From IMG/VR virus record IMGVR_UViG_2839589109_000007, positions 3,871-67,870 of that record: a stretch of DNA of 64,000 nt; one strand, 5' to 3'. Positions 1-64,000 of this stretch are shown piece by piece. The translations under genes and the position numbers were made by a program. Below the pieces are notes generated by a model that saw only the letters and a program-made list of their open reading frames with translations, had not been told where the DNA came from and ran no database searches. Positions within the stretch are counted from its first letter, which is position 1. Each line of letters starts with the position of its first letter. Source of the DNA: a virus (Duplodnaviria; Caudoviricetes).

Positions 1-128
1 TGGAAGAGGGCTTGATGGGGGTATGGGTGGTGTTCATATTGATTCCTTTCATGCTCTTGCCATTTTGATGGAGAGTGGTTGCGGCCATTTTCAATTCCCT
101 TTTCTGGTTATGGTCTTGTTATGGTGTT

Positions 129-467
129 TCAGTGGATGGCACTGCTCTTTACGACAGGGTCCTGATTGATATCCCTTATTCGTTGCAGGATCAGCCCAGT
201 GACCAGCATCGACTGATCCCGCGCCTGGGGGCTGTGAATACCTACGGTGATGGCCACAATCAGGGTGGTCATTTCAATCAGTACGGTTTCTGCATTCAGC
301 TGCAGGCCTTCCATTTCGTCACCGATCCGGTCCGCCAGCATGACTTTTCTTGCCAGTTCCTTTTCCTCCTGTTCCGAGCTGAGACCAGCGGTCTGCTTCT
401 GTTTTATCTCTATGGCCAGGGCCAGATCATCGGGTGTGAGTGGGCTCATTCCGGCTTTCATTAACAC
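129..467 (-). CDS. Phage hypothetical protein (early left operon)
   Basis: 112-aa ORF co-oriented with and 8 bp downstream of ssb. Confidence 0.65.
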   Translation of the reverse strand: MLMKAGMSPLTPDDLALAIEIKQKQTAGLSSEQEEKELARKVMLADRIGDEMEGLQLNAETVLIEMTTLIVAITVGIHSPQARDQSMLVTGLILQRIRDINQDPVVKSSAIH

Positions 468-475
468 AAGCTCCT

Positions 476-967
476 TTAAAATGGGATGGAGTCGTCGTAG
501 GAGTCATATTGTTGTGTCTGCATGGGCTGGGGAGCATGAGCACCATCCCGGGCATTGGCGTACTGGTTCTGATGTGTGCCTGGTTGTGACTGATAGTTCT
601 GAGGCTGTGCCTGCTGAGCATTGGGGTTCTTTTCCAGAAATAGCAGCTTGCCGTTGTACCCGCTGTACACGACTTCGGTCTGATAGCGATCCTGACCATT
701 CTGGTCCTGCCATTTACGGGTCTGGAGTTGACCTTCGATCATGACTCTGTGGCCTTTGGCCAGATACTGAGCGGCCAGTTCAGCAGGTTTGCCGTACAGT
801 ACTACCCGGTGCCATTCGGTGCGGGTCTGTTTCTGGCCATCTTTTTTCCAGCTCTCTTCCGTGGCGATGGAGAGAATGGTGACGGCATTGCCATTGGCGG
901 TGGCTTTGCAGTCCGGGTCTTTACCCAGCCTGCCAATAAGGGTGACGCGGTTCAGGGATGCGGCCAT
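476..967 (-). CDS. ssb: Single-stranded DNA-binding protein
   Basis: SLNRVTLIGRLGKDP...TEWHRVVLYGK...EGQLQTRKWQDQNGQDRY OB-fold motifs, Q/N-rich linker, acidic DDSIPF tail. Confidence 0.97.
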   Translation of the reverse strand: MAASLNRVTLIGRLGKDPDCKATANGNAVTILSIATEESWKKDGQKQTRTEWHRVVLYGKPAELAAQYLAKGHRVMIEGQLQTRKWQDQNGQDRYQTEVVYSGYNGKLLFLEKNPNAQQAQPQNYQSQPGTHQNQYANARDGAHAPQPMQTQQYDSYDDSIPF

Positions 968-2526
968 CAGGCGGTCTCCTTTTCTTCTGGTTTTAGAGAG
1001 AGTTGTTGAGCTGGGGTGATTAGTGCGGCACGACGGATGATCAGTTCGATGCGGTATTCGTTGCCGTGGTGGTCAAAGCGATAGCAGTCCAGTGAGCCTT
1101 TTCCAAGCCACTTTTCCATGGCGTAGATATCGTCGGTCAGGATCTCTTCGGTGACCTCTCCATCGGTGTAAAGCAGGTCCGGTTGGTCTTCGGCGTTTTC
1201 AGGTTCTGTTACCGGTTCGGGTTCTTTGTCAGCTACCTTCTGCCTGGCTTCCTGATTCAGCCGCAGTTCAATAATGGCCATCAGGTCGGACTGCTCTTTA
1301 TGAAGAAGCACATCCAGATCCGGAAACAGGTAGTCCTTATCAGCTGCCATTTTTCGGTATATCGCCAGATTGTTTTTTACGTCCTGTGCCTGCTGCTTCT
1401 GTTCGATCCGAGCCTGTGCCAGCCGGTCATTTACCGCAGACTGCATGCTGGATACGTTCTTTTTACCCTTGATCACCTCCTGAAAATCAGCAGGTGTAAC
1501 CACTGCAGCGATCCAGCCGGGAGTAAGTTCGGTATTAATCACCTGACGTTCTTTTTCCAGGGTGGTGACGGCTTTCAGTACGATGCTGTCTTTGATGTGC
1601 TGCTTCTGATGCTTGACCTGCTTATCCAGAGACTTGCGTTTAGTAGCCATGGCCTCGGTCAGGTGGTCGATGCGGGTGAAGAGACGGGCGATATCCGGTA
1701 CCTGGGCAAGTGCAGTCTCTTTGCCGTCCTTCAGCTTTGTTTCCGTCTTTTTGAAAAACTTCACCGCCGATTCGGCATCAGCAAAATCCTGATCGGTAAC
1801 CAGTGCCGATTTGACGGAATCAATGCGTTTGAAGATCTGTTCTTCCAAAAGGTGCAAGTTGGAGTCGATAACAGAACCATCCAGCTGTACCACCAGAGCG
1901 GTGGTGTCCTGAATGACTTCTCCTTCCAGTACCTGTGATGGTGTTTTCGGCTCGAAATTTTTCAGATCTTCCTGAAACTGCTTCCATCCAGCGATCAGAG
2001 CTTCACGACGATAGTCCTGGGATTCGTAGTAAACATGGTGCAGGTTGGCAGAGGTACCATCAGAGCAAACAAACAGAACCCGTTCGGCACCACTGACCAA
2101 TAGTTGTTGTTCCAACTGCCAGTAATAGGCAGGTTCAATACCTTCTCCTTCGATCTGGGCAACCAGCTTTTCATTCCAGAGCTTGTGCTCAAAGACCAGG
2201 TCTTCCACCATGGTCAGCCCGTCGAAGCTGGCCAGCAGAGGTAAACCGTCAATGATGGTGACGCCGGTGGCTGGGAACAGATCCGCTCCGACTATTTTCT
2301 CTGCCAACGGTCGGGCTTCTGCTTCGGCACGATGCCCGGCATCGAATTTCTTCTGCTGAAATTCGTTTACCTCCGGTGTGCTGCCGGTTTTCTTCTGGTG
2401 TAGCAGCTGGTCACGGGACAGAAAGGGACTGTCGCCCATCATGGCCGGTGCCTCGCTGGCGGTGAAATAGTTCTGGCGCAGGGCGAGCCATTCAGGCGTC
2501 CCCTGTTGGATATCGAGAATTTCCAT
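967..2526 (-). CDS. YqaJ-like viral recombinase family (lambda-exonuclease-like) nuclease with long coiled-coil C-terminus
   Basis: QGTPEWLALRQNYFTASEAPAMMG, ASFDG, FEHK, YYWQLEQQLLV motifs. Confidence 0.9.
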   Translation of the reverse strand: MEILDIQQGTPEWLALRQNYFTASEAPAMMGDSPFLSRDQLLHQKKTGSTPEVNEFQQKKFDAGHRAEAEARPLAEKIVGADLFPATGVTIIDGLPLLASFDGLTMVEDLVFEHKLWNEKLVAQIEGEGIEPAYYWQLEQQLLVSGAERVLFVCSDGTSANLHHVYYESQDYRREALIAGWKQFQEDLKNFEPKTPSQVLEGEVIQDTTALVVQLDGSVIDSNLHLLEEQIFKRIDSVKSALVTDQDFADAESAVKFFKKTETKLKDGKETALAQVPDIARLFTRIDHLTEAMATKRKSLDKQVKHQKQHIKDSIVLKAVTTLEKERQVINTELTPGWIAAVVTPADFQEVIKGKKNVSSMQSAVNDRLAQARIEQKQQAQDVKNNLAIYRKMAADKDYLFPDLDVLLHKEQSDLMAIIELRLNQEARQKVADKEPEPVTEPENAEDQPDLLYTDGEVTEEILTDDIYAMEKWLGKGSLDCYRFDHHGNEYRIELIIRRAALITPAQQLSLKPEEKETA

Positions 2527-3309
2527 TTAGTGACCTCTGGGTTGGATGGCTTTCAGTTGTTGTACTTGTTGTGGGGTGGCTGGGGCTTTGGAATTGATTT
2601 TTCGGATAATCCGATCTGCACTCTGTTGGCCGGACTCAATGGATGCCCGCCATTCTGGTAACAGACGCTGGAAGTCTTCATCGGAGTAATGGTTGTGAAC
2701 CGGTGACTGGGTCGAGTCATTCATATCGGGCACATAACCATCGGTATCATCATCGGTGCAGGCCACGCCAAGAATCCCGACCAGAGTCTGTCGCTTCAGA
2801 TAAGTCACGGTAGAACCGATCTGTTGCAGAGGGCTTTTTTTACCGGTGTTATCCATAGGACCAGTGGCCGTGTTACAGATGGTGTGGCCGGATACATGGG
2901 TCAGATTGCAGGTGATGGTGATGTTTGGCCCATTCTGCTGTTGCTCAAACCAGTAGCTCAGTCCGTAGCGGTGAAGAACCGGCTGAACCGCAGCAACCAC
3001 ATCATCAATGGAGGCGTAGGAGTACTCCATGCGACCGCCATTATTGGTGTTAAAGGCAGCGGTCTTGTTCTTTTTAACCACTGGCATCTCTTGCTGAAAG
3101 CGGGAAAAGGCTTCATTGAATTGCTGTCGTGCAACAATGGTCTGGCTCTGTTCGTACAGGTTCATTACCCGTTCCAGCGTGTCGATGCTGGCATTCTGGT
3201 CAATGGCCGACTGCATGATCTGGCCCACTTCAGACAGGGCAGGTGTAGGCTTATCCACAGGCAACACGTCAGCAGATTCCATCAGTTCGGTCTTCTTTTT
3301 AGCTGGCAT
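2527..3309 (-). CDS. ERF family single-strand annealing protein
   Basis: QQIGSTVTYLKRQTLVGILGVACTDDDTDG signature; start moved to ATG 3309 (GAGG upstream, overlaps stop of upstream ORF). Confidence 0.9.
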   Translation of the reverse strand: MPAKKKTELMESADVLPVDKPTPALSEVGQIMQSAIDQNASIDTLERVMNLYEQSQTIVARQQFNEAFSRFQQEMPVVKKNKTAAFNTNNGGRMEYSYASIDDVVAAVQPVLHRYGLSYWFEQQQNGPNITITCNLTHVSGHTICNTATGPMDNTGKKSPLQQIGSTVTYLKRQTLVGILGVACTDDDTDGYVPDMNDSTQSPVHNHYSDEDFQRLLPEWRASIESGQQSADRIIRKINSKAPATPQQVQQLKAIQPRGH

Positions 3310-3667
3310 GGCGAAGGGCCTCGTCCCGGTGAATACGGTTTCTGACGGCCAGCACCTGGTCGGCAATTTCCATCCGGAAACTCTTTTCCAATGCACTGGA
3401 TAATGTGCGGTGCAGTTCGCACCAGGCGCGGAAATCAACGATAACGGCATCTGCCGTTTTCGGGTCTTTACGCCATGCGGTAATTTCATCCCGGATGACC
3501 CGATAGATCTGGAGCACCGTCATATCCGGCGTGATATTGCTGGCGATCTGGTCCTTCAGGATGCAGACCTTGCCGTAGTCGTAGGTGTACTGGTTGATGT
3601 TCAGCCAGTCGCTGATACCCGTGACGACGGGTTCTTCCAGTCGGTTGATTTGGGTTTGATTAGCCAC
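3299..3667 (-). CDS. Phage hypothetical protein
   Basis: In the leftward operon; probable GTG start at 3667 with AAGAGG upstream, overlapping the upstream stop. Confidence 0.65.
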   Translation of the reverse strand: MANQTQINRLEEPVVTGISDWLNINQYTYDYGKVCILKDQIASNITPDMTVLQIYRVIRDEITAWRKDPKTADAVIVDFRAWCELHRTLSSALEKSFRMEIADQVLAVRNRIHRDEALRHAS

Positions 3668-3992
3668 GGCAATAACCTCTTTTGCTGGCGTAGTTAATGA
3701 CATCCCAGCCGGAGAGCCGGGAGTGTTCGTCGTTGCAGTCATGCACCAGCTGTTTCACGGCCAGCCAGCGGTAGCCCTGCATCGGGTGAAATTCTTCCAG
3801 GGTAAGAAAGGTCAGGAAGTTGCTTGGGGTCAGAACGCCAAAACCGGCAATGATGATGTGCTTGTGATCTTCGATCTGTGCCTGAATGTGGGTTTCAATC
3901 CGTTCCAGTTCGGACTCGATGGTCTCTTCGAGGGCTTCCCTGTCGTCAATGGCATTGAGGTGCCGGTTGAGATCGCGGGTAACTGCGTCCAT
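3660..3992 (-). CDS. Phage hypothetical protein, first gene of leftward early operon
   Basis: ATG 3992 with GGAG SD, downstream of AT-rich promoter region. Confidence 0.7.
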   Translation of the reverse strand: MDAVTRDLNRHLNAIDDREALEETIESELERIETHIQAQIEDHKHIIIAGFGVLTPSNFLTFLTLEEFHPMQGYRWLAVKQLVHDCNDEHSRLSGWDVINYASKRGYCRG

Positions 3993-4021
3993 TTTGGCTC
4001 CATTGTTGTTGTTAATACTTA

Positions 4022-4069
4022 AGTAACAAAAGTTATAATATAAAAATATTAAGACTAACAAATGTTAGT
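4022..4069. promoter_or_regulatory. Putative left operators of prophage A repressor
   Basis: Perfect palindrome ACTAACA-AA-TGTTAGT (4054-4069) and degenerate AGTAACA-AA-AGTTATA (4022-4037) in AT-rich intergenic DNA. Confidence 0.6.
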
Positions 4070-4170
4070 TGATTGTATTTTTATATAGAAAATATCAAGT
4101 CGATAAAATCTGATAATTGATTTTCTCGAAGAGGCTGTAGTGTTCAGGCTTAAAACCAGGGTTGGATGAT

Positions 4171-4650
4171 ATGGAATTTGTCGATAATTGGTTGGATACG
4201 CTTCCGGCATCTTTAACAAATGAGTTGAAACCATTCACAAAAATAGATGGTCAGTCAGTGCTGATTAACACCGTTCCTGCCGGCAAAGGTCGGCCACGGT
4301 TTACCCGTCGGGGACGGTGCTATACCCCAGAGGCAACAAAAAAGGCAGAGCAGCAGGCGCACTATTCAGGACAACAGCAGAGGCAGGGAGCGTTGATGAA
4401 AGGTCAGATCGGCGTGCTGGTGCTGGCTGTATTTCCGGTACCGGTGAGTTGGTCAAAGAAGAAGCGCTCTGCAGCCCTGGCCGGAGAGATCCGGCCTGCG
4501 GTAAAGCCCGACTTTGACAATGTGGCGAAGCTGTATTGCGATGCCTTGAATGGTATTGTCTGGGAGGATGACAAGCAGATTGTCGATGGCCGCTGCATTA
4601 AGGTTTATGGGCAGCAGCCAGGCGTTTTGGTGTTGAGCTGGCAGTTATAG
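4171..4650 (+). CDS. rusA: RusA family Holliday junction resolvase
   Basis: PAGKGRPRF, KPDFDNVAKLYCDALNGIVWEDDKQIV motifs. Confidence 0.92.
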   Translation: MEFVDNWLDTLPASLTNELKPFTKIDGQSVLINTVPAGKGRPRFTRRGRCYTPEATKKAEQQAHYSGQQQRQGALMKGQIGVLVLAVFPVPVSWSKKKRSAALAGEIRPAVKPDFDNVAKLYCDALNGIVWEDDKQIVDGRCIKVYGQQPGVLVLSWQL

Positions 4651-5313
4651 CGGGCAACTGAATCCCACGGCAGTTCCCTTGTATATGTCCATAACATCAC
4701 CGGTGTAGGATATTTTCAATTCAGAATAGTGTGGATTAATCATTTTAAAAATATGCTGGTTGGCGTTAATCCGTTGCCAGACTCTCAGCAGCATCTGACC
4801 GTCGATGTCTATCAGCAGTATTTTACCGGGTACCGGCTTGCACTCCTGGTCAATTTGAATGGTGCTGCCATTGGGAATCAGAGTTTTTTCCGCATTCCCC
4901 GGGTCTATCATTGAGTCATTGTCCAGCCGGATCAGGAAACTTTCGCTATCCGACTCAATAATCCGAATGCCTGAGTCTTTCTTGATGGCTTTCTGCTTAT
5001 TTTCAATCTCCTGATAAAAGGCGTCTATATCATCAAGGCTGATAACGGGCAGGGCGTTGGGATTGGGTTCTTCTTCCCCGGTATCCAGCCAGTAAACACT
5101 GACACCCAGTGCCTTGGCGATGGCGATTTTGCTTTCCAGTTTGGGATTGCGTGTCTGGTTCATCCACATACTGTACAGCGCCGAGCTGCAGCCAATCTCC
5201 CGGGCAATTTTAGCGTCCGACAGATTCAGCTCCCTGGTTTTTTGCTTAACGCGCTCAGTCCAGTGCATTGACACGTTTTCCACCATTCTCGTTATTCCAT
5301 GATTTGGTAGCAA
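4645..5313 (-). CDS. CI-like repressor (XRE HTH + S24 peptidase-like domain)
   Basis: LSDAKIAREIGCSSALYSMWMNQTRNP HTH; FLIRLDNDSM...IPNGSTIQID...INPHY C-terminal domain. Confidence 0.9.
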   Translation of the reverse strand: MLPNHGITRMVENVSMHWTERVKQKTRELNLSDAKIAREIGCSSALYSMWMNQTRNPKLESKIAIAKALGVSVYWLDTGEEEPNPNALPVISLDDIDAFYQEIENKQKAIKKDSGIRIIESDSESFLIRLDNDSMIDPGNAEKTLIPNGSTIQIDQECKPVPGKILLIDIDGQMLLRVWQRINANQHIFKMINPHYSELKISYTGDVMDIYKGTAVGFSCPL

Positions 5314-5411
5314 TGTATCACAGAAGCCGTCTTGCCAATCACTGCCGTTGTTAAAGCTGCTTATTTGATTGTTTACAAGGTTGAATAAAAATGGTTATTC
5401 TCATCCGCATA

Positions 5412-5427
5412 GCTAACATAAGTTAGT
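5412..5427. promoter_or_regulatory. Putative right operator of prophage A repressor
   Basis: GCTAACA-TA-AGTTAGT, matching the 4054-4069 palindrome at 13 of 16 positions, between cI and the rightward operon. Confidence 0.55.
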
Positions 5428-5464
5428 TTACGTATCCATAATAATCACAAAAGGATGTTTGATA

Positions 5465-5575
5465 ATGAGCATGCCTAACAGCAATCCTCGGCCAAACTAC
5501 GACCAGTCCCGCAAAGTATCCAGCCTTGACCAACCCCAAATGGATTTTCTCACTGTAATGGGAGGTGCGGCATGA
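5465..5575 (+). CDS. Small 36-aa ORF (MSMPNSNPRPNYDQSRKVSSLDQPQMDFLTVMGGAA) at the cro position
   Basis: Translated by hand; AAGGA upstream; stop overlaps next start as ATGA. Confidence 0.45.
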   Translation: MSMPNSNPRPNYDQSRKVSSLDQPQMDFLTVMGGAA

Positions 5576-5913
5576 ACGAAGACCGCATGAGCCAGGACAG
5601 CCTGAGCCAGGACAGCATGGATGAAGAGAGCTTGCCGCTCCATTGGTATGAGATTCCCTGGCCAATCCGTGGTCATCACCCGCACTTTGAAATGCCTCAT
5701 GATCTCTATGACGAACTGGTGCAAACCTACCCCTGCATCAATGTAGAGCAGGAGCTGATCAATGCTTATGCCTACATGAAGGACCGTTTCCCCGGGTGCA
5801 GTGAAGGGCGGTTTACTCGGTTCATCACCAACTGGATGGAGAAAAATGAACAGGTAAAGCGGAAGACCAATCGGTGGTTTGGCCGCAGAGCTGCTGATGG
5901 AGGTTGTGTATGA
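5572..5913 (+). CDS. Phage hypothetical protein upstream of replication initiator
   Basis: GGAGG SD; ATGA overlaps at both ends. Confidence 0.7.
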   Translation: MNEDRMSQDSLSQDSMDEESLPLHWYEIPWPIRGHHPHFEMPHDLYDELVQTYPCINVEQELINAYAYMKDRFPGCSEGRFTRFITNWMEKNEQVKRKTNRWFGRRAADGGCV

Positions 5914-7061
5914 AGGACTTTGGCAAGGTCTCTGGGCAGTTCTGGATCAGTGATGATATTCAGTCATTGTCAGATAAAGCCAAACTGCTGGCGCTTTACC
6001 TGTTGACCACCGGTCACGGGAACCTGATTGGTATCTTCAGGATGCCAAAAGGCTATATCGCGGCAGACCTTAACTGGGAAGAGCCGAGCGTCGAGCGAGC
6101 GATTGCCGAGCTAACGGCGAGCGGTTTCCTGTTGGCCTCTGACCAGTGCCAGTACATTTGCATTCCGCAGTTCATGGAACACAATCCTGTGGACAATATC
6201 ACCCAGATTGATGCCCGCCTGAAGCTGCTGGTCAAACTGCCACAGATACTGCTGGAAGAATTGCCCGGAGTGATACCCGTTATCGAAAGGGCGGTTGCCA
6301 AAGCCAGTGATTACAAGGGCTCGAAGCAAACCAAAGCGTTGTTGGAAAGTGCTCGGAAGATGCTCGGCAACTGCTCGGAAGAATCTCGCCTAGAGAATAA
6401 GAGAAATAGAGAAATAGAGAATAAGAGAAATCTTTACAAGACATATGTCCGATCTGACGATCGCACGACCCCCAGGATGGGGGAAGTGCCATCAAGTGCC
6501 GGGAGCACGACTGGTGCGACCTCCAGGATGGGGGAAGTGCCATCAAGTGCCGGGAGCACGACTGGTGCGACTGCGAAAAATGCCAAATCGGGCAAGGCTG
6601 ATTTCTCTGAATCCTTCGAAGAGTGGTGGAGCCAGTATCCGAAACGGGAAGGTGACAAGGGCAATAAAACCAAAACCTTTGGCCACTACAAAACCCGGCT
6701 GCGGGAAGGACACTCCTGTGACGACCTGTTGGCCAACATCCTGAACTACGCCCGTTACTGTGACGAAACCGGAGCAACGGGTACCCAGTACGTGAAGACC
6801 ACCACGACCTACCTGAACAACCCCGATAACGCCAGCAATCCATGGATGGTGAACTATGAAGCCCGGCAGCGAAATTCTGGAAAACTCAGCCTGGTTGAAC
6901 AGGTCGAACAGGCCAACGCCCATATCCTCCAACCCGAAAGAACGGGCAACTTCAGCGGAGGGAATATCTACGACGTTGAGCCGGAAAGATCTGGTGACGC
7001 TGTTTTCGACCATGACGGCGCTGTTCGGCCAGAAGTGGACCAGTGCCTACGGTCTGGCTGA
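5910..7061 (+). CDS. Phage replication initiation protein (lambda O-like)
   Basis: N-terminal FWISDDIQSLSDKAKLLALYLLT...GIFRMPKGYIAADL winged-helix type region, internal repeats, FEEWWSQYPKREG motif; followed by P-like gene. Confidence 0.8.
   Translation: MKDFGKVSGQFWISDDIQSLSDKAKLLALYLLTTGHGNLIGIFRMPKGYIAADLNWEEPSVERAIAELTASGFLLASDQCQYICIPQFMEHNPVDNITQIDARLKLLVKLPQILLEELPGVIPVIERAVAKASDYKGSKQTKALLESARKMLGNCSEESRLENKRNREIENKRNLYKTYVRSDDRTTPRMGEVPSSAGSTTGATSRMGEVPSSAGSTTGATAKNAKSGKADFSESFEEWWSQYPKREGDKGNKTKTFGHYKTRLREGHSCDDLLANILNYARYCDETGATGTQYVKTTTTYLNNPDNASNPWMVNYEARQRNSGKLSLVEQVEQANAHILQPERTGNFSGGNIYDVEPERSGDAVFDHDGAVRPEVDQCLRSG
6350..6431 (+). repeat. Putative replication origin: three 11-bp iterons plus purine-rich tract
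   Basis: TGCTCGGAAGA / TGCTCGGCAAC / TGCTCGGAAGA (6350-6382), then repeated GAGAAATA/GAGAATAA units to 6431, inside the O-like gene. Confidence 0.6.
6472..6571 (+). repeat. In-frame tandem duplication, 51-bp period (RMGEVPSSAGSTTGAT x2)
   Basis: CCAGGATGGGGGAAGTGCCATCAAGTGCCGGGAGCACGACTGGTGCGAC at 6472 and 6523. Confidence 0.95.
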
Positions 7062-7572
7062 CCGCAACGGCGAGTGGCAGAGAACGCTGGACGGGTTACA
7101 CCCTGCCCAGCTGGAAATTGGTCTCAACCGTGTACGACTGGCCGGTGGCGAATGGCCACCGACAGCGCCGGAGTTTCGCAAGCTCTGCCTGCCACTGCCG
7201 GAAGAATTGGGCTTGCCAACGCTGGCGAAAGCCTGGCAGGAAGCCAATGAGTATTCTGGTCAACCCAGTCACCACGGCTGGAGCCATCGGGCGGTTTATC
7301 TTGCCGGACGTGAGGCGGGTTGGCATGAGCTGAGAACCGCCGGGAATGCCGAGGAGTGCCGTAACGTGAAGTGCAAGTTTGGGGCGGCCTATCAGGAGCT
7401 GGTTAACCGTGAATGCCAAGGGCTTCCGTTGGAAGATCAGCTTGCCATCGAACACCAGTTTGATCCGGCCATCCACTCGAATCAGCTGTTCAGGGGGAGC
7501 ATGGCCGAACAGGGCATTGACCCGCTGGATGGGCAGGGTGCGCGGCAGAAACTGATGAGCATGTTCTCTTGA
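6856..7572 (+). CDS. Replication protein P-like (helicase loader)
   Basis: LFSTMTALFGQKWTSAYG...LEIGLNRVRLAGGEWPPTAPEFRKLC; position after O-like gene; exact start uncertain. Confidence 0.75.
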   Translation: MKPGSEILENSAWLNRSNRPTPISSNPKERATSAEGISTTLSRKDLVTLFSTMTALFGQKWTSAYGLADRNGEWQRTLDGLHPAQLEIGLNRVRLAGGEWPPTAPEFRKLCLPLPEELGLPTLAKAWQEANEYSGQPSHHGWSHRAVYLAGREAGWHELRTAGNAEECRNVKCKFGAAYQELVNRECQGLPLEDQLAIEHQFDPAIHSNQLFRGSMAEQGIDPLDGQGARQKLMSMFS

Positions 7573-7618
7573 ACGGGCTCAGGGATGGCGAATACCTGGC
7601 CTTTGCGGAGGCGGTCTG

Positions 7619-8101
7619 ATGGCGGAGCTGGCATTGCAGAAAGTGGGAACGCAGGTGCTGGTGCCAGTATCCGACGATGACCAGCTATTCGTTCAGCAGC
7701 TGAAGACCGGGCAGGTGATTCGGGCAGAGTTTCGTAAAGCCCGTAACCCGCATTTTCACCGCAAGTTCTTTGCCCTGCTGAAGCTGGGTTTTGATTACTT
7801 TGAGCCTCAGCCATACCGGATGGAAGGGGCTGACCAGTGGTTTACTCCTGAGAAAAACTTTGATGAGTTCCGTCGCTGGGTGACCGTGAAGGCCGGATTT
7901 TATGACGTGATCGGGTACCCGGACGGTGGTGTCCGCGTTCGTGCCAGAAGCCTGAAATTCTCAAGTATGAGCCAGGAAAATTTTGAGCTGTTGTACTCCA
8001 CAGCAGTGGATGTGTTGCTCCAGTACGTGCTTCATCCAGCGCGGGGTTGGAGTCGGCCCAAGGTGGAAGCACTGGTGGAAAGGTTTATCAACTTTGCGTA
8101 G
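7619..8101 (+). CDS. DUF1367 family phage protein
   Basis: RNPHFHRKFFALLKLGFDYFEP...FDEFRRWVTVKAGFYD...ARSLKFSSMSQENF. Confidence 0.85.
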   Translation: MAELALQKVGTQVLVPVSDDDQLFVQQLKTGQVIRAEFRKARNPHFHRKFFALLKLGFDYFEPQPYRMEGADQWFTPEKNFDEFRRWVTVKAGFYDVIGYPDGGVRVRARSLKFSSMSQENFELLYSTAVDVLLQYVLHPARGWSRPKVEALVERFINFA

Positions 8102-8116
8102 GGAGGAAGGGAATCC

Positions 8117-9472
8117 ATGAGATACCTGTCGTTATTTTCCGGGATTGAAGCAGCGACGGTCGCCTGGCATCCATTGGGGTGGACGCCGGTGGGTTTTGCC
8201 GAGATCGAATCGTTCCCCTGTGCCGTACTGGAACACCACTACCCCGATATACCCAACCTTGGCAGCGTGACCGAGATCACCGAAGCCATGATCAAGCAAC
8301 TCGGCCCTATTGATCTGGTGGTGTTTGGCAGCCCTTGTCAGGATCTATCGGTGGCTGGCAAACGAAAAGGATTTGATGGTGAACGATCAGGACTCTTCTT
8401 CGCAGCAATACAGATTATTCGGTGGGCCAGAAAACACGGCAACTGCCGCTTCGCCCTGTGGGAAAACGTACCCGGCGCCTTCAGCAGTAACCAGGGCAAG
8501 GACTTTGCTGAAGTACTGCGATTACTTACTGGCACTGACCAGTCATGCCCCGAGCAGCCTGGCCCAAAAAAGTGGCGGTACGCTGGAGTTTCATTCGGTA
8601 AGGAAGGGCTTGTTGAATGGCGGGTGTGTGATGCTCAATTTTATGGAGTACCCCAACGTCGTCGAAGGGTCTTTGCTCTGGCAGATTTTGGAGACTGGAC
8701 CCGTCGGGAACCGGTTCTATTTGAGTCCGAGAGCCTGCTCCGGGATTCTGAACCGGGCACAGAAGCGTGGGAAGAGCCTGCCTCCCCCGCTGGAAAAAGC
8801 ATTAAGGCAAGTGGCCTCACGGGCAGCCTGAGTGCCTACGATATGACCGCCTTTGGTCAGTACGGCCCTGGTAAAACATCCTCGACGTTAAAGCAGAGAG
8901 ATTACAAGGTTGCTACGGATCTGGTGGTGTTTGAGCCCGGTGCCATGTCACGGCTGGGTGGCCACTGGTCATCAGAATTATCACCCTGCCTTCGTGCCCA
9001 TATGGGTGATAACCATCCGACCATCGCCTTCAATCCAAAAGATGATCCGGTTCACTCCAACACTGTCGCAATGACCTTACAGGCTCAGGGTAACGGATTG
9101 AGTGCCGCAGTGGCGATACCGATTCATGATCAGGCCACCCGCCATTCCGGTAAGCGCGGCGAACATCAGGACGGAAAAGGCAATGGTCTGGGTATCGGTC
9201 AGTCTGGCGATCCGATGAACACGCTAACAGCTGGAGATAAACACTCAGTTGCCAGTAGCTCCGGGGGCGAAGCCGAGTTAGCCATACGACGATTAACTCC
9301 GGTGGAGTGTGAACGATTACAGGGTTTTCCTGATGGGTATAGTGCCATCCCGTGGAAAAATAAACCGGCAGAAGAGTGCCCGGATGGCCCAAGGTACAAG
9401 GCTCTGGGTAACTCTATGGCGGTACCGGTTATGCGCTGGATCGGAAATCGTATCCAGACCGCCCTGCGTTAG
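8117..9472 (+). CDS. DNA (cytosine-5)-methyltransferase, orphan
   Basis: LSLFSGIEAA (motif I), GSPCQ (IV), WENVPG (VI), QRRRRVF (VIII), RLTPVECERLQGFPD (IX), YKALGNSMAVPV (X). Confidence 0.95.
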   Translation: MRYLSLFSGIEAATVAWHPLGWTPVGFAEIESFPCAVLEHHYPDIPNLGSVTEITEAMIKQLGPIDLVVFGSPCQDLSVAGKRKGFDGERSGLFFAAIQIIRWARKHGNCRFALWENVPGAFSSNQGKDFAEVLRLLTGTDQSCPEQPGPKKWRYAGVSFGKEGLVEWRVCDAQFYGVPQRRRRVFALADFGDWTRREPVLFESESLLRDSEPGTEAWEEPASPAGKSIKASGLTGSLSAYDMTAFGQYGPGKTSSTLKQRDYKVATDLVVFEPGAMSRLGGHWSSELSPCLRAHMGDNHPTIAFNPKDDPVHSNTVAMTLQAQGNGLSAAVAIPIHDQATRHSGKRGEHQDGKGNGLGIGQSGDPMNTLTAGDKHSVASSSGGEAELAIRRLTPVECERLQGFPDGYSAIPWKNKPAEECPDGPRYKALGNSMAVPVMRWIGNRIQTALR

Positions 9473-9481
9473 GAGACCATC

Positions 9482-10015
9482 ATGTACTTTGCCCTGGAGC
9501 CAGCCCTGATGCGGATCTTCGGAACACCGGAACTGATGATGAAAACCGCGAGCTGGCAGCAGGATATCAACGCCGGTTATCGAAAGACAGCGGTTGCTCC
9601 AAAGCATCGCAGCACCAGAGATGAACGACTGGGTGATGATGGTATCCGAAAGGGAGACCTGCGGGAAAGAATGCAGCCAGAACTCTTTGCCATTCTGACG
9701 ATTCGCTATGACGATAATCAGGCGAACCGTTCCAGTGCATGGCTACGGGTAACTCACCTTTTCAGGAGTGATGAACGGTTACCCAAAGCGATCCGAAAGA
9801 ATCCGGTGATGCTTTCTCTCTATCTGATGTGGCTATTGCAGCACCCTGATATGCAGCAGAAGAAAGGCAAAGTAGAGATTACCGCAAAAAGCCGTAAGAC
9901 ACTTTATCGCTGGCGTATTGCCTGTGAAGCCGTGTGCAACGAATGGATCAGGTTGGCAGAGGATCATGCAGAGGAGTTACTGGAAGAAGCAGGTGCTATC
10001 AAATATGAAAACTGA
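9482..10015 (+). CDS. Putative late-gene regulator (Q-antiterminator position)
   Basis: Last early gene before a terminator and the lysis cassette; C-terminal SRKTLYRWR HTH-like segment; no direct family motif. Confidence 0.45.
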   Translation: MYFALEPALMRIFGTPELMMKTASWQQDINAGYRKTAVAPKHRSTRDERLGDDGIRKGDLRERMQPELFAILTIRYDDNQANRSSAWLRVTHLFRSDERLPKAIRKNPVMLSLYLMWLLQHPDMQQKKGKVEITAKSRKTLYRWRIACEAVCNEWIRLAEDHAEELLEEAGAIKYEN

Positions 10016-10108
10016 GGCCTTGACTAAAAATGACCCACAAAGTACGGTAAAAGCTCAGGCTGGGAAAGTTCCCGATCATTCACTTCCCCGTCGCTTGAAT
10101 CCTTCAAA

Positions 10109-10144
10109 GAAACCCGGCCCTCATTGCCGGGTTTTCTTTTTTTT
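10109..10144 (+). terminator. Intrinsic terminator before lysis cassette (tR'-like)
   Basis: AAACCCGGC-CCTCATT-GCCGGGTTT followed by a T-rich tract. Confidence 0.8.
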
Positions 10145-10181
10145 ATCCCTCCAAACTGAACCACTATAAAAAAGGGGCTTC

Positions 10182-10580
10182 ATGTTTCACTTTTCCGCTT
10201 CGTCCAGGCGACATTTGTCGACTTGTGATGAGCGGCTTCAGCGTGTCTTCAGGAAAGTAATTGAGCATTACGATTGCACGATTATTTGTGGTCACCGGGG
10301 CAAAGCTGCCCAGATGCTGGCGTTTGAAAATGGTCAGTCGCAGTTGCAATGGCCAGACAGTAACCACAATCAGCTGCCCAGCAAGGCGGTGGATGTAATG
10401 GCTTATCCCTTGGACTGGTTTGATTATCAGCGATCCGCGCACTTTGCCGGGTATGTGTTGGGGGTTGCTGAGGGTATGGGCATCAAGCTGCGCTGGGGTG
10501 GTGACTGGGATCGGGATGGTCAGTTAAAGGATCATCGGTTTAGGGATTACCCACACTTTGAGCTGGTGGACGATGATTAA
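10182..10580 (+). CDS. Endolysin, M15 family (L-Ala-D-Glu peptidase-like)
   Basis: CGHRG, SNHNQLPSKAVD, RWGGDW, DYPHFEL zinc-peptidase motifs. Confidence 0.92.
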   Translation: MFHFSASSRRHLSTCDERLQRVFRKVIEHYDCTIICGHRGKAAQMLAFENGQSQLQWPDSNHNQLPSKAVDVMAYPLDWFDYQRSAHFAGYVLGVAEGMGIKLRWGGDWDRDGQLKDHRFRDYPHFELVDDD

Positions 10581-10980
10581 CCTGAATCCAATGGCAGGAA
10601 TAGCCAAAGAGCTGATGGGTGGTCTGGATGGTTTGTTTACATCTGATGAAGAGCGAGCCAAAGCTGAACTGTCTTTGAATCGCCAGCTGCAACAGCCTCA
10701 TATTCTCCAGGCATTGGCCAATATCGAAGAAGCCAAACATCCCTCCGTCTTTGTCTCCGGTTGGCGACCCGCTCTTGGTTGGCTCTGTGTGTTTATTCTT
10801 GCCTGGACCTGGATTGTTCGTGATGTGGTGATCATCGGACTGATGCTTGTTGATAAGTCTGAAGTGGTCCAACAGTTACCCATAGCAGACACCAGTACGG
10901 TGATTACTCTGTTGCTCTGTCTACTCGGATTGGGTGGTGCCCGAACCATTGAGAAACTCAAGGGTGTTGCAAGGAGATAG
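10573..10980 (+). CDS. 3TM holin family protein
   Basis: LFTSDEERAKAE...EEAKHPSVFVSGWRPALGW...LLGLGGARTIEKLKG. Confidence 0.85.
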   Translation: MINLNPMAGIAKELMGGLDGLFTSDEERAKAELSLNRQLQQPHILQALANIEEAKHPSVFVSGWRPALGWLCVFILAWTWIVRDVVIIGLMLVDKSEVVQQLPIADTSTVITLLLCLLGLGGARTIEKLKGVARR

Positions 10981-10982
10981 TC

Positions 10983-11231
10983 ATGGGTGATGAAGACCGC
11001 TTCAATCGCATTGAGCAAAAGCTGGACGGCATCACCCAGATCCTGCAGACCCTGGCCAAACACGATGAGCGGATGGTCAACCTGGCGCTGCGGGAAAAGC
11101 GCAGTGAGGAACGGCTGGACACCATTGAGAAAGCCGTACTCAAAAACTCGACCATCAGCAGTGTGATTCAATGGATCGCTGCCACCACTACCGCAGGCAT
11201 CATAGCCTTTGCTATCAAACAGTTATTCTAA
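10983..11231 (+). CDS. Small coiled-coil protein with C-terminal TM helix (XhlA-like, lysis-associated)
   Basis: RFNRIEQKLD coiled coil; hydrophobic VIQWIAATTTAGIIAFAI tail. Confidence 0.6.
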   Translation: MGDEDRFNRIEQKLDGITQILQTLAKHDERMVNLALREKRSEERLDTIEKAVLKNSTISSVIQWIAATTTAGIIAFAIKQLF

Positions 11232-11233
11232 CC

Positions 11234-11593
11234 ATGGCCAACCACAGCAAATACAAACCGGAAATGTGTGATCAGGTGAAGGAGCTGATGAGCACCGGTT
11301 TAAGTCGCAAGGCTACCGCTACGGAAATGGGGATCAGCTATAACACGTTTCTGTCATACATGGACAAGTATGAGGAATTTGCTGAGGCCGTGGCTCAGGC
11401 AGATGTTTTGGCAGAGGTATTCTGGGAAGAGAAATACATGCAGGGAGCATTGGGGCTTAACAAGGATGTTTCGCCAGCCATGTTGATTATGTATATGAAA
11501 AACCGTTACCACTGGCGGGATCGCCATGAGCAGACAGTGGTAGCGGAAAAGATACCGACGCTGGACGAATGGCTGGAAGAAAAGGACGGGTAA
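11234..11593 (+). CDS. Terminase small subunit
   Basis: SKYKPEMCDQV...GLSRKATATEMGISYNTF HTH; directly upstream of terL. Confidence 0.8.
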   Translation: MANHSKYKPEMCDQVKELMSTGLSRKATATEMGISYNTFLSYMDKYEEFAEAVAQADVLAEVFWEEKYMQGALGLNKDVSPAMLIMYMKNRYHWRDRHEQTVVAEKIPTLDEWLEEKDG

Positions 11594-13176
11594 AGCCAGC
11601 CCGGGAGAGGCTGCTCACCGAGTTTACGTTCTATGCAAGCAAGTGCCTGAAGATTCGCACCAAGAATGCCAAGGTAATTCCCTTTCGGCTAAACAAGGCT
11701 CAGCTCTACCTGGACAGTCGGATTGAGGATCAGAGACAGCGTACCGGTAAGGTAAGAATCGTGGTACTCAAAGGCAGACAACAGGGCTGCTCTACCTATA
11801 CTGAAGGCCGGTTTTACTGGCTGGTGAGCAATCGCAAGGGATTACGGGCTTATATCCTGACCCATGAAGCGGATGCCACCGCCAACCTGTTTGATATGGT
11901 GCAGCGGTATCACGAAAATCAGCCACCGTTTACCCAGAGGGAACTGAAAAACAAAAGCTCCAAGTTACTGGAATTTTTCCATGACTCCGGGTATCGGGTT
12001 GGTACCGCTGGCAATAAGGGAGCTGGACGTTCATCCACAGCACAACTGTTCCACGGATCAGAAGTCGCCTTCTGGCCCAATGCGGATGAACATCTGGCCG
12101 GTGTATTACAGGCAGTACCCAATGAACACAATACCGAAGTTATTCTGGAGAGCACTGCTAACGGCGTCGGTGGTGTGTTTTATGATTATGTTATGGACGC
12201 TGATGCTGGTCGCGGTGATTTTGAACTGGTGTTTATCCCCTGGTTCTGGCAGGACGAATACCGTGCCCAAGTCCCCGCCGAGTTCACGACAGATGCCGAC
12301 GAACGATACCTGAAACAGACTTATGATCTGGATGATGGGCAGCTGCAGTGGCGTCGCCAGAAAATCTATGAGCTGAAGTCGGAAGACAAGTTCAAACAGG
12401 AATACCCCTGCAATATTCAGGAAGCTTTTCTGTTCTCTGGTCGGCCTGTCTTTGATCCCAAGCATACCGAAGCGGCTAAACAGGAATGCTATTCGCCCAA
12501 ATGGCAGTGTGAACTGACACCTAATGGTTTAAACCGGAAGAAACCGGGATTACTGAACATCTGGTACCCAGTGGAGGGGAGTCAGCAGTATGTCATCGGT
12601 TGCGATGTTGCTGAAGGATTAGCTCCCATCAATGACAAACACAAGCACGGTGATTATTCATCCATCGACGTATTGGATCGTTCTGGCTATCAGGTGGCAC
12701 ACTGGTCTGGCCATGTGGCACCGGATGATCTGGGCAAGATGCTTAATCATTTGGGGCGTTATTACAACAATGCCTTGATCGGTGTGGAAAGAAATAACCA
12801 CGGTCTGACTACGATCACCAAGCTGAAAGATCTGAAGTATCCCAACCTCTATATGGAAACCACCGTGGATCAGCGTACCCAGAAACGCACCAAGCGGATC
12901 GGCTGGCTGACCACGACCAAATCAAAACCGTTAATGATTGATCACCTGGCGGCATTGCTCAGGGATGGTGATGCGGGGATCTGCAGTGTAGATACGGTAA
13001 AGGAGTGCCAGACCTACGTCATTGAAGATAACGGTGCTACCAACGCCCAGGAAGGTTGTTTTGATGATCGGGTGGTCAGCTATGCCATCGCTCAACAAAT
13101 GGTGCTGAAGTTGCCCCGCAGGAAAATCAATATCAATGAGCTGAAATATCGCTCTCCAGGGAAATCGGCTTACTGA
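11569..13176 (+). CDS. Terminase large subunit
   Basis: VLKGRQQGCST Walker A, LFHGSEVAFW Walker B, ILESTANG, YVIGCDVAEG nuclease, FDDRVVSYA. Confidence 0.95.
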   Translation: MAGRKGRVKPARERLLTEFTFYASKCLKIRTKNAKVIPFRLNKAQLYLDSRIEDQRQRTGKVRIVVLKGRQQGCSTYTEGRFYWLVSNRKGLRAYILTHEADATANLFDMVQRYHENQPPFTQRELKNKSSKLLEFFHDSGYRVGTAGNKGAGRSSTAQLFHGSEVAFWPNADEHLAGVLQAVPNEHNTEVILESTANGVGGVFYDYVMDADAGRGDFELVFIPWFWQDEYRAQVPAEFTTDADERYLKQTYDLDDGQLQWRRQKIYELKSEDKFKQEYPCNIQEAFLFSGRPVFDPKHTEAAKQECYSPKWQCELTPNGLNRKKPGLLNIWYPVEGSQQYVIGCDVAEGLAPINDKHKHGDYSSIDVLDRSGYQVAHWSGHVAPDDLGKMLNHLGRYYNNALIGVERNNHGLTTITKLKDLKYPNLYMETTVDQRTQKRTKRIGWLTTTKSKPLMIDHLAALLRDGDAGICSVDTVKECQTYVIEDNGATNAQEGCFDDRVVSYAIAQQMVLKLPRRKININELKYRSPGKSAY

Positions 13177-13286
13177 TGGAACGGACAATCATTCTTTTTA
13201 CTCAGCAGGTGGTGGGTAGCTGGCCAGCCATTATGGCCGGTCATCGTTTTGAGTGGCAGCGACGCAGAGGCAAGAAGGTCAGGTAA
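13176..13286 (+). CDS. Small 36-aa ORF bridging terL and portal
   Basis: MERTIILFTQQVVGSWPAIMAGHRFEWQRRRGKKVR; TGATG overlap with terL stop and TAATG overlap with portal start. Confidence 0.5.
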   Translation: MERTIILFTQQVVGSWPAIMAGHRFEWQRRRGKKVR

Positions 13287-15322
13287 TGGAACACGGACTG
13301 GTGATGGTCGCTACCCCGGATGAGGTGACTCAGACGGAGCTGGACAACGAGCGTCGTGAACTAGCGGTTCGTGATGCTTTTGCATCGGATCTCTACAGTC
13401 GTTGGCAAGGCTATCGGGAAGCAAGGCGGGAAGTGGAAGATGAGTGGCTGGATGCGCTGCGGGCAGTAAAGGGTGAATACGGTCCCGAGCAAGAAAAGGT
13501 GATGGAACAGCAGCAGGCCTTGAGCCGGGTGTTTATCAAGATCACTGCTACCAAAGTCAATGCTGCCTACTCCCGACTTATTGATCTGCTGTTTCAGAAT
13601 GTGGATTCCTTTTGGGATATTGTTCCCAGTCCACTGTCTGATATTCCTGCCTCCATTAAGCAGCAGATTCGGATGATGGCTATTCAGGAACTATTGCCAT
13701 ATCGACTTGATCCCCGAACCCGAAACCAACTTATCCAGGAACGTAACGATGAGATGGAACGGGAGCTGCTGGCAGAAGCATTGGAGAAGGCCAATACCGC
13801 AGCCATGAAAATGAAGCGGTTGATCAAGGATTATCTGATCAATGCCAATGCACTCACCGAAATCAAAAAGATGGTTCGTGAACAGGTGACCCTTGGAACT
13901 GGCTGTATCAAGGTAGCAACCCTGAATATCCGGAACCATGAGAAGTGGGAAAGTGAAGGTGATGAATGGAAACTCAATGAGCATCAGAGCATTGAGCCGG
14001 ATATTGAATGGGCCAGTGTCTTTGATTTGTTCCCCGACCCCTACTCCCATGATCCCGGCAAGCCGAACGATCTGTTTCGCCGTCATGTGCTGACCAAACA
14101 TGAGTTTCGGGAGTTGGCAGGTAGTCCCGGTTTTGAGACTGATACCATTCACGCCATTCTGATGGAGTCTCCCCAGGGTAATCATGTTCCTGAAGATTAC
14201 GAACGGGAACTGCGTAATATCAACAATAACGATGAGCAATATGTTACGCCTCAGCGCTTTGATGTGCTGGAGTACTGGGGGCCGGTGGATGGCCATCAGC
14301 TGATGGAGTATGGCGTTACCGATATTGATGAACAGGCAGAGTACCAGGCCAATATCTGGATCTGCGATGGCCGGATGATTATGGCCAGACTGAACCCGCT
14401 GAAGCCGGAAGCGATCCCCTACAAGTTTGTTCCTTATGAAAGTGTGCTGCACCGATTCTGGGGCATCGGTATCCCCTACATGATGAACGACAGTCAGGAT
14501 GTGATGAACTCCACCGGCAGAGCCCTGTTGGATAATGCAGCCCTGACCGCTGGCCCCATGTTCCAGATGGATGTAAGCAAATTTCCGGAAGGCATGAGCC
14601 TGGAGGATGCCAAGAAAATCTACCCCTACCGACTCTGGTTCTATGACGGTGAAGCCGGTGAAGGACCAATGATTCAGGCAATCAATATTCAAAGTAACCA
14701 GAAGGATCTGTCCGGCATCTTTGAAATGTTTCGAAGATTTGCGGATGAAGAAACATCGCTCCCCAGTTATACCCATGGTGAACAGACTCAGAGCCTGAAC
14801 AAAACCGCCAGCGGTATGAGCATGCTGATGACTGCTGCCAATGTGGCCCTGAAAAGCGTGGTAAAAAATATAGACGACTACGCAACTGTTCCGCTGATTG
14901 ACAGCTTGTTTAATTTCGCCATGCGCTGGAGTGACAGCGAAGATGCCAAGCGGGGCGATTTGGATGTGGTGGCCATGGGCAGTGCCGCGTTAGTGGCCAA
15001 AGAGCTGCAGTCAGAGCGGATGATGAGTGCCCTGAACGTCAGCATGAATCCGGTGCTGGGTCCCATGACCGATCACCGCTATCTGTATAACGAATACCTG
15101 AAATCTCTGGATATTGATCCGGACAAAGCCCTGAGACCCGAGGAAGAACTCTATGCCCAATCCCATGCACCTGAAGCCGCAGGAGGCGGAAGCCGTTCTG
15201 ACGGTGAGCAATCGTCCGGAGTACGAAGTGGTGGAGGAGTATCTTCTGCGCCGACGCAAGTTGCTGCTGGAGAAACTGGCAACGTGCCAGGATTCAACCA
15301 ACTTGCGCGTCCTGCAGGGTAG
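13286..15322 (+). CDS. Portal protein (podovirus type)
   Basis: Position after terL; FIKITATKVNAAYSRL, FWGIGIP, ALLDNAALTAGP, TASGMSMLM motifs. Confidence 0.9.
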   Translation: MEHGLVMVATPDEVTQTELDNERRELAVRDAFASDLYSRWQGYREARREVEDEWLDALRAVKGEYGPEQEKVMEQQQALSRVFIKITATKVNAAYSRLIDLLFQNVDSFWDIVPSPLSDIPASIKQQIRMMAIQELLPYRLDPRTRNQLIQERNDEMERELLAEALEKANTAAMKMKRLIKDYLINANALTEIKKMVREQVTLGTGCIKVATLNIRNHEKWESEGDEWKLNEHQSIEPDIEWASVFDLFPDPYSHDPGKPNDLFRRHVLTKHEFRELAGSPGFETDTIHAILMESPQGNHVPEDYERELRNINNNDEQYVTPQRFDVLEYWGPVDGHQLMEYGVTDIDEQAEYQANIWICDGRMIMARLNPLKPEAIPYKFVPYESVLHRFWGIGIPYMMNDSQDVMNSTGRALLDNAALTAGPMFQMDVSKFPEGMSLEDAKKIYPYRLWFYDGEAGEGPMIQAINIQSNQKDLSGIFEMFRRFADEETSLPSYTHGEQTQSLNKTASGMSMLMTAANVALKSVVKNIDDYATVPLIDSLFNFAMRWSDSEDAKRGDLDVVAMGSAALVAKELQSERMMSALNVSMNPVLGPMTDHRYLYNEYLKSLDIDPDKALRPEEELYAQSHAPEAAGGGSRSDGEQSSGVRSGGGVSSAPTQVAAGETGNVPGFNQLARPAG

Positions 15323-15389
15323 AGTGCAGGAGTTGGATGACATTATCGCCTTGCAGCTCAGGGCAGCGACGTATTTGAAACAGCAGTAA
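15153..15389 (+). CDS. Small post-portal protein
   Basis: GAGGAAG SD; LRVLQGRVQELDDII motif typical of the small gene after podoviral portals; overlaps portal 3' end in another frame. Confidence 0.65.
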   Translation: MPNPMHLKPQEAEAVLTVSNRPEYEVVEEYLLRRRKLLLEKLATCQDSTNLRVLQGRVQELDDIIALQLRAATYLKQQ

Positions 15390-15394
15390 AAACT

Positions 15395-15416
15395 AATCCG
15401 CTTCGGCGGTTTTTTT
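15395..15416 (+). terminator. Intrinsic terminator with cUUCGg tetraloop
   Basis: CCGC-TTCG-GCGG followed by T7. Confidence 0.8.
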
Positions 15417-15557
15417 ATGCCCAGGGATGGGCGGTATGCTGGTAACGCATGGAGCGGTTACCGGTGAATGCCTGAAATATGTGGATAAGCCCAGGCCCCA
15501 CAAGATCAGGTTAAACCAAATGTGGACAAGCCTCAGCGCCCCACAGGGAGAGTGAAG

Positions 15558-16550
15558 ATGGCAATCGATGCCGAACAGTTGGATCAGGAAACTGACGCCG
15601 AACTTGCAGCCCTTATGGGTCTAAATACGGAAGCCCCTGCCGCTTTTGCACAACAAGAGAACGAGCAGGACAAGCAGACCGACCAGAACCCGCCCGCTGA
15701 TAAGTTACCCCCGCCACCTGCACCGGAGCCGGAAGCGACTGACGAAGAGTCAGAGCCACCTGCCCCCACATCTCGTGAAGAGAGCGGTGAAGACTGGCAG
15801 GACAAGTACACCAAAGCGGAAGAGTCCCGCAAGAATGCCCATGCCCTGATGACCCGGGCGACGCAAAAAGCCGCTGATCTGGAGCGCAGCAATACGGAGC
15901 TTCAGCAACAGATGGCTTTGCTGCAAGCCAAAGTGGATCTGCTCAGTCAGCAGAGTCTGAGTCAGCCGAACCAACCCAATAGCGAACCAGAGTCGTCTGA
16001 TCAGTTTCAGGAACTCCGTAAGGACTACCAGGAACTGGATCCGGTGTTTAACAAGCTGGATGAGTCGGAACAGCTCAACCGGAAACTGGAGCAGCGGCTG
16101 GCGGTTATTGAGAAGGCACGGCAGGAGCAGGAGGCCGATCAGGCTCGACAGGCATTCTGGAGCAAGTTGCGCAGTCTTCATCCCGATGTGGAACAAATCT
16201 CTGCCAGTGAGGACTTTAAAGGCTGGTTTGCACGACAAACGGCTGATGTACAGGAACTGAGTCGTGTCAGCCCATTGGGAGCGGCGCAGGTAATGAGTCT
16301 CTATAAAGAGGCTGCCGGTCTGAATAAGCCAGCGCCAAAACCAGCACCCGATCCAGCGCAAAAAATACAGCAGGCAAAACAGATGAGCGAGCCGCCAGTG
16401 CGGTCCCGTTCGAAACCGACCACTCAGGGTCGCCAACCCGCTATGACACTGGAACAGATAGCGGCTATGCCGCAGAAAGAGTTTGATGCCAACGAGGAAA
16501 AACTCGATGAGGTTCTGGCCCAGTGGATTAAGCAGGGAGGTCGGCTCTAA
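15558..16550 (+). CDS. Capsid scaffolding protein
   Basis: Acidic, Pro/Gln-rich coiled-coil protein immediately before the capsid gene; GGGAG SD. Confidence 0.75.
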   Translation: MAIDAEQLDQETDAELAALMGLNTEAPAAFAQQENEQDKQTDQNPPADKLPPPPAPEPEATDEESEPPAPTSREESGEDWQDKYTKAEESRKNAHALMTRATQKAADLERSNTELQQQMALLQAKVDLLSQQSLSQPNQPNSEPESSDQFQELRKDYQELDPVFNKLDESEQLNRKLEQRLAVIEKARQEQEADQARQAFWSKLRSLHPDVEQISASEDFKGWFARQTADVQELSRVSPLGAAQVMSLYKEAAGLNKPAPKPAPDPAQKIQQAKQMSEPPVRSRSKPTTQGRQPAMTLEQIAAMPQKEFDANEEKLDEVLAQWIKQGGRL

Positions 16551-16584
16551 CCGTTTCTCGAAAGAGATTCAAAGGATCTGAATC

Positions 16585-17451
16585 ATGGCAACGACCACGT
16601 TTCCAACGGGGGCTATGGCAAATGCCCTGTCCGTTATTTATTCCAAAAAGCTCAACGCGAAGTTCTATAAACGAACCGTGTTGTCGGCTATCTGCAACAC
16701 CAACTGGGAGGGTGAGATCCAGTCGGAAGGCTCCAAGGTAGTGATCCGTACCCGCCCCGATATTACGGTAGCGGATTATGACCGTGCCGTGGGGGTTGAG
16801 TATCAGGATCTGGAACCACCCAAGGTGGAAATGCCCATCGACAAGACCAAGTACTACGCCTTTATTGATGACTATATCCAGAGTGTCCAGTCCAATATCG
16901 AGCTGATCAACGAGTCTTCTGCTGATGCAGCAGAAAACGTGAAGATCGCGGTAGACGGCGATGTACTTGGGAATATCTATACCGATGTCCATCCAGATAA
17001 CAAGATCGACGGCGGTGGTACCAGCGTGGTTGTGGATAAGTCCAATGTGCTGGATTACATCGTCGATATGGGCACCCTGCTGGACGAGAAGAACATTCCC
17101 GAGTCCGGCCGCTGGCTGGTACTGCCACCCTGGGTGTGCGGGATGATCAAGAAGTCTGAGCTGAAGGATGCGTCACTGGCCGGGGATGGTACCTCCATCA
17201 TGCGTAACGGAAGGCTGGGCATCATTGACCGCTTCACGCTTTACTGCAGCAACAACCTGGCCACCGCTTCAGGCATTACCCAGTGCATGGCGGGTGTGAA
17301 GGACTTTGCCGGGTTTGCATCGCAGTTTATCAAGCATGAGAGCCTGACCCTGGAGAAGCACTTCGGCATGGGGCACCGTGGCCTGCAGGTGTATGGCTAC
17401 AAGGTACTGAAGCCCGATGCTGGTGTGCTGCTGGCAGCCAAACGCTCTTAA
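16585..17451 (+). CDS. Major capsid protein (P22/N4-type podoviral)
   Basis: IYSKKLNAKFYKRTVLSAICNTNWEGEI...GSKVVIRT, RNGRLGIIDRFTLYCSNN, GLQVYGYKVLKP. Confidence 0.92.
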   Translation: MATTTFPTGAMANALSVIYSKKLNAKFYKRTVLSAICNTNWEGEIQSEGSKVVIRTRPDITVADYDRAVGVEYQDLEPPKVEMPIDKTKYYAFIDDYIQSVQSNIELINESSADAAENVKIAVDGDVLGNIYTDVHPDNKIDGGGTSVVVDKSNVLDYIVDMGTLLDEKNIPESGRWLVLPPWVCGMIKKSELKDASLAGDGTSIMRNGRLGIIDRFTLYCSNNLATASGITQCMAGVKDFAGFASQFIKHESLTLEKHFGMGHRGLQVYGYKVLKPDAGVLLAAKRS

Positions 17452-17469
17452 ATTCATGCTTTTATTTTT

Positions 17470-17535
17470 GCCACGGAGACACGGAGGCACAGAGGAAAAG
17501 CCTTTCTTTTCTCCGTGTCTCTGTGCCTCCGTGGC
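17470..17535. repeat. REP-like palindrome built from RCACRGAG 8-mers (copy 1)
   Basis: Left arm GCCACGGAGACACGGAGGCACAGAG, right arm CTCCGTGTCTCTGTGCCTCCGTGGC; 21 of 25 positions complementary. Confidence 0.85.
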
Positions 17536-17560
17536 TAATAAACCAAAAGGATATTGAACT

Positions 17561-17878
17561 ATGGCTTTTGATCTGCAAACCTGCCGCAGCAAGGACGAAC
17601 TGGAGTCCTTTACCCGGCAGATGTTTAACGTGGAGCTGGACAAGCGCAAAAAGCTGGATGATTTAAAAGACGAAGTTCGCTTACTGATGAATGGTGGTGA
17701 TCCGCTGGTAAAACCGGAAGAGCCAGAGGAAGCTACGTCTTCACCTATGGCGGGCAGGAAGCCTTTGCAATTTGTGCTGAACAAGAACACCAATAGCGTC
17801 TTTATCTACAACCCCAGGCTGAAGAAACGGATGGGCGTGGATCTGGAGTTCTGTGACCAGCAAGGTAACCGGCTGTAG
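17561..17878 (+). CDS. Phage hypothetical protein (post-capsid)
   Basis: AAGGA SD; co-oriented in late operon. Confidence 0.7.
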   Translation: MAFDLQTCRSKDELESFTRQMFNVELDKRKKLDDLKDEVRLLMNGGDPLVKPEEPEEATSSPMAGRKPLQFVLNKNTNSVFIYNPRLKKRMGVDLEFCDQQGNRL

Positions 17879-17881
17879 GTT

Positions 17882-18535
17882 ATGAAGGTTACCGACATTA
17901 TCCAGCGGGTTCGCAACTTGCTTCAGGACAATACCACCGTTCCCAGGTGGAGCAATAACGACCTGCTGGATGCCTATAACGAAGCACTGCTGGCCGTGGT
18001 GCAGAACCGGCCTGACGTGAACTCGCAGTTACTGACTTTCACCTGTCAGGCACAGGCCGTGCAGTCGCTGCCGCCTGGCATCTACCGACTGCTGGATATT
18101 GTGGATAACCCGGACACTGGCAGAACGGTGATTGCGACCACCCGCAACAGTCTGGACAGCCTGCTACCCAACTGGACCACGGCCACCGGCATGGAAGTGG
18201 AGCAATTTGTCTACGACCAAAAAAGCCCCGCTGTCTTTTATATCTACCCGGTACCACCAGCGGATCATCAACTGAACCTGTTGGTTAGTCAGGCTCCTGC
18301 TCGAATAGTGATTACGGATTTTGACACCGATACCCAACTATTCAGCCTCGACGAGCTGTGGCTTAACCCGGTGATCAACTACATGTTGTTCAGGGCTTTC
18401 AGCATGGATATGGAAACGGAAGCCAATATGCAGCAGGCCCAGAGTTACCTGGCCATGTTTGCTAATGACCTGGGGCTGAAGTGGAACGTGGATCAAATGT
18501 TTCGGCAGATGCTTCAGGGCAAGGTGAAGGGATAA
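17882..18535 (+). CDS. Head-tail adaptor-like protein (DUF6682-like)
   Basis: IIQRVRNLLQD...RWSNNDLLDAYNEALLAVVQNRPD, FYIYPVP, VINYMLFRAFSMD. Confidence 0.7.
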   Translation: MKVTDIIQRVRNLLQDNTTVPRWSNNDLLDAYNEALLAVVQNRPDVNSQLLTFTCQAQAVQSLPPGIYRLLDIVDNPDTGRTVIATTRNSLDSLLPNWTTATGMEVEQFVYDQKSPAVFYIYPVPPADHQLNLLVSQAPARIVITDFDTDTQLFSLDELWLNPVINYMLFRAFSMDMETEANMQQAQSYLAMFANDLGLKWNVDQMFRQMLQGKVKG

Positions 18536-19141
18536 ATGGAACTGGACGCCTATCTTTCCCGAATCAGGCCTTATGCCAAGGGCTGCCCGGACCAGGTCAT
18601 CAAAAACTATCTGATCATCACCCTGCGGGATATTTGTCATCGGGCGAACCTGTGGCGCCACAGTGACAAGCTGTTTATGGTCAAGGGCATCAAACAATAT
18701 TCCCTGACTGCACCCACGGGAACCGAGATTGCCACGGTGCAGAACATCCAGCGGGAGGACGGTACCCGACTGGAAAGCCGTGATCTGCTCCCCCCGCATA
18801 TTTCCAACGGAACGCCTTACTACTACCGGCACTTTGAGACAACGACACTGACCGTTGCGCCAATCCCGGATAAGAATGAGATGCACGATATTGAACTGAC
18901 CCTGATGCCTGCCTTTGATGCCGTGGAAGTACCTGACGATCTGGGCCAGTTGACATTGGAGTTTGCCTGCTGGGGCGTACTGGCTGATCTGCAAATGATG
19001 CCTGACGAGCCCTGGACCAATCCACAACTGTCAGAAGTGAACCGGCAAAAGTACGAACGGGAGCTGAATAAAAAGCGCATTCGTGGACTGGTGGGTGCCA
19101 GTGGTGGTGAACAGTCGGTGACCCGCAGGAGATTTGTCTGA
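18536..19141 (+). CDS. Phage adaptor / tail tubular A-like protein
   Basis: YLSRIRPYAKGCPD, LQMMPDEPWTNP motifs; position in podoviral tail module. Confidence 0.65.
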   Translation: MELDAYLSRIRPYAKGCPDQVIKNYLIITLRDICHRANLWRHSDKLFMVKGIKQYSLTAPTGTEIATVQNIQREDGTRLESRDLLPPHISNGTPYYYRHFETTTLTVAPIPDKNEMHDIELTLMPAFDAVEVPDDLGQLTLEFACWGVLADLQMMPDEPWTNPQLSEVNRQKYERELNKKRIRGLVGASGGEQSVTRRRFV

Positions 19142-19494
19142 TGCCATTGCCCACATCCACAGATCTTCCACCTATCCTTCGGGGCGACAGCTTCACTATT
19201 CCGGTCGCGTTTACTGATGCTAACGACCAGCCAGCTGACCTGTCGGGCTGGACATTAATTTTCACCCTGAAGTTTCACCGGATGCAGCCTGACAGTGAAG
19301 CGGTATTGCAAAAACGACAGATCATTGCCGGTTCTGAGGCAATAGTTATTGTCACGCCGACGGATACCAATGAGCTGACACCCTATCGCTACGAATACGA
19401 TATCCAGCTTTCCACTCCAGACGGTACCGGTGTCAGAACCTTTATGATGGGTACCATAACCCTCACCTCTGGAGTCACCCACGCCATTTCTTAA
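19141..19494 (+). CDS. BppU-like Ig-fold virion protein
   Basis: ILRGDSFTIPVAFTDANDQPADLSGW...YEYDIQL...MGTITL. Confidence 0.6.
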   Translation: MPLPTSTDLPPILRGDSFTIPVAFTDANDQPADLSGWTLIFTLKFHRMQPDSEAVLQKRQIIAGSEAIVIVTPTDTNELTPYRYEYDIQLSTPDGTGVRTFMMGTITLTSGVTHAIS

Positions 19495-19507
19495 AGATTC
19501 ACCACAA

Positions 19508-19786
19508 TACCCACAGGGCACAAGAGGCACAAAGAACACAAAGAAAAGCTGTTTCTTGTCTTTTCCTTTGTGCCCTTTGCCGTGAAAAATATTTTGCTTA
19601 ACCATTTTTCATCCCTGAGGGTGGCGCAAAATATTTTCACGCGCCATGGGCATTTGTGTCTTTGCCATGAAAGAAAATTGCCACGGAGGCACAGAGCACG
19701 GAGAACAGAAAAACGCTTTTCCTCCGTGTCTCCGTGACTCTGTGGCTAAAGCTTTCATGACAGAGGGTGACAAACCATCGTCATGA
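19508..19786. repeat. Cluster of four tandem hairpins including copy 2 of the RCACRGAG palindrome
   Basis: Degenerate CACAAAG palindrome 19508-19585; GTGAAAAATATTTTGC (19582-19597) inverted with GCAAAATATTTTCAC (19626-19640); GCCACGGAGGCACAGAGCACGGAG...CTCCGTGTCTCCGTGACTCTGTGGC (19680-19746); TCATGAC...GTCATGA (19755-19786). Confidence 0.8.
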
Positions 19787-19819
19787 ACATTTTTGGTTCA
19801 AACCAAACAGGACAAGGAT

Positions 19820-22069
19820 ATGTCAGACCCGAAACTGGCGGATATCAAGGTATCCCTGATCGGTGAGGCCGATCTGATTGTGGCTCAGCGTCAGGCCGTA
19901 GCCGAAGACAAGATAGCCATTGAGCAGATGAAGGCTGATATTGAAAACATGCAGTCTGATGTGGACAACGACCAGAGTGATGTAGCGACGCGCCATACAG
20001 ATATCGTCGCCAAACATGGGGAGGTTGAAGCGGATCGGTTAGAGGTATCCACCAACCGACAAGATGTAGAAGACCGGCAGACCGATATCATCAATCGCCA
20101 GACCGATGTGATCAGTCGACAGTCAGATATCACCGCCAAACACAATACCGTGCTGAACACTGCCGGGGCGGTGGCAAAAGATAAAGTCCGGGTGGCCAGT
20201 GACAAGGTGGACGTTGGCAATACTGTCACTGCATTCAATACTACCGTCGCTAATGCCCTGCAATCACTCACTGATGAAGGCAACCAGCAAAACACCAGAG
20301 TTATCGCCACCGGAGAAAGCCAGGAACGGCGGGTGATTGATGCTGGCGATACCGAACGGGGTGACGTTGTCCAGGAAGGTATAAACCAGCGAAACCTGAT
20401 TAGCACAGAGAGCACCAACCAGCAGACGCTTATCGCCAACAAAGGTACTGAACAATCTGACCGTGTAAAAGCTGAAGGCGATGGTCAGGTACTGCGGGTT
20501 CAAACGGAAGGAAATAACCAGATCAGTCGGGTCATTGTAGAAGGCAATAATCAAACCGCCCGAGCCACCACCGAGGCGGATCGTTCATCCAGTCAAGCCA
20601 ACCTTGCCCAAACCCATCGGAATTACGTTGAAGATTTTGCCGGTCGTTTTGGTAATGTGGATCAGGCCATTACCGATGCCACCGCTCATGCAGCCCGTGC
20701 CAATACCGAAGCCAACCGCTCCAAGTCGGAAGCGAATCGTTCAACAGATAATAACGCACTGGCAGAAAGCCATGCTGACCGGGCGGATGCTGCCGCCAGT
20801 CGAGCGGATGAAATTGCAGGGTTGAAAACGGTAAGGGATGCCCTGGTTGCCTCTTCGCTTCCGGCACCGGATTTTCATCTACCACTGACTTCTGATTTAC
20901 AGATCCGTGAAGGTTTCGGCCCCGCAGATCAGCTGGATATTTCTCCAGCCCGGGATGGCAGCCAGCTGATCAACCTGCCTACCCGCTCAGCGTCGTTCCA
21001 TCGCAACGGCATTAAGTGGTATACCAATAAATCCGGTGTGCTTACCAAAGCCGAGATTAACGAACCTGCCTTTGAGCAGGAGGGTATTCTGATTGAAGGC
21101 AGTAGCACCAATATTGTCCCCCGCAGCAATCATTTCTCATCTCACTGGGTAAAGTATCCCGATGGTTCGACCACCGTGATTACCGACAACGCCGAAACTG
21201 GCCCCGATAATATTGAAAACTCAGCCGCACAGCTGGATTTTGTTGGTAACAGCGCCTGGCTGCTGACATACAACCTGAGCGGATTCGATCAGACAAAAGC
21301 CCATACCGCATCTATCTGGATGAAAGGCAGTGTCGGCGGCGAACAGATCAAGATCGATTTTAAAAATCAGGCGTCAGTAGGCCAGCAGGGAGCGACTTTT
21401 AATCTCACTACCCAGTGGCAGCGCTACCAGGTCAGTTCCGTTGATCCCGGTGATGGTAATCACAATATTCAGGGCTTTCAGGTCCGTAAAAACGACGGTG
21501 TCCCCGGCACCATTTTTATTTATGGCGTCCAGCTGGAAGCACTGCCATTCGCCACTTCCTATATTCCTACCGATGGCAGTGTTGCAAGCCGGGAACAGGA
21601 TTATCTGAACATTCCCCGTGCAAACAATCTTGTGCACAGCTCCCGCACCCCCATGAGCTGGAGTATCGATTTCAACACTCTGGGGGAAATACCCGGTGCG
21701 ACCAACTACCTGATTTTTTGCAATGGCTATAACCCAGATTACGATGTCTCTGGCTGGGCGCTGGTGGTGTGGCCCCGCTCCGGTTCTTATGATGGTCTGC
21801 GGGTACGTCAGGGCATTGATATAATTATGCCTGCGGTGACGGATACCCAAATGCATCGGCTGGTCAGTTCAGGAGAGGAACAAAAACTGATCGTCTATCT
21901 GGATGGACAGCAGATTGGCTCAGGGAATCAGGGGAATCTTACCCGTATCTATAACTCCAATGATGTAGCCTTGGGTCGTGCCGGAGAGCAGTGTCTCAAT
22001 GGTCATATCCGGGATTTCAGAATCTGGCACCGGGCGTTAACCCCTGAGCAGGTCAGCGTGCTGGGGTAA
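19820..22069 (+). CDS. Tail or head fibre: coiled-coil stalk, carbohydrate-binding-like domain and C-terminal LamG/ConA-like domain
   Basis: Heptad and 11-residue repeats; EGILIEGSSTN, GVQLEALPFATSYIPTDGS, YLDGQQIG, LNGHIRDFRIWHRALT. Confidence 0.8.
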   Translation: MSDPKLADIKVSLIGEADLIVAQRQAVAEDKIAIEQMKADIENMQSDVDNDQSDVATRHTDIVAKHGEVEADRLEVSTNRQDVEDRQTDIINRQTDVISRQSDITAKHNTVLNTAGAVAKDKVRVASDKVDVGNTVTAFNTTVANALQSLTDEGNQQNTRVIATGESQERRVIDAGDTERGDVVQEGINQRNLISTESTNQQTLIANKGTEQSDRVKAEGDGQVLRVQTEGNNQISRVIVEGNNQTARATTEADRSSSQANLAQTHRNYVEDFAGRFGNVDQAITDATAHAARANTEANRSKSEANRSTDNNALAESHADRADAAASRADEIAGLKTVRDALVASSLPAPDFHLPLTSDLQIREGFGPADQLDISPARDGSQLINLPTRSASFHRNGIKWYTNKSGVLTKAEINEPAFEQEGILIEGSSTNIVPRSNHFSSHWVKYPDGSTTVITDNAETGPDNIENSAAQLDFVGNSAWLLTYNLSGFDQTKAHTASIWMKGSVGGEQIKIDFKNQASVGQQGATFNLTTQWQRYQVSSVDPGDGNHNIQGFQVRKNDGVPGTIFIYGVQLEALPFATSYIPTDGSVASREQDYLNIPRANNLVHSSRTPMSWSIDFNTLGEIPGATNYLIFCNGYNPDYDVSGWALVVWPRSGSYDGLRVRQGIDIIMPAVTDTQMHRLVSSGEEQKLIVYLDGQQIGSGNQGNLTRIYNSNDVALGRAGEQCLNGHIRDFRIWHRALTPEQVSVLG

Positions 22070-22072
22070 GCC

Positions 22073-23020
22073 ATGAAAATCGACATCACTTCTTTTACCG
22101 GAGAAGTCCCCTGGCTGGACAGCCACTTGCTGGAAGATACGCAGGCAGAGGCGGCGGTGGATTGTCGTTTAACCAATGGCAGTCTGAGAGCCTATCGTGC
22201 GCCGCTGGTTGAGCAGGTACTGAACGATACCCCGCAGTCTGTTTACCTGTATCGCAACGAAGGTAACCGCTATTGGTTTGACTGGACGGAAGATGTGGAT
22301 GTGATCCGTTCCCCAGTGGCTGACGATCCCAACAATCGAGTGTATTTCACTGGCACCGTCAAGGGGCCAAGATACACCGATAACGGCCTGGCCCTGAGTG
22401 GTGGCAGTGACTATCCGGTCAATGACCATCAGCTTGGACTGCCAGAGCCGGACGTGGCCCCCGTGGTGACGCTCAGTGGTACACCGCTGGACGATGCTGA
22501 AGCAGTGGATGCCGAAACCCGTTTCTACACCTACACCTGGGTGGACGAAAACGGACGGGAAGGACCGCCATCGCTGCCCTCCGGTGAGATTGTGGTGAAA
22601 CCCGGTGAAACGGTGGACATTACCGTGGGCTCAGGTCCCGGTGCCGTGGACCTGAACATTACCCATTACCGGATTTACACCAGTACCCAGATCGGCGTGT
22701 ATCAGCTTTGCACCCAGATCAACAACGCCGGAACGGTGGCCACCGATACCCCCGTAGGTGTCACCACTGTGGTGGATCAAACGCCGTTGGACCAACGGGG
22801 AGGTATCCTGAAAACCATCGGCTGGATAGCACCACCCATCAACCTGCAAGGCATGGTGGTGCTGCCCGGTGGTGTGGCAGCGGGATTCTCCGGCAAGGAG
22901 CTGATGTTCAGTGAGCCTTACCATTTGTACGCCTGGCCAGCGGCCTACCGGCTGGCGGTGGAGTATGACATTCAGTCACTGGCGGTGGCCGCCAACAGTG
23001 TGCAATGTACAACAATATAA
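22073..23020 (+). pseudogene. Podoviral tail tubular/stabilisation protein, N-terminal part; truncated by insertion of prophage B
   Basis: MKIDITSFTGEVP...CRLTNGSLRAY start and FSEPYHLYAWPAAY motif; homologous-looking sequence ends at AANSV (23002), followed by QCTTI-stop read from AT-rich foreign DNA. Confidence 0.7.
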
Positions 23021-23046
23021 TTGCACCTTCGTCGATGTTATTGCAC
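22981..23046. other. Putative attL of prophage B
   Basis: GC-rich coding arm then GTGCAAT-13bp-ATTGCAC (23000-23026) and a further ATTGCAC (23040-23046), just upstream of the recombinase SD. Confidence 0.55.
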
Positions 23047-23062
23047 GATTATAGGAGGCATT

Positions 23063-24673
23063 ATGACGATAATAAAAACAATGGACTCAACGATTACACG
23101 GACGACCTACTGTTACTCATATCACCGCATCTCAACTCGTAACCAGTTAAAAGGTGGCGGTATTAAACGCCAGATAGAAGACAGTTCCAGATTCTGCGAA
23201 GCACAGAACTGGGTGATGGATACGACCTTCAAACTCACCGATATCGGCACCTCTGCCTACCATGGTAAAAACCTTGATGATCGTGCTGCACTTGGGAGCT
23301 TTCTCAAAGCGGCGGATGATGGCCTCGTTAAACGTCCTGCTGTCCTTCTGGTGGAAAGTCTGGATCGATTAAGCCGGGCAAATATCATGGATGCTCTGGA
23401 ACTGTTTATTCGTATATTGAATGCCGGTATTTCTATCTGCACTTACCACGACCGGATGATATACAGCAAGGAAAGTATTCAGGCCAATTTCGGCCCACTA
23501 CTTATTTCTATTACCATTATGTGCCGGGCTCATGAAGAAAGTGAGACAAAATCAAAACGAGTTAAAAGAAGCTGGATTCAGATGCGTGAGAAAATCCGGA
23601 ATGGGGGCATTGGCAGCAAAAAAATATATCCAAAATGGATATCAACAGAGAGTGGGAGGCCAGAAATCATTGAAAGCGAAGCTAAAATAATTCGAGAAAT
23701 TTTTGATCTTTGTGTCAATCACAATATGAGCTATACAGATATTATTGTCGAAATGAGAAAACGACACAATAACAATATTAATTTAAGGAGTTATCAGCTC
23801 AATCGCCTTTTTCGTCATAAAAATGTTCTTGGAATATACTGTACTACTGGCGCTCAAGCAGGAGAGGAAATTAAGGCATATCCTGCCATTATCAGCGAGG
23901 ATATGTACTATAAAGCCAAAGCTCTAATTAAAGAGCGGATTTCAGTCCGGGTTGGTCAACCAACGAAGTATGAAATTAATTTTTTTAAAACCAAACTATC
24001 CTGTGGAGATTGCGGTTACGCAATTACATCCAATAGGGCAAACAGGTCGACCTCTTACCTTTGCAGAGAAAAACTTAAAACAAAGACTGCCTGCAAACAA
24101 AGTTCAAAGATAACGGCTAAAAAATTTCAACCCGTCCTTTTGTACGCCATCTCACTGATCGACAAAGACGATATGCTGGAAAGTGCTGCTAACAGTAAGA
24201 AGGCCAAGCTCTCCAAGGCAATCAATACTAAACAGGCTGAGCTAGAAGATAAGCAAACTCGTATGGATAACCTTGCTGATCTGGTTGCAGCCGGGTCCAA
24301 AAAAGGAGTTCAGATGGTGGTTCAGCTTGAGGGCGAAGTTGATACTATCCTGCAAGATATAGCAACAATGCAAGACCAGCTGGATATGCTTAATTCGCCC
24401 ACTATGGCCGCAAGCATTGATCACGCAAACGAGTTTGGCAGGAAATTTATTCTTGGGCAGGCCACCAAGGAAGATCAGGAGCCATTCGTTCAAGCACTTG
24501 GAAATATAGTGGAAAAGATAGTAATTCATTCTCCTGAGAAAGAAGGCCAGAGAACCATTGCCATTATTAAACTGCTTTCAGGTATAGATATAAGGGTTGT
24601 AGTAGAAAAGGATTATTCCGCAGATATTTTCAAGGGGAAAAAACGTATCGGCCGCTTTACACCGAAGGGGTAG
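23063..24673 (+). CDS. Large serine recombinase (integrase)
   Basis: YSYHRISTRNQ catalytic Ser motif, LLVESLDRLSR, AHEESETKSKRV, YPAIISED recombinase domain, CGDCG...YLC...C zinc ribbon, coiled coil; AGGAGG SD. Confidence 0.95.
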   Translation: MTIIKTMDSTITRTTYCYSYHRISTRNQLKGGGIKRQIEDSSRFCEAQNWVMDTTFKLTDIGTSAYHGKNLDDRAALGSFLKAADDGLVKRPAVLLVESLDRLSRANIMDALELFIRILNAGISICTYHDRMIYSKESIQANFGPLLISITIMCRAHEESETKSKRVKRSWIQMREKIRNGGIGSKKIYPKWISTESGRPEIIESEAKIIREIFDLCVNHNMSYTDIIVEMRKRHNNNINLRSYQLNRLFRHKNVLGIYCTTGAQAGEEIKAYPAIISEDMYYKAKALIKERISVRVGQPTKYEINFFKTKLSCGDCGYAITSNRANRSTSYLCREKLKTKTACKQSSKITAKKFQPVLLYAISLIDKDDMLESAANSKKAKLSKAINTKQAELEDKQTRMDNLADLVAAGSKKGVQMVVQLEGEVDTILQDIATMQDQLDMLNSPTMAASIDHANEFGRKFILGQATKEDQEPFVQALGNIVEKIVIHSPEKEGQRTIAIIKLLSGIDIRVVVEKDYSADIFKGKKRIGRFTPKG

Positions 24674-24874
24674 TCACCCCTTCCGGTTAGCCTTAATCCA
24701 TTGATCAACAAGGGAGTTAAGTACACTCCCTTCTTTTTTCCCCTTTTCCTTCACCAGTTGGATAAATTCATCAACCTTCTGGTTCGAAATCACAAAACCA
24801 TAAGCGATAGAGTCATCACGAATACATTGTTGAATAAGGTCCATATCCTTATCATTCTGTTCATCATTTGTCAT
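24674..24874 (-). CDS. Small putative DNA-binding protein (ribbon-helix-helix-like); candidate directionality factor
   Basis: 66 aa, abuts recombinase stop convergently; FVISNQKVDEFIQLVKEKGKKEGSVLNSLVDQWI strand-helix-helix pattern. Confidence 0.45.
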   Translation of the reverse strand: MTNDEQNDKDMDLIQQCIRDDSIAYGFVISNQKVDEFIQLVKEKGKKEGSVLNSLVDQWIKANRKG

Positions 24875-24885
24875 ATCCCTATTCC

Positions 24886-26598
24886 CTAAAAATCAATATC
24901 CGTATCAAAGACATCAAAATGATCAGCGTTGAATCCCTCTGGTTTTGGGCGACCTGCCGGGTTGTCATTCCATTCGCTTGGTGTGCCTGCTTTTACCGTA
25001 AAGTCATAAGCCCTTACCCGCTGCCAGCGCCCGTCTTGAATAACTTCTATACGACAAGGTTCTTTCATATCCCGAACCACATTAATCCGGTTCAGTGCAT
25101 CGTCGGTGAATTCTGGGCAGGGTTCATGGTTAAAGCGTTTCACCCACCAGATCACGGCTTTCTGTCGTGCATAACCGCCATATTCAAAGCAGACCCATTC
25201 ACGGATTGTTTCCAGGCCGCAGCGATAAGAGACCTGCATCGAGGGTGGTTTGCCTGTTTTCTCATGAAGGGTGTAAATGATTTCATCCACATCAAACCAT
25301 TCCGGTTCAATCTGGTTCGCCAACAGTGCGGCGCTGGATGCTTCTGCTTCATGCTTTTCCCGTTCCGGGAATTCATAGTGGCAGGCAGGGCAGATTTGCA
25401 GGCCTGCAAGAATCAGTTCAAAGCATTCCGGGCATTCCTTAACCGGCGGTTCTCCGGAGCCTTTACCTGCTTTTATATGGTCAACAGTGATGCGGTCAAT
25501 CGGTCCATGGCGTTCAACGTTGCCGCCATAATCCAGTACCAGGCAATCCGTCTTTCCAGTCTCAGGGCTGATGCGAAGGCCTCGTCCTAAAATCTGAACA
25601 TACAGTCCGGGAGATTTAGTGGCTCGAAGCAGAGCAATCATATCGGTCAGAGGGGCATCAAAACCGGTGGTCAGGACGCCTTGGCTGGTAAGCGCTTTTA
25701 TCTTTCCTGCTTTATAGTTTGCCAGAATCCGAGTCCGGTCATCTTTTGGGGTTTCTCCGGTGAGGCATTCGGCCTCAACACCCTCAGCTACCAGTAATTC
25801 TTTGACCTGTTCAGCATGTGCCACACTGACGCAGAAGATCAGCCATGCTTTCCGCTCCTGACCGTACTGAATGATTTCTGTCACCGCTTTTTCGGTGACA
25901 TCGTTTTTGTTGACTGCGGCTTCCATATCACTGGTGCGATAATCGCCCTGCCGGGTTCTGACGCCAGTAAGATCAATTTTCTTTTTTCCAGCTTTGGAAC
26001 GCAGAGGCGATAGAAAACCATCGTCAATTAATCGCTGAATGTCGGTCTCGTAGACAATCTCATCAAACAGGGGCTGCTTTCCTTCCGTCAGTAAACCCTG
26101 TTTCATGCGGTAGGGAGTGGCCGTAAAACCAATAATTTTCAGTGCAGGATTCATGTCCCGAAGACCAGCAATCAGTCGAGAGTACATCGTTTCTGAGCTT
26201 TCACTATTGAGCAGATGGCATTCATCAATAACGAGTAAATCACAATGACCTAATTCCTCAGCCCGTTTATGAACACTCTGGATGCTGGCAAACAGTATCT
26301 GAGCATCAGTATTGCGGGAATTCATAGAGGCCGAGTAAATACCCGTCGGAGCCTCCGGCCACTGGGCAACAATCTTTTCATGGTTCTGTTCAATGATCTC
26401 TTTCACATGGGAAAGAACCAGGAACCGCTGATCTGGCCATTTATTCAGAACCCCGTGGATAAAGTCAGCAATAATCACAGACTTGCCACCACCGGTACTG
26501 ACGCAAACCAGCGGGTTGCCATTGGCGGCGCTGAAATACTGATAGATGGCATCAATAGCCTCCCGCTGATACCAGCGGAGCTCAAAAGCCACGATCAA
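24886..26598 (-). CDS. SF2 DEAD/DEAH-box helicase
   Basis: LRWYQREA Q-motif, STGGGKS, IDECH, GFTATP, LTTGFDAP, QILGRGLR; C-terminal CPEC...CPAC. Confidence 0.95.
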   Translation of the reverse strand: MIVAFELRWYQREAIDAIYQYFSAANGNPLVCVSTGGGKSVIIADFIHGVLNKWPDQRFLVLSHVKEIIEQNHEKIVAQWPEAPTGIYSASMNSRNTDAQILFASIQSVHKRAEELGHCDLLVIDECHLLNSESSETMYSRLIAGLRDMNPALKIIGFTATPYRMKQGLLTEGKQPLFDEIVYETDIQRLIDDGFLSPLRSKAGKKKIDLTGVRTRQGDYRTSDMEAAVNKNDVTEKAVTEIIQYGQERKAWLIFCVSVAHAEQVKELLVAEGVEAECLTGETPKDDRTRILANYKAGKIKALTSQGVLTTGFDAPLTDMIALLRATKSPGLYVQILGRGLRISPETGKTDCLVLDYGGNVERHGPIDRITVDHIKAGKGSGEPPVKECPECFELILAGLQICPACHYEFPEREKHEAEASSAALLANQIEPEWFDVDEIIYTLHEKTGKPPSMQVSYRCGLETIREWVCFEYGGYARQKAVIWWVKRFNHEPCPEFTDDALNRINVVRDMKEPCRIEVIQDGRWQRVRAYDFTVKAGTPSEWNDNPAGRPKPEGFNADHFDVFDTDIDF

Positions 26599-27058
26599 AA
26601 CCCTTCATCTGGTTAATGATCTGATTGGCTACGCGCTCAGTCGCTTTGCGGTCAGTGGTTGTTGGTATCCCGTCGCTTGTCTTCCTCACCTGAAGCATTT
26701 TATCCGCAATGCTGTAGGCAAAATTTACGGCTGGCTCAATGGCCGTGCCCCGGTTGCAGGTAAACTCCCCCATCAGCGCAGCAATGGCAAACAGATCCCT
26801 GAGTTGGATAGATTGGCTTTTAAACTGTTCTAACTGGTTTTCCAGGTTGTTGATGGTTTCATCGCAAGCCGCTTGAGCGTATTGATCAAAAGAAGCGGTA
26901 TCTTCGATCAGATAATGAGAGACCTGCGGGTAGAAATTGCCTTGCTGGTAGTCTGTTATGCACAGCCCACTGTCCCCATTGAGACCAACCAGGTCAATCT
27001 GGTCTTCTGCAGGTGGATTGCTTACAGGTATGAAGCGATAGCGTTTGGAATGATCCAT
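26582..27058 (-). CDS. Phage hypothetical protein with LRDxFA...AYxxADxML motif
   Basis: LRDLFAIAALMG...AYSIADKMLQVR, a recurrent small phage motif of unknown function. Confidence 0.7.
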   Translation of the reverse strand: MDHSKRYRFIPVSNPPAEDQIDLVGLNGDSGLCITDYQQGNFYPQVSHYLIEDTASFDQYAQAACDETINNLENQLEQFKSQSIQLRDLFAIAALMGEFTCNRGTAIEPAVNFAYSIADKMLQVRKTSDGIPTTTDRKATERVANQIINQMKGFDRGF

Positions 27059-27073
27059 TGCTCATTTTCCTTC

Positions 27074-28126
27074 TCATTGATTATTTTCAATCGTTCCATC
27101 GAACTGGGTTTTCAGCCCTGCCAGCTTTTCATCCGTCAGCAGGCGTTTGTCTTCTACTGCCTGAATTTCCCGGGAGGAAAACTGCCCTTTATCCGTACCG
27201 GTAACAAACTCTTCGCCGGTAGACTTCAGGCGATAGCGTATCCAGTACTCACCGCTATCAGTGGGCTCGGCAAATTGCTCTAACAGGTAGGGGTTATAGA
27301 GGTGGAGTTCACAGCCGGACTTCTGAACAGATTCCGGAATATCCATATCATGACGGGCGCAGTGCCACTCACCTTCCTCAATTGGAGTGCTGTGCATACA
27401 GGTACGACAATTAACCGCAGGGGCTTCCTGACCATGGCAGATGGCCTGGTGGTCACAGAATTTGCAAAGGTACCAGCTGGGGTCTTCGGTGATTTTGCAC
27501 AGCGGACGGTCACTGGCAATAATGCCCTCGGCCTTTTGTAACGTTGCCTTACCAATTACCGGGTCAAGACGAACCCGTTCACCATACAGCTCATCCGTAT
27601 TCTTATTCACAGCTATATAGAAGGCTCTGGTCAGTTGGGGATTGGCCAGATACATATAGACCTGCATCTGAATAAAGTGCTCTGGCTTGGCTTCCTGCAC
27701 TCCCTTCTTAACCAGGTTATTGAAGGATTTTTCATTGTGGGTTTTCATCTCGATCAGGTGCCAGGTTTTGGGGGCTTCGATAAAGCCCAGACCCACACCA
27801 TCAAATGAACCACCAAAATGGCCGTTGCAGGCTGAGACTCTGAACTGTTTGCCGGTGGCAGGATCGGTTTCAAATACCTTTATTCCGATACTGCGCAGAT
27901 CAGATACGAATCGTTCCTCTGCCAGATGACCAGTTTGAAAGAGTCGCAGCAGTTGGCCACCATGCTTTACATCAGAACACCAGCGAAAGGTATACCAGAG
28001 TGCCCGGTCACAGGGGCGACCAATAATTGAACCGCCCAGATGCGCCCGCATTACACCACCCTGGTTGTCCTCATAATGCCGGATAATCGCTTTGATGGTC
28101 GTTTTGTTGGATTCGGGGATTTTCAC
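27074..28126 (-). CDS. Cas4-like PD-(D/E)XK exonuclease (phage recombination)
   Basis: IGRPCDRALWY, TGHLAE, GSFDG, IEMKT, QMQVYM, CKFCDHQAIC Fe-S cysteines. Confidence 0.88.
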   Translation of the reverse strand: MKIPESNKTTIKAIIRHYEDNQGGVMRAHLGGSIIGRPCDRALWYTFRWCSDVKHGGQLLRLFQTGHLAEERFVSDLRSIGIKVFETDPATGKQFRVSACNGHFGGSFDGVGLGFIEAPKTWHLIEMKTHNEKSFNNLVKKGVQEAKPEHFIQMQVYMYLANPQLTRAFYIAVNKNTDELYGERVRLDPVIGKATLQKAEGIIASDRPLCKITEDPSWYLCKFCDHQAICHGQEAPAVNCRTCMHSTPIEEGEWHCARHDMDIPESVQKSGCELHLYNPYLLEQFAEPTDSGEYWIRYRLKSTGEEFVTGTDKGQFSSREIQAVEDKRLLTDEKLAGLKTQFDGTIENNQ

Positions 28127-28153
28127 AATGATTCGCCTTCCCTGGCTCTGAGC

Positions 28154-28294
28154 CTATTTCTGCTTTCTGTTTAACCGTCTGGCAATTCGCTGGGCTTTGC
28201 GCTTTCGCTTTCTCTCTGTTTTGGAGGGTCGTCGTTTGGTGAATCGGGCTTTATCCAGCTTTCGGGCGGAGGTGCCCGTTGAATTGAAAAACAT
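28154..28294 (-). CDS. Unannotated 46-aa Arg/Lys-rich peptide
   Basis: MFFNSTGTSARKLDKARFTKRRPSKTERKRKRKAQRIARRLNRKQK, translated by hand; AGGA SD 9 nt upstream. Confidence 0.55.
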   Translation of the reverse strand: MFFNSTGTSARKLDKARFTKRRPSKTERKRKRKAQRIARRLNRKQK

Positions 28295-28312
28295 AACTTT
28301 CTTTCCTGGATG

Positions 28313-28330
28313 AAGGGGGCAAGCCCCCTT
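28313..28330 (-). other. Stable hairpin with CUUG loop after DUF669 gene
   Basis: AAGGGGG-CTTG-CCCCCTT on the minus strand; no clear U tract. Confidence 0.5.
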
Positions 28331-28339
28331 GATGAATGG

Positions 28340-28849
28340 CTATTTTTGTCCCCACGGTGGCGCAGCGTACTGAGTGGCTGGATGGGCTGCTTGTTGGGCT
28401 GGCGCAGGGTTGTGGGCTGGTGTCTGCTGCTGAGGTGCAGGGGCATTCTGCATGGGCTGACCACCCACATTGATCCATTTTTTTACTTCATTTTTAGGGC
28501 CATAACCCGGATCATTCTTGACCACCACCCGAATCCGAACCACCTGATTCAATAGTTGATCCGTGTCGCTGATCATTGGCTGACCAATGGCGTGAGCAAT
28601 TCGGCTGAGTTCTTTCCTGCCGATTTCCTCTGCCCTGGGGCTCCGGTTTTCAATGTTGTGTTGTGACCAGAGTTTCCGGCTCTCATGCGGTCCTTCCATA
28701 ATGGTGTAGGTCAGTTTCACCATACGACCGCCAGTTTTAGTGTTTTCCAGCGATGATTCGGTGATCATGGTCAGGTACTCACCAGCCGGTAGCGGCTCAA
28801 ATTCATCGGTGGGATCGTAGTCACCGGCGTTAAAACCTAACTGTGCCAT
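28340..28849 (-). CDS. DUF669 family protein (phage SSB-like)
   Basis: FEPLPAGEYLTMITES...EGPHESRKLW, NEVKKW, Pro/Gln tail ending PPWGQK. Confidence 0.8.
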   Translation of the reverse strand: MAQLGFNAGDYDPTDEFEPLPAGEYLTMITESSLENTKTGGRMVKLTYTIMEGPHESRKLWSQHNIENRSPRAEEIGRKELSRIAHAIGQPMISDTDQLLNQVVRIRVVVKNDPGYGPKNEVKKWINVGGQPMQNAPAPQQQTPAHNPAPAQQAAHPATQYAAPPWGQK

Positions 28850-28864
28850 GGGCAATCTCCTTAT

Positions 28865-29635
28865 TTATTGGCTTGGGTTATTGGTCAGTGCGTCACTAAA
28901 GGCCTGCCAGTTCAACGGCAGCTCTGGCGGCAGCCCGTAACGGTTTTTAGCAACAAAGCTCGGACGAGCTTCGGTATAGAGATAACGTTGGCCGGTGCTG
29001 ATGCCACGGGCTTTCACCTTATTGAAACCGGCTTCTTCTTTCTCAATGACGGTTTTGTAATCCGCAAACAACACGCAATCCACCGACTCCATGATCAGCT
29101 CACTGGCGCGTTTGTGAAGCTTGATCTGGTAGCGGTCATAACTGTCGGTCATTGGACTTTCAAACCGCTTGATTTCGGAATGGGCGATCAGGATAAAAGC
29201 CATGCCTTTGTCATTGCGCAGGGCAAACAGCGCATTCAACAGCTGTCGCCATAAATCCAGGGCGAACATAAAGCCTTTGCCGTAACCAAAATCTTCAACC
29301 GATTCGTAACGCTCACCTTTCGGACCAACATAGTGTTGGCAAAGGTGAATCCATAACAAGTTCTCAAGGTGATCCAGGCTATCGAGAACCACGGTTTGGT
29401 ATTTATGATCACTGCTATACAAAGCGTGAAGGGCATCCAGAACATCCTGGAAGCTTTTCATCAACGGGAACGCATCCACTTCCAGCTTGCCAAGCCCATC
29501 CTCGGTGCAAATAAAAATAGGGTTGGGCGCCCCGGCTGCCAGAGAGGTTTTCCCCACGCCAGATGAACCATGGATGACCAGTGCTGGGGCTTTAAAACCC
29601 AGTGAGCGGCTGATGGAGTTGAGTGTAATCGCCAT
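28865..29635 (-). CDS. AAA family ATPase (Sak4-like phage recombinase)
   Basis: IHGSSGVGKTS, FICTEDG, VVLDSLDHLE, LIAHS, AKNRYGLP. Confidence 0.88.
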   Translation of the reverse strand: MAITLNSISRSLGFKAPALVIHGSSGVGKTSLAAGAPNPIFICTEDGLGKLEVDAFPLMKSFQDVLDALHALYSSDHKYQTVVLDSLDHLENLLWIHLCQHYVGPKGERYESVEDFGYGKGFMFALDLWRQLLNALFALRNDKGMAFILIAHSEIKRFESPMTDSYDRYQIKLHKRASELIMESVDCVLFADYKTVIEKEEAGFNKVKARGISTGQRYLYTEARPSFVAKNRYGLPPELPLNWQAFSDALTNNPSQ

Positions 29636-30045
29636 TACTTGTCCTCCAGCCGTTCATACTTCACGGCCACTTTTTTGGGTTTGGTGGTGATGGCTTCTGC
29701 GACAATGGTGTAGTGAGCCGGATCAAGCAGCTGCAAGCTCTTCAACTGTTTGATGTTCAGTTCTACTTTGGTGCGAACAAGCCCTGCTGACAGTGATTGC
29801 GGGATACGCTTTTTGACGTCTTCCCACTTTTTCTGATCAAGGGTTCTGGTGAACCCTGCAGACGTTGTTACCTTGTAGTAGTCACCTTTGATGGACTGGC
29901 TTCCCTCATCTTTTACGCCCACCATATCGCACAACTTCTGTTCAATATCGAGGCGGTGATTCCTGGCATGCTCTTCGGATTTTTTAGCCCGCTCTAACTC
30001 GTAGGCGAGTTTGTCCAGCCGTGAAGCATCATTGCTTTCGGTCAT
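29635..30045 (-). CDS. Phage hypothetical protein of the Sak4 recombination module
   Basis: ATG overlaps with AAA gene; GDYYKVT...RTLDQ...RTKVELN...KPKKVAV. Confidence 0.7.
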   Translation of the reverse strand: MTESNDASRLDKLAYELERAKKSEEHARNHRLDIEQKLCDMVGVKDEGSQSIKGDYYKVTTSAGFTRTLDQKKWEDVKKRIPQSLSAGLVRTKVELNIKQLKSLQLLDPAHYTIVAEAITTKPKKVAVKYERLEDK

Positions 30046-30084
30046 AGCAATTCCTTTTGTTGTGGTTTTGGGGTGGGTCAGCCG

Positions 30085-30390
30085 TTAACTGGCCTGTTTA
30101 TCCTCTGATTCCAGAAGCTCTTGCAGCTCAGGGACTCGATGCAATTCGGGGTATCCCTGGTTCCCGGATGTATCAATGAGGATGCCATTGGTGGTAAACA
30201 GCGCAGGGATCTGCTTGTCCGGAAGGTTGTCTTTTAATTCTGAGAGAAGATCAATGAGCAGGTTGCGGGTCTTTTCCAGGTCATTCCGTAATTTTGCGGC
30301 ACGGAGATCAAGGGCTTGAGCTTCCTGCTCCATGGTTAATACATCGTTGGCGGTTACTCCTATTACCGTTTTCTGATCAGCAAGTGTCAT
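30085..30390 (-). CDS. Phage hypothetical protein, first gene of leftward operon of B
   Basis: 101-aa coiled-coil ORF downstream of intergenic promoter region. Confidence 0.6.
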   Translation of the reverse strand: MTLADQKTVIGVTANDVLTMEQEAQALDLRAAKLRNDLEKTRNLLIDLLSELKDNLPDKQIPALFTTNGILIDTSGNQGYPELHRVPELQELLESEDKQAS

Positions 30391-30505
30391 TGTCGCTTAC
30401 CGTTTAGAGTTATTGTTCAATCAGTAAGCATTAGACTGCCAACAGCAAAAACCGCTGTCAACGAAAAAATAAACTTTCCTAATATTTTTTGTTTTTTGTA
30501 TTTCG

Positions 30506-31132
30506 CTAAGGAAGGCAAAAACAGCCAATAGCCTGTCCGATGTAGTTATCTCTTAACACCGAAAGGGACTGAAACCGGGGGTTGTTGAACACCAGCATAG
30601 ACTGGCAGTTGAGTTCTTCATAAGTCCCCAGGACGGGTCCCTGATCCTGAAAAAGGCACACCTTACCTGCTTCAGCTGACAACTTCGGATCAATAAACAC
30701 CAGAGAACCATTGGGGTAGCTGGTACACGGCATGCCATGGTTATCCATTGATGAGCCGGTCACGGTCAGGCAGAAAGCCTGCTCACTGCAATCCACCGGA
30801 CAATTGCGCCAGGCCACATCATCCGGGGCTATCCGGTTAACCACCCAATCGGCAATATCCCCATCGGTCAAATGCGGCAGTGCCCTGCCAATACTCACTG
30901 TTGGCTCGACAGCACCTTTACCGGAGATAATGTAATGGGGATCAACATTGAGAACCGTGGCAATTTCATACTGCATTTTCAGGACATTTTTATCGGTAAA
31001 ACTGACGTTGTCCCCGAGCCAGATGGACACGGTGGGCTTTGTCACGCCCAGTTTTGCCGCCAGCTGAGTCTGTGTCATTTTTCTCTTCTTCAGGAGAACT
31101 TTTACCCTATCCTTCCAGCTCGTCATTGCCAT
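30506..31132 (-). CDS. CI-like repressor (XRE HTH + S24-like domain)
   Basis: MTQTQLAAKLGVTKPTVSIWL HTH; CPVDCSEQAFCLTVTGSSM...YPNGSLVFIDP...NNPRF. Confidence 0.9.
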   Translation of the reverse strand: MAMTSWKDRVKVLLKKRKMTQTQLAAKLGVTKPTVSIWLGDNVSFTDKNVLKMQYEIATVLNVDPHYIISGKGAVEPTVSIGRALPHLTDGDIADWVVNRIAPDDVAWRNCPVDCSEQAFCLTVTGSSMDNHGMPCTSYPNGSLVFIDPKLSAEAGKVCLFQDQGPVLGTYEELNCQSMLVFNNPRFQSLSVLRDNYIGQAIGCFCLP

Positions 31133-31299
31133 CTTCCTTATCTGTCCTGCCCCAATTATCAGGAAATAGTGAAAGTGAGTAAACCAACAAGCCTACTCCA
31201 ATACAGAAAACACTAAACATATTTGATTAAATAAGTTTATCGCGATAATAATTTAAGTCCCGACCATGAAGCCCAACACTAAACAAGGAGGTTGCGCCA

Positions 31300-31533
31300 A
31301 TGGATAAGCCTACGCCGGGAGAAATTATCAGGACTTATCGGGAATGTCGCGGTATGACACTGACCAGTTTGAGCAGAGTGCTGTACTGCTCCAAGTCTGA
31401 ACTGTCTCTGTTTGAGAACAACCGAAAGCCCATCGGCAAACTCAGAAGACTGCTCTGGTCAACCATTATCCCGGAATGGACACCGGATATGCTCACCCAC
31501 AAAGGGCAAAAGCCCTGCAATGACTGGCAATAA
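31300..31533 (+). CDS. Cro-like XRE HTH protein
   Basis: IIRTYRECRGMTLTSLSRVLYCSKSELSLFENNRK; divergent from CI; AAGGAGG SD. Confidence 0.8.
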   Translation: MDKPTPGEIIRTYRECRGMTLTSLSRVLYCSKSELSLFENNRKPIGKLRRLLWSTIIPEWTPDMLTHKGQKPCNDWQ

Positions 31534-31560
31534 CAATAACCACTCACAGGACAGCATGAC

Positions 31561-33558
31561 ATGGAAGCCAATTTGCCGGACACCGCCACACAAGCCTGGA
31601 AACTGAATGAAGCAGGACTTTCAATTGTCCCGCTCGGTTCACCTTTTGAAGAACCGCCCAATTGGTTTGTAGAAGGGCGCTGCTCAGGGGATGTCAAGAA
31701 AGCAAAAATGGAATGGCCAAAAGCACCGCGGTTTCGCTGGAAACAATATCAGGAAGAAGCCCCTGATGACAGCGCGATCGATAACTGGACAAGGCTCTAC
31801 CCGCATACCAATTGGGCCATCATTACCGGGTACAGGGTTGTGGTAGTGGATGCGGACAGTACAGAAGCGGTGCAGTTTATTGAAGAAGGTACCATTACCC
31901 GGACTCCCCTTCGCGCAAAAACCAGTAAGGGAATGCACTTCTACTATCAGGTTAACCCGGACTTTCCTATTCACAACTCCGTTCGCAAAAACAAGATCGA
32001 TTTGCGGGGAATCGGTGGTTATGTGGTTGCACCGGGCAGCACCCATGCCGACGGAACGCTCTATCAGTGGGAAACCGTTGGGTATATGGACATCTCTGAC
32101 TTTCACGACCTGCCTATGCTGACGCCTGATGATATTGCCGCCATCAATGGTTTCAATGGTCAGTCCATTGAAGATAAAACGGTGGGTGACCTGGGTTTCT
32201 CCACCGATCAATACCCTCTACCGCACGACGGAAGCAATCTGGCAGAAGGACAAGGTCGGAATAATGCAGCCGCCAGTATGGCAGGACAGCTGATCCGGCA
32301 GAATTATTCTCTCAGAGAAGTAAAAGCCATTCTGGATCAGTGGAACCAGTCTAATAATCCACCACTGTCTGATGCTGAGTTGAATACCACCATAGCCAGT
32401 ATCTCCAAAACACACACCAATAATAATCCCGGTTCATCCATTCTTATTGAGCCTCTGCCCGTTACTAAACCTGAGTTTGCCTTCAGCCATGTGAAAGAGC
32501 TGGTTAAGGGAGTCAAGCCGATCAACTGGCTTATCAAGGGTTTTCTGGAAATGGACAGTCTGTCGTTGATGTTTGGTGAACCTGCCTGCGGTAAATCGTT
32601 CTCTGCCATTGATCTGGCCTGCTGCGTGGCCACAGGGAAGGATTGGCATGGTAAGCAGGTTAAGCGTTCGGGGCCGGTCTTTTATATCGCCGGGGAAGGA
32701 TTTAATGGTCTCTCCCGTCGCCTAATGGCATGGCAGGTATCCCACGGCTACAACCTGCGAAATGCACCGATCTACATCAGCCAGTGTGCCGCCTCTCTCA
32801 CAGACCTGGGCAATGCCCGTCTGGTCAGTGCCAGTATTGAGGAAATTGTGGAAGAAACTGGTGGTGTGATTCCTTCAATGATTGTTATTGATACCCTGGC
32901 CAGAAATTTTGGTCCAGCTGACGAGAATGCCACTAGGGAGATGAATACCTTCATCAACCACATCGACCAGCTGCTCCGGGCGAAATACCAGTGCAACGTA
33001 TTGATTGTCCACCACACCGGCGTGGGATCGAAAGATCGTGCTCGTGGCAATAGTGCCCTCAAAGGTGCACTGGATGCTGAGTATGCAGTGGTGAAATCAG
33101 ACGACGAGATCACAATTACCGCCAAAAAGATGAAGGACGCAGATGAACCAGACCCCATCAAATTTCTGTTTCACCCTGTCCGGTTGCCTTTCGTGGATGA
33201 AGAAGGTGAGCCTCAATACAGCTGTATTTTGAAAGAGTACGACCCCTCCCAGCTGCAAAGCTTGAAGGTAAAAAAAGGGCTTGAAACAGTCCTTGGAGAA
33301 CGGCAGAGAAAAATTCTGGAAACATTGAATCGGCTGACCGGCAGTGCCCAGGAAAATCTGCGTAAGGACGGGCGTGATCCTTCACTGGCAAAAATTGAAT
33401 TAAGAAACCTGAAAGACGACTGCTATGAGCAGGGTTTTATTGGCTCCAAGCACTGGCGCAGAACGATTAATGCCCTGGTCGAGCGTGATTTATTAACGGT
33501 GGAAGAACCCTTTGTTCTTGTCTCTGAAAAGGGACAGGAGGCACTCAATAATGAGTAA
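31561..33558 (+). CDS. Bifunctional primase-polymerase + PriCT + RepA-type (AAA_25) helicase
   Basis: NWAIITG...VVDAD, TSKGMHFYY, IDLRGIGGYVVAPGSTH; EGQGRNNAAASMAG; FGEPACGKSF, VIDTLARNF, VHHTG, RGNSALKGALD. Confidence 0.93.
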   Translation: MEANLPDTATQAWKLNEAGLSIVPLGSPFEEPPNWFVEGRCSGDVKKAKMEWPKAPRFRWKQYQEEAPDDSAIDNWTRLYPHTNWAIITGYRVVVVDADSTEAVQFIEEGTITRTPLRAKTSKGMHFYYQVNPDFPIHNSVRKNKIDLRGIGGYVVAPGSTHADGTLYQWETVGYMDISDFHDLPMLTPDDIAAINGFNGQSIEDKTVGDLGFSTDQYPLPHDGSNLAEGQGRNNAAASMAGQLIRQNYSLREVKAILDQWNQSNNPPLSDAELNTTIASISKTHTNNNPGSSILIEPLPVTKPEFAFSHVKELVKGVKPINWLIKGFLEMDSLSLMFGEPACGKSFSAIDLACCVATGKDWHGKQVKRSGPVFYIAGEGFNGLSRRLMAWQVSHGYNLRNAPIYISQCAASLTDLGNARLVSASIEEIVEETGGVIPSMIVIDTLARNFGPADENATREMNTFINHIDQLLRAKYQCNVLIVHHTGVGSKDRARGNSALKGALDAEYAVVKSDDEITITAKKMKDADEPDPIKFLFHPVRLPFVDEEGEPQYSCILKEYDPSQLQSLKVKKGLETVLGERQRKILETLNRLTGSAQENLRKDGRDPSLAKIELRNLKDDCYEQGFIGSKHWRRTINALVERDLLTVEEPFVLVSEKGQEALNNE

Positions 33559-33583
33559 TTATTTTGATTATTTTTTGATCAGA

Positions 33584-33745
33584 AAAGAGCCCCCCTACCC
33601 ATTTTTTTCTTTTCTGATTTTAAAGAGCCCCTCTATCCCCCTGAACCCCTTTATTTTCAAGAGTTTCGGGCGAGTTGATGCCTTTAGCCGACGCACCCCA
33701 CCCCACCCACTCTCTCTATAGAGAGTGGTGGACAAGGGGGGGCAA
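33584..33745. other. Putative replication origin of prophage B
   Basis: Direct repeats AAAGAGCCCC(C/T)CTA(C/T)CC at 33584 and 33622; hairpin CCACTCTCT-CTAT-AGAGAGTGG (33707-33728); pyrimidine-to-purine strand switch just after the primase. Confidence 0.45.
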
Positions 33746-33811
33746 GGGAAGCATGGCAAAAGCGAGGGTTAGGGAGCCTTATTGGAAGGGATATTTTAAG
33801 GACAAGTAATT

Positions 33812-34279
33812 ATGAAAATAGTGATAGGAATAGATCCGGGACTGACGGGAGGTATAGCGGTTCTGGAGAGTGAGAGTAAGGAGTTAATCAAAGTCGTAGA
33901 TATGCCCATTATTCCCGAGGGAAGCAAGAAAAAAGTAAGCGGTCATGGCTTGATGAAAATATTTGGTGGCTATACCCGGCATCAGGTGGAGATGGTCTAT
34001 CTGGAAAAGGTGGGAGCAAGGCCAGGACAGGGCGTGGTCTCCATGTTTAACTTTGGCCGTTCGTATGGTGCTGTAGAAGCTGCAGTCAGCTTAATGGGTT
34101 TTCCCCTTACCTATGTAACTCCCCAACGCTGGAAACGCTCTGCTGGACTTATGGGAGCTCACAAGGATGCATCGAGAGGAAAAGTGTTAGACCTCTACCC
34201 GGAGGCTGACGTTCATCGAAAAAAAGACAATGGACGTGCTGATGCTGTGCTCATTGCCCGATATGGAGAATCGGTATGA
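33812..34279 (+). CDS. RuvC-like Holliday junction resolvase
   Basis: VIGIDPGLTGGIA, VYLEKVGARPGQGVVSMFNFG, VTPQRWK, GRADAVLIA. Confidence 0.9.
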   Translation: MKIVIGIDPGLTGGIAVLESESKELIKVVDMPIIPEGSKKKVSGHGLMKIFGGYTRHQVEMVYLEKVGARPGQGVVSMFNFGRSYGAVEAAVSLMGFPLTYVTPQRWKRSAGLMGAHKDASRGKVLDLYPEADVHRKKDNGRADAVLIARYGESV

Positions 34280-34839
34280 AATTCTACTCAGCAAGACAGG
34301 CTATTCACGATGCCTATGCTATTCATCTGACCAGCAAGGGTTTTGAAGTTAACCCCTTGGCATTTCAGGCTGGTAGTCAATCGAGCAAGTTGGACAACAA
34401 CCTGTTGATCTGCAATACCGTAGAAGCTGGCAAAGTGATTGCGGCAGTAGAAAAACTTGATGAGCCATTTCGTTCCTGGGCAAAGTGGGCCTATGGACCA
34501 AGAACTGAGCACTTGCTACCTGAGCAAAGACGGTTCTTTCAGTGGTTGGAGCAGGATGTTACAGAGAGGCTGGCGGAGAGTGAGCGGGATTATCGGGAGG
34601 TGACACAACAGAGGATCAGGGATGTGGTGGCCTATACCGTTCTGGATTATCGAAGCTTTGTAACCACCGGTCAGCATTTTTACCCAGTTAGTCAGATTAT
34701 TAAAAAATGCCGAATTCATAAACAAAACTGGAAGCGTGACTTTTCACTTTGGAATGCCCTTTACTGGGATCAATGTGATCATTTTTTTGACAGCGAAACA
34801 CTGAGGAATATTGCCAAATCTATTGCATTGCTAGAGTAG
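34276..34839 (+). CDS. Putative late-gene antiterminator (Q-like)
   Basis: MKFYSARQAIHDAY N-terminus resembles Q-position proteins of pseudomonad-type prophages; last early gene before lysis. Confidence 0.55.
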   Translation: MKFYSARQAIHDAYAIHLTSKGFEVNPLAFQAGSQSSKLDNNLLICNTVEAGKVIAAVEKLDEPFRSWAKWAYGPRTEHLLPEQRRFFQWLEQDVTERLAESERDYREVTQQRIRDVVAYTVLDYRSFVTTGQHFYPVSQIIKKCRIHKQNWKRDFSLWNALYWDQCDHFFDSETLRNIAKSIALLE

Positions 34840-34930
34840 AGGTAAGTAGTTGGATTTGATTTAACCAACTGCTGAGCTTTAATGATTTGCTAAAATAGAT
34901 TTGCAAGTTTTTTTGTCTGCACGAAGGAGC

Positions 34931-35221
34931 ATGGTTATGGAGTACTGTCCTTTTTGTGATGAAGCACTGGATAAAATTTCAAGAAAGCTTAAAAGATTAG
35001 AGAATCAAAATAAAAAGCTTCGATCTCAGATTGAAGAATTGAGTGAAGATGATGAACTACATACAGAATATTTTGTTGGTAGTAAATCAAGAAGCACCTT
35101 TCATAGACCGGATTGTGTTTGGGTAGAGAACCTTCTCTGCTCAAACAGACTTGTCGAGTTTTACTCTCACGAAGAAGCAGTTGATGCTGGTTACAAGCCT
35201 TGTAAATCCTGTAGAGCTTAA
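34931..35221 (+). CDS. Ada-type metal-binding domain protein (moron)
   Basis: FVGSKSRSTFHRPDC...EEAVDAGYKPCKSC; N-terminal CPFC and coiled coil; AT-rich; AAGGAG SD. Confidence 0.8.
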   Translation: MVMEYCPFCDEALDKISRKLKRLENQNKKLRSQIEELSEDDELHTEYFVGSKSRSTFHRPDCVWVENLLCSNRLVEFYSHEEAVDAGYKPCKSCRA

Positions 35222-35240
35222 TAACTGGGGAAGTAATGAT

Positions 35241-35540
35241 ATGAGTAATATCATTGATTTTAACAAAGAAAACAAATGGATGGGGCGAGGCTCAGAAGAA
35301 TTATTGATGGAGGATATCCGTAATGCTGAAGCAAACTTCCTAATAATTGCTTGCAGGGATCATAACCCGAGTAATATGTTTGGTGGTGACTCTAAGATGT
35401 GGCTCGAAGAAAATAAAGGGCGTTTTCCAAAAGCAGGTAGATACAAAGTTTGCTTTTCTTGCCCTGAATCACAGGGAAAGCCAGATTATTTCGGACTGGA
35501 AGAAGATACATTAAAAATCATTCACATTTCCCGCTTGTAG
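35241..35540 (+). CDS. Hypothetical protein (AT-rich moron)
   Basis: ATG 35241 after GGGGAAG; 99 aa; no family recognised. Confidence 0.6.
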   Translation: MSNIIDFNKENKWMGRGSEELLMEDIRNAEANFLIIACRDHNPSNMFGGDSKMWLEENKGRFPKAGRYKVCFSCPESQGKPDYFGLEEDTLKIIHISRL

Positions 35541-35614
35541 TCTCAAGTGTGAAAAATCTTAACGTCATGGAGTTGCCAATGATTACTGAATAAGGCATAG
35601 TTATTCAACATGCA

Positions 35615-35647
35615 GAGCCTCACCCAGAAATGGTGTGGGGTTTTTTT
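35615..35647 (+). terminator. Intrinsic terminator before lysis cassette of B
   Basis: GCCTCAC-CCA-GAAA-TGG-T-GTGGGGT followed by T7. Confidence 0.65.
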
Positions 35648-35681
35648 ATTGCCCCAATTTTTTCCCTGTGCAGGACGCACC

Positions 35682-35957
35682 ATGACTGACCTCTCCGACC
35701 GTCTGGATCGCATTGATGTGAAGCTGGACAAACTGAGCGAGGCAGTATCCCAGCTTGCTCGCATTGAAGAACGTATTTCTCATCAGAACGACAACATGAA
35801 TCAGCTGGATTCTAGGCTGAGTGAGATGGAAGCCCGGATCAGGGCCTTGGAGCTTCAGGGTAGCTCTCGTGGTGTTCTGCTGGCCGGTATTGAACGACTC
35901 GGCTGGTTGGTCGTGTCTGCACTGATTGGCCTGGTTGCCTTCTTCTTCAGGAAATGA
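35682..35957 (+). CDS. Small coiled-coil protein with C-terminal TM helix (XhlA-like, lysis-associated)
   Basis: RLDRIDVKLDKL...LARIEER; hydrophobic LGWLVVSALIGLVAFFF tail. Confidence 0.65.
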   Translation: MTDLSDRLDRIDVKLDKLSEAVSQLARIEERISHQNDNMNQLDSRLSEMEARIRALELQGSSRGVLLAGIERLGWLVVSALIGLVAFFFRK

Positions 35958-35961
35958 AGCG

Positions 35962-36387
35962 ATGATTCCAAGGACGGAAACCAATTACATCGTGATCCAT
36001 TGTTCAGCTACCCGGGCAGATCAGGAAGTCACCGCAGACGATATCCGACGCTGGCATGTGGAAGACAATGGTTGGTCAGATATCGGGTATCACTGGATCA
36101 TTGAGCGAAGTGGCAAGATTCAGCATGGCAGAGATGCTCAGGTTCAGGGTGCTCATGTTCGAGGTCATAACCATGAGTCCATGGGTATCTGTCTGGTGGG
36201 TGGAATAGCTGAAAATGGTGATCCTGAAGACAACTTCACTTCTCAACAATGGTTGATGCTGGAAATGCTGGTTGAATCCCTGCTGCTGCGTTATCCAGAG
36301 GCTCAAGTGGTTGGTCATTACTATTTCACTCCCTACAAAACCTGCCCAAACTTTGTGGTTGAGCACTGGTTGGAGACCATCGAATGA
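35962..36387 (+). CDS. Endolysin, N-acetylmuramoyl-L-alanine amidase (T7 lysozyme type)
   Basis: IVIHCSAT, GWSDIGYHWII, GAHVRGHN...SMGICLVGG, VVGH, KTCPNF. Confidence 0.95.
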   Translation: MIPRTETNYIVIHCSATRADQEVTADDIRRWHVEDNGWSDIGYHWIIERSGKIQHGRDAQVQGAHVRGHNHESMGICLVGGIAENGDPEDNFTSQQWLMLEMLVESLLLRYPEAQVVGHYYFTPYKTCPNFVVEHWLETIE

Positions 36388-36752
36388 GCTGGACTGCTGC
36401 AATTCCTCTACTGGGTAAGGTGATTGAGCGCATCATTCCGGATCCTGACAAAGCTGCCCAGGCGAAAAAACAACTGGTGGATATGGCGGTTAAAGGTGAG
36501 CTGGATGAACTGGCTCAGCGTGCGGGGGTTATCAAGGCAGAGGCTCAAGGTGATGGTTGGCTACAACGATCCTGGCGTCCCATCGTGATGCTGGTATTTA
36601 CTGCCCTGATTGTTGCCAGGTGGTTGGGCTGGTCAGCACCGGATTTGTCAGAAGCGGTCGAACTCAAGCTGTTCTCTATCGTTCAGATTGGCCTTGGTGG
36701 TTACATTGCCAGCCGGGGCATTGAGAAGGTGGCGGACAAGATAAGGCGCTAA
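36384..36752 (+). CDS. 3TM holin family protein
   Basis: IERIIPDPDKAAQAK, AEAQGDGWLQRSWRP, IGLGGYIASRGIEK. Confidence 0.88.
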   Translation: MSWTAAIPLLGKVIERIIPDPDKAAQAKKQLVDMAVKGELDELAQRAGVIKAEAQGDGWLQRSWRPIVMLVFTALIVARWLGWSAPDLSEAVELKLFSIVQIGLGGYIASRGIEKVADKIRR

Positions 36753-36754
36753 GG

Positions 36755-37315
36755 ATGGCAGCGAAAAAGTACAAAATGGTGGATCGAAAGGTCAGCGATT
36801 TGATCCCGTATGTAAACAACTCCCGGGTTCACGATGAAGAGCAGATTATCCAGATTTGTTCGTCTATCAAGGAGTTTGGCTTTACCAATCCTGTGTTGAT
36901 TGACGAAGAAAACGGGATTATTGCTGGCCATGGACGTTTGATGGCAGCAAAGAAATTGAACCTGAAAACCGTTCCCTGCATTGTGTTGGCGGGACTATCG
37001 GAAGCCCAGAAGAAGGCCTACGTCATAGCGGATAATTCCATAGCCCTGAATAGCTCATGGGATATGGACGTACTATCCCGCGAAGTGGAAGCCCTGCAAG
37101 CAGAAGACTTTGATCTGAATCTACTCGGGTTTAAGGATGACTTTATGGTCAGCCTGTTCGATGATCCTGCCCCTGAACCGGAACAGAAACCCAATGGTGA
37201 GGAATACACCGAAATCTTCAATATCCTGGTGGAGTGTGACAACGAAGCCCATCAGCAGGAAATCTACGACGAACTGACACAGAAGGGACTGAAATGCCGA
37301 GTTCAAAGTTTGTAG
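36755..37315 (+). CDS. ParB/Srx N-terminal domain protein
   Basis: LIPYVNNSRVHDEEQI...SIKEFGFTNPVLID...IAGHGRLMAA...YVIADN. Confidence 0.92.
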   Translation: MAAKKYKMVDRKVSDLIPYVNNSRVHDEEQIIQICSSIKEFGFTNPVLIDEENGIIAGHGRLMAAKKLNLKTVPCIVLAGLSEAQKKAYVIADNSIALNSSWDMDVLSREVEALQAEDFDLNLLGFKDDFMVSLFDDPAPEPEQKPNGEEYTEIFNILVECDNEAHQQEIYDELTQKGLKCRVQSL

Positions 37316-38361
37316 TGGAGTCCGCTATCAAGCCTTCCTTTCGCACTGAGAAGGTCAAGGGGATGTTTGATATTGATATGCAGTCGGTGAAGAAGGAGTT
37401 CGACGTAGATATTCCCATTGAGGACAAGCCCTGGAATATCGGCCTGATTGTTGGTGCCAGTGGTTCTGGCAAGACGACCATTGCCAGAGAAGTATTCAAG
37501 GACTTTGAACTATTCTGCGGTTACCAGTGGTCAGACCGCTCCGTAGTGGACGATTTCAGCGAAGACCTGAGTGCCAAGCAGATTACGGAATCATTGAGCA
37601 AGGTAGGGTTTTCTTCTCCCCCGGACTGGTTGAAGCCGTTTTCTGTGCTCTCCAATGGCCAGAAGATGCGGGCAGAACTTGCCAGGCTGATCCTGGAATC
37701 CGATAAGCCGGTCATCTACGACGAGTTCACTTCGGTAGTGGATCGTCAGGTGGCCAAGATCGGCAGTGCCGCTATCCAGAAGTTTATCCGTAAAGAGGAT
37801 AAGCAGTTTATTGCAGTCAGCTGTCATTACGATATTGTCGAATGGCTGCAACCGGATTGGGTTTACGACTGCAACAAGCATATCTTCAAACGGAGGCGTC
37901 TTCGACGACCTGAAATCCGTATCGATGTCCGCAAAGCCGACCAGTCAGAGTGGCCATTATTTAGGCCATTTCACTATCTGAGCAGTGTTCACAACCGGTC
38001 AGCCCATAAATACATTGCTGAGATCAATGGTGAGCCTGTAGGCTGGTGCAGCGTCTTACACTTTCCTCACCCGAGCAACAAGAAGCTGAAACGACTGCAC
38101 AGAACGGTGGTATTGCCCGATTATCAGGGACTGGGGATTGGCTTTCAGTTGCGCTGCTATATCTGCGAGTTGTACCGGAAACAGGGCTACAAGGTGAATA
38201 CCGTTACCACGTCGCCTGCCTTAATCCATGCCATGAATAAATCGGACCGTTGGATTATGACCCGTAAACCGGGGCGGGTGGGTATGCCTGCCCAGTCAAT
38301 CCTGAGCAAGCATTCGTTCGATCGGTTGACCTGTTCATTCCAATACGTGGGCAATGAATGA
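37294..38361 (+). CDS. ABC-type ATPase fused to GNAT acetyltransferase (Mom-like candidate)
   Basis: GASGSGKT Walker A, LSNGQ signature, VIYDEF Walker B, SCHYD H-loop; FHYL, LHRTVVLPDYQGLGIG acetyl-CoA motif. Confidence 0.88.
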   Translation: MPSSKFVVESAIKPSFRTEKVKGMFDIDMQSVKKEFDVDIPIEDKPWNIGLIVGASGSGKTTIAREVFKDFELFCGYQWSDRSVVDDFSEDLSAKQITESLSKVGFSSPPDWLKPFSVLSNGQKMRAELARLILESDKPVIYDEFTSVVDRQVAKIGSAAIQKFIRKEDKQFIAVSCHYDIVEWLQPDWVYDCNKHIFKRRRLRRPEIRIDVRKADQSEWPLFRPFHYLSSVHNRSAHKYIAEINGEPVGWCSVLHFPHPSNKKLKRLHRTVVLPDYQGLGIGFQLRCYICELYRKQGYKVNTVTTSPALIHAMNKSDRWIMTRKPGRVGMPAQSILSKHSFDRLTCSFQYVGNE

Positions 38362-38506
38362 ACATTCAATAGGATCAATTCTACGTCGATTTGGCGGGTT
38401 GTTCGATATTTTCGATAGGTTATATGATCAATATTCAAACGTCGTGTGGTGACGATTTACCGGTGTTTGGTGATGATCCGATAGTGCATGAATAATCATC
38501 AAACTC

Positions 38507-38534
38507 AAAAAAAGCAGGCATCGTTGCCTGCTTT
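38507..38534 (-). terminator. Intrinsic terminator (possibly bidirectional)
   Basis: AAAGCAGGCA-TCGT-TGCCTGCTTT with A7 on its left, between convergent genes. Confidence 0.8.
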
Positions 38535-38554
38535 GTGAGGAATTGAATCCGGGA

Positions 38555-38881
38555 TTAAATGCGGAATGTCTCCTCGTCCTTTTTGCCTCCGTTTTTAAAG
38601 CATTCGGACAGGTCATCAACTGCAGATTTCAAGGCACTGATAATGGCGGTGGATTGAGCATCGGTGTACTCATATTTGTCATCGTTGGCCAATGATGAAA
38701 TAGATTTCAATACCCGCAGGGCTTTGGGTACACGAATGTTTGCCAGTTCAGCAAATTTTTCAGAATCGGACTTTTTGCTTTTCTTGTCAGTGTTTTTATT
38801 AGCCATGGTTTTATCTCCTTTTGCGTTCTTCTTATCAACAGTTTTAGCAGTGGTTTTAGCGGTGTTTTTATGAGTAGTCAT
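38555..38881 (-). CDS. Small basic protein with Lys/Thr-rich N-terminus and two possible starts
   Basis: AAGGAGA SD before ATG 38881 and before in-frame ATG 38806; core KFAELANIRVPKAL...KYEYT. Confidence 0.7.
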   Translation of the reverse strand: MTTHKNTAKTTAKTVDKKNAKGDKTMANKNTDKKSKKSDSEKFAELANIRVPKALRVLKSISSLANDDKYEYTDAQSTAIISALKSAVDDLSECFKNGGKKDEETFRI

Positions 38882-39044
38882 GATGTATCTCCTTCGTTTT
38901 GTTTAATGTTTTTACACTTTAACTATGGGTGAACTGCCGTATATCTCAAACTTTATTCTGCTGTTTAAATCTCTCTATACGGTTGATATAACAATGCTTT
39001 TCCCCGTAGGTAATGGCTTTCAAACTGTCAAATTACAAACAACG

Positions 39045-39210
39045 TGGGTCCCTGCAATGTTTAGTTTTTTGCGGGTGCGAGGGGGCGCGGATTTGCGTTA
39101 GTGACAGGTCTGAAAACGAGGTATACCCTTGGTATACTTTTTGGCATTAACCAGCTGAAAACTAATAAGAAAATCCAGTTTCAAAAATGGTGCAGCAGGT
39201 ATACTTTTTA
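39045..39210 (+). other. Putative cos region of prophage B
   Basis: GGGTCCC...GCGGGTGCGAGGGGGCGCGG...CGTTAGTGACAGG in non-coding DNA about 1 kb upstream of Nu1-like terS, plus repeated GGTATAC motifs; pattern recalled from GpA-terminase prophages. Confidence 0.45.
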
Positions 39211-39240
39211 TTCAAACCAGTGCCGTCCTTGGCGGTTGCG

Positions 39241-39636
39241 TTACTGTCGCTTTTCAAGCCATTGCTGAATCGTTAATTCTCTGGGAAGGCGCTGCTGAAG
39301 CCAGTCATCAATCAGCTGCTCTACCAGTTTTCTGAACTGTTTTTCATCCGGGAAATCCCACGGCTCAAATTCCTGGTTCTGCTCACACAAGGCAATCCAG
39401 AGTTGTGCAGCCAGCGTTTCAGAGATTTCATAATCAAACACGCCGGGAAAGCCTTCCTCATCATTTTTGGAATGTTCGATCTCGCTGATGATCTGGCTAT
39501 AACGGCAAAGGTTATGAATCAGCTCCAGTTCTCCATCACCAAATAACTCAGCCGGTGTTCGGGCCTGGTCGCTTAATCGGTCAATAACGCCAGTACAGAA
39601 ATAGTAATGGGTGATCAATTGGGCTTCATTATTCAT
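39241..39636 (-). CDS. Hypothetical acidic protein
   Basis: 131-aa ORF co-oriented with DUF3768-like gene. Confidence 0.65.
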   Translation of the reverse strand: MNNEAQLITHYYFCTGVIDRLSDQARTPAELFGDGELELIHNLCRYSQIISEIEHSKNDEEGFPGVFDYEISETLAAQLWIALCEQNQEFEPWDFPDEKQFRKLVEQLIDDWLQQRLPRELTIQQWLEKRQ

Positions 39637-39651
39637 GGTTTTTCTCCGTTA

Positions 39652-40005
39652 TTAATAGTCGATGGCCAGCATGATGGTCAGCACCCGAACGGTATTGTTT
39701 AAATCCGAGGCATCTTCCGAACCGTGTTCCATATCCGGGGCGTAATAATCAAACTTGGCAATGATCCATTCATCTTCAAACTTGAATCGGAAACAATCGT
39801 GTTCGCCATAGGGATCATTCTGCTCATTGAAGTGGTTAAATTCGGAAACGGCTTTCAACAAACCGACTTTGTTCTCAATGGTGTTTTGCAGGTTGGCGGT
39901 CATCACTATTTCAAACCGGCAGTTGATCAGGGCAAGACTGTTCTTCACTTCCAGATTCACCAGTGACTGTCGCACGGCATCATTTAACGTGGCAATTTCA
40001 TTCAT
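39652..40005 (-). CDS. DUF3768 family protein
   Basis: FNEQNDPYGEHD...AKFDYY...GSEDASD...TVRVLTIMLA; AAGGA SD before ATG 40005. Confidence 0.8.
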   Translation of the reverse strand: MNEIATLNDAVRQSLVNLEVKNSLALINCRFEIVMTANLQNTIENKVGLLKAVSEFNHFNEQNDPYGEHDCFRFKFEDEWIIAKFDYYAPDMEHGSEDASDLNNTVRVLTIMLAIDY

Positions 40006-40130
40006 AACTACATCCTTTATTGATTCATTTTTTGTTGTCGCAGTAGCTCTATAGGGGATGGCCACGATAAGTCGAGAAAATTTAAGACAAATGTCCATAT
40101 TGAATGAGATGGCTGTAGGTATGACTTCCC

Positions 40131-40607
40131 ATGGCGCTGATTTCACAAGCGGAATTTGCCAGGCAGCAGGGCTTTACCAAAGGCTATGTCACCAAGCTGA
40201 TCAAAAAGGGCATTGTGAAACTGAAAAATGGCAAGGTGGATTCGGTGCAGGCTGAGCAGGCCATGAAAGCCAATAGTGACCCGGTGACGTTGATCCGTTC
40301 CGATCAATCCACCGATCTTGCACCGACACAACCGGGAGCCGTTGACTTTGTCACTGCCCGCACCATGCGGGAGGCGTTCAAGGCCAAGATGGCCAAGCTG
40401 GAGTATGAAGAAAAAAGCGGTACCCTGACCGATGCAGCCAAGGTAAAACAGGATGCTTTCAAGGCAGGCCGGATTATTCGAGATGAACTGCTGGCCATTC
40501 CTGATCGAATGGCGGATGTGCTGGCGGCGGAGGATGATCCCCGGGAAGTGGGGAAAATACTTCAGGAAGAGCTGGAAACGATACTGAATAAGCTATCAAA
40601 CCATTAG
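40131..40607 (+). CDS. Terminase small subunit (Nu1-like)
   Basis: ISQAEFARQQGFTKGYVTKL HTH; AKLEYEEKSGTL...RDELLAIPDRMA. Confidence 0.88.
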   Translation: MALISQAEFARQQGFTKGYVTKLIKKGIVKLKNGKVDSVQAEQAMKANSDPVTLIRSDQSTDLAPTQPGAVDFVTARTMREAFKAKMAKLEYEEKSGTLTDAAKVKQDAFKAGRIIRDELLAIPDRMADVLAAEDDPREVGKILQEELETILNKLSNH

Positions 40608-40864
40608 TTACCAGATTTGTTCGGACAAGGTATTTGTCCCTTCCATTGAAGCAGGCTGGCTAACTTCTCTTTCAGAGGCATGTCGGCAAAATGGTGGTTG
40701 ATGGTCTTGCAACATACGACCTTGTTTTCCACGGTATCTTTTCCTCCAAGGCTCTTGGGTATTACATGGTCAATGCTGGCATCAGCTGGTTTCAAGGTAC
40801 ATCCACAATAAAAGCAGTTATTGCCCTGTAACCATAAAAGACGCTGTAGCTGTGACTTGGCCAT
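40604..40864 (-). CDS. HNH endonuclease, antisense between terS and terL
   Basis: CFYCG...SIDHVIPKSLGGKDTVENKVVCC...N; AAGGTGA SD. Confidence 0.85.
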   Translation of the reverse strand: MAKSQLQRLLWLQGNNCFYCGCTLKPADASIDHVIPKSLGGKDTVENKVVCCKTINHHFADMPLKEKLASLLQWKGQIPCPNKSGN

Positions 40865-40886
40865 TGATCATCACCTTTTTGTTCTT

Positions 40887-42734
40887 ATGTCATCACCATA
40901 CATCATAGGCTTTTTTGCGGGCTTGAAACCAGACACCCGCCTGACCGTTTCCGAATGGGCTGACCAAAAACGGATTCTTCCGGCAAAAGCCACCAAAGAA
41001 GCAGGACGCTGGCGAACTTCCCGCACACCATATCTGAAAGAAATTATGGATTGTCTGTCACCATCGTCGTCTGTGGAACAGGTGGTGTTTATGAAAGGTG
41101 CCCAGGTGGGTGGCACCGAATGCGGCAATAACTGGCTTGGTTATGTGATTGACCATACGCCGGGTCCGATGATGTATGTGCTTCCCACGCTGGATATGGC
41201 CAAGCGGACATCGAAGCAGCGGATTGCTCCGATGATCGACGAAATGCCGGATCTTCAGGAGAAGGTTAAAGACCCGAGAAGCCGGGACAGTGGCAATACC
41301 CTGCTGACCAAGGAGTTCCCCAATGGTGTGCTGATCTTTACTGGAGCCAATTCAGCTGCAGGCCTGCGCTCGATGCCTGCCCGTTTTCTGTTTATGGATG
41401 AGGTGGATGCCTACGACGATGATGTGGATGGCGAAGGCAGTCCCATCAATCTGGCCATCAAGCGAACGGCCACCTTCAGCCGTAACCGAAAAATCCTGAT
41501 GGTCAGCACACCCAATATTGCAGAAACCAGCAAGATTGAAGCGGCTTATGAGAGCAGTGATAAACGACGCTATCTGGTCCCCTGCAATAGCTGTGGACAC
41601 TACCAACCAATCGTCTGGGCTCAGATCATTTTTGATAACCATGACCCGGCAACCACCCGGTTTGAGTGTGTGCAGTGTGGTCATAAGCACTATGAAAAAG
41701 ACAAACCGAAACTGCTTACTAATGGCCATTGGCAAGCTGAAACTGAAAAGAGCAATAAGGTCGCTGGATTCCACCTGAGTTCGCTTTACAGCCCTAATGG
41801 CTGGTACAGCTGGCAAAATGCAGTAGAGGATTTCCTCGCCGCCAAGAGTAATCCGGTACAGTTCAAGGACTGGACCAATACTGTGCTTGGCGAGACTTGG
41901 ACGGAACAAGGTGAGACTGTTGAGCATAGTTTGCTCTACCAGCGACGGGAACATTATCCGGCAGAGGTGCCCTGGTGGGTGGAGATACTGACGGTTGGTT
42001 GTGATGTCCAGGATGACCGCTTTGAGTTTGAAGTAACCGGCTGGGGTTCTGGTGAGGAAAGCTGGTCAATTGATTATGTCCGTTTATACGGTGACTTATC
42101 CCGACAAGGTATCTGGGATGCTCTGGCCGATATGCTCCATAAAACCTACACCCGTCAGGATGGCACCAAAATAAATGTGGCTCAGGTCTGCATAGACTCT
42201 GGTGGCCACTACACCGATGAAGTGTATGCCTTCTGTCGTAAGCAGGGAGCCGATTGGGCGATTCCGGTTAAGGGTTCCTCTCAGGCTGGCAAACCTATCG
42301 CTACATTTCCCAAAACCAAAAACAAGAAAGGGGTCTACCTGACACTGGTCGGCACCGATACCGCCAAGGAGTTGGTCTATCAACGCTACCGGGTATTGGA
42401 GCCTGGACAAGGCTACTGCCACTGGCCGATCAAGGACTGCTTTGATGAAGATTATTTCAAGCAGGCCACCGCAGAAGAAAAGATCAAGAAATACCGGCTC
42501 GGTGTCCCTTACTTTACCTGGGATGCCAAGAACCGCCGGAATGAGGCGTTGGATTGCCGGGTATACTCACTGGCCGCGATCCGTATTCTTCAGCAGCACC
42601 GGGGCATTAATCTGGAGCTACTCACCAAAGGCCGACCAGCACCAGAAGATACGCCTGATCCTGAATTGGAAGAAACCAGCAACAAGCCAAAAACACTCCG
42701 TCGTTCATCCCGCAGTTCCTACCTTCAGAGATAA
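40887..42734 (+). CDS. Terminase large subunit (lambda GpA family)
   Basis: LTVSEWAD, RTPYLKEIMD, MKGAQVGGT, LFMDEVDAY, STP, GCDVQDDR, DSGGH, RNEALDC. Confidence 0.96.
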   Translation: MSSPYIIGFFAGLKPDTRLTVSEWADQKRILPAKATKEAGRWRTSRTPYLKEIMDCLSPSSSVEQVVFMKGAQVGGTECGNNWLGYVIDHTPGPMMYVLPTLDMAKRTSKQRIAPMIDEMPDLQEKVKDPRSRDSGNTLLTKEFPNGVLIFTGANSAAGLRSMPARFLFMDEVDAYDDDVDGEGSPINLAIKRTATFSRNRKILMVSTPNIAETSKIEAAYESSDKRRYLVPCNSCGHYQPIVWAQIIFDNHDPATTRFECVQCGHKHYEKDKPKLLTNGHWQAETEKSNKVAGFHLSSLYSPNGWYSWQNAVEDFLAAKSNPVQFKDWTNTVLGETWTEQGETVEHSLLYQRREHYPAEVPWWVEILTVGCDVQDDRFEFEVTGWGSGEESWSIDYVRLYGDLSRQGIWDALADMLHKTYTRQDGTKINVAQVCIDSGGHYTDEVYAFCRKQGADWAIPVKGSSQAGKPIATFPKTKNKKGVYLTLVGTDTAKELVYQRYRVLEPGQGYCHWPIKDCFDEDYFKQATAEEKIKKYRLGVPYFTWDAKNRRNEALDCRVYSLAAIRILQQHRGINLELLTKGRPAPEDTPDPELEETSNKPKTLRRSSRSSYLQR

Positions 42735-42739
42735 CTTCC

Positions 42740-42940
42740 ATGATTACCGAGACAGAATACCAGGCTCTGAAACGGGCAGTGCTGCTGCGTGAGACCCGTA
42801 CTGTGGAATTTGAAGGTCGACGGGTGGAGTACAGCAGCTTTGCTGAGATGGAAAGGCGGCTGCAGGCCATCGAACGGGAACTGGTCAAGCAGCAGAAACG
42901 CCCGAAGCAGTATGGCATCTATTCATCCAAGGGAGTTTGA
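42740..42940 (+). CDS. Head-tail joining protein (gpW-like)
   Basis: 66 aa between terL and portal; VEFEGRRVEYSSFAEM. Confidence 0.8.
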   Translation: MITETEYQALKRAVLLRETRTVEFEGRRVEYSSFAEMERRLQAIERELVKQQKRPKQYGIYSSKGV

Positions 42941-42942
42941 GC

Positions 42943-44412
42943 ATGGGATTGCTCACCAACCTGTTTCGTCGTTTCAAAAACTCAGCTTATACCGCTGCGG
43001 GTATGGGGCGACGAACCAAAAGCTGGTATGCACCGGGGCTTTCCCCGAATACCGCACTCACTGCTGATCTCTCCAAGCTGATTAACCGTTCCCGGGCCGC
43101 CATCCGCAATGATCCCTGGGCCAGCAGTGGTTTGGAAAAGCTGGTGAGCAATGTGATTGGCCGTGGCATTACGCCCAAATCACTGGTGAACGACGATGGT
43201 TTACGGGAACAGCTGCAAAACTTGTTTCTGCAATGGTCCGATGAATCGGATGCCGATGGTCTGCTGAGTTTCACCGGTCAGCAATCGCTGATTACCCGCG
43301 CCATGTTTGAAGGTGGCGAGTGCTTTGTCAGGCTACGTCCCCGCAGACTGGAAGATGGTTTATCCGTTCCCCTGCAGCTGCAAGTGCTGGAATCCGAGTT
43401 TGTCCCCATCAGTTATAACGAGACGCTGAATAATGGCCATGTGATTAAGTCGGGGATTGAGTTCGATAAGCTGGGCAAGCGGGTCGCTTATTACTTTCAC
43501 CGGGAGCATCCCGCCGAGTTTGCTTTTGACAGCACCAGACTGGTGCGGGTGAAGGCCGACAATGTTCTGCATATATTTGAAGCCCTGCGACCCGGTCAGT
43601 TGCGCGGCCAGCCACTACTGACTCAGGTATTAGTCAGACTCTATCATCTAGATAAGTTTGATGATGCCACTCTATTACGGCAGGAGATCGCTAACCTGTT
43701 TACCGGCTTTATCAAGAAGCCCTCTCCCGAACAAGACCCTATTGATCCTTTGACCGGCAAGCCGTTGGTCTTTGGCGACAATGGTCTACCCATGGTGGCC
43801 ATGGAACCAGGAACCATGCAAGAGCTGGCACCGGGTGAAGAGGTCGAGTTCAATAATCCACCGGGTACTACCGCAGACTACCCCAATTTTATGAAACAGC
43901 AGCTGATGGCCATTGCTGCCGGGATTGGACTGCCTTATGAACTGCTGTCGGGTGATATGGCGGGAGTCAGTGACCGGGCACTGCGCCTGATCATCAATGA
44001 GTTCCGCCGCCGCATTCAACAAATTCAGCACAACCAGATTATCTTTCAGTTCTGTCGACCGGTCTGGAACCGCTGGCTGGATATGGCGGTGCTTAATGGT
44101 TCGGTAGCCATTCCGGACTATGGCAATCAACCAAGAGCCTATCGCCGGGTGAAGTGGATCGCCCATGGCTGGCCCTATATGCATCCGGTTCAGGATATGC
44201 AGGCGCAGAAAATGGCCGTGCGCTCAGGCTTCAAATCCCGCTCAGAGGTGGTCAGCGAATTGGGTTATGACAGCGAGCAGATGGATGGTGAAATCGCCGC
44301 CGATAATCGCCGGGCAGATAGCCACTCACTGAGGTACGACAGCGATGGCCGTGATCCGGAAAACAGCAAATCTACCAATCAACCAGAAAAGGATGACAGG
44401 GATGAGTCATAA
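42943..44412 (+). CDS. Portal protein, lambda family
   Basis: RSRAAIRNDPWA, PLQLQVLESE, RPGQLRGQP, GLPYELLSGD, HPVQD. Confidence 0.95.
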   Translation: MGLLTNLFRRFKNSAYTAAGMGRRTKSWYAPGLSPNTALTADLSKLINRSRAAIRNDPWASSGLEKLVSNVIGRGITPKSLVNDDGLREQLQNLFLQWSDESDADGLLSFTGQQSLITRAMFEGGECFVRLRPRRLEDGLSVPLQLQVLESEFVPISYNETLNNGHVIKSGIEFDKLGKRVAYYFHREHPAEFAFDSTRLVRVKADNVLHIFEALRPGQLRGQPLLTQVLVRLYHLDKFDDATLLRQEIANLFTGFIKKPSPEQDPIDPLTGKPLVFGDNGLPMVAMEPGTMQELAPGEEVEFNNPPGTTADYPNFMKQQLMAIAAGIGLPYELLSGDMAGVSDRALRLIINEFRRRIQQIQHNQIIFQFCRPVWNRWLDMAVLNGSVAIPDYGNQPRAYRRVKWIAHGWPYMHPVQDMQAQKMAVRSGFKSRSEVVSELGYDSEQMDGEIAADNRRADSHSLRYDSDGRDPENSKSTNQPEKDDRDES

Positions 44413-45412
44413 CCGACAGTGGTACACCTTTAAAAATGAAGCCAACCAGACACCAGAGCTGTTTATCTTTGATGATATTGATGACTGGTACGGCGTTTCG
44501 GCACAGAGCGTAGTGGACCAGATCCGCAACCTTGATGCTACGGATATCAATGTCCGCCTGAACAGCCGCGGCGGCATGGTGTTTGAAGGCATTGCCATCT
44601 ATAACGCCCTGCGCCTGCATAAAGCCAATATCCATGTCACCATCGAAGGGCTGGCGGCCAGTATTGCCAGTGTTATTGCCATGGCTGGTGATACGGTCAC
44701 CATCGCTGAAAATGCCATGATGATGATCCATAACCCCTATGGCTGGGCACAGGGTGATGCCGAAGCCATGCGCAAAACCGCCGATATTATGGATAAGATC
44801 GCGGACAGTATTGCTGTGTCGTACACCGGCAGAACCGGCAAGAGCCTTGAGGATATGAAGGCACTGATGGAGTCTGAATCCTGGTTCACCGCCAAAGAAG
44901 CGCTGGACATGGGCCTGGTGGATCAGATTGATGAACCGGTGAAGGCCGCTGCACGCTTTGATCTCTCCATGTTCCGTAATACACCGGATGGCTATGGACG
45001 TATCAAGCAAGCTAAAAACCCGGCAGAGCCAACTCCGCCGCAGAATCAGACGATGGAGCCGCAACCTCAAATTGATTCTGTGGCTATTGCTGATCTTTGT
45101 CGTCAGGCTGGTTATGCAGAAAAAACCGCTGCAATTCTTAAAGCGGCACTGTCGGAAGATGAGGTCAAGGTTCGACTCGCCAGCTATGACCAGATTAAGA
45201 ACCTCTGCCAGACAGCAGGCTTCCCGGATAAGGCAGCGGATTTTATAAAAAACGACTGTTCGGTATCCGAGGTGCAGAATAGCCTCCTGGCATTACTGAC
45301 CTCTGAAGATGAACCCATCAATAATGCCCTGACGCCCAAACAGCAAGGCCTGAAACCCACCACTTCTGCCATTGATACGCAAGCGATCTACAGTCGGCGT
45401 AATCGCGCTTAA
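44402..45412 (+). CDS. ClpP-like prohead protease with scaffold extension
   Basis: INVRLNSRGGMVFEG, GLAASIAS, MMIHNP, ESWFTAKEALDMGLVD. Confidence 0.95.
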   Translation: MSHNRQWYTFKNEANQTPELFIFDDIDDWYGVSAQSVVDQIRNLDATDINVRLNSRGGMVFEGIAIYNALRLHKANIHVTIEGLAASIASVIAMAGDTVTIAENAMMMIHNPYGWAQGDAEAMRKTADIMDKIADSIAVSYTGRTGKSLEDMKALMESESWFTAKEALDMGLVDQIDEPVKAAARFDLSMFRNTPDGYGRIKQAKNPAEPTPPQNQTMEPQPQIDSVAIADLCRQAGYAEKTAAILKAALSEDEVKVRLASYDQIKNLCQTAGFPDKAADFIKNDCSVSEVQNSLLALLTSEDEPINNALTPKQQGLKPTTSAIDTQAIYSRRNRA

Positions 45413-45453
45413 CCCCTGTTTAATAATATCCCCCAACCAAAAGGACTTTACCC

Positions 45454-45825
45454 ATGAGTGTAAAAACGGAATCGGTCTATACCGGTGAATTTCTGGTGTC
45501 TGAAGGCAATAACGGCATCAGCCGTGAGCAGGTGCCATTCGCTGCGAACCTGACGATGGAGCCTGGTACTGTGGTCGCCAGAGCTTCTGATAATGGTATC
45601 TACAGCCCTCTTGACCCTGCCGCCGCAGATGGCACTGAATCCGCAGTAGGCATTCTCTACGCTGGCAAGGTGACCGATGCCTCTGGTGGTGACGGTGTGA
45701 TTATCGCCCGTCTGGCAGAAGTGGTGAACAGTTTGCTGATCTGGCCTGCTGGTATTTCTGACGAGCAAAAGGCGACTGCCGAAGAGCAACTGGCCGGGCT
45801 GGATATTATCTTGCGCAGCGAATAA
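45454..45825 (+). CDS. Head decoration protein (gpD-like)
   Basis: GEFLVSEGN..ISRE, DGTESAVGILY, position between protease and capsid. Confidence 0.85.
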   Translation: MSVKTESVYTGEFLVSEGNNGISREQVPFAANLTMEPGTVVARASDNGIYSPLDPAAADGTESAVGILYAGKVTDASGGDGVIIARLAEVVNSLLIWPAGISDEQKATAEEQLAGLDIILRSE

Positions 45826-45889
45826 CCCTTCCTGATTTTTACCTCTGTAACCCATTCTTAACAAACTTCCGTTATCAAGGAGCGATAAC

Positions 45890-46879
45890 ATGCTGGATAT
45901 TTTTAATGACGATGCGTTCAGCCTTACCAGCCTGACCGCCACCATCAATGAGATGGACTACAAGCCGGGTCGTCTTGGGCAACTGGGCCTCTTTCAGGAG
46001 AGCGGCATCAATACCACAACCGTCGTGGTAGAGAGCATTAACGGAGAACTCCGCTTGTTGCCCTCTACCGAGCGTGGTGCACCCGCCACTCAGGCCATTG
46101 GCGATAAACGTCAGTTGCGCAGCTTTGTGGTGCCCCATATTCCCCATGACAGCACTATCCTTGCCGCTGAAGTGCAGAATGTCCGTCAGTTTGGCAGTGA
46201 AGACGCCATGCAGGGAGTACAGGCTGTCGTGAACCAGCGGTTGCAAAAGATGAATGCTAACCATGAGGTGACACTGGAATTTCTGCGCATGGGGGCGCTC
46301 AAAGGTGAAATCCTGGATGGCGATGGCAGCACCATACTCTACAACCTGTTTGATGAGTTCGGTGTTACTCAGCAAACCCATGACTTCAAGTTCAGCAGCA
46401 CGACCACTGACGTTCGAGCCCAGGGTGTCAAAGCCCGTCGTCTGGTGGATGATGCGTTGGGAGCACTGCCCTACAGCGGCCTTCATGCATTCTGTGGCTC
46501 TGATTTCTTTGATGGTCTGGTTGGCCACAAATCAGTAAAAGAAGCCTACCAGCGTTGGCAGGACGGTGAAGCCCTGCGTACCGATCCCAAGGGCCGGTTC
46601 CGTTTTGCGGATATTGATTGGGAAGAGTACCGAGGCTCAGTGGGTGGCAATGACTTTGTTGCTGCCAATGAAGCTTATCTCTACCCAACCGGTGCGGATA
46701 TCTTCAGGACCTGGTTTGCGCCGGCAGATTTTGTGGAAACGGTGAACACCATCGGCCTGCCACGCTATGCCAAGCAGAAGGTGATGGATTTTGAGAAGGG
46801 CGTGATTGTTCATACCCAGTCGAACCCACTGCCAATCAACCTACGACCACGGGCAGTGATCAAACTGACCATGAGCTAA
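45890..46879 (+). CDS. Major capsid protein (lambda E family)
   Basis: DIFNDDAFSLTSLT, GRLGQLGLF, FAPADFVETVNTIGLP, TQSNPLPINLRP. Confidence 0.95.
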   Translation: MLDIFNDDAFSLTSLTATINEMDYKPGRLGQLGLFQESGINTTTVVVESINGELRLLPSTERGAPATQAIGDKRQLRSFVVPHIPHDSTILAAEVQNVRQFGSEDAMQGVQAVVNQRLQKMNANHEVTLEFLRMGALKGEILDGDGSTILYNLFDEFGVTQQTHDFKFSSTTTDVRAQGVKARRLVDDALGALPYSGLHAFCGSDFFDGLVGHKSVKEAYQRWQDGEALRTDPKGRFRFADIDWEEYRGSVGGNDFVAANEAYLYPTGADIFRTWFAPADFVETVNTIGLPRYAKQKVMDFEKGVIVHTQSNPLPINLRPRAVIKLTMS

Positions 46880-46903
46880 CCCACAAGCAAGGAGACTGCT
46901 CCA

Positions 46904-47197
46904 ATGGATGAAGCTTTCAAAGTGATGGATCACACCATTCTTTCAACCTTTGGGCAGTCGGTTTTACTGACACTTTCGGATCAGTCATCGCTGGAAACCC
47001 GGGGCATTATCAATAAAGAACTGGTAGAGCTTGGCAAGTTTGAGGCTGTCCAGGGTGAAATCACCGTTCTCTATGTGGATAGTGTTATCCGACTGAAGCG
47101 TGGCGATACCGTGTTGGCCAATGGTCAGGTTTATGAAGTCGACCGAAAACTGAAAGACGATGGCTATTTAGCCAAATGGAATATCTATGCTCATTGA
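46904..47197 (+). CDS. Head-tail joining protein (FII-like)
   Basis: Position after capsid; LKRGDTV..NGQVYEVD. Confidence 0.65.
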   Translation: MDEAFKVMDHTILSTFGQSVLLTLSDQSSLETRGIINKELVELGKFEAVQGEITVLYVDSVIRLKRGDTVLANGQVYEVDRKLKDDGYLAKWNIYAH

Positions 47198-47780
47198 ACA
47201 GGAAGTCAGCGGCGATATTGAAGAACTCACCGCCCTGTTCAAACAGTCCCCGGAAAAAACAGAACAAGCCATTCAAAGAACCCTGTCCAAACTGAGTCGC
47301 TGGGCTGAACGGCAAGTGCTGCGTGATATGTCCCGACGCATAAAAGTATCACAAAAACGGCTGAAGGAGCTGAACCGGATCAAGGTAAGGCTTAATAAAA
47401 GCTACGGCAGAAAAGAGCGTTACCTGACCATCTGGATCGGCATTAATGAAGTAGGCGCCCATCGTCTGGGTAACCCAAGACAAACCCACCGAGGTGTCCG
47501 GGTAGGCAGTCACAGTTTTTGGGAAAACAGTTTTTTGATGCAGCCGGTCAATGCTTCCCGAGAACTGATCTTTGAGCGAAAGGATAACTGGCAACACCGT
47601 TACCAAAAGTCCAAACGCTCAGGCCGGTGGATGTGGATGGGCTTGCCGCTGGAAAAGAAAACCGTCCGGATCGATAGGGAAGCTGAAACCTCACTGGCAA
47701 AAATCAGCCCACTGCTGGTGAACCGGTTTACCGATCTGCTACACCAGGAACTCAACTATGCCTTTAACATCGAATCCTGA
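47187..47780 (+). CDS. Tail completion protein (gpZ-like)
   Basis: Basic protein in the neck cluster; RLGNPRQTHRGVRVG. Confidence 0.65.
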   Translation: MLIEQEVSGDIEELTALFKQSPEKTEQAIQRTLSKLSRWAERQVLRDMSRRIKVSQKRLKELNRIKVRLNKSYGRKERYLTIWIGINEVGAHRLGNPRQTHRGVRVGSHSFWENSFLMQPVNASRELIFERKDNWQHRYQKSKRSGRWMWMGLPLEKKTVRIDREAETSLAKISPLLVNRFTDLLHQELNYAFNIES

Positions 47781-48168
47781 ACGACAGATTATAGAAAAGC
47801 TGATTACCCATCTGAAGCAGGTTTCTGAAAACACGCTCCTTGGCTATTCAGCCACCGGCCAGGAACAGGATTTAGACCTTCCGGCCATCCTGGTGCAGCT
47901 GGAATCCATTAATGAAGAGCAACGCCAGGGCCAACGGGCAAAGTACCGGATGACGTTCAATATCAGTGCCGTGGCCAAAACCAATAAAGACACCACTTAC
48001 ACCCTGTTGGACTTAACCCGCTCCATTCGGGCGTTATTTACTGCCGGTCAACGCTTCACCCCGGAAGCCCGACATATCAGCTTCAGTGAAACCCAGTTCG
48101 ATATTGCCCCAAGCAATGCCCACCTGTCGTTTGCAGACCTGCAACTGCAGATCGAAGTCATCCTTTAA
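47758..48168 (+). CDS. Tail terminator (gpU-like)
   Basis: Position before tail tube; DLPAILVQLE, ETQFD. Confidence 0.55.
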   Translation: MPLTSNPERQIIEKLITHLKQVSENTLLGYSATGQEQDLDLPAILVQLESINEEQRQGQRAKYRMTFNISAVAKTNKDTTYTLLDLTRSIRALFTAGQRFTPEARHISFSETQFDIAPSNAHLSFADLQLQIEVIL

Positions 48169-48196
48169 TCCCACCTTCCTGTTAAGGAGATAACCC

Positions 48197-48940
48197 ATGT
48201 CTACAATGGATCGTAGCTTTATCGGTGCCGGAAGCATCTACATCAAACCCGCTGATGATTCCGCGCCCCTGCTGCCGGTTGGCAACGTCAGCCAGTTTCG
48301 ATTCAGTTTCGAGGAAGATAAAAAGGAGCTGAAAAACTATCTCGGTGGTGGTGGTAATCGCAATACCATCAGTCGGATATCATCTATCTCGGCCAGCCTC
48401 ACGGCACACGACTTTACCGCTACCAACCTGTCGATGGCACTGCGTGGTTCTGTGGCAGCCGGTTCAACGACAGCGGTCACAGATGAACTTCATACCAGCT
48501 TTGGCGTTGCTGACGAGCTTATCCCGTTTGACAAGCTTCCCGATCTGTCGCAGTCAGTTACGATTAAAGACAGTCTGGATACTGTACTGACTGCCGGGGA
48601 TGATTATGAATTGACCAAGTCCGGTATCAAGGTCATTGGCGGTGGTGGCATTGATAACCTGGGGGTGAAAGTGAGCTATACCCCACTGGCCACCAATATG
48701 GTTCAGGCCCTCATTGAATCGGGCAAAGAGTTTGTCCTGTTTATGGAAGGGCTCAACGATGCACAGGATGGCAAGCCATTTAATATCCGGGTGCATCGGG
48801 TAAAGTTTTCCCCTGTTCAGAATCTTGATTTTATTTCTGACGACTTTGCCGCTATCGCACTGGAACTGGATGTACTGGCAGACAGTACCATTGAGGGCTC
48901 CGGCCTGAGTACCTTTATGCAGATCGATCTGGCGCAGTAA
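48197..48940 (+). CDS. Major tail tube protein
   Basis: SFIGAGSIY, VGNVSQF, EGLNDAQDGKP..IRVHRVKFSP; AAGGAG SD. Confidence 0.85.
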   Translation: MSTMDRSFIGAGSIYIKPADDSAPLLPVGNVSQFRFSFEEDKKELKNYLGGGGNRNTISRISSISASLTAHDFTATNLSMALRGSVAAGSTTAVTDELHTSFGVADELIPFDKLPDLSQSVTIKDSLDTVLTAGDDYELTKSGIKVIGGGGIDNLGVKVSYTPLATNMVQALIESGKEFVLFMEGLNDAQDGKPFNIRVHRVKFSPVQNLDFISDDFAAIALELDVLADSTIEGSGLSTFMQIDLAQ

Positions 48941-48964
48941 CCCACCGTTTGCTTCCTGCAATTC

Positions 48965-48999
48965 AGCCCCTGACTCCTAAAAAGAGCAGGGGCTTTTTT
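48965..48999 (+). terminator. Intrinsic terminator between tail tube and tape measure
   Basis: AGCCCCTG...CAGGGGCT stem followed by T tract. Confidence 0.75.
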
Positions 49000-49010
49000 G
49001 ATAAAAGACT

Positions 49011-52010
49011 ATGGCCAATATTAAACAATCCGCGATTCGCTTAGTCCTGAAAGCCAAGGATTTACTATCCAGGGACGTGAATAAATCCTCGGCTTCCCTG
49101 GATGCCTTTCGGCAAGAGGCGAATAAGCTGAAAGGCCAATTAGAGGAACTGGAAAACCAGAATAAGCTCCTTTCGTCTTTTAAAAAGCAGACCAAGGCCA
49201 CCCACGATGCTGGTCGTGCATTCCGTGAGGCTGAAGATAAGGTGGCCAGGCTTGGCCGGGAAATGGGCAAGACCGGCAAGCCCACCAAGGCCATGCAAAC
49301 GGCCATGACAAAAGCCCGCAAAGACGTTAAGAAGGCCAATACCGAATATAACCGCCAACGGGAGACACTGGCCAAGCTTCGGGGCTCAATGTCCTCTGCT
49401 GGATTATCGACCAAAAACCTGAAGCAGCAGCAGGCCAGGCTTGAGCAGCAGCTAAACGACACCCGGGCCGCCTTCAAACGGGCGGATGAAAGCGCCAGGC
49501 AGACAGCCAGATCCCTGCGTAACAGCAACCTGAAAAAAACTGCCAGGGATGCCAAGGCGGCCAGCATCTCCATTGGCCAGCTTTCCCGGCGTTTCTTGGG
49601 GCTGGCAGCGGCAGCGGGTGGACTCTATACCTTAAAGCGAAGCATTGAAGGGGTATTACAGACAGGCGACCAGTTTGAGCGTTTGGCCGTGCAGATGGAG
49701 GCGATTACCGGATCGTCTGAAGAAGCCCAAAAGGCCATGCAGTGGATTAAGGATTTTACCCGGAATACGCCCTATCAACTGGAAGAAGTATCGGAAGCCT
49801 TTGTTCGGCTCAAAGCTTTTGGCCTTGATCCTATGGATGGCACCATGCAGGCTTTGGTGGATCAAGCCTCCAAGCTTGGCGGCGGTATGGATCGGCTTAA
49901 CGGGATCTCCCTGGCAGTCGGTCAGGCATGGGCAAAGCAAAAGCTCCAGGGCGAAGAAATCCTGCAGATGGTCGAGCGGGGCATTCCGGTGTGGGATTTG
50001 CTGCAAAAGGTGACCGGTAAAAACGTTCAGGAGCTGCAAAAGCTCTCTTCGGCTGGCCTTATTGGCCGGGATGTGATGAGGGAGCTGATTCTGGAAATTG
50101 GCCGATCCTCCGAAGGCGCTGCCGCCAGGAATATGAGTCTTCTGTCGGGTTATGTCAGTAACCTGAAAGACAGCTGGCAGCAGTTCCAGGACGAGGTGGC
50201 CAAGAGCGGGGCTCTGGATTATGCCAGAGAGTCCCTGGCAGGCATCGCTGGTGAAATTGAGCGGATGAACCGTAATGGCCAGCTGTCTGAATTGGCTAAA
50301 AAGGTCAGTGATGCCTTTATCGCCATGGGTGACGCTATTAAGCATGCCTTCACTGGAGTTACCGTTGATGGTTTTGTCACCAGTATCCAATCAGGCTTTA
50401 CCACCATCACAGAATCCATGGCGGCTCTGCGCACTGCCTTTGATTTTACCCGCTTCACCGTCATGGGCTTTTTTAATGCCTTTTCTGCGATGGTTAAGGG
50501 CTTTGGCACTGTTTATTCCGGTGTTTTATACGGCATTGTCAGGGTATGGCAGGAAGTAGCCGATGCCTTGGGCTTGGATGGCATTGCTGAAAAGCTGAAA
50601 GGAACCACCGATTTTCTTGGCGGCTTGACCAGGGAGTTTGCCCGACAGACGGTTGAGGATGCCAGGGATGTCCGGAATGCGCTAGTCGGGGTATACGACA
50701 GCTTTGCCGAAGAAAGCCGAGATGCGGTAAAGACAGCAAACAATGCAGCCAAGACCATGACCCAAAGTCAGAGGTTGCTCTGGCAAAATTACGCCGATGA
50801 ATTGCTCCAAGGGCAGAAGAAAGTTAAGGAAGCGACAGCCGAAACAGCCCAAACCGTCAAAAGTCATTTTGAGAATGCAGCCGATGCTCTCAGCCAGGTA
50901 AACGCAGCTGAAACCCGAACGGAACTGGCCAGCCTTGGGGTAGCCTTGGCTGAAGCTTTTTCTCAGGGCACTTTGTCTGCAGAGGAGTATTACGAGGCGA
51001 CCGAAGCCAGTCGCAGGAAGCTGGCCGAGCTGAAGACCGAGGCAGAAAACACCAGGGACAGCATAAAAGAAACAGGCGATGCTGCAGAGGAAGCCGGGGA
51101 TAAGCAAGAACAATCTTTTGAAAACGCCCAGTCTATTTCCGCTGCTTTAGCCGGTCACTATAACGCCATAACCGCCGAACTGATAGGCATGAGCAGTGCT
51201 GCTCACGACGCTTTTGTAGCCATACAACAAGGCGGCGGCTCTGTGGATACCACCGCAGCCAAAGGCAGTATTGAAGACCTGAAAAATGAGCTTAAGGAAA
51301 CCTCCGCAGAAATTAGCCGGTTGCAAAGCAATCAATATCAATTTGACGTGACAGGCATTGGTCGCTGGCTCAATCAAACATCAACCGCTGCCGCTTATGT
51401 GAAAAAACAATTTTTAGAGCAAAGAATTGCCCTTGAACAGCTGTTTGAAAGCTATGAACAAGGCGAGATCAATGCCAGAAGTTTTGTCCGTGAGGCCGAA
51501 GATGCCGCACAAACCATGAACCTGCTCAATCAAACGGATTTAGACCGCCTCAATAACGCCATTGTTACAGCCAAACAAAACATGGCCAGCTTAGGCGACA
51601 GTTCCCGCAATACCCTCAACAGTCTGCAAGATGAACTGGATGAATTGCAGGGCAGGCAATCCGATATTGAGCAGCGCCGTTATCAAAATCAGCGTGACGA
51701 TCTGAAGGCACAGCACGCAGAGGCCATCGCAAATGGGGATCAGGAGGCGATCAGGAATATTACCTCAGCCCTGCGGATCAGCGAGCAGATTTACAATGAG
51801 CGCAGGCGGCAAGCTAATAATGAGAGAACGCAAGCTCTTAAAGAGCGCCAGGGGAGCGCAGACTTATCTACCCCACGCACCATTTCACAAACCCCGCAGC
51901 GTATTATCCGGCTCGAATATCCGGGGGGCGATGTGAATGTTGGGGTAACACCGGGGGATGAAACCAAACTGCTGGAAGCCCTGAAAAATGCTGGCATGAG
52001 GACGGTCTGA
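49011..52010 (+). CDS. Tape measure protein
   Basis: 999 aa Ala/coiled-coil rich; tape-measure domain FTRNTPYQLEEVSEAFVRLKAFG...KLQGEEILQMVERGIPVW. Confidence 0.95.
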   Translation: MANIKQSAIRLVLKAKDLLSRDVNKSSASLDAFRQEANKLKGQLEELENQNKLLSSFKKQTKATHDAGRAFREAEDKVARLGREMGKTGKPTKAMQTAMTKARKDVKKANTEYNRQRETLAKLRGSMSSAGLSTKNLKQQQARLEQQLNDTRAAFKRADESARQTARSLRNSNLKKTARDAKAASISIGQLSRRFLGLAAAAGGLYTLKRSIEGVLQTGDQFERLAVQMEAITGSSEEAQKAMQWIKDFTRNTPYQLEEVSEAFVRLKAFGLDPMDGTMQALVDQASKLGGGMDRLNGISLAVGQAWAKQKLQGEEILQMVERGIPVWDLLQKVTGKNVQELQKLSSAGLIGRDVMRELILEIGRSSEGAAARNMSLLSGYVSNLKDSWQQFQDEVAKSGALDYARESLAGIAGEIERMNRNGQLSELAKKVSDAFIAMGDAIKHAFTGVTVDGFVTSIQSGFTTITESMAALRTAFDFTRFTVMGFFNAFSAMVKGFGTVYSGVLYGIVRVWQEVADALGLDGIAEKLKGTTDFLGGLTREFARQTVEDARDVRNALVGVYDSFAEESRDAVKTANNAAKTMTQSQRLLWQNYADELLQGQKKVKEATAETAQTVKSHFENAADALSQVNAAETRTELASLGVALAEAFSQGTLSAEEYYEATEASRRKLAELKTEAENTRDSIKETGDAAEEAGDKQEQSFENAQSISAALAGHYNAITAELIGMSSAAHDAFVAIQQGGGSVDTTAAKGSIEDLKNELKETSAEISRLQSNQYQFDVTGIGRWLNQTSTAAAYVKKQFLEQRIALEQLFESYEQGEINARSFVREAEDAAQTMNLLNQTDLDRLNNAIVTAKQNMASLGDSSRNTLNSLQDELDELQGRQSDIEQRRYQNQRDDLKAQHAEAIANGDQEAIRNITSALRISEQIYNERRRQANNERTQALKERQGSADLSTPRTISQTPQRIIRLEYPGGDVNVGVTPGDETKLLEALKNAGMRTV

Positions 52011-52393
52011 TGCAACTGGATACTATTACCCTCCCGGATGATCTTCTTTGGATCAATGAGTTTGAATGGAACCCTGTGGAGCAAAGCACAGAGCGCAGTT
52101 TAACAGGAGCATTATTAGTTCAAGAGCAAGCAAAATTACAGGGCCGCCCCATTGAACTGACCGGTGGGCAGCAGGCCGGTTGGGTCTCCCGCAAAACAGT
52201 TTTAGAGCTTCAGGATTTAACCGCAGCTCCGGACAAGGTAATGATCCTGACTCTACCTGACATGCGACAGCTTAATGTTATTTTCGACCGTAGCTCTGGC
52301 AGCCCGGTTTCAGCCTCCCCGGTACTCGAAGAGGCGTACCCTGCCGATAACAGTTATTACCATCTTTCATTAAGGCTCATAACCGTGCCATGA
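52010..52393 (+). CDS. Distal tail (Dit-like) protein
   Basis: TLPDDLLWINEFEW, RSLTGALLVQ...GRPIEL; TGATG coupling to tape measure. Confidence 0.75.
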   Translation: MQLDTITLPDDLLWINEFEWNPVEQSTERSLTGALLVQEQAKLQGRPIELTGGQQAGWVSRKTVLELQDLTAAPDKVMILTLPDMRQLNVIFDRSSGSPVSASPVLEEAYPADNSYYHLSLRLITVP

Positions 52394-52427
52394 TCAATCG
52401 GTTCATGGGTCAGGGAGAGTAATAACG

Positions 52428-53069
52428 ATGACCGTTCAATTATCAGACCATCTAACCCTTGATGGTGTTTTGTATACAGTGACTGGCGCAGAACCTTATC
52501 CGATATTTCATCCAGATATGTTGGGAATTGAAGTATCCCCTATGGGTACCTGGTGTTGGGCTGGTTTTCTCGTTGAGTATGAATACAAAGAGGGTCAGCT
52601 TTTCGCCAGATCAATGAACTTAGGGGTCTTTGATGATGAGCCGTTGGTCAATGGCAGGAAGCCTGACCCGCGTCCAAAGCATGCTGGCTCGGCTCTTGAC
52701 TTGACGCCTAACTTAATGCCTGGCCTCAGATACACCGACGTATGGTTGCCTCTCGAATATAGTGGTGAGGTGACTTTTGGAAGAGACTGGTGGGATTATC
52801 CGAGGCGTCGGTATTACGGCAGTGCTCGATCTGTTGATTTCAACGAGATCAAACAGGTTTTGTTCTTAGAAGGGAAGATTCAGAAAGTAACGAACATCTC
52901 GGAACGGTTCATTGAGGAACGGAACACACTGATTGAACAGGAAGAAGAAAAAAGAGCAAAAGAGTGGAGTATTAAGGAGCGTAGGCTACGGAGAGTCCGC
53001 TTTAAACGAAAGATTATGAAGTTTATTACCAGAAAGAAGCAGCCCATGGCTACCCATCTTTTTGACTAA
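52428..53069 (+). CDS. Hypothetical protein (moron inside tail operon)
   Basis: GGAGAG SD; not a tail-protein pattern; followed by own terminator. Confidence 0.75.
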   Translation: MTVQLSDHLTLDGVLYTVTGAEPYPIFHPDMLGIEVSPMGTWCWAGFLVEYEYKEGQLFARSMNLGVFDDEPLVNGRKPDPRPKHAGSALDLTPNLMPGLRYTDVWLPLEYSGEVTFGRDWWDYPRRRYYGSARSVDFNEIKQVLFLEGKIQKVTNISERFIEERNTLIEQEEEKRAKEWSIKERRLRRVRFKRKIMKFITRKKQPMATHLFD

Positions 53070-53094
53070 TTGGGCATAACTGAAATCAGAAATT

Positions 53095-53118
53095 ACCGCC
53101 TGACTGGCGGTTTTTTTT
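53095..53118 (+). terminator. Intrinsic terminator after moron
   Basis: ACCGCC-TGACT-GGCGGT followed by a T tract. Confidence 0.8.
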
Positions 53119-53140
53119 CGCCTGAAAAAAAGGAAAACCG

Positions 53141-56100
53141 ATGGCAATTAGCAACAGCGATGTAAAACTCTTCGAAAGTCAGCGCCTTAGCGATGAGGAA
53201 GACGGTGGCGGTCGGATCACTGGTAATGAGGTCATTGATGGCAACGTCAATAACCTGTTTCAGGATATTTCCAGAATCGACCGAACCATTGGTGATGTGG
53301 CTCTGCGAAAGGCGTTTATCGGGATCAGCACTGATAACAATGACATTTATCTCGGCAGTCATCTTATCTTGACTGAGCCTCCCAAAGACAAGAATGTCTC
53401 GGTTCTGCTGTTCAATACCGACAGTCAGACTGATGAACGCCTGGATGCCAGAGACCGGATCGAGAGTTATGTGGTTCCGGGCATTAAAGCAGCGTGGGAG
53501 CTGGTGGGCGATCAGCTGGAAGGGCAGCGATCCGTTGTCGGCTATCAGCGGGAGGAATCGGCGGTTCCTGAAATTGGCGAGGTCTATAAGCTGACAACGC
53601 CAGATGAGACAGTCAGCCAGTTCATCCGTATTACAGCCGTTGATTATTCCAATGAGATTTTTACCTATTTCACTGGAGCTGAGTATATCGATTTTACCCG
53701 GCGAAAGGTGGAGATGCAGATTAGCGCACCTTTGGTGACCAAATTTATCGGGGCATCTCCCGTTCCCGGCGAGCCGGAGGAGGCAACCAGCCGCATTCAG
53801 GAAACGCAGATAGCCGATACCAGCCGTTACTATGGCATCCAGTCTATGAGCGCCAACATTACCGCAGGCGACCTGACGGTAAAGGCTGAGAGCGTTTATG
53901 CGCCTTTGGTGCCGAGTGCCAAGGTGGAAAGCCCATTACTGGATCAATATGGCGGTTATACCGGCAAAACCATGGTGGCGACTTCGGCCAGTAGCCGATC
54001 AGTCAGCTGTCGCTTTGTTCATATCACTGGCACCCAGAGTCGCACCTATCTGCAGCGGGGTGTTTTGCCCGGAACCCTGACCCTATCGGTGGATGGCGGC
54101 ACCTTTGAAGATAACGGCACAGGCAATCTGATCCATAAAAGCGGCACCAATAATTACAGCAAGCTGACCGTGGATTATGACCTTGGGGAAGTAAACGTCT
54201 GGCGAGTAAGCGGAGTTCTTTCGGCCTCCGGTAATGCGACTTATCAGCCAGCGGTGGGAATTACGGGCTCTGCGATCAGTGGTGCTATTCCCATCACTAA
54301 CCAGAACCGGGGCTTCAACTACACCCTGAACATGGCTGAGGCCAAGCCAAGGCCGGGGACGCTGGTGGTCAGCTATATCGCTCTCGGCAAATGGCAGGAC
54401 ATCCGGGATTCCGGTAACGGCCAGATGATTGGTTCTGGAACTGGCACCATCCTCTTTGCAACCGGCTCGGCGGCAATTACCCTCGATGCTTTGCCCGATC
54501 CAGACAGTGCCATTGTTCTCAGCTATGTGGCACAAAATGATGATGAGGTAACGATCAGAACCGGCTCGGTGCCGGTGGATGATATGACCTTCCGGCATAC
54601 TGTTCAGAAGCCCGGTATCAAGCCCGGTTCCATGACTGTGACGTATGTTTCATCCGGGGGGAATAAAACCCTGACTGATCAGGGCAATGGCCTGCTGACG
54701 GGCGATGGCAGCGGCGCTATTCATTACGCTCCCGGCGAGCTGAGTTTTAAGCTGGACAACCTGCCTGATAGCGGAACCGAAATACAGCTGACTTATGAAG
54801 AAGGCACCAGTGCTGGTGGCGAGGTTATTGTAACGGTGGATGATCTTGGCGTAATGAGCGGCACCATACCCGGAGCGCCTTTATTGCCCGGTTCTGTCCA
54901 GCTGCAATTTCTGGTTAAGCAGCTGTCCAATGTACCCAACGGCGCAAGGCTGGAGGATGATTGGACAACCTACCAGTCAACCAGAAACGTTGCCAAGCAG
55001 ATCAGTGATGATACTTCGGGTGGCTGGCGGGGAGTGACCGGCAGCATTAATTACCAGACCGGGGCGTTCACTATTCTGGCATTGGAGAATTACAACTATC
55101 CAGAATGGCGGGTAAGAACTTATGGTGGGAATGGTCGTATCAGGGAGGTCGAGGTCACCAATGTACCCAAAGTTCAAACCTTTACTGGTAATACCATTAC
55201 GGCCATTGCACAGGCCAGCAGTTTAAGTCATGCGCCTTATAATGAAAATATTACCTCGCCAGAGTTGACCATTGATCTGCTGCCCTTGATGGACAATACC
55301 GTTTTGCTCCCCGGCAGCGTGGTTTTTGAATGGAATGGTGAAACCTACTTTGACCGGGATGGCTCCCTCTATAAAAACCTGAGCACAGAAACCAATGCCG
55401 GTGTTCAGGTTGGCAGGGTCGATTACAGCGGCGGTCTGGCGGCACTGGCCAGCTATCCATCTGGCACTGTCAATACGGCCACCATTCAGGCAGCGGCCAC
55501 CATCGGGGTCGGCTTTGGCATAAATGCGGTGGCTTTCCGTACTCCCGGTGCTCCTGTTCGGCAGGGCAGTTTGCAACTAACGGCAGTGCGGGTGGATACC
55601 GGGGATGTGATTACTGCGACAGCTGACTTTAATGGCGACTTCAGTACTTCAGAGGTAGCGGGAAACATCGACGTGACGACTGGCTGGTGTGAGATTGAGT
55701 TTACCGATGGAAACTCTCTTGAAAAGAAGCCAATCTACGTCATCCCGCAGAGTGTCCGTTACAACTGCGTGGTAGAAACCAGCCTGCCGCTCGATGCTGA
55801 ACTGATCGGCCTTGACCCGGTACGTCTGCCTCCCGATGGCAAGGTTCCCATCTATCGAGCCGGGGATATTGTGGTTATAAGTCATACGGCAACCACCGAG
55901 ATTGGTACGCCAACGACAGGTCAGGTGATTAACCTGGCTCGTGATCATCAGGCAGAAATAGTGGTGGAAGACAGCAGTGGTACTTTGCTGGCCAGCGATC
56001 AATACACCGTCGATAGAGAGGCAGGAACCGTGACCTTTGCCGATCCGTTGAGCCTGATTGATGCCGACAGTAGCCCGCTATCGGCACCCTATGCCATTAA

Positions 56101-56680
56101 GGATCGGGTGGAGCACATGAGCGTATTGAGCGATGTGCAGATCAATGGCGACCTGTCCATTATCTCCCCAGTGCCTTGGGATTTACCCGCAGGCGAAACC
56201 TCGGTCAGCAGTGCGGTGGTCTATGGCGATCTTCAGGCGAGAGTGAAAAACTTTTTCAGCCAGAAGGTATGGGATAGCGGCGATCCAAACTGGACGGATG
56301 ACCGGGTTGGAGACCAGACAACTGCCCAATACAACTCCATCAACTACCCGGTAGAAGTGAGTAACAAAGGTGCCATTTACGGCAAGTGGGCGATTATCTT
56401 CACCAGCACGACTTCCTTCCAGATTGTTGAGGAAAAGCTCGGGATCATATCAACCGGCAGCACAACAACGGATACCGCACCCATTAACCCGGAGGCGGGA
56501 GTGCCTTATTTCACGATGAAAGCCGATGGTTGGGGCAGCGGCTGGTCAACAGGCAACGCTATCCGCTTCAATACCGATGGGTGCCTTGCGCCAGTTTGGA
56601 TTTGCCGGACGGTGCTTTCAGGTCAGGGTACGGAAACAAACGATGACTTTACGCTACAGATTCGGGGGGATGCTGACTGA
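53141..56680 (+). CDS. Large tail tip / central fibre protein
   Basis: KLFESQRLSDEEDGGGRITGNEVIDGNVNNLFQDIS N-terminus; repeated GxIxYxTG beta units; GWGSGWSTGNAIRFNT C-terminus. Confidence 0.85.
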   Translation: MAISNSDVKLFESQRLSDEEDGGGRITGNEVIDGNVNNLFQDISRIDRTIGDVALRKAFIGISTDNNDIYLGSHLILTEPPKDKNVSVLLFNTDSQTDERLDARDRIESYVVPGIKAAWELVGDQLEGQRSVVGYQREESAVPEIGEVYKLTTPDETVSQFIRITAVDYSNEIFTYFTGAEYIDFTRRKVEMQISAPLVTKFIGASPVPGEPEEATSRIQETQIADTSRYYGIQSMSANITAGDLTVKAESVYAPLVPSAKVESPLLDQYGGYTGKTMVATSASSRSVSCRFVHITGTQSRTYLQRGVLPGTLTLSVDGGTFEDNGTGNLIHKSGTNNYSKLTVDYDLGEVNVWRVSGVLSASGNATYQPAVGITGSAISGAIPITNQNRGFNYTLNMAEAKPRPGTLVVSYIALGKWQDIRDSGNGQMIGSGTGTILFATGSAAITLDALPDPDSAIVLSYVAQNDDEVTIRTGSVPVDDMTFRHTVQKPGIKPGSMTVTYVSSGGNKTLTDQGNGLLTGDGSGAIHYAPGELSFKLDNLPDSGTEIQLTYEEGTSAGGEVIVTVDDLGVMSGTIPGAPLLPGSVQLQFLVKQLSNVPNGARLEDDWTTYQSTRNVAKQISDDTSGGWRGVTGSINYQTGAFTILALENYNYPEWRVRTYGGNGRIREVEVTNVPKVQTFTGNTITAIAQASSLSHAPYNENITSPELTIDLLPLMDNTVLLPGSVVFEWNGETYFDRDGSLYKNLSTETNAGVQVGRVDYSGGLAALASYPSGTVNTATIQAAATIGVGFGINAVAFRTPGAPVRQGSLQLTAVRVDTGDVITATADFNGDFSTSEVAGNIDVTTGWCEIEFTDGNSLEKKPIYVIPQSVRYNCVVETSLPLDAELIGLDPVRLPPDGKVPIYRAGDIVVISHTATTEIGTPTTGQVINLARDHQAEIVVEDSSGTLLASDQYTVDREAGTVTFADPLSLIDADSSPLSAPYAIKDRVEHMSVLSDVQINGDLSIISPVPWDLPAGETSVSSAVVYGDLQARVKNFFSQKVWDSGDPNWTDDRVGDQTTAQYNSINYPVEVSNKGAIYGKWAIIFTSTTSFQIVEEKLGIISTGSTTTDTAPINPEAGVPYFTMKADGWGSGWSTGNAIRFNTDGCLAPVWICRTVLSGQGTETNDDFTLQIRGDAD

Positions 56681-57663
56681 TGCCTGTTACTTTTTATTCT
56701 TCAGATGATCCGGGAGCCCCAAAATTTGTTTATTCAGGGTCAAGCGGCAGCTATAAAATCGGAATTATTGATGTCTTGGATGCCATTCTTGTTAATGGCT
56801 ATAGCGGCAAGACAGGTCTTGGCTGGACAAAGCTAATGACCAGTGCAGTTGCCGGGAGTGATCGCACCGTTTACAGAAATCAGTCAGCTTATGAATCGGA
56901 TTGTCATTTGTTAGCCGAGAGCAGTCCAACTAATTCAGGCTGTTTTAAAATGCAGATTGCTGATGCTGTCACATCCCCTGAAGATTACTCTGGCTATAGT
57001 CAGGTAATTAATACTTATGTAAATGGCTACAAATGGATGGCTGTTGGCGATGAACGGAGTTTTATTTTCTTCGCATACTCTTCCTCTATGTACACAACCT
57101 TTAGCAGCAGCTTCAACTCTGTTATGCCTTTGTGTATTTACATTGGTGACGTTGATCGCTTAAACAATACGACACATATCGGTCATGCGTTGATTACGGA
57201 TGTGATGCATTCAGGTACTATGGAAACTGTTACAAGCTATTCCAGCAGACCGTCTTTTTTTGATAATTTTTCAGAGAGGGTCTTAACTAACAAGACGATT
57301 CGGCCAGTAACACAGGTTCCCGGCGAAGAATGGTCTGAAAACAGCTGCTATCATTTTTTGACAAGCATTTTGCCTGACAATGCTGCTAACGCAGCTGGTG
57401 CTGGAAAAGATATTGCTTCATTTGAGCAGGCTGCACAGCTCCGTGTCCCTTGGTTTTTAGTAATCAATCAAGTGTACGTCTATCGTCTTCGGGGACTTTA
57501 CAATATTTTCCCGATGCTTCAGCACAATGATGATAGTAGTAGGGCGCAGATGCTGAAGCCTCTTAATATAGATGGCATAGAATACAGGGGAACGAAGCAG
57601 AATGCTGATCGATATAATGGAGTTCCGATGTCTTACTACATTCAAACGTCAGGAGACTGGTAA
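56680..57663 (+). CDS. Tail-associated protein (possible receptor-binding)
   Basis: YSSDDPGAP...ILVNGYSGKTGLGW N-terminus, W.AVGDERSF; AT-richer variable C-terminus. Confidence 0.7.
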   Translation: MPVTFYSSDDPGAPKFVYSGSSGSYKIGIIDVLDAILVNGYSGKTGLGWTKLMTSAVAGSDRTVYRNQSAYESDCHLLAESSPTNSGCFKMQIADAVTSPEDYSGYSQVINTYVNGYKWMAVGDERSFIFFAYSSSMYTTFSSSFNSVMPLCIYIGDVDRLNNTTHIGHALITDVMHSGTMETVTSYSSRPSFFDNFSERVLTNKTIRPVTQVPGEEWSENSCYHFLTSILPDNAANAAGAGKDIASFEQAAQLRVPWFLVINQVYVYRLRGLYNIFPMLQHNDDSSRAQMLKPLNIDGIEYRGTKQNADRYNGVPMSYYIQTSGDW

Positions 57664-58436
57664 TGTTTACGGCATCATGGCATCTGTTCTCGGAAAAGCC
57701 TCCTGCTTATGCTAATCAAATCGTCGGGAAATTAACCGTTGATGGACTGCTTTATGAAGGGATCGTGTTTGCCCTTGCTGTAGGAAAACTGCAATATATC
57801 TCTGGCCAACATGTAAAAAACGGCAATGTTCACATTCAATCAATCCCGGAAAGGTACAGCACCAAAACCTTAAATCTGTTGATTTTTAAAGATGGTCGGG
57901 CGCTGGCCAGTGAGCCTGTTACTCCCGACAACGTGGTTGTCTATGATCTCGTCATCAGCACCAGCGGAGGCGGTGGTGCGCCAACCGGCGACCCTGCCAC
58001 TATAACCGGCAAGGTAGAGCGGGTGCTAGACAATCAGGCCGAACCCGCAGCAAGGCAACTGGTGGCTATTGAACATAAGCCCGATGGTTCATGGGCGGTA
58101 ACCGGCAATACGACCAGTGACGCTGAAAATGGCAGCTATACACTGGATGTGCTGACCGAAGGCGGGGATACCTTTGTGCTGGCGGTGGATGAATATGGTG
58201 TGCCTTTTACCGCTACCGCAGCAGTCGTTCAAGGGGACATCATCCATCCAACCATTCCCAATGGCCATGTTTACCGGGTTGAAGCAGGCGGCACCTTGCC
58301 AGCTACCGAACCGACATGGTGGATTGATACCGGCACCAACCATACCCGCACCATTGAAGGCGGTATATCCCTCCGGGCGTTTCCTTTCTATCGCCCATTA
58401 GTGCATGGCCATATCAAGGCGGAACCCTTGCCATGA
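57663..58436 (+). CDS. Tail-associated protein
   Basis: TAATG coupling; GDIIHPTIPNGHVYRV...LPATEPTW motif. Confidence 0.65.
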   Translation: MFTASWHLFSEKPPAYANQIVGKLTVDGLLYEGIVFALAVGKLQYISGQHVKNGNVHIQSIPERYSTKTLNLLIFKDGRALASEPVTPDNVVVYDLVISTSGGGGAPTGDPATITGKVERVLDNQAEPAARQLVAIEHKPDGSWAVTGNTTSDAENGSYTLDVLTEGGDTFVLAVDEYGVPFTATAAVVQGDIIHPTIPNGHVYRVEAGGTLPATEPTWWIDTGTNHTRTIEGGISLRAFPFYRPLVHGHIKAEPLP

Positions 58437-60292
58437 GTTATGAGGTTCCCACCGACAGTGTCGATTTTCGGCTGACTGGTGCTTCCTATACTGTGTCATC
58501 GTCGGCTATTGCTGACTTTACTTTTGACGGAAGTCCGTCGTTTTATTTTGTACCGCCTCCCAGTGTGATTCGCCCTTATGGATGCCAATGGCAGGGTGCG
58601 CTCAATCGCCAGCAGGGCTTTTCTGCGGGCTATTCCAGCAGTCGGCCTGTTAGTACTACCCGGCAGCAAAGTAGTCAGCAGGCGAAGCCTCTGGAAGCCT
58701 CACCGTTTGGGGTGTTTTGGGGAGCCGTGGCTAAAAAGCAAGCTAAGATCAGTTTTAGTCACAGGCAGAGCCAGAAGAAAGAAGCGACAGCAGGAACCCG
58801 TTGGCAGCAGACTGAGCGGAAAGACAGCGGCAAGCTGAGTGCATGGGATAAAACCATTGAGGCGCAGGATCATAATCATGCCTCACCATGGAATCATCCT
58901 TCGGAGCGGGATAGCAATGTATCGGAGAGGATGCAGTCGGTTGATCTGTATGGTGCCAACGAAAGAAAAAGCCCTGCTTATATTTTTCCGCAGCAACCGC
59001 TTAACTTTACCTTCCGGGATAGGGAGTACCAGCCACAGGTAAATGGCTCGGTATTTTTCCAGATTGGTGCCTTTGACAAAGAAATCGCAGCTGTTCCTGT
59101 GGATAGCAAGCGGCGCTTTGCCTTTCAGAGCAACCGGGCCGAAGATCAGCCGGTTGTCCTGCCATGGGGCATCGGCCAGAAAGCCAAGGATGAAACGGTA
59201 ACCGGCAACTATGGCGGCGAGACAGACCCGGTCGTTGTGGAAAAGCCGGAGCCGGAACAGCCAGAGATCAGGGAGAGTTATCTGCTTATGAACATCATCA
59301 CCACTGTCGTTTTGCCTGCCCGGACACCGCTTGAACTGCCCTCAATGGAAATTAGCCTGGATATTGATAGCTTCTCATGGAGCTTTACCGGGCAGTTGTG
59401 GGGCGCTTCCAATATCGCACTGGTGGAACCGGACGAGAACGGTCCAAAGCAGATCGAGGTGGATATAAACGGCTGGAAATGGGTATTTATCATCGAGCGT
59501 TACAATACGGATAGACGCTTCGGGGCTGAACGTTACACCCTCTATGGCAGCAGCCGCACCCAACTACTCGCAGCGCCTTATGCGCCACAACGAAGCAAGA
59601 GCAACAGCACCAACCTCAATGCCAAACAGGCTATCATCGAAGAACTGGCCAATACCGGCTTTACGGCGATCTATCCTGACCTGAACGACTACAGCACACC
59701 GGATTGGATTATGCCAGGTGGCTCATTCAGCTATCAGAACCAGACCGCTATGCAGGTGGTGGCCAAGGTCGCTACCACAGCCGGATCAGTGATTATCCCC
59801 AGCCGTGATAATGACCAGGTGAGCATACAACCCCGATACCCGGCCAGCCCTTGGCACTGGAACACGGCCACTATGGATAAGATCATTCCTGCCAGTATGG
59901 TCATTAGCTTGAGCGCCAACTGGCGACCAGAGCAGGCTTACAATGCGGTCTATGTTTCCGGGACCAATGCTGGCGTGGCGGTCAACGTCAAACGAACCGG
60001 CTCCAATGGCGATAACCCGGCTCCCGATATTCTGGAAGACTGGCTCACGGAAACGCAGGTCAATACCGAGCGAGGCCGGAATGAGCTGGCTAAGGGTGGC
60101 AACCAGAGCATTACTACCATCGAGTTGCCATTGACCGACACTAATACAGCACCCGGGTTAATTGAGCCGGGAATGTTGGTCGAGGTTCAGGATATAACGC
60201 GAGACTGGCAAGCCCTTTGTCTGGCGACCAGTATCAGTGCCAGTGGCGTGGGAACCGTTATTCAATCGGTTGACTTAGAACGTCACTATTAG
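58433..60292 (+). CDS. Tail hub-like protein
   Basis: ATGA coupling; LDIDSFSWSF, GSSRTQLLAAPYAP, PRYPASPW, NAVYVSG, LIEPGMLV. Confidence 0.8.
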   Translation: MSYEVPTDSVDFRLTGASYTVSSSAIADFTFDGSPSFYFVPPPSVIRPYGCQWQGALNRQQGFSAGYSSSRPVSTTRQQSSQQAKPLEASPFGVFWGAVAKKQAKISFSHRQSQKKEATAGTRWQQTERKDSGKLSAWDKTIEAQDHNHASPWNHPSERDSNVSERMQSVDLYGANERKSPAYIFPQQPLNFTFRDREYQPQVNGSVFFQIGAFDKEIAAVPVDSKRRFAFQSNRAEDQPVVLPWGIGQKAKDETVTGNYGGETDPVVVEKPEPEQPEIRESYLLMNIITTVVLPARTPLELPSMEISLDIDSFSWSFTGQLWGASNIALVEPDENGPKQIEVDINGWKWVFIIERYNTDRRFGAERYTLYGSSRTQLLAAPYAPQRSKSNSTNLNAKQAIIEELANTGFTAIYPDLNDYSTPDWIMPGGSFSYQNQTAMQVVAKVATTAGSVIIPSRDNDQVSIQPRYPASPWHWNTATMDKIIPASMVISLSANWRPEQAYNAVYVSGTNAGVAVNVKRTGSNGDNPAPDILEDWLTETQVNTERGRNELAKGGNQSITTIELPLTDTNTAPGLIEPGMLVEVQDITRDWQALCLATSISASGVGTVIQSVDLERHY

Positions 60293-60379
60293 GAGTAGTT
60301 GTCCGAGGGGGCGAATTTCACCTGAGCTTTTCGCCTCGTATGAATAAGTAAGGTACAAAAAACTAGCACAGGGGGGCGA

Positions 60380-60613
60380 ATGTCAACTACCAACATTTGG
60401 CAACGGTTCAAGGCTTTAATACCAGAAGGAGTACGGATTGTGGCTACAATTACTGGCCATAATGGCAATGGTACCAGTCAGGCAGAGTTACGTGATGGTT
60501 CCGTGATCACTGTAAAGGGCGAATCAATCTCTGTCGGACAAAAGGCATTTATCCAAGATAGTGAGATAAAAGGCACTGTGCCGAGTCTGGCAGAGTATGA
60601 GGCAGAAGTATAA
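60380..60613 (+). CDS. Small terminal tail protein
   Basis: NIWQRFKALIP...G..SVGQKAFI; last gene of tail operon. Confidence 0.7.
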   Translation: MSTTNIWQRFKALIPEGVRIVATITGHNGNGTSQAELRDGSVITVKGESISVGQKAFIQDSEIKGTVPSLAEYEAEV

Positions 60614-60887
60614 TAGGCAAGACCGGAGTGAACAATAATTACACTGCGCGGTCAAAAATCAGCAAGATGCCCTCAATGATTTCATATATGTTGGCAGTTA
60701 TAGGAGCAAGCATCACGTAGAAGAGGATCCAGAACAGTAGCGATTTTGGCCAGACATCAGACATACCTAATGGTAAGGGTAGATAAATTAAATGAGTTCA
60801 CGGACAGTAGAAAAAAACGATAGAATCAGAACCTTGATCCATGAACATAGCAACCTTTTACACTGCAGGGATGTTAAGAGAGATACT

Positions 60888-62903
60888 ATGAGTAACGTCA
60901 ACATACAACGTGCAGTCGATCATATTCCGGCGGGCTCAGGTGTCAACGTCTATACCCCTATTGTTGAATTGATAGTAAATGCGATTCAGTCCATTGAATG
61001 CAATGACAATGATAGTGGCCTTGTACAGATTGTTGTTCATCGTGAACAACAAGACGATCTGTTAGAGCATTCCACGCCTGCTGTTTGTGGCTTTACTGTT
61101 ATTGACAATGGTGTAGGGTTCGACACTGAAAATCGAAACTCTTTCGATACACTCTATTCAGACCATAAAATCACTCAGGGGGGCAAGGGTTTTGGCCGGT
61201 TTACCTGCTTAAAATATTTTCAAACGTTTAATGTCAAGAGCGTTTACAAAGAAGGTGAGAAACTCTTTTGCCGACGGTTTGAAATGGGACGCCATAAAGA
61301 CATCGTTACCAATGAGACGATTGAACCGTCTGATCAGCAGTACACTGGATCGGAAATTACCATATCAACCCTCAGAAACTGTAAATTTACTGACAAGCAG
61401 TTGAGTACCATTGCCAGGGTTATTGTGGAGCGCCTACTGCCCTACTTCTTTGATAAAAAGAGACAACTGCCTAAGGTTGTACTCCGTGAAAATGATGAGT
61501 CCAAACTATTCATACTGAATAATTATCTTGAAGGCCCTGGTGAGAATCTAATTTCTGAGGTTATGTCTGCAGGTGGTCAGTTCACCTTGGGACAAGGAGA
61601 TTTTCGACAAGTATTCACGGCAAGAGTCTTCAAGTTTTACTCTCCAAGGGAAAAAACCAGTAAAGTCAGCCTGGTTGCACATCGTCGCGAAGTTACAGCG
61701 AACTCTTTACATAACTATATTCCAGAATTTATTGATGAGTTCTATGAAAAAGCGGTGGGTAAAGAAAAAACAGATAGAAACTTTATTATCAAAGTCTATG
61801 TTTCTGGTGAGTATCTTGACCAACATGTTTCGCTAGAGCGTGGTGGTTTTGATTTTCAGAAGGAAAAGAAAGATAGTGACTTAGACTTTGGGATTGCCCA
61901 GTCAGAGATTGAAGTGTCGGCAGCGGAACTGGCGATTAGCGCAGTGAGTAATGATGTCCAAGCTCGGAGAGAAAGGAAAACCCAGCGGATCAAAAACTAT
62001 GTAGAAGAACAAGCACCTTGGCATCGAAGCTTGATGGGCAAGATTGATGTTACGGACCTGGCATACAATGCCACCGATGAGCAAATCGAGGGAAAACTTC
62101 AAAGCGAGAAATATCGATTAGAAGTTAAGACGCGTGGAGCCGTAAAACACCTCCTGGAAAGTGAAAAAACTGAAGATCTGAAGCATAAGACCTCAGAAAT
62201 TGTACAAATGGTCTCTGATACCAGCAAAAATGATTTGGCTCATTATATTTCCATGCGTCGCAGTGTTATTGACATTTTTGAAAAAAGCCTGCAAACCGGT
62301 GATGATGGTAAGTACTCTTCTGAGGGTGTAGTGCATGACATTATTTTCCCCAGAAAAGGAGACAGTGACCAAACACCTTTTGAAGAGCATAACCTTTGGT
62401 TAATTGATGAACGCCTCAATTTTACCGAATACCTCTCCTCTGATATCCCTTTGGAAGGAAAGTCAGGTAGGCCAGATATTCTGGCATTTGATCACCGAAT
62501 GGTTTTTCGGGGCGAGAATGAAGCCAGCAATCCTGTAACTATATTCGAGTTCAAGAGGCCACAGCGAGATGATTTTGCCAACCCATCTTCCAAGGAAGAT
62601 CCTGTGCAACAAATTATTCGCTATGTTCGCAAGCTACGTGATGGAGAGTTCACCACACCTCAGGGTAGGGAGATACAGATTAACACCAATACCCCGTTCT
62701 ATGGCTATGTTATCTGTGACTTAAACAAAAAGGTGAAGACTTGGTTGGAAGAAGAAAAAGATTTCAAGCCCCTTCCAGATCGACAGGGCTACTTCCGTTG
62801 GCATGATAGCCTTAATCTCTACACTGAGGTAGTCAGTTGGGATAAGGTGCTAAAAGATGCAATGATGCGAAACCGGGTATTCTTCCATCATCTTAAGATT
62901 TGA
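60888..62903 (+). CDS. GHKL (MORC/HATPase-like) ATPase fused to C-terminal PD-(D/E)XK nuclease; candidate defence protein
   Basis: ELIVNAIQS N-box, IDNGVGF G1, GGKGFGR G2; GRPDIL...IFEFKRP nuclease motif; start 60888 or 60792. Confidence 0.8.
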   Translation: MSNVNIQRAVDHIPAGSGVNVYTPIVELIVNAIQSIECNDNDSGLVQIVVHREQQDDLLEHSTPAVCGFTVIDNGVGFDTENRNSFDTLYSDHKITQGGKGFGRFTCLKYFQTFNVKSVYKEGEKLFCRRFEMGRHKDIVTNETIEPSDQQYTGSEITISTLRNCKFTDKQLSTIARVIVERLLPYFFDKKRQLPKVVLRENDESKLFILNNYLEGPGENLISEVMSAGGQFTLGQGDFRQVFTARVFKFYSPREKTSKVSLVAHRREVTANSLHNYIPEFIDEFYEKAVGKEKTDRNFIIKVYVSGEYLDQHVSLERGGFDFQKEKKDSDLDFGIAQSEIEVSAAELAISAVSNDVQARRERKTQRIKNYVEEQAPWHRSLMGKIDVTDLAYNATDEQIEGKLQSEKYRLEVKTRGAVKHLLESEKTEDLKHKTSEIVQMVSDTSKNDLAHYISMRRSVIDIFEKSLQTGDDGKYSSEGVVHDIIFPRKGDSDQTPFEEHNLWLIDERLNFTEYLSSDIPLEGKSGRPDILAFDHRMVFRGENEASNPVTIFEFKRPQRDDFANPSSKEDPVQQIIRYVRKLRDGEFTTPQGREIQINTNTPFYGYVICDLNKKVKTWLEEEKDFKPLPDRQGYFRWHDSLNLYTEVVSWDKVLKDAMMRNRVFFHHLKI

Positions 62904-63006
62904 CGTAGGACCTCCCCTCTCTCAATGGTGGGGAGGGGGTTATTGATACAAACAAAAATGATTTTCTCTTGTTCTTTATATTGGCTGTTGTAGCCTTGAT
63001 TCGATT

Positions 63007-63648
63007 TCAACTCTCGTAGAGATAACTGCAAACAACATCAGTCCAAAGATATTTATCCTCTCCCGGCTCCACATTTTGTTCCTTGGCCCAATGTAAAGAT
63101 ATATCGTGTATGGTATCCAGGCTTGGCCCCATGCACGTATAGATTTCCCGCCATATTTTGTAATTCATTTCTGAATCAATATCATCAAATCTATAAAGTA
63201 CATACTCTTCATTGGCTCTCTCCCAGTCTCCCTTATGCTTGATCACAAGATGAGACCAGATGGTTCTCACATTACCAATCCAAAAACGATCAGGCCTGAG
63301 CAAACAGGCTATTTCAGAGCCAACACTGATTTTGACATAAGGCATTCCTGCCTCCCAAATCAGTGCAGGAAGATCAGAGGTAGAGACACCATCTTGTGAA
63401 ACGGTTTTTGCAAAATTAAAAATTGCTTGTGGCTTGTTATTAGATAATATGTATTCACTCAAACCGTGCTGAGAAGCACTAAAATTTCCGTAATTGTCTG
63501 TATAACCAACAGCTAGTTCTGCGTATTCTTTGGCCTTAGATCGATTAAAAAAATTATTTAAAGCATCTGAAACATTTTTTCTTCGATCATAGTCCTTCCT
63601 GGCCAAGTCAAGATCGATATTAAAATCAACTAAATAGTGTTCTTTCAT
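63007..63648 (-). CDS. Hypothetical protein (AT-rich cargo)
   Basis: 213-aa ORF convergent on GHKL gene; no family recognised. Confidence 0.75.
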   Translation of the reverse strand: MKEHYLVDFNIDLDLARKDYDRRKNVSDALNNFFNRSKAKEYAELAVGYTDNYGNFSASQHGLSEYILSNNKPQAIFNFAKTVSQDGVSTSDLPALIWEAGMPYVKISVGSEIACLLRPDRFWIGNVRTIWSHLVIKHKGDWERANEEYVLYRFDDIDSEMNYKIWREIYTCMGPSLDTIHDISLHWAKEQNVEPGEDKYLWTDVVCSYLYES

Positions 63649-63661
63649 CTAAAGAGACCAT

Positions 63662-63693
63662 AAAAAAAAGCACATCCAACCTAGTTGATGTGC
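63662..63693 (-). terminator. Intrinsic terminator between the two minus-strand cargo genes
   Basis: GCACATC...GATGTGC stem with A8 on its left. Confidence 0.6.
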
Positions 63694-63718
63694 ATGAAAA
63701 GGACAAATTCTAACAAGC

Positions 63719-64000
63719 TTACTTTTTAATCATCTCTATATAATTCAACGGTTTTGCCAGAACCTGGATACCATCAGCACTACCGGTTTCAAAAATAGAC
63801 TTCCAATAGTCATAGTTTCTTTTTCCAGAGAAAACCGTAGTAGCCATAGATCGATCTTTCCAAAGTGGCAACTGGCTCAGATTAACAACGAAGTTTTCAA
63901 TATTTATCCATAACTGGTCATCAAACTGAGTCTGGAAGATTTTATTATCATCAAGCATTTTTCCCATATTGTAGAAATAGGCAGAAATCACCCGCTTCAA
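63719..64000 (-). CDS. C-terminal fragment of a hypothetical protein (runs off window)
   Basis: Open frame to window edge; AT-rich. Confidence 0.55.
   Translation of the reverse strand: MKRVISAYFYNMGKMLDDNKIFQTQFDDQLWINIENFVVNLSQLPLWKDRSMATTVFSGKRNYDYWKSIFETGSADGIQVLAKPLNYIEMIKK

Follow-up and report, generated by a model that had tools for sequence, protein, structure and literature searches.

How does a complete long-tailed phage genome come to lie inside a tail gene of a short-tailed phage? The question is raised by the window, the whole stretch of 64,000 nucleotides analysed here, which, by the source names of the protein matches, belongs to an Endozoicomonas genome. The arrangement itself is confirmed: a 52.8-kb long-tailed prophage (B) lies precisely inserted in a resident short-tailed prophage (A), within the gene for its tail nozzle. 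Nested lysogeny by site-specific recombination is, with high confidence, the best explanation for the position of B within A. In particular, B measures 52,806 bp (C250:26875-79680 in the coordinates of its contig, that is, from window position 23003 onward) and is flanked on both sides by genes of A on one contig. The features of the window are listed in Table 1.

Table 1. Features of prophages A and B and of their junction, in window coordinates.
Feature	Position	Strand	Basis or remark
A left arm	1..22069	+	begins upstream of window; PHROG, Pfam (integrase, Rha), aragorn
A RecE/Erf	967-3489	minus	PHROG/Pfam set
A CI-like S24 repressor	4645-5313	minus	PHROG
A replication genes	5904-7572		PHROG
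A methyltransferase	8117-9472		PHROG
A endolysin	10182-10580		PHROG
A terminase	11171-13176		PHROG
A portal	13253-15322		PHROG
A major capsid protein	16585-17451		PHROG
A two adaptor-type proteins	17882-19141		PHROG; 8jov_2 match for 17882-18535
A tail fibre	19793-22069		PHROG
A nozzle gene, 5' part (310 codons)	22073..23002	+	phrog_511 320-621/862; paralogue identity; PDB 8jov_A
Crossover dinucleotide TG of attL	23001..23002	+	junction comparison; attP palindrome centre; gap-free joined site
attP P' arm and integrase leader	23003..23062	+	CAATGTACAACAATATAATTGCAC, ATTGCAC repeat, AGGAGG ribosome-binding site
B large serine integrase, 536 aa (AGGAGG, ATG at 23063)	23063..24673	+	Pfam Resolvase, Recombinase, Zn_ribbon_recom; phrog_95 E 4e-59
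Terminator-like hairpin and T run	24710..24732	+	directly 3' of integrase gene
B early region	24886..33558	.	helicase, Cas4-type exonuclease, SSB, Sak4-like annealing protein (minus); PHROG
B CI-like repressor	30506-31132	minus	PHROG
B small cro-position gene	31300-31533		PHROG
B primase/helicase	31561-33558		PHROG
B middle region	33812..38361	+	RuvC-like resolvase, ParB-like protein, ABC-ATPase/GNAT protein; PHROG
B Q-like antiterminator	34276-34839	+	PHROG
B amidase endolysin and holin	35926-36752	+	PHROG
B virion module, head	within 40131..60292	+	small and large terminase, portal, head protease, major head protein; PHROG
B virion module, tail	within 40131..60292	+	major tail protein, 999-aa tape measure, distal tail and tip proteins; PHROG
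B cargo region, start	60792..64000	.	runs beyond window to attR; Pfam, PADLOC
B GHKL-type ATPase protein	60792-62903		cargo region; Pfam

A nozzle gene split in two

The tail gene at 22073 runs up to the codons AAC-AGT-GTG, which end at 23002, and continues for five foreign codons (QCTTI) before a TAA stop codon (23018-23020). Its 315-aa product shares 86% identity, over residues 2-315, with an intact 543-aa paralogue. Full-length nozzle homologues are 539-566 aa long (539-546 aa in Endozoicomonas and 566 aa in the Stx2 phage 86), and the gene at 22073 is therefore truncated, as an earlier interpretation (the sequence-only reading) had supposed; a naturally short protein was considered and rejected, since the homologues run on well past residue 310. 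With the intact paralogue as tblastn query, residues 1-315 correspond to C250:25942-26886 and residues 301-543 to C250:79648-80397 on the same strand; the 315-aa product covers only positions 320-621 of the 862 of phrog_511, and the 3' piece matches positions 617-858. The two halves are intact, co-oriented and in frame, 52,806 bp apart on the same contig and strand, and the insertion of B has neither removed nor added a single base.

When the arms are joined at the 2-bp TG core that they share, an open frame of 549 aa is obtained, which contains no stop and is 87.6% identical to the whole paralogue; judged from this reconstruction, exact excision of B would restore the nozzle gene. The joined site, taken as 120 nt centred on the junction, aligns without gaps to the uninterrupted nozzle genes of sister genomes, with 97.5%, 96.7% and 95% identity, and the closest relative (94%) reads through the insertion site uninterrupted. 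Thus the junction anatomy, the 549-aa frame and the gap-free sister match bear out the earlier proposal of a serine-integrase siphovirus lodged in a podoviral tail gene. The fall in GC content that it had noticed is also evident per kb, from 0.578 (22001-23000) to 0.406 (23001-24000), and the in-frame 3' half with further podoviral genes, which it had expected at the far end of B, is present on the same contig. The remaining tail and ejection genes of A are indeed absent from the window but have not been lost, as they resume at C250:79681, 11.8 kb beyond the window end.

An artefact in which two prophages were misjoined at a repeat could be suspected in a draft assembly of 309 contigs, and is nevertheless hardly credible: both junctions lie on a single 109-kb contig, the halves are complementary to the base, and the junctions yield a palindromic attP beside a serine integrase gene, which a chimera would not do.

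The split gene is predicted to encode a hexameric tail nozzle of the GP4/phi24B type. The protein matches a six-copy chain of PDB entry 8JOV (8jov_A, E 2e-53) and the neighbouring adaptor (17882-18535) has its match in a 12-copy chain of the same entry (8jov_2), 8JOV being taken as a tail complex solely on the number of its chains and the names of its molecules. The nozzle gene is located between the fibre gene and a needle/tail-tip gene, whose product carries a Phage_Tail_Tip domain; in phi24B the nozzle gene (gp57) likewise adjoins the tail-tip/needle gene (bioRxiv 10.64898/2026.04.10.717836). The GP4/phi24B nozzle (PDB 8JOV chain A; gp57) is thus a homologue of the 549-aa product of the joined gene, which differs from the Stx-phage nozzle in sequence (~35% identity) and in the interruption of its gene after codon 310.

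Attachment sites and integrase of B

The second copy of the TG dinucleotide, that of attR, is found at C250:79679-79680, outside the window (attR is the window-equivalent 75808). attL and attR have only TGTG in common, with no long direct repeat. The attP deduced from them, CATTG-TG-CAATG, is imperfectly palindromic, as fits a large serine integrase, and TTGTTG...CAACAA extends this imperfect symmetry. The features by which the sites of these enzymes are recognized, namely their shortness, a non-palindromic 2-bp crossover and imperfect inverted repeats in attP, are all found here. The insertion site reads AACAGTG-TG-ATCATTGCC, corresponding to the codons N-S-V-I-I-A, and the integrase of B would have recombined attP (...TTGCTTGCATTG-TG-CAATGTACAACAA...) with this nozzle site. 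The ACAATATAATTGC motif within the P' arm recurs beside most related integrases.

The enzyme itself is classified, from its domains, as a large serine recombinase of the phage integrase type, with predicted recombination activity. The catalytic-serine motif YHRISTRNQ occupies residues 20-28; the resolvase (PF00239, 50.5 bits, cut-off 23.3) and recombinase (PF07508, 28.5 bits, cut-off 21.1) domains, which agree with the earlier call of a large serine recombinase preceded by AGGAGG, are followed in score by a zinc ribbon (PF13408) at 24.7 bits, slightly below the Pfam cut-off of 25.3. The gene starts 43 nt past the stop codon of the nozzle stump on the same strand, and 23003..23062 yielded neither a promoter-like nor a terminator-like site on the plus strand. 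No recombination directionality factor was recognized by Pfam or PHROGs among the small ORFs near either end of B.

Serine integrases can also use pseudo-sites, and the integration could have been incidental, either because the nozzle site merely resembles the true attB or through a one-off chance event, with a dead end as the outcome. This explanation, which we consider doubtful, is favored by the uniqueness of the instance and by the damage that A-like prophages of the genus often suffer; however, most nozzle genes of the genus carry the site as conserved coding sequence with an identical TG core, and no equal or better attB-like sequence exists in the genome, in the rest of which no attB-like site was detected other than that of the only intact nozzle paralogue (contig C85), whose core is GC and not TG. 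Moreover, the continued intactness of the gene halves and of both phages speaks for a state that is either recent or maintained. Elsewhere the assembly holds neither a second copy of attB nor any sequence assembled across an attB or attP junction.

Gene content of the two prophages

A is a podovirus resembling Stx-phage and GP4-type podoviruses. It begins upstream of the window at a pair of tRNA-Leu(CAG) genes and a gene for a tyrosine integrase (C250:1134-2483), found by aragorn and Pfam, and to the right of B it continues with the 3' half of the nozzle gene, the needle/tail-tip protein and an ejection-type giant protein of 2,545 aa. The remaining ORFs of A, the giant protein included, are full length and, judged from the ORFs alone, A appears otherwise intact. 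A 12-bp repeat (C250:1354-1365 and 104355-104366) was tried as the right end of A and rejected, as it is no more than chance would give (E 0.49). Of 20 other genomes of the genus, 10 contain nozzle homologues, often several per genome.

Endozoicomonas are symbionts of corals and sponges, with genomes crowded with prophages and insertion sequences, and many A-like copies in the genus are decayed by IS elements, frameshifts and deletions.

B, in turn, appears to be a complete siphovirus carrying defence cargo; its full siphovirus gene set agrees with the second complete phage that had been read from the sequence downstream of the junction. Outside the window, the cargo comprises an HNH protein, a type I restriction-modification system (hsdR/S/M) with a SIR2-domain gene between hsdR and hsdS, a WYL regulator and a 150-aa ORF.

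Recurrence of the insertion, possible roles and known systems

Relatives of the integrase are present in 16 of the 63 family genomes, its own genome counted, and in none of the other 15 is the integrase next to a nozzle gene. A second nozzle insertion was found neither in the other 62 family genomes nor among 5.8 billion proteins, and the viral and metagenome contigs gave none either; no further protein stopping near residue 315 was found. Likewise, attP was absent from the viral contigs searched, and both attP and attL from the metagenome contigs searched; a named genome collection and IMG/VR contained one related locus only, which is the same contig, and E. coli genomes gave no DNA match. 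The flanks of the relatives include genes for an NMT1-like binding protein, a rhodanese, an ABC-F ATPase and IS3 OrfA, the last being the target, in a sister genome, of a 64%-identical integrase; its uninterrupted site is GAGTTCAAGGAATCTGCT. The idea that all integrase relatives target mobile-element genes was rejected, as some flank the NMT1-like, rhodanese and ABC-F genes.

As long as B is integrated, A would yield only the 315-aa stump. Since the nozzle is the hexameric part by which the tail is closed and the needle held, an A with the stump only should fail to assemble an infectious tail, and the earlier suggestion that B would disable A while integrated holds. The integrase, together with a directionality factor, would excise B exactly and bring back the 549-aa nozzle gene. 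Since prophages of the A type are widespread and multi-copy in Endozoicomonas, their nozzle gene could be a dependable landing site, at no cost to the bacterium.

From here one may go on to an evolved, excision-dependent switch or hyperparasitism, in which induction of A triggers excision of B and B gates the virions of A or exploits its replication, a scenario that we regard as unlikely. It would accord with the integrase gene being co-directional with the stump, with neither a terminator-like nor a promoter-like site between them and a hairpin after it, with CI-like repressors of the self-cleaving S24 type in both A and B, which could both answer SOS, and with an insertion that is exact and, on paper, reversible. 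The retention of the site in most nozzle genes of the genus and the choice of another multi-copy mobile-element gene, IS3 OrfA, by the 64%-identical integrase point in the same direction. On the other hand, a serine integrase alone normally does not excise and no directionality factor was found by the searches described above; in addition, other integrase relatives lie in ordinary host genes, and the occurrence is single. The fuller proposal, that B specializes in parasitizing A-type prophages, with the nozzle codons as its regular attB, late transcription of A entering the promoter-less integrase gene, coupled induction and an infectivity of A that needs the exit of B, is likewise improbable. 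If it were true, resident phages would be pressed to alter the 2-bp core, where the intact paralogue carries GC.

For now the arrangement, a single, unexpressed genomic snapshot, is a well-documented curiosity. If the nozzle gene were the regular site of B, phage-phage conflict would act via integration, with the virion assembly of a rival silenced reversibly; the idea of the prophage as a switch would then cover the genes of other viruses as well as those of the host, and polylysogeny in Endozoicomonas would gain an added mechanism. The integrase, attP and attB make up a defined triple, for which nature supplies a non-cognate variant (core GC) and so a ready-made specificity test.

Nested prophages are known, as are gene-splitting serine-integrase prophages, and here the two are combined at an essential virion gene. 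Among anecdotal cases of nesting is Anoxybacillus sp. DT3-1, in which prophageDT-a lies within prophageDT-b (PMC3948429); there, as here, two sets of attachment sites are present and the inner prophage disrupts the outer one. In that case, however, the outer prophage is a partial remnant and no precise in-frame split of a structural gene is described. In the 'prophage-in-prophage' of Shiga-toxin-producing and enteropathogenic E. coli, the inner prophage is similarly integrated site-specifically in a resident prophage that flanks it on both sides; the attB sites in the host prophages are thought to be chromosome-derived, all host prophages are apparently defective, and the text on this case mentions neither serine integrases nor tail genes (PMC8112680). 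In contrast, the site used here is the phage's own nozzle coding sequence, for which this genome has no chromosomal counterpart, and apart from the split gene the outer prophage looks intact. In Bacillus, SPbeta (in spsM) and skin (in sigK) are gene-splitting serine-integrase elements that act as reversible switches. A reversible gene-splitting prophage switch, termed 'active lysogeny', is also formed by Listeria phi10403S/A118 in comK (PMC7397523). With the Bacillus and Listeria systems the present locus shares a large serine integrase beside attL, an insertion in coding sequence, a short core with no long direct repeat and a frame that exact excision would restore. Regulated excision is, in the present locus, at most hinted at by the sequence layout, and the split gene is not a host gene, as it is there, but an essential virion part of another temperate phage.

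The divided tail nozzle gene

The ORF at 22073 reaches AAC-AGT-GTG at 23002 and continues for five unrelated codons to a stop at 23018-23020, and GC content per kb passes from 0.578 to 0.406 across this junction. Its 315-aa product matches only positions 320-621 of the 862 positions of the phrog_511 profile and shows 86% identity, over residues 2-315, to a 543-aa paralogue encoded elsewhere in the genome, the similarity stopping at N-S. Full-length relatives measure 539-546 aa in Endozoicomonas, and the one in Stx2-converting phage 86 has 566 aa; judging from these lengths, the gene is truncated and not short by nature.

The remaining 3' part lies on the same contig, C250 (109,288 bp), of which the window represents positions 3873-67872. 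In particular, a tblastn search with the intact paralogue (C85:6977-8608) locates its residues 301-543 at C250:79648-80397, on the same strand and with 85% identity; this piece covers phrog_511 positions 617-858, the exact complement of the 5' piece, and is followed by further podoviral genes (see table). The phage inside a phage noticed in the sequence-only reading is borne out.

The intact paralogue matches chain A of PDB 8jov (577 aa, six copies; E 2e-53) and the adaptor-type protein at 17882-18535 matches 8jov_2, the twelve-copy chain; homology and gene order together identify the split gene as that of the tail nozzle. The architecture described for Stx phage phi24B, closest to that of Ralstonia phage GP4, consists of the portal, two adaptor rings of twelve subunits each, and a nozzle hexamer (gp57) whose lumen anchors the needle (gp56) (bioRxiv 10.64898/2026.04.10.717836). 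The outer short-tailed prophage A would have the same architecture as phi24B, and by analogy its nozzle is probably a single-copy, essential component of the short tail. The ORF sizes of A equal those of the paralogous module on contig C85, so A looks intact except for the inserted prophage B. A near-identical tRNA-integrase junction is carried by contig C285. The genome also contains a fourth nozzle copy (contig C267), cut at residue 353 directly downstream of what resembles the 3' end of a transposase gene.

Features of prophages A and B, of a further nozzle copy, and of loci with related integrases (bare coordinates are window positions)
Feature	Coordinates	Content
A, left end	C250:1134-2483; tRNA genes 1134-1340, partial copy 908-952 (L005, upstream of window)	two tandem tRNA-Leu(CAG) genes, 91% alike, and a 45-nt partial copy, beside the tyrosine integrase
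A, genes		Rha, RecE/Erf, CI-like S24 repressor, replication genes, methyltransferase, endolysin, terminase, portal, capsid, adaptors, fibre
A, 3' of the nozzle-gene 3' piece	C250	919-aa protein with Phage_Tail_Tip domain
A, 3' of the nozzle-gene 3' piece	C250	two structural ORFs, sizes equal to those in the paralogous prophage
A, 3' of the nozzle-gene 3' piece	C250	2,545-aa giant ORF, ejection-protein kind
A, 3' of the nozzle-gene 3' piece	C250	1,040-aa protein
B, early genes		integrase, early-left recombination/replication operon, CI-like repressor, primase/helicase, Q-like protein, amidase, holin
B, virion genes		terminase, portal, protease, major head and major tail proteins, 999-aa tape measure, tail-tip proteins
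B, cargo (~15 kb after virion genes)		GHKL-type ATPase protein, HNH protein, type I restriction-modification, WYL regulator
B, type I restriction-modification operon	L006:2340-9735 = C250:70212-77607, beyond window	hsdM 567 aa, hsdS 437 aa, hsdR 1051 aa
B, first gene after last tail gene	60792-62903	703-aa protein; weak GHKL ATPase match (HATPase_c 24.3 bits, below cut-off)
Decayed third nozzle copy	G000:C143:7700-8400 (minus strand)	several stop codons; internal deletion from ~16 nt before the attB core, fused straight to the last ~20 codons
64%-identical integrases	L009/L065 (G015:C278, NZ_JAGHQW010000069); L027 (G024:C404)	in IS3-family OrfA (HTH_Tnp_1) gene at EFK/ESAV
53%-identical integrase	L015:3174-3458 (G023:C426)	adjoins ORF ending ...AIEVCAYAIMSNHY, resembling the HUH region of IS200/RayT-type transposase

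In the cargo of B, a 401-aa SIR2_2/ThsA-like gene is placed between hsdS and hsdR, with the HNH protein and the WYL regulator as flanks of the operon. The 703-aa protein, which the sequence-only reading separately marked as a defence-gene candidate, falls into no PADLOC or PHROG family.

Insertion and attachment sites of prophage B

The inserted DNA of B amounts to 52,806 bp. The bacterial-side arms, fused at TG, give a 549-aa open frame with 87.6% identity to the entire paralogue and an equal C-terminus, and the joined 120-nt site aligns with zero gaps to uninterrupted nozzle genes of sister genomes (97.5% in G021, 96.7% in G019, and 95% in G015). In the closest relative, Endozoicomonas sp. 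ALB091 (94%), the gene is continuous across the site. Misassembly or deletion is ruled out by the gap-free joined site, the open frame, and the continuous relatives.

B is thus nested in A through an exact, in-frame insertion, reversible on paper, beside the gene of a large serine integrase whose catalytic motif is intact, a 536-aa ORF started by AGGAGG and an ATG at 23063. The proposal of a serine-integrase siphovirus within a podovirus tail gene is supported by the in-frame 3' half and the additional podoviral genes past the far end of B, and the placement of B in the nozzle gene of A is held with high confidence.

The left junction, attL, reads ...GCCGCCAACAGTG-TG-CAATGTACAACAATATAATTGCAC... 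and the right one, attR, ...TTATTGTTGCTTGCATTG-TG-ATCATTGCCACGGATGG..., TGTG being the sole stretch common to both. The deduced phage site, attP, is palindromic (CATTG/CAATG, then TTGTTG.../...CAACAA) about a non-palindromic TG, and palindromic arms about a non-palindromic core are the expected layout of serine-integrase sites. In the only intact nozzle paralogue of the genome, C85:6977-8608 (L003/L031), the site (~C85:7651-7702) reads AACAGTG-GC-ATCATT, with GC replacing TG at the crossover dinucleotide and changing Val to Gly; since serine integrases require matching cores, B may be unable to integrate into this copy.

The nozzle site could be the regular attachment target of B, considering that no similar site occurs elsewhere in the genome except in the paralogue, that most nozzle genes of this genus retain the site including its TG core (sister-genome homologues have TG in most cases, TC in one, and TA in one), and that nozzle-family genes occur in 10 of 20 other genomes in the genus, frequently as multiple copies. 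However, the insertion is a single instance, with no second one of this kind found in the family genomes, the named genome collection, IMG/VR, viral and metagenome contigs, or by protein search, and the relatives of the integrase (45-65% identity), which mostly share with it the P'-arm motif ACAATATAATTGC, occupy other sites. These include host genes for an NMT1-like binding protein, a rhodanese, and an ABC-F ATPase and, as a further site, the multi-copy mobile-element gene IS3 OrfA, split between the codons E-F-K and E-S-A-V, of which G015 carries three uninterrupted copies. At L027, the flank is the remaining half of the OrfA gene in opposite orientation; NZ_JAGHQW010000069 is labelled Salinisphaera sp. 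G21_0, yet it is placed in the genus of the window's genome (Endozoicomonas per protein sources). The ORF at L015 has no Pfam match at E 0.01.

Possible coupling between the two prophages

B's integrase would have made the insertion, A would be unable to finish its tail while B occupies the nozzle gene, and the integrase together with a directionality factor would restore this gene. The integrase gene starts 43 nt past the stop of the nozzle stump on the same strand; a purely consensus-based scan detects no promoter-like or terminator-like site in this interval and a terminator-like hairpin immediately 3' of the integrase gene, so that late transcription of A could run into it. Excision is normally beyond an integrase on its own. 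The excision-dependent switch or hyperparasitism that the sequence-only reading proposed is considered improbable.

Comparison with known systems

In the E. coli 'prophage-in-prophage' cases, chromosome-derived attB copies lie inside defective prophages (PMC8112680), and in the nested case of Anoxybacillus the outer phage is reduced to a remnant (PMC3948429). Serine-integrase prophages that split host genes, restored on excision, are exemplified by comK (PMC7397523), and a large-scale survey of the genes that serine integrases target singles out competence genes, its main text leaving phage structural genes unmentioned (PMC10083194). Phrase searches of the literature, which may miss an existing case, found no serine-integrase phage whose site lies in a virion gene essential to a second temperate phage that is otherwise intact; nested prophages and serine-integrase prophages splitting host genes are both already known.

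Follow-up and report, generated by a model that had tools for sequence, protein, structure and literature searches.

A ParB-like gene overlaps a gene in which an ABC ATPase is fused to a GNAT acyltransferase beside the packaging genes of a caudoviricete virus, and the question raised by this locus is what such a pair acts upon. The window, i.e. the whole stretch of DNA analysed, comprises 64,000 nt of the IMG/VR record IMGVR_UViG_2839589109_000007 (positions 3,871 to 67,870). The initial annotation had proposed a Mom-like, ATP-driven acyltransferase modifying phage DNA before packaging. The pair is a member of a recognised, already predicted family, not a new kind of system: ABC ATPase-GNAT proteins were predicted computationally to transfer an acyl group to a base in DNA (Iyer, Zhang, Burroughs and Aravind, 2013), as restated in section 3.4.7 of Iyer et al., 2021 (PMC7824862). 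As outlined in that section, the predicted system has the same family, architecture and phage context as the window pair, and nothing essential differs. No report of experimental characterisation of the family was found in literature searches.

Layout of the locus and coupling of the two genes

The prophage in the window is of the Endozoicomonas type, and its packaging module is of the gpA/HNH kind. The region around the pair contains the following features:

34276-34839, + strand: Q-like antiterminator, upstream of the module and followed by small ORFs
35926-36387, + strand: amidase endolysin
36384-36752, + strand: holin (3-TM), directly 5' of the ParB-like gene
36755-37315, + strand: ParB-like gene, 186 aa (matches to ParB_N, PF02195, and phrog_620)
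37283-37315, + strand: coupling region, with the SD-like AAGGGA (37283-37288) and the fusion ATG (37294) within the last eight ParB codons
37294-38361, + strand: ABC ATPase-GNAT fusion gene, 355 aa (matches to ABC_tran and Acetyltransf_1; full-length match to phrog_11143)
38511-38534, - strand: terminator-like hairpin (10-bp stem with T-run), ending the minus-strand cassette below
38555-40146, - strand: cassette of three convergent genes, 3' of the fusion gene and before TerS
40131-40607, + strand: TerS (phrog_57, 2.8e-32)
40604-40864, - strand: HNH endonuclease (HNH_5, 3.6e-11)
40821-42734, + strand: gpA-type TerL (GpA_ATPase, 6.6e-94; GpA_nuclease, 6e-88)

The annotated overlap of a ParB-N protein with a 355-aa ABC-GNAT protein, and the placement of the pair after the holin and beside the packaging region, were confirmed (order: amidase, holin, ParB, ABC-GNAT, three minus-strand genes, TerS, HNH, TerL). 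The fusion gene is followed by a gap of 193 nt, which contains the hairpin. The annotation had also noted that no permease is nearby; this held for the ten neighbouring ORFs that were profile-scanned, none of which matched a permease or other transporter membrane-domain family, and the other phage loci inspected likewise had no such gene beside ABC-GNAT. An ABC transporter nucleotide-binding subunit with a nearby permease partner was rejected for want of such a match among the scanned neighbours. RNA-seq contigs identical to the window (4 runs, one study) cover ~33975-38800 or more in one piece, but strand, ends and level are not readable from contigs, and DNA carry-over is possible. The neighbouring prophage A has a C5 DNA methylase at a comparable place, upstream of its packaging genes.

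The two genes share a dual-coding overlap of 22 nt (37294-37315), in which the fusion gene is read in the -1 frame relative to ParB. ParB-like proteins are encoded by 172 of the 192 upstream neighbours of ABC-GNAT genes, and an identical 22-nt overlap is present in 142 of these 172 loci, from Streptococcus phages through Planctomycetota and archaea (consensus ATGCCGnnTnnnnAnnTTnTAn, from 117 distinct sequences). In addition, at least 26 natural ParB-ABC-GNAT single-chain triple fusions were found; the junction of one of them (P0013) falls exactly within the overlap, and its AF2 model (pTM only 0.67) has a disordered linker. About 10% of loci have no ParB, e.g. those of the T4-like Vibrio phage vB_VmeM-32, Tenacibaculum pT24 and Porphyromonas phages. 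A programmed -1 frameshift yielding a ParB-ABC-GNAT chain was considered and rejected, because no slippery heptamer (X XXY YYZ) was seen in the window overlap, despite the -1 frame and the position of the P0013 junction. Judged from the embedded SD and ATG, translational coupling would be the simpler reading.

Domains and family of the two proteins

The domains and motifs of the two proteins are as follows:

ParB-like protein, ~aa 1-95: N-terminal ParB/Srx nucleotide-binding domain, followed by a helical middle part
ParB-like protein, ~aa 136-150: linker, probably flexible by homology to the disordered residues 143-156 of the P0013 model
ParB-like protein, ~aa 150-186: small C-terminal domain
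37294-37902, + strand: compact soluble ABC ATPase domain, aa 1-~203 (ABC_tran, 7.4e-8)
37453-37476, + strand: Walker A GASGSGKT, aa 54-61
37648-37662, + strand: signature LSNGQ, aa 119-123
37711-37728, + strand: Walker B VIYDEF with the catalytic Glu, aa 140-145
37819-37827, + strand: H-loop SCH, aa 176-178
37915-38361, + strand: GNAT acyl-CoA N-acyltransferase domain, aa ~208-355 (Acetyltransf_1, 2.1e-9)
37972-37977, + strand: invariant H227-Y228 (within FHYL, aa 226-229)
38125-38142, + strand: acyl-CoA pyrophosphate loop QGLGIG (YQGLGIG, aa 277-283)

The ParB-like protein belongs to the ParB/Srx superfamily: it has the ParB_N fold (28.8 bits against a cut-off of 26.3, E 1.3e-6; phrog_620, 2.5e-57) and the conserved phosphate-binding Arg motifs, and its N-domain aligns with the ParB/Spo0J structures 4umk and 6sdk. 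Conservation reached at least 90% in 143 partner ParBs at N22, R24, G58, R61, E164, Q167, G178 and C181. A partition ParB was rejected, since TIGR00180 gave 34.1 bits against a cut-off of 58.45, with alignment of the N-domain only, and the neighbouring ORFs that were scanned gave no ParA-like match.

Enzymes known or predicted to modify DNA carry or accompany the same ParB type. Its N-part (~aa 13-135) matches the N-terminus of ParB-DNA methyltransferases (phrog_498, 2.8e-51; PADLOC MTase_II, PDLC03229, 1.1e-35), and its identity to phage DNA methyltransferases at that terminus reaches 57%. These fusions also occupy the phage late or pre-terminase region, but carry a SAM methyltransferase in cis, whereas in the window the ABC-GNAT is supplied from an overlapping gene (fused in at least 26 relatives, as above). 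E. coli phage vB_EcoS-613R10 carries a ParB of 42% identity in the equivalent slot, flanked by the lysis genes and TerS, where its coupled partner is a TET-associated glycosyltransferase. Because this ParB aligns over 98% of the query, the idea of a C-terminal domain exclusive to ABC-GNAT partners was rejected.

All motifs quoted in the initial annotation (GASGSGKT, LSNGQ, VIYDEF, SCH, FHYL and YQGLGIG) are present in the fusion protein, whose AF2 model has a pLDDT of 95.2. In 100 diverse homologues, S56, G57, K60, L119, S120, G122, D143, E144, C177 and H178 of the ABC domain and H227 and Y228 of the GNAT domain are invariant, and R270, Q278, G279, G281, W320 and R344 are at least 90% conserved. 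Structure searches aligned the ABC domain with transporter NBDs (Z ~14.5 over 175-187 residues, the NBDs themselves being 220-260 aa), which it resembles rather than DNA-handling ABC ATPases (SMC, Rad50, UvrA). As regards the helical subdomain and Q-loop through which a transporter NBD couples to its membrane domain, only 59 residues separate K60 of Walker A from L119 of the signature, with no invariant Gln between the two motifs.

The fusion is far beyond chance, judging from its full-length match to phrog_11143 (E 2.3e-106; residues 7-354 on profile positions 4-351 of 357; annotated function unknown), its more than 7,900 relatives among 90% clusters and its strong purifying selection (dN/dS ~0.03-0.05 against three close relatives). 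Members of the family occur in many bacterial phyla and in archaea, including their viruses. Tenacibaculum phage pT24, a published example phage, carries a homologue with 35% identity over 99% of the query. Of the 144 ORFs immediately downstream of the module, ~70 encode large terminases, which fall into at least three Pfam types.

Comparison of the GNAT domain with Mom

Mom is a GNAT shown to act on DNA, with Gly-tRNA(Gly) and not acyl-CoA as acyl donor; it has an HTH-like insertion (residues ~175-209) that is essential for activity and, unlike the window protein, neither an ATPase nor a ParB partner (PMC13219725). Both are GNAT-fold enzymes, Mom is expressed late, as proposed for the window module, and each has a His-Tyr dyad near the start of the fold (H58/Y59 in Mom, functionally important; H227/Y228 here), which the sole hhalign segment superposes. 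The hhalign comparisons were non-significant, with a probability of 0.4% for the 100-sequence family profile against Mu Mom and 0.3% for the trimmed GNAT profile against the Mom-family alignment. BLASTP was also non-significant, and the window protein had no match to Pfam Mom (PF25680) at E up to 0.01, a profile that Mu Mom itself matches at 2.4e-75. Membership of the Mom family was rejected on these results. Mom was also absent from the top 50 of either structure search, although absence alone proves nothing.

The nearest folds of the GNAT domain are the RimI/NAT protein N-acetyltransferases; the top structural matches were RimI 5isv (Z 15.1), 1y9k (14.9) and Naa50/Naa10/Ard1 (~14). Since the domain spans ~148 aa, of which 134-137 residues align to minimal GNATs such as RimI, there would be little room for a 35-aa insertion as in Mom. 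The conserved Q-G-x-G-x-G loop suggests acyl-CoA as donor, rather than an aminoacyl-tRNA. The Mom analogy drawn in the initial annotation is therefore weak: the PF25680 search gave no match and the hhalign comparisons no significant one, the kept acyl-CoA loop differs from use of a Gly-tRNA donor, and the closest folds are of the RimI/Naa type.

Proposed function and rival explanations

The best reading of the sequences, held tentatively and a little short of even confidence, would be that, late in infection, phage DNA receives an acyl group in an ATP-driven reaction assisted by ParB. Under this proposal, in which DNA as the target, the source of the acyl group, the part played by ATP and an anti-restriction outcome are all inferred, the two-gene module would be expressed late, and the ParB-like protein, as an NTP switch, would recruit a homodimerising ABC ATPase-GNAT to replicated phage DNA, or activate the enzyme there. 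ATP-driven closure of the ABC dimer would allow the GNAT active site to reach a nucleobase, and an acyl group (most simply acetyl from acetyl-CoA) would be passed to an exocyclic amine ahead of packaging by the terminase, so that the packaged DNA would be shielded from host restriction. The frequency of ParB neighbours, the identical overlap, the single-chain fusions, the methyltransferase and glycosyltransferase links of the ParB type, the position next to terminases, the methylase at the comparable place in prophage A, the lack of a nearby permease, the intact ATPase motifs and CoA loop in a well-modelled protein under strong selection, and the published prediction all argue for it. Against it stand the GNAT structures nearest to the domain, the lack of significant similarity to Mom, the loci without ParB and the transporter-NBD-like ABC domain. 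To our knowledge, no acyl-base has been reported in any phage carrying an ABC-GNAT gene, and none turned up in literature searches.

A parallel for the ParB role is provided by the phage ParB-like proteins that activate DNA thymine dioxygenases (PMC13229309). As proposed here, a small phage ParB-like protein activates an adjoining DNA-base-modifying enzyme (5mYOX), and it has nucleotide-binding and C-terminal domains, conserved NTP-binding residues and no obvious HTH DNA-binding domain. The partner, however, is an Fe/2OG dioxygenase and not an ATPase-GNAT, and mutations of the NTP residues left activation unabolished (PMC13229309). For an ATPase serving a GNAT, the best mechanistic analogy is TmcA/NAT10, in which the GNAT acetylates an exocyclic amine of a nucleobase in a reaction coupled to ATP hydrolysis by the N-terminal P-loop domain; TmcA differs in its helicase-type ATPase, extra tRNA-binding domains and RNA substrate, and there is no homology beyond generic folds.

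The structural matches to RimI, Naa10/Naa50 and Ard1 (Z 14-15) and the canonical acetyl-CoA loop would also suit a protein acetyltransferase, in which the GNAT acetylates a DNA-bound or packaging-related protein (terminase, portal, nucleoid or host defence) on a lysine or at its N-terminus, with ParB serving as a scaffold on DNA or as an NTP-dependent regulator, and the ABC domain as a clamp or timer. Terminase genes adjoin the module, and phage GNATs that acetylate host proteins are known, e.g. Rac of phiKMV-like phages (PMC7824862). We consider this unlikely, though the strongest of the alternatives: the adjoining terminases belong to unrelated families, the spread of the family over many bacterial phyla and archaea means that a protein target would need to be universal, or else supplied by the phage, fold similarity among GNATs at Z 13-15 is generic, and the same ParB type elsewhere partners with DNA-acting enzymes. 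The TmcA architecture also raises an RNA or tRNA acetyltransferase, whose P-loop ATPase would present the GNAT with a cytidine or the end of an aminoacyl-tRNA, retuning late translation or disarming tRNA-targeting defences. The order of domains is the same, TmcA (2zpa_A) ranked 11 in the Foldseek list across both domains, the best NCBIfam match of the fusion protein, a weak one, is to ribosome-associated ABC-F proteins, and the gene after the module in Streptococcus phage 315.4 encodes an ASCH domain, ASCH proteins having recently been described as ac4C erasers (bioRxiv 10.64898/2026.02.27.708502). Such a role is improbable, as the 2zpa_A alignment has an rmsd of 14.5 Å (TM 0.30), the ATPase classes differ (ABC versus helicase-type), Pfam gives ABC_tran and Acetyltransf_1/7/10 only, with no TmcA-specific domains, and the link to ParB is left unexplained. 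ASCH was likewise rejected as a regular partner (a writer/eraser pair), being outside the recurrent downstream families. Many GNATs act on small molecules, and several top structural matches are small-molecule acetyltransferases (1y9k, 2bsw, 1vhs). Acetylation of a signalling nucleotide, antibiotic-like toxin or polyamine for counter-defence or metabolism, with ParB solely an NTP-sensing regulator, would fit with the various NTPs bound by ParB-fold proteins, including the GTP reported for a ParB-acetyltransferase fusion (PMC12704722). This, too, has a low probability, since it accounts neither for a ParB type shared with DNA methyltransferases and the DNA glycosyltransferase family nor for the position before the packaging genes and the need for an ABC ATPase.

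The initial annotation had also pointed to a nuclease near 60888 as a target of such protection; this was not borne out, as the only match of the ORF 60792-62903, to a GHKL ATPase, was weak and below threshold, and none was to a nuclease or a defence family.

DNA acylation by the module, extended to the family as a whole, leads to a proposal that we hold slightly less firmly still: ParB and ABC-GNAT may form a very large candidate DNA-modification family, apparently experimentally untouched, that writes an undiscovered N-acyl base (e.g. N4-acetylcytosine or an N6/N2-acyl purine) just before packaging, with ABC as the motor that gives access to the base and ParB as loader. In that case, nature would commonly use a new DNA base chemistry that escapes standard sequencing and does not survive harsh hydrolysis. 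Acyl-CoA-dependent, ATP-driven base modification would join the phage anti-restriction repertoire, and a second experimentally approachable case of ParB-fold proteins activating DNA-modifying enzymes would be available. Because this abundant family is found in phages whose hosts can be cultivated (e.g. Lactococcus, Streptococcus), the proposal is cheap to test. To the known family, the analysis adds the ParB coupling counts, the shared 22-nt overlap, the triple fusions, the terminase position, the exchange of ParB partners, the invariant motifs and dN/dS, and the window itself adds a new host lineage, that of an Endozoicomonas-type prophage with gpA/HNH packaging.

Module genes and their surroundings

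The window carries two tandem prophages, A (~1-24673) and B (~24886-60300), and the module belongs to B. Both of its ORFs were found at the positions claimed in the initial annotation, together with all the motifs that it had quoted from the 355-aa protein, and the two genes overlap by 22 nt. The features of this region were as follows:

36755-37315, + strand: ParB/Srx-type protein, 186 aa (Pfam ParB_N, 28.8 bits, cut-off 26.3; phrog_620, 2.5e-57)
37294-38361, + strand: ABC ATPase-GNAT fusion, 355 aa (ABC_tran; Acetyltransf_1, 2.1e-9; phrog_11143, 2.3e-106)
38511-38534: clean terminator-like hairpin
38555-40146, - strand: inserted three-gene cassette (Lys-rich 108-aa protein; 131-aa protein without family; DUF3768 protein, 5e-25)

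The PHROG family phrog_11143 (function unknown) was aligned end to end with the fusion protein. The module shares its strand with a neighbouring Q-like antiterminator, amidase and 3-TM holin; past the module and the minus-strand cassette lie the genes for TerS, an HNH endonuclease and a TerL of the gpA type. In line with the initial annotation, the scanned neighbouring ORFs gave no match to a permease, nor any to another transporter membrane domain. The nuclease suggested at 60888 was not supported: the ORF at 60792-62903 (+ strand, 703 aa), just beyond the tail genes, had no nuclease, PHROG or PADLOC match, and its sole match was a weak, sub-threshold one to a GHKL (HATPase_c) ATPase.

Prophage B also encodes a CI-like repressor, a primase-helicase and RuvC. 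Prophage A encodes Erf and YqaJ for recombination, a portal of the SU10 type and, at 23021-24673, a serine recombinase, and its C5 cytosine DNA methylase (PF00145, 1.3e-40; 8117-9472, + strand) lies upstream of the packaging genes, a position comparable to that of the module in B.

Contigs 100% identical to the window were present in four RNA-seq runs of one study. In three runs, a single contig (from ~33975, 34007 or 33999 to 38804, 38784 or 39029, respectively; depth 39-59) covered Q, the lysis genes, ParB and ABC-GNAT in one piece, and in the fourth a contig extended from before 30001 to 38797. The TerS, TerL and portal contigs had a lower depth (~1-30). This hints weakly at transcription of the module together with the lysis genes in culture, as such contigs give no strand, ends or level and may reflect DNA carry-over.

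The module is present as a single copy in the genome. The nearest relatives were Endozoicomonas prophages (96% identity). A contig labelled Salinisphaera sp. G21_0 (NZ_JAGHQW010000069.1, locus L045) carries the module at 98% identity, above the Endozoicomonas records, and this label or the relationship may be worth checking.

The ABC ATPase-GNAT enzyme and its coupling to ParB

The AF2 model of the 355-aa protein was confident (pLDDT 95.2, pTM 0.88), with a compact ABC nucleotide-binding domain (residues 1 to ~203) and a minimal GNAT (residues ~208-355). Transporter NBDs matched the ABC domain with Z ~14.5 over only 175-187 residues, and the Walker A to signature distance is only 59 residues. 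Across 100 diverse aligned homologues (35-84% identity), the residues of Walker A (S56, G57, K60), the signature (L119, S120, G122), Walker B including its catalytic Glu (D143, E144) and the H-loop (C177, H178) were invariant, as was the H227-Y228 dyad; the acyl-CoA loop (Q278, G279, G281), R270, W320 and R344 were conserved at 90% or more. Both genes had dN/dS values of 0.03-0.05 against three close relatives. ABC ATPases dimerise on ATP, and we infer an active ATPase of this kind, linked to an acyl-CoA-dependent N-acyltransferase.

Linkage was surveyed at 201 loci from annotated phages, IMG/VR contigs and species genomes. An iterated HMM detected a ParB-like upstream ORF in 172 of 192, and in 142 of these 172 the ParB stop lay exactly 22 nt past the start inferred for the fusion gene. 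This dual-coding overlap is conserved in its nucleotide sequence (consensus ATGCCGnnTnnnnAnnTTnTAn), from Streptococcus phage 315.4 through Planctomycetota to archaeal MAGs; the C-terminus of ParB reads G-[YLF]-x-C-R-x-x-x-[LS], the N-terminus of the enzyme M-P-x-x-x-[FIL]-V. Part of the conservation of the 'invariant' ParB G178 and C181 may be a nucleotide-level constraint from translational coupling, because their codons also supply the downstream gene with its Shine-Dalgarno-like GG and its ATG. Single-chain ParB-ABC-GNAT fusions were found in at least 26 relatives; in one of them (P0013) the junction lies within the overlap, at …CRVQ|KFVV…. No ParB was detectable at ~10% of loci, for example in T4-like Vibrio phage vB_VmeM-32, pT24 and Porphyromonas phages.

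Among 144 distinct ORFs starting within 450 nt downstream of the enzyme, ~70 encoded large terminases of at least three unrelated Pfam types (Terminase_6N, 39; Terminase_3, 26; GpA, 4) and several more encoded small terminases. Even the Nonomuraea loci with no recognisable ParB had a terminase downstream.

ParB partners and candidate substrates

A partition ParB was rejected: the TIGR00180 score was under the cut-off, only the N-domain aligned and the scanned neighbouring ORFs included no ParA. Residues N22, R24, G58 and R61 are conserved in the ParB of the module and, in analogy to the arginines that bind phosphate in CTP-binding ParBs, are putatively assigned to NTP binding. The N-terminal part (aa ~13-135) shares up to 57% identity with the N-terminus of phage DNA methyltransferases, and profile matches included methyltransferase families (phrog_498, 2.8e-51; PADLOC MTase_II, 1.1e-35). 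E. coli phage vB_EcoS-613R10 carries a full-length homologue (42% identity) between the lysis genes and TerS, with an 8-nt overlap into the gene of a TET-associated glycosyltransferase (PF20691, 1.1e-34; locus L202, 4040-5714). This pair is flanked by lysis genes and a trkG moron on one side and TerS/TerL on the other. The partner of this ParB type thus varies, within a single genomic slot, between a methyltransferase, a glycosyltransferase predicted to act on DNA bases and ABC-GNAT, and this swapping of partners is the strongest argument for the predicted action of the GNAT on DNA. In published work, phage ParB-like proteins activate DNA thymine dioxygenases (PMC13229309), and a survey of the ParB-CTPase fold describes methyltransferase fusions as frequent in phages and includes a ParB-acetyltransferase fusion that binds GTP (PMC12704722).

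The initial annotation had likened the GNAT to Mu Mom. Membership of the Mom family was rejected: Mom matched Pfam PF25680 at 2.4e-75, the Pfam search gave no match of the ABC-GNAT protein to this family, and hhalign probabilities were 0.4% (whole profile against Mom) and 0.3% (GNAT part against the Mom-family alignment). The sole aligned segment puts H227-Y228 on Mom H58-Y59, an equivalent placement that is suggestive and statistically empty. H58 and Y59 are important to Mom activity, and Mom uses Gly-tRNA(Gly) and needs an HTH-like insertion (PMC13219725). The likeness goes no further than a late GNAT for which base acylation is possible.

The initial interpretation is partly supported: ATP-driven, ParB-assisted acyl transfer to phage DNA before packaging is our leading reading, held tentatively at a little under an even chance. 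The top structural matches of the GNAT domain were RimI (Z 15.1), 1y9k, Naa50, Naa10 and Ard1, and acetylation of a protein is considered improbable, at about one chance in five. TmcA was listed by Foldseek over both domains, yet with an rmsd of 14.5 Å; an RNA or tRNA substrate is considered still less probable, and a small molecule equally so. The DNA-acylation idea is not original, since Iyer et al. had predicted the same; a passage of their 2021 paper, citing their 2013 NAR paper, names Tenacibaculum phage pT24 as family example (PMC7824862). Our literature searches found no experimental work on the ABC-GNAT family. This analysis adds the quantified ParB linkage, the deep conservation of the dual-coding 22-nt overlap, the recurrence of triple fusions, the swapping of ParB partners with methyltransferase and glycosyltransferase, and the module's independence from terminase type.

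Distribution of the ABC-GNAT family

Relatives of the fusion protein numbered more than 7,900 among 90%-identity clusters (a lower bound), and the 50% clusters yielded 628 representatives with E at or below 1e-30. Homologues were present in 91 sequenced phage records, pT24 among them, with hosts that include Streptococcus, Lactococcus, Gordonia, Arthrobacter, Porphyromonas, Leptospira, Vibrio, Aeromonas, Rhizobium, Pseudomonas, Klebsiella and Escherichia. In phages of Gram-positive hosts, the ABC and GNAT halves are often split into adjacent genes. Species-representative genomes gave at least 595 hits, including Planctomycetota, Nonomuraea, Chlamydiia and methanogenic archaea.

Two homologues contain inteins: P0125 (715 aa) has Hint and LAGLIDADG homing-endonuclease domains inside the ABC domain, and an intein-splicing domain was found in P0275 (694 aa). 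As called, the genes of three long homologues (P0290, P0293, P0294) extend the enzyme with DNA polymerase A, a Mu-type portal or a terminase C-domain, which may stem from read-through or mis-calling and not from real fusion. One archaeal MAG chromosome (Methanoregulaceae) carries three separate ParB and ABC-GNAT pairs (L052, L054, L056), each with the 22-nt overlap.
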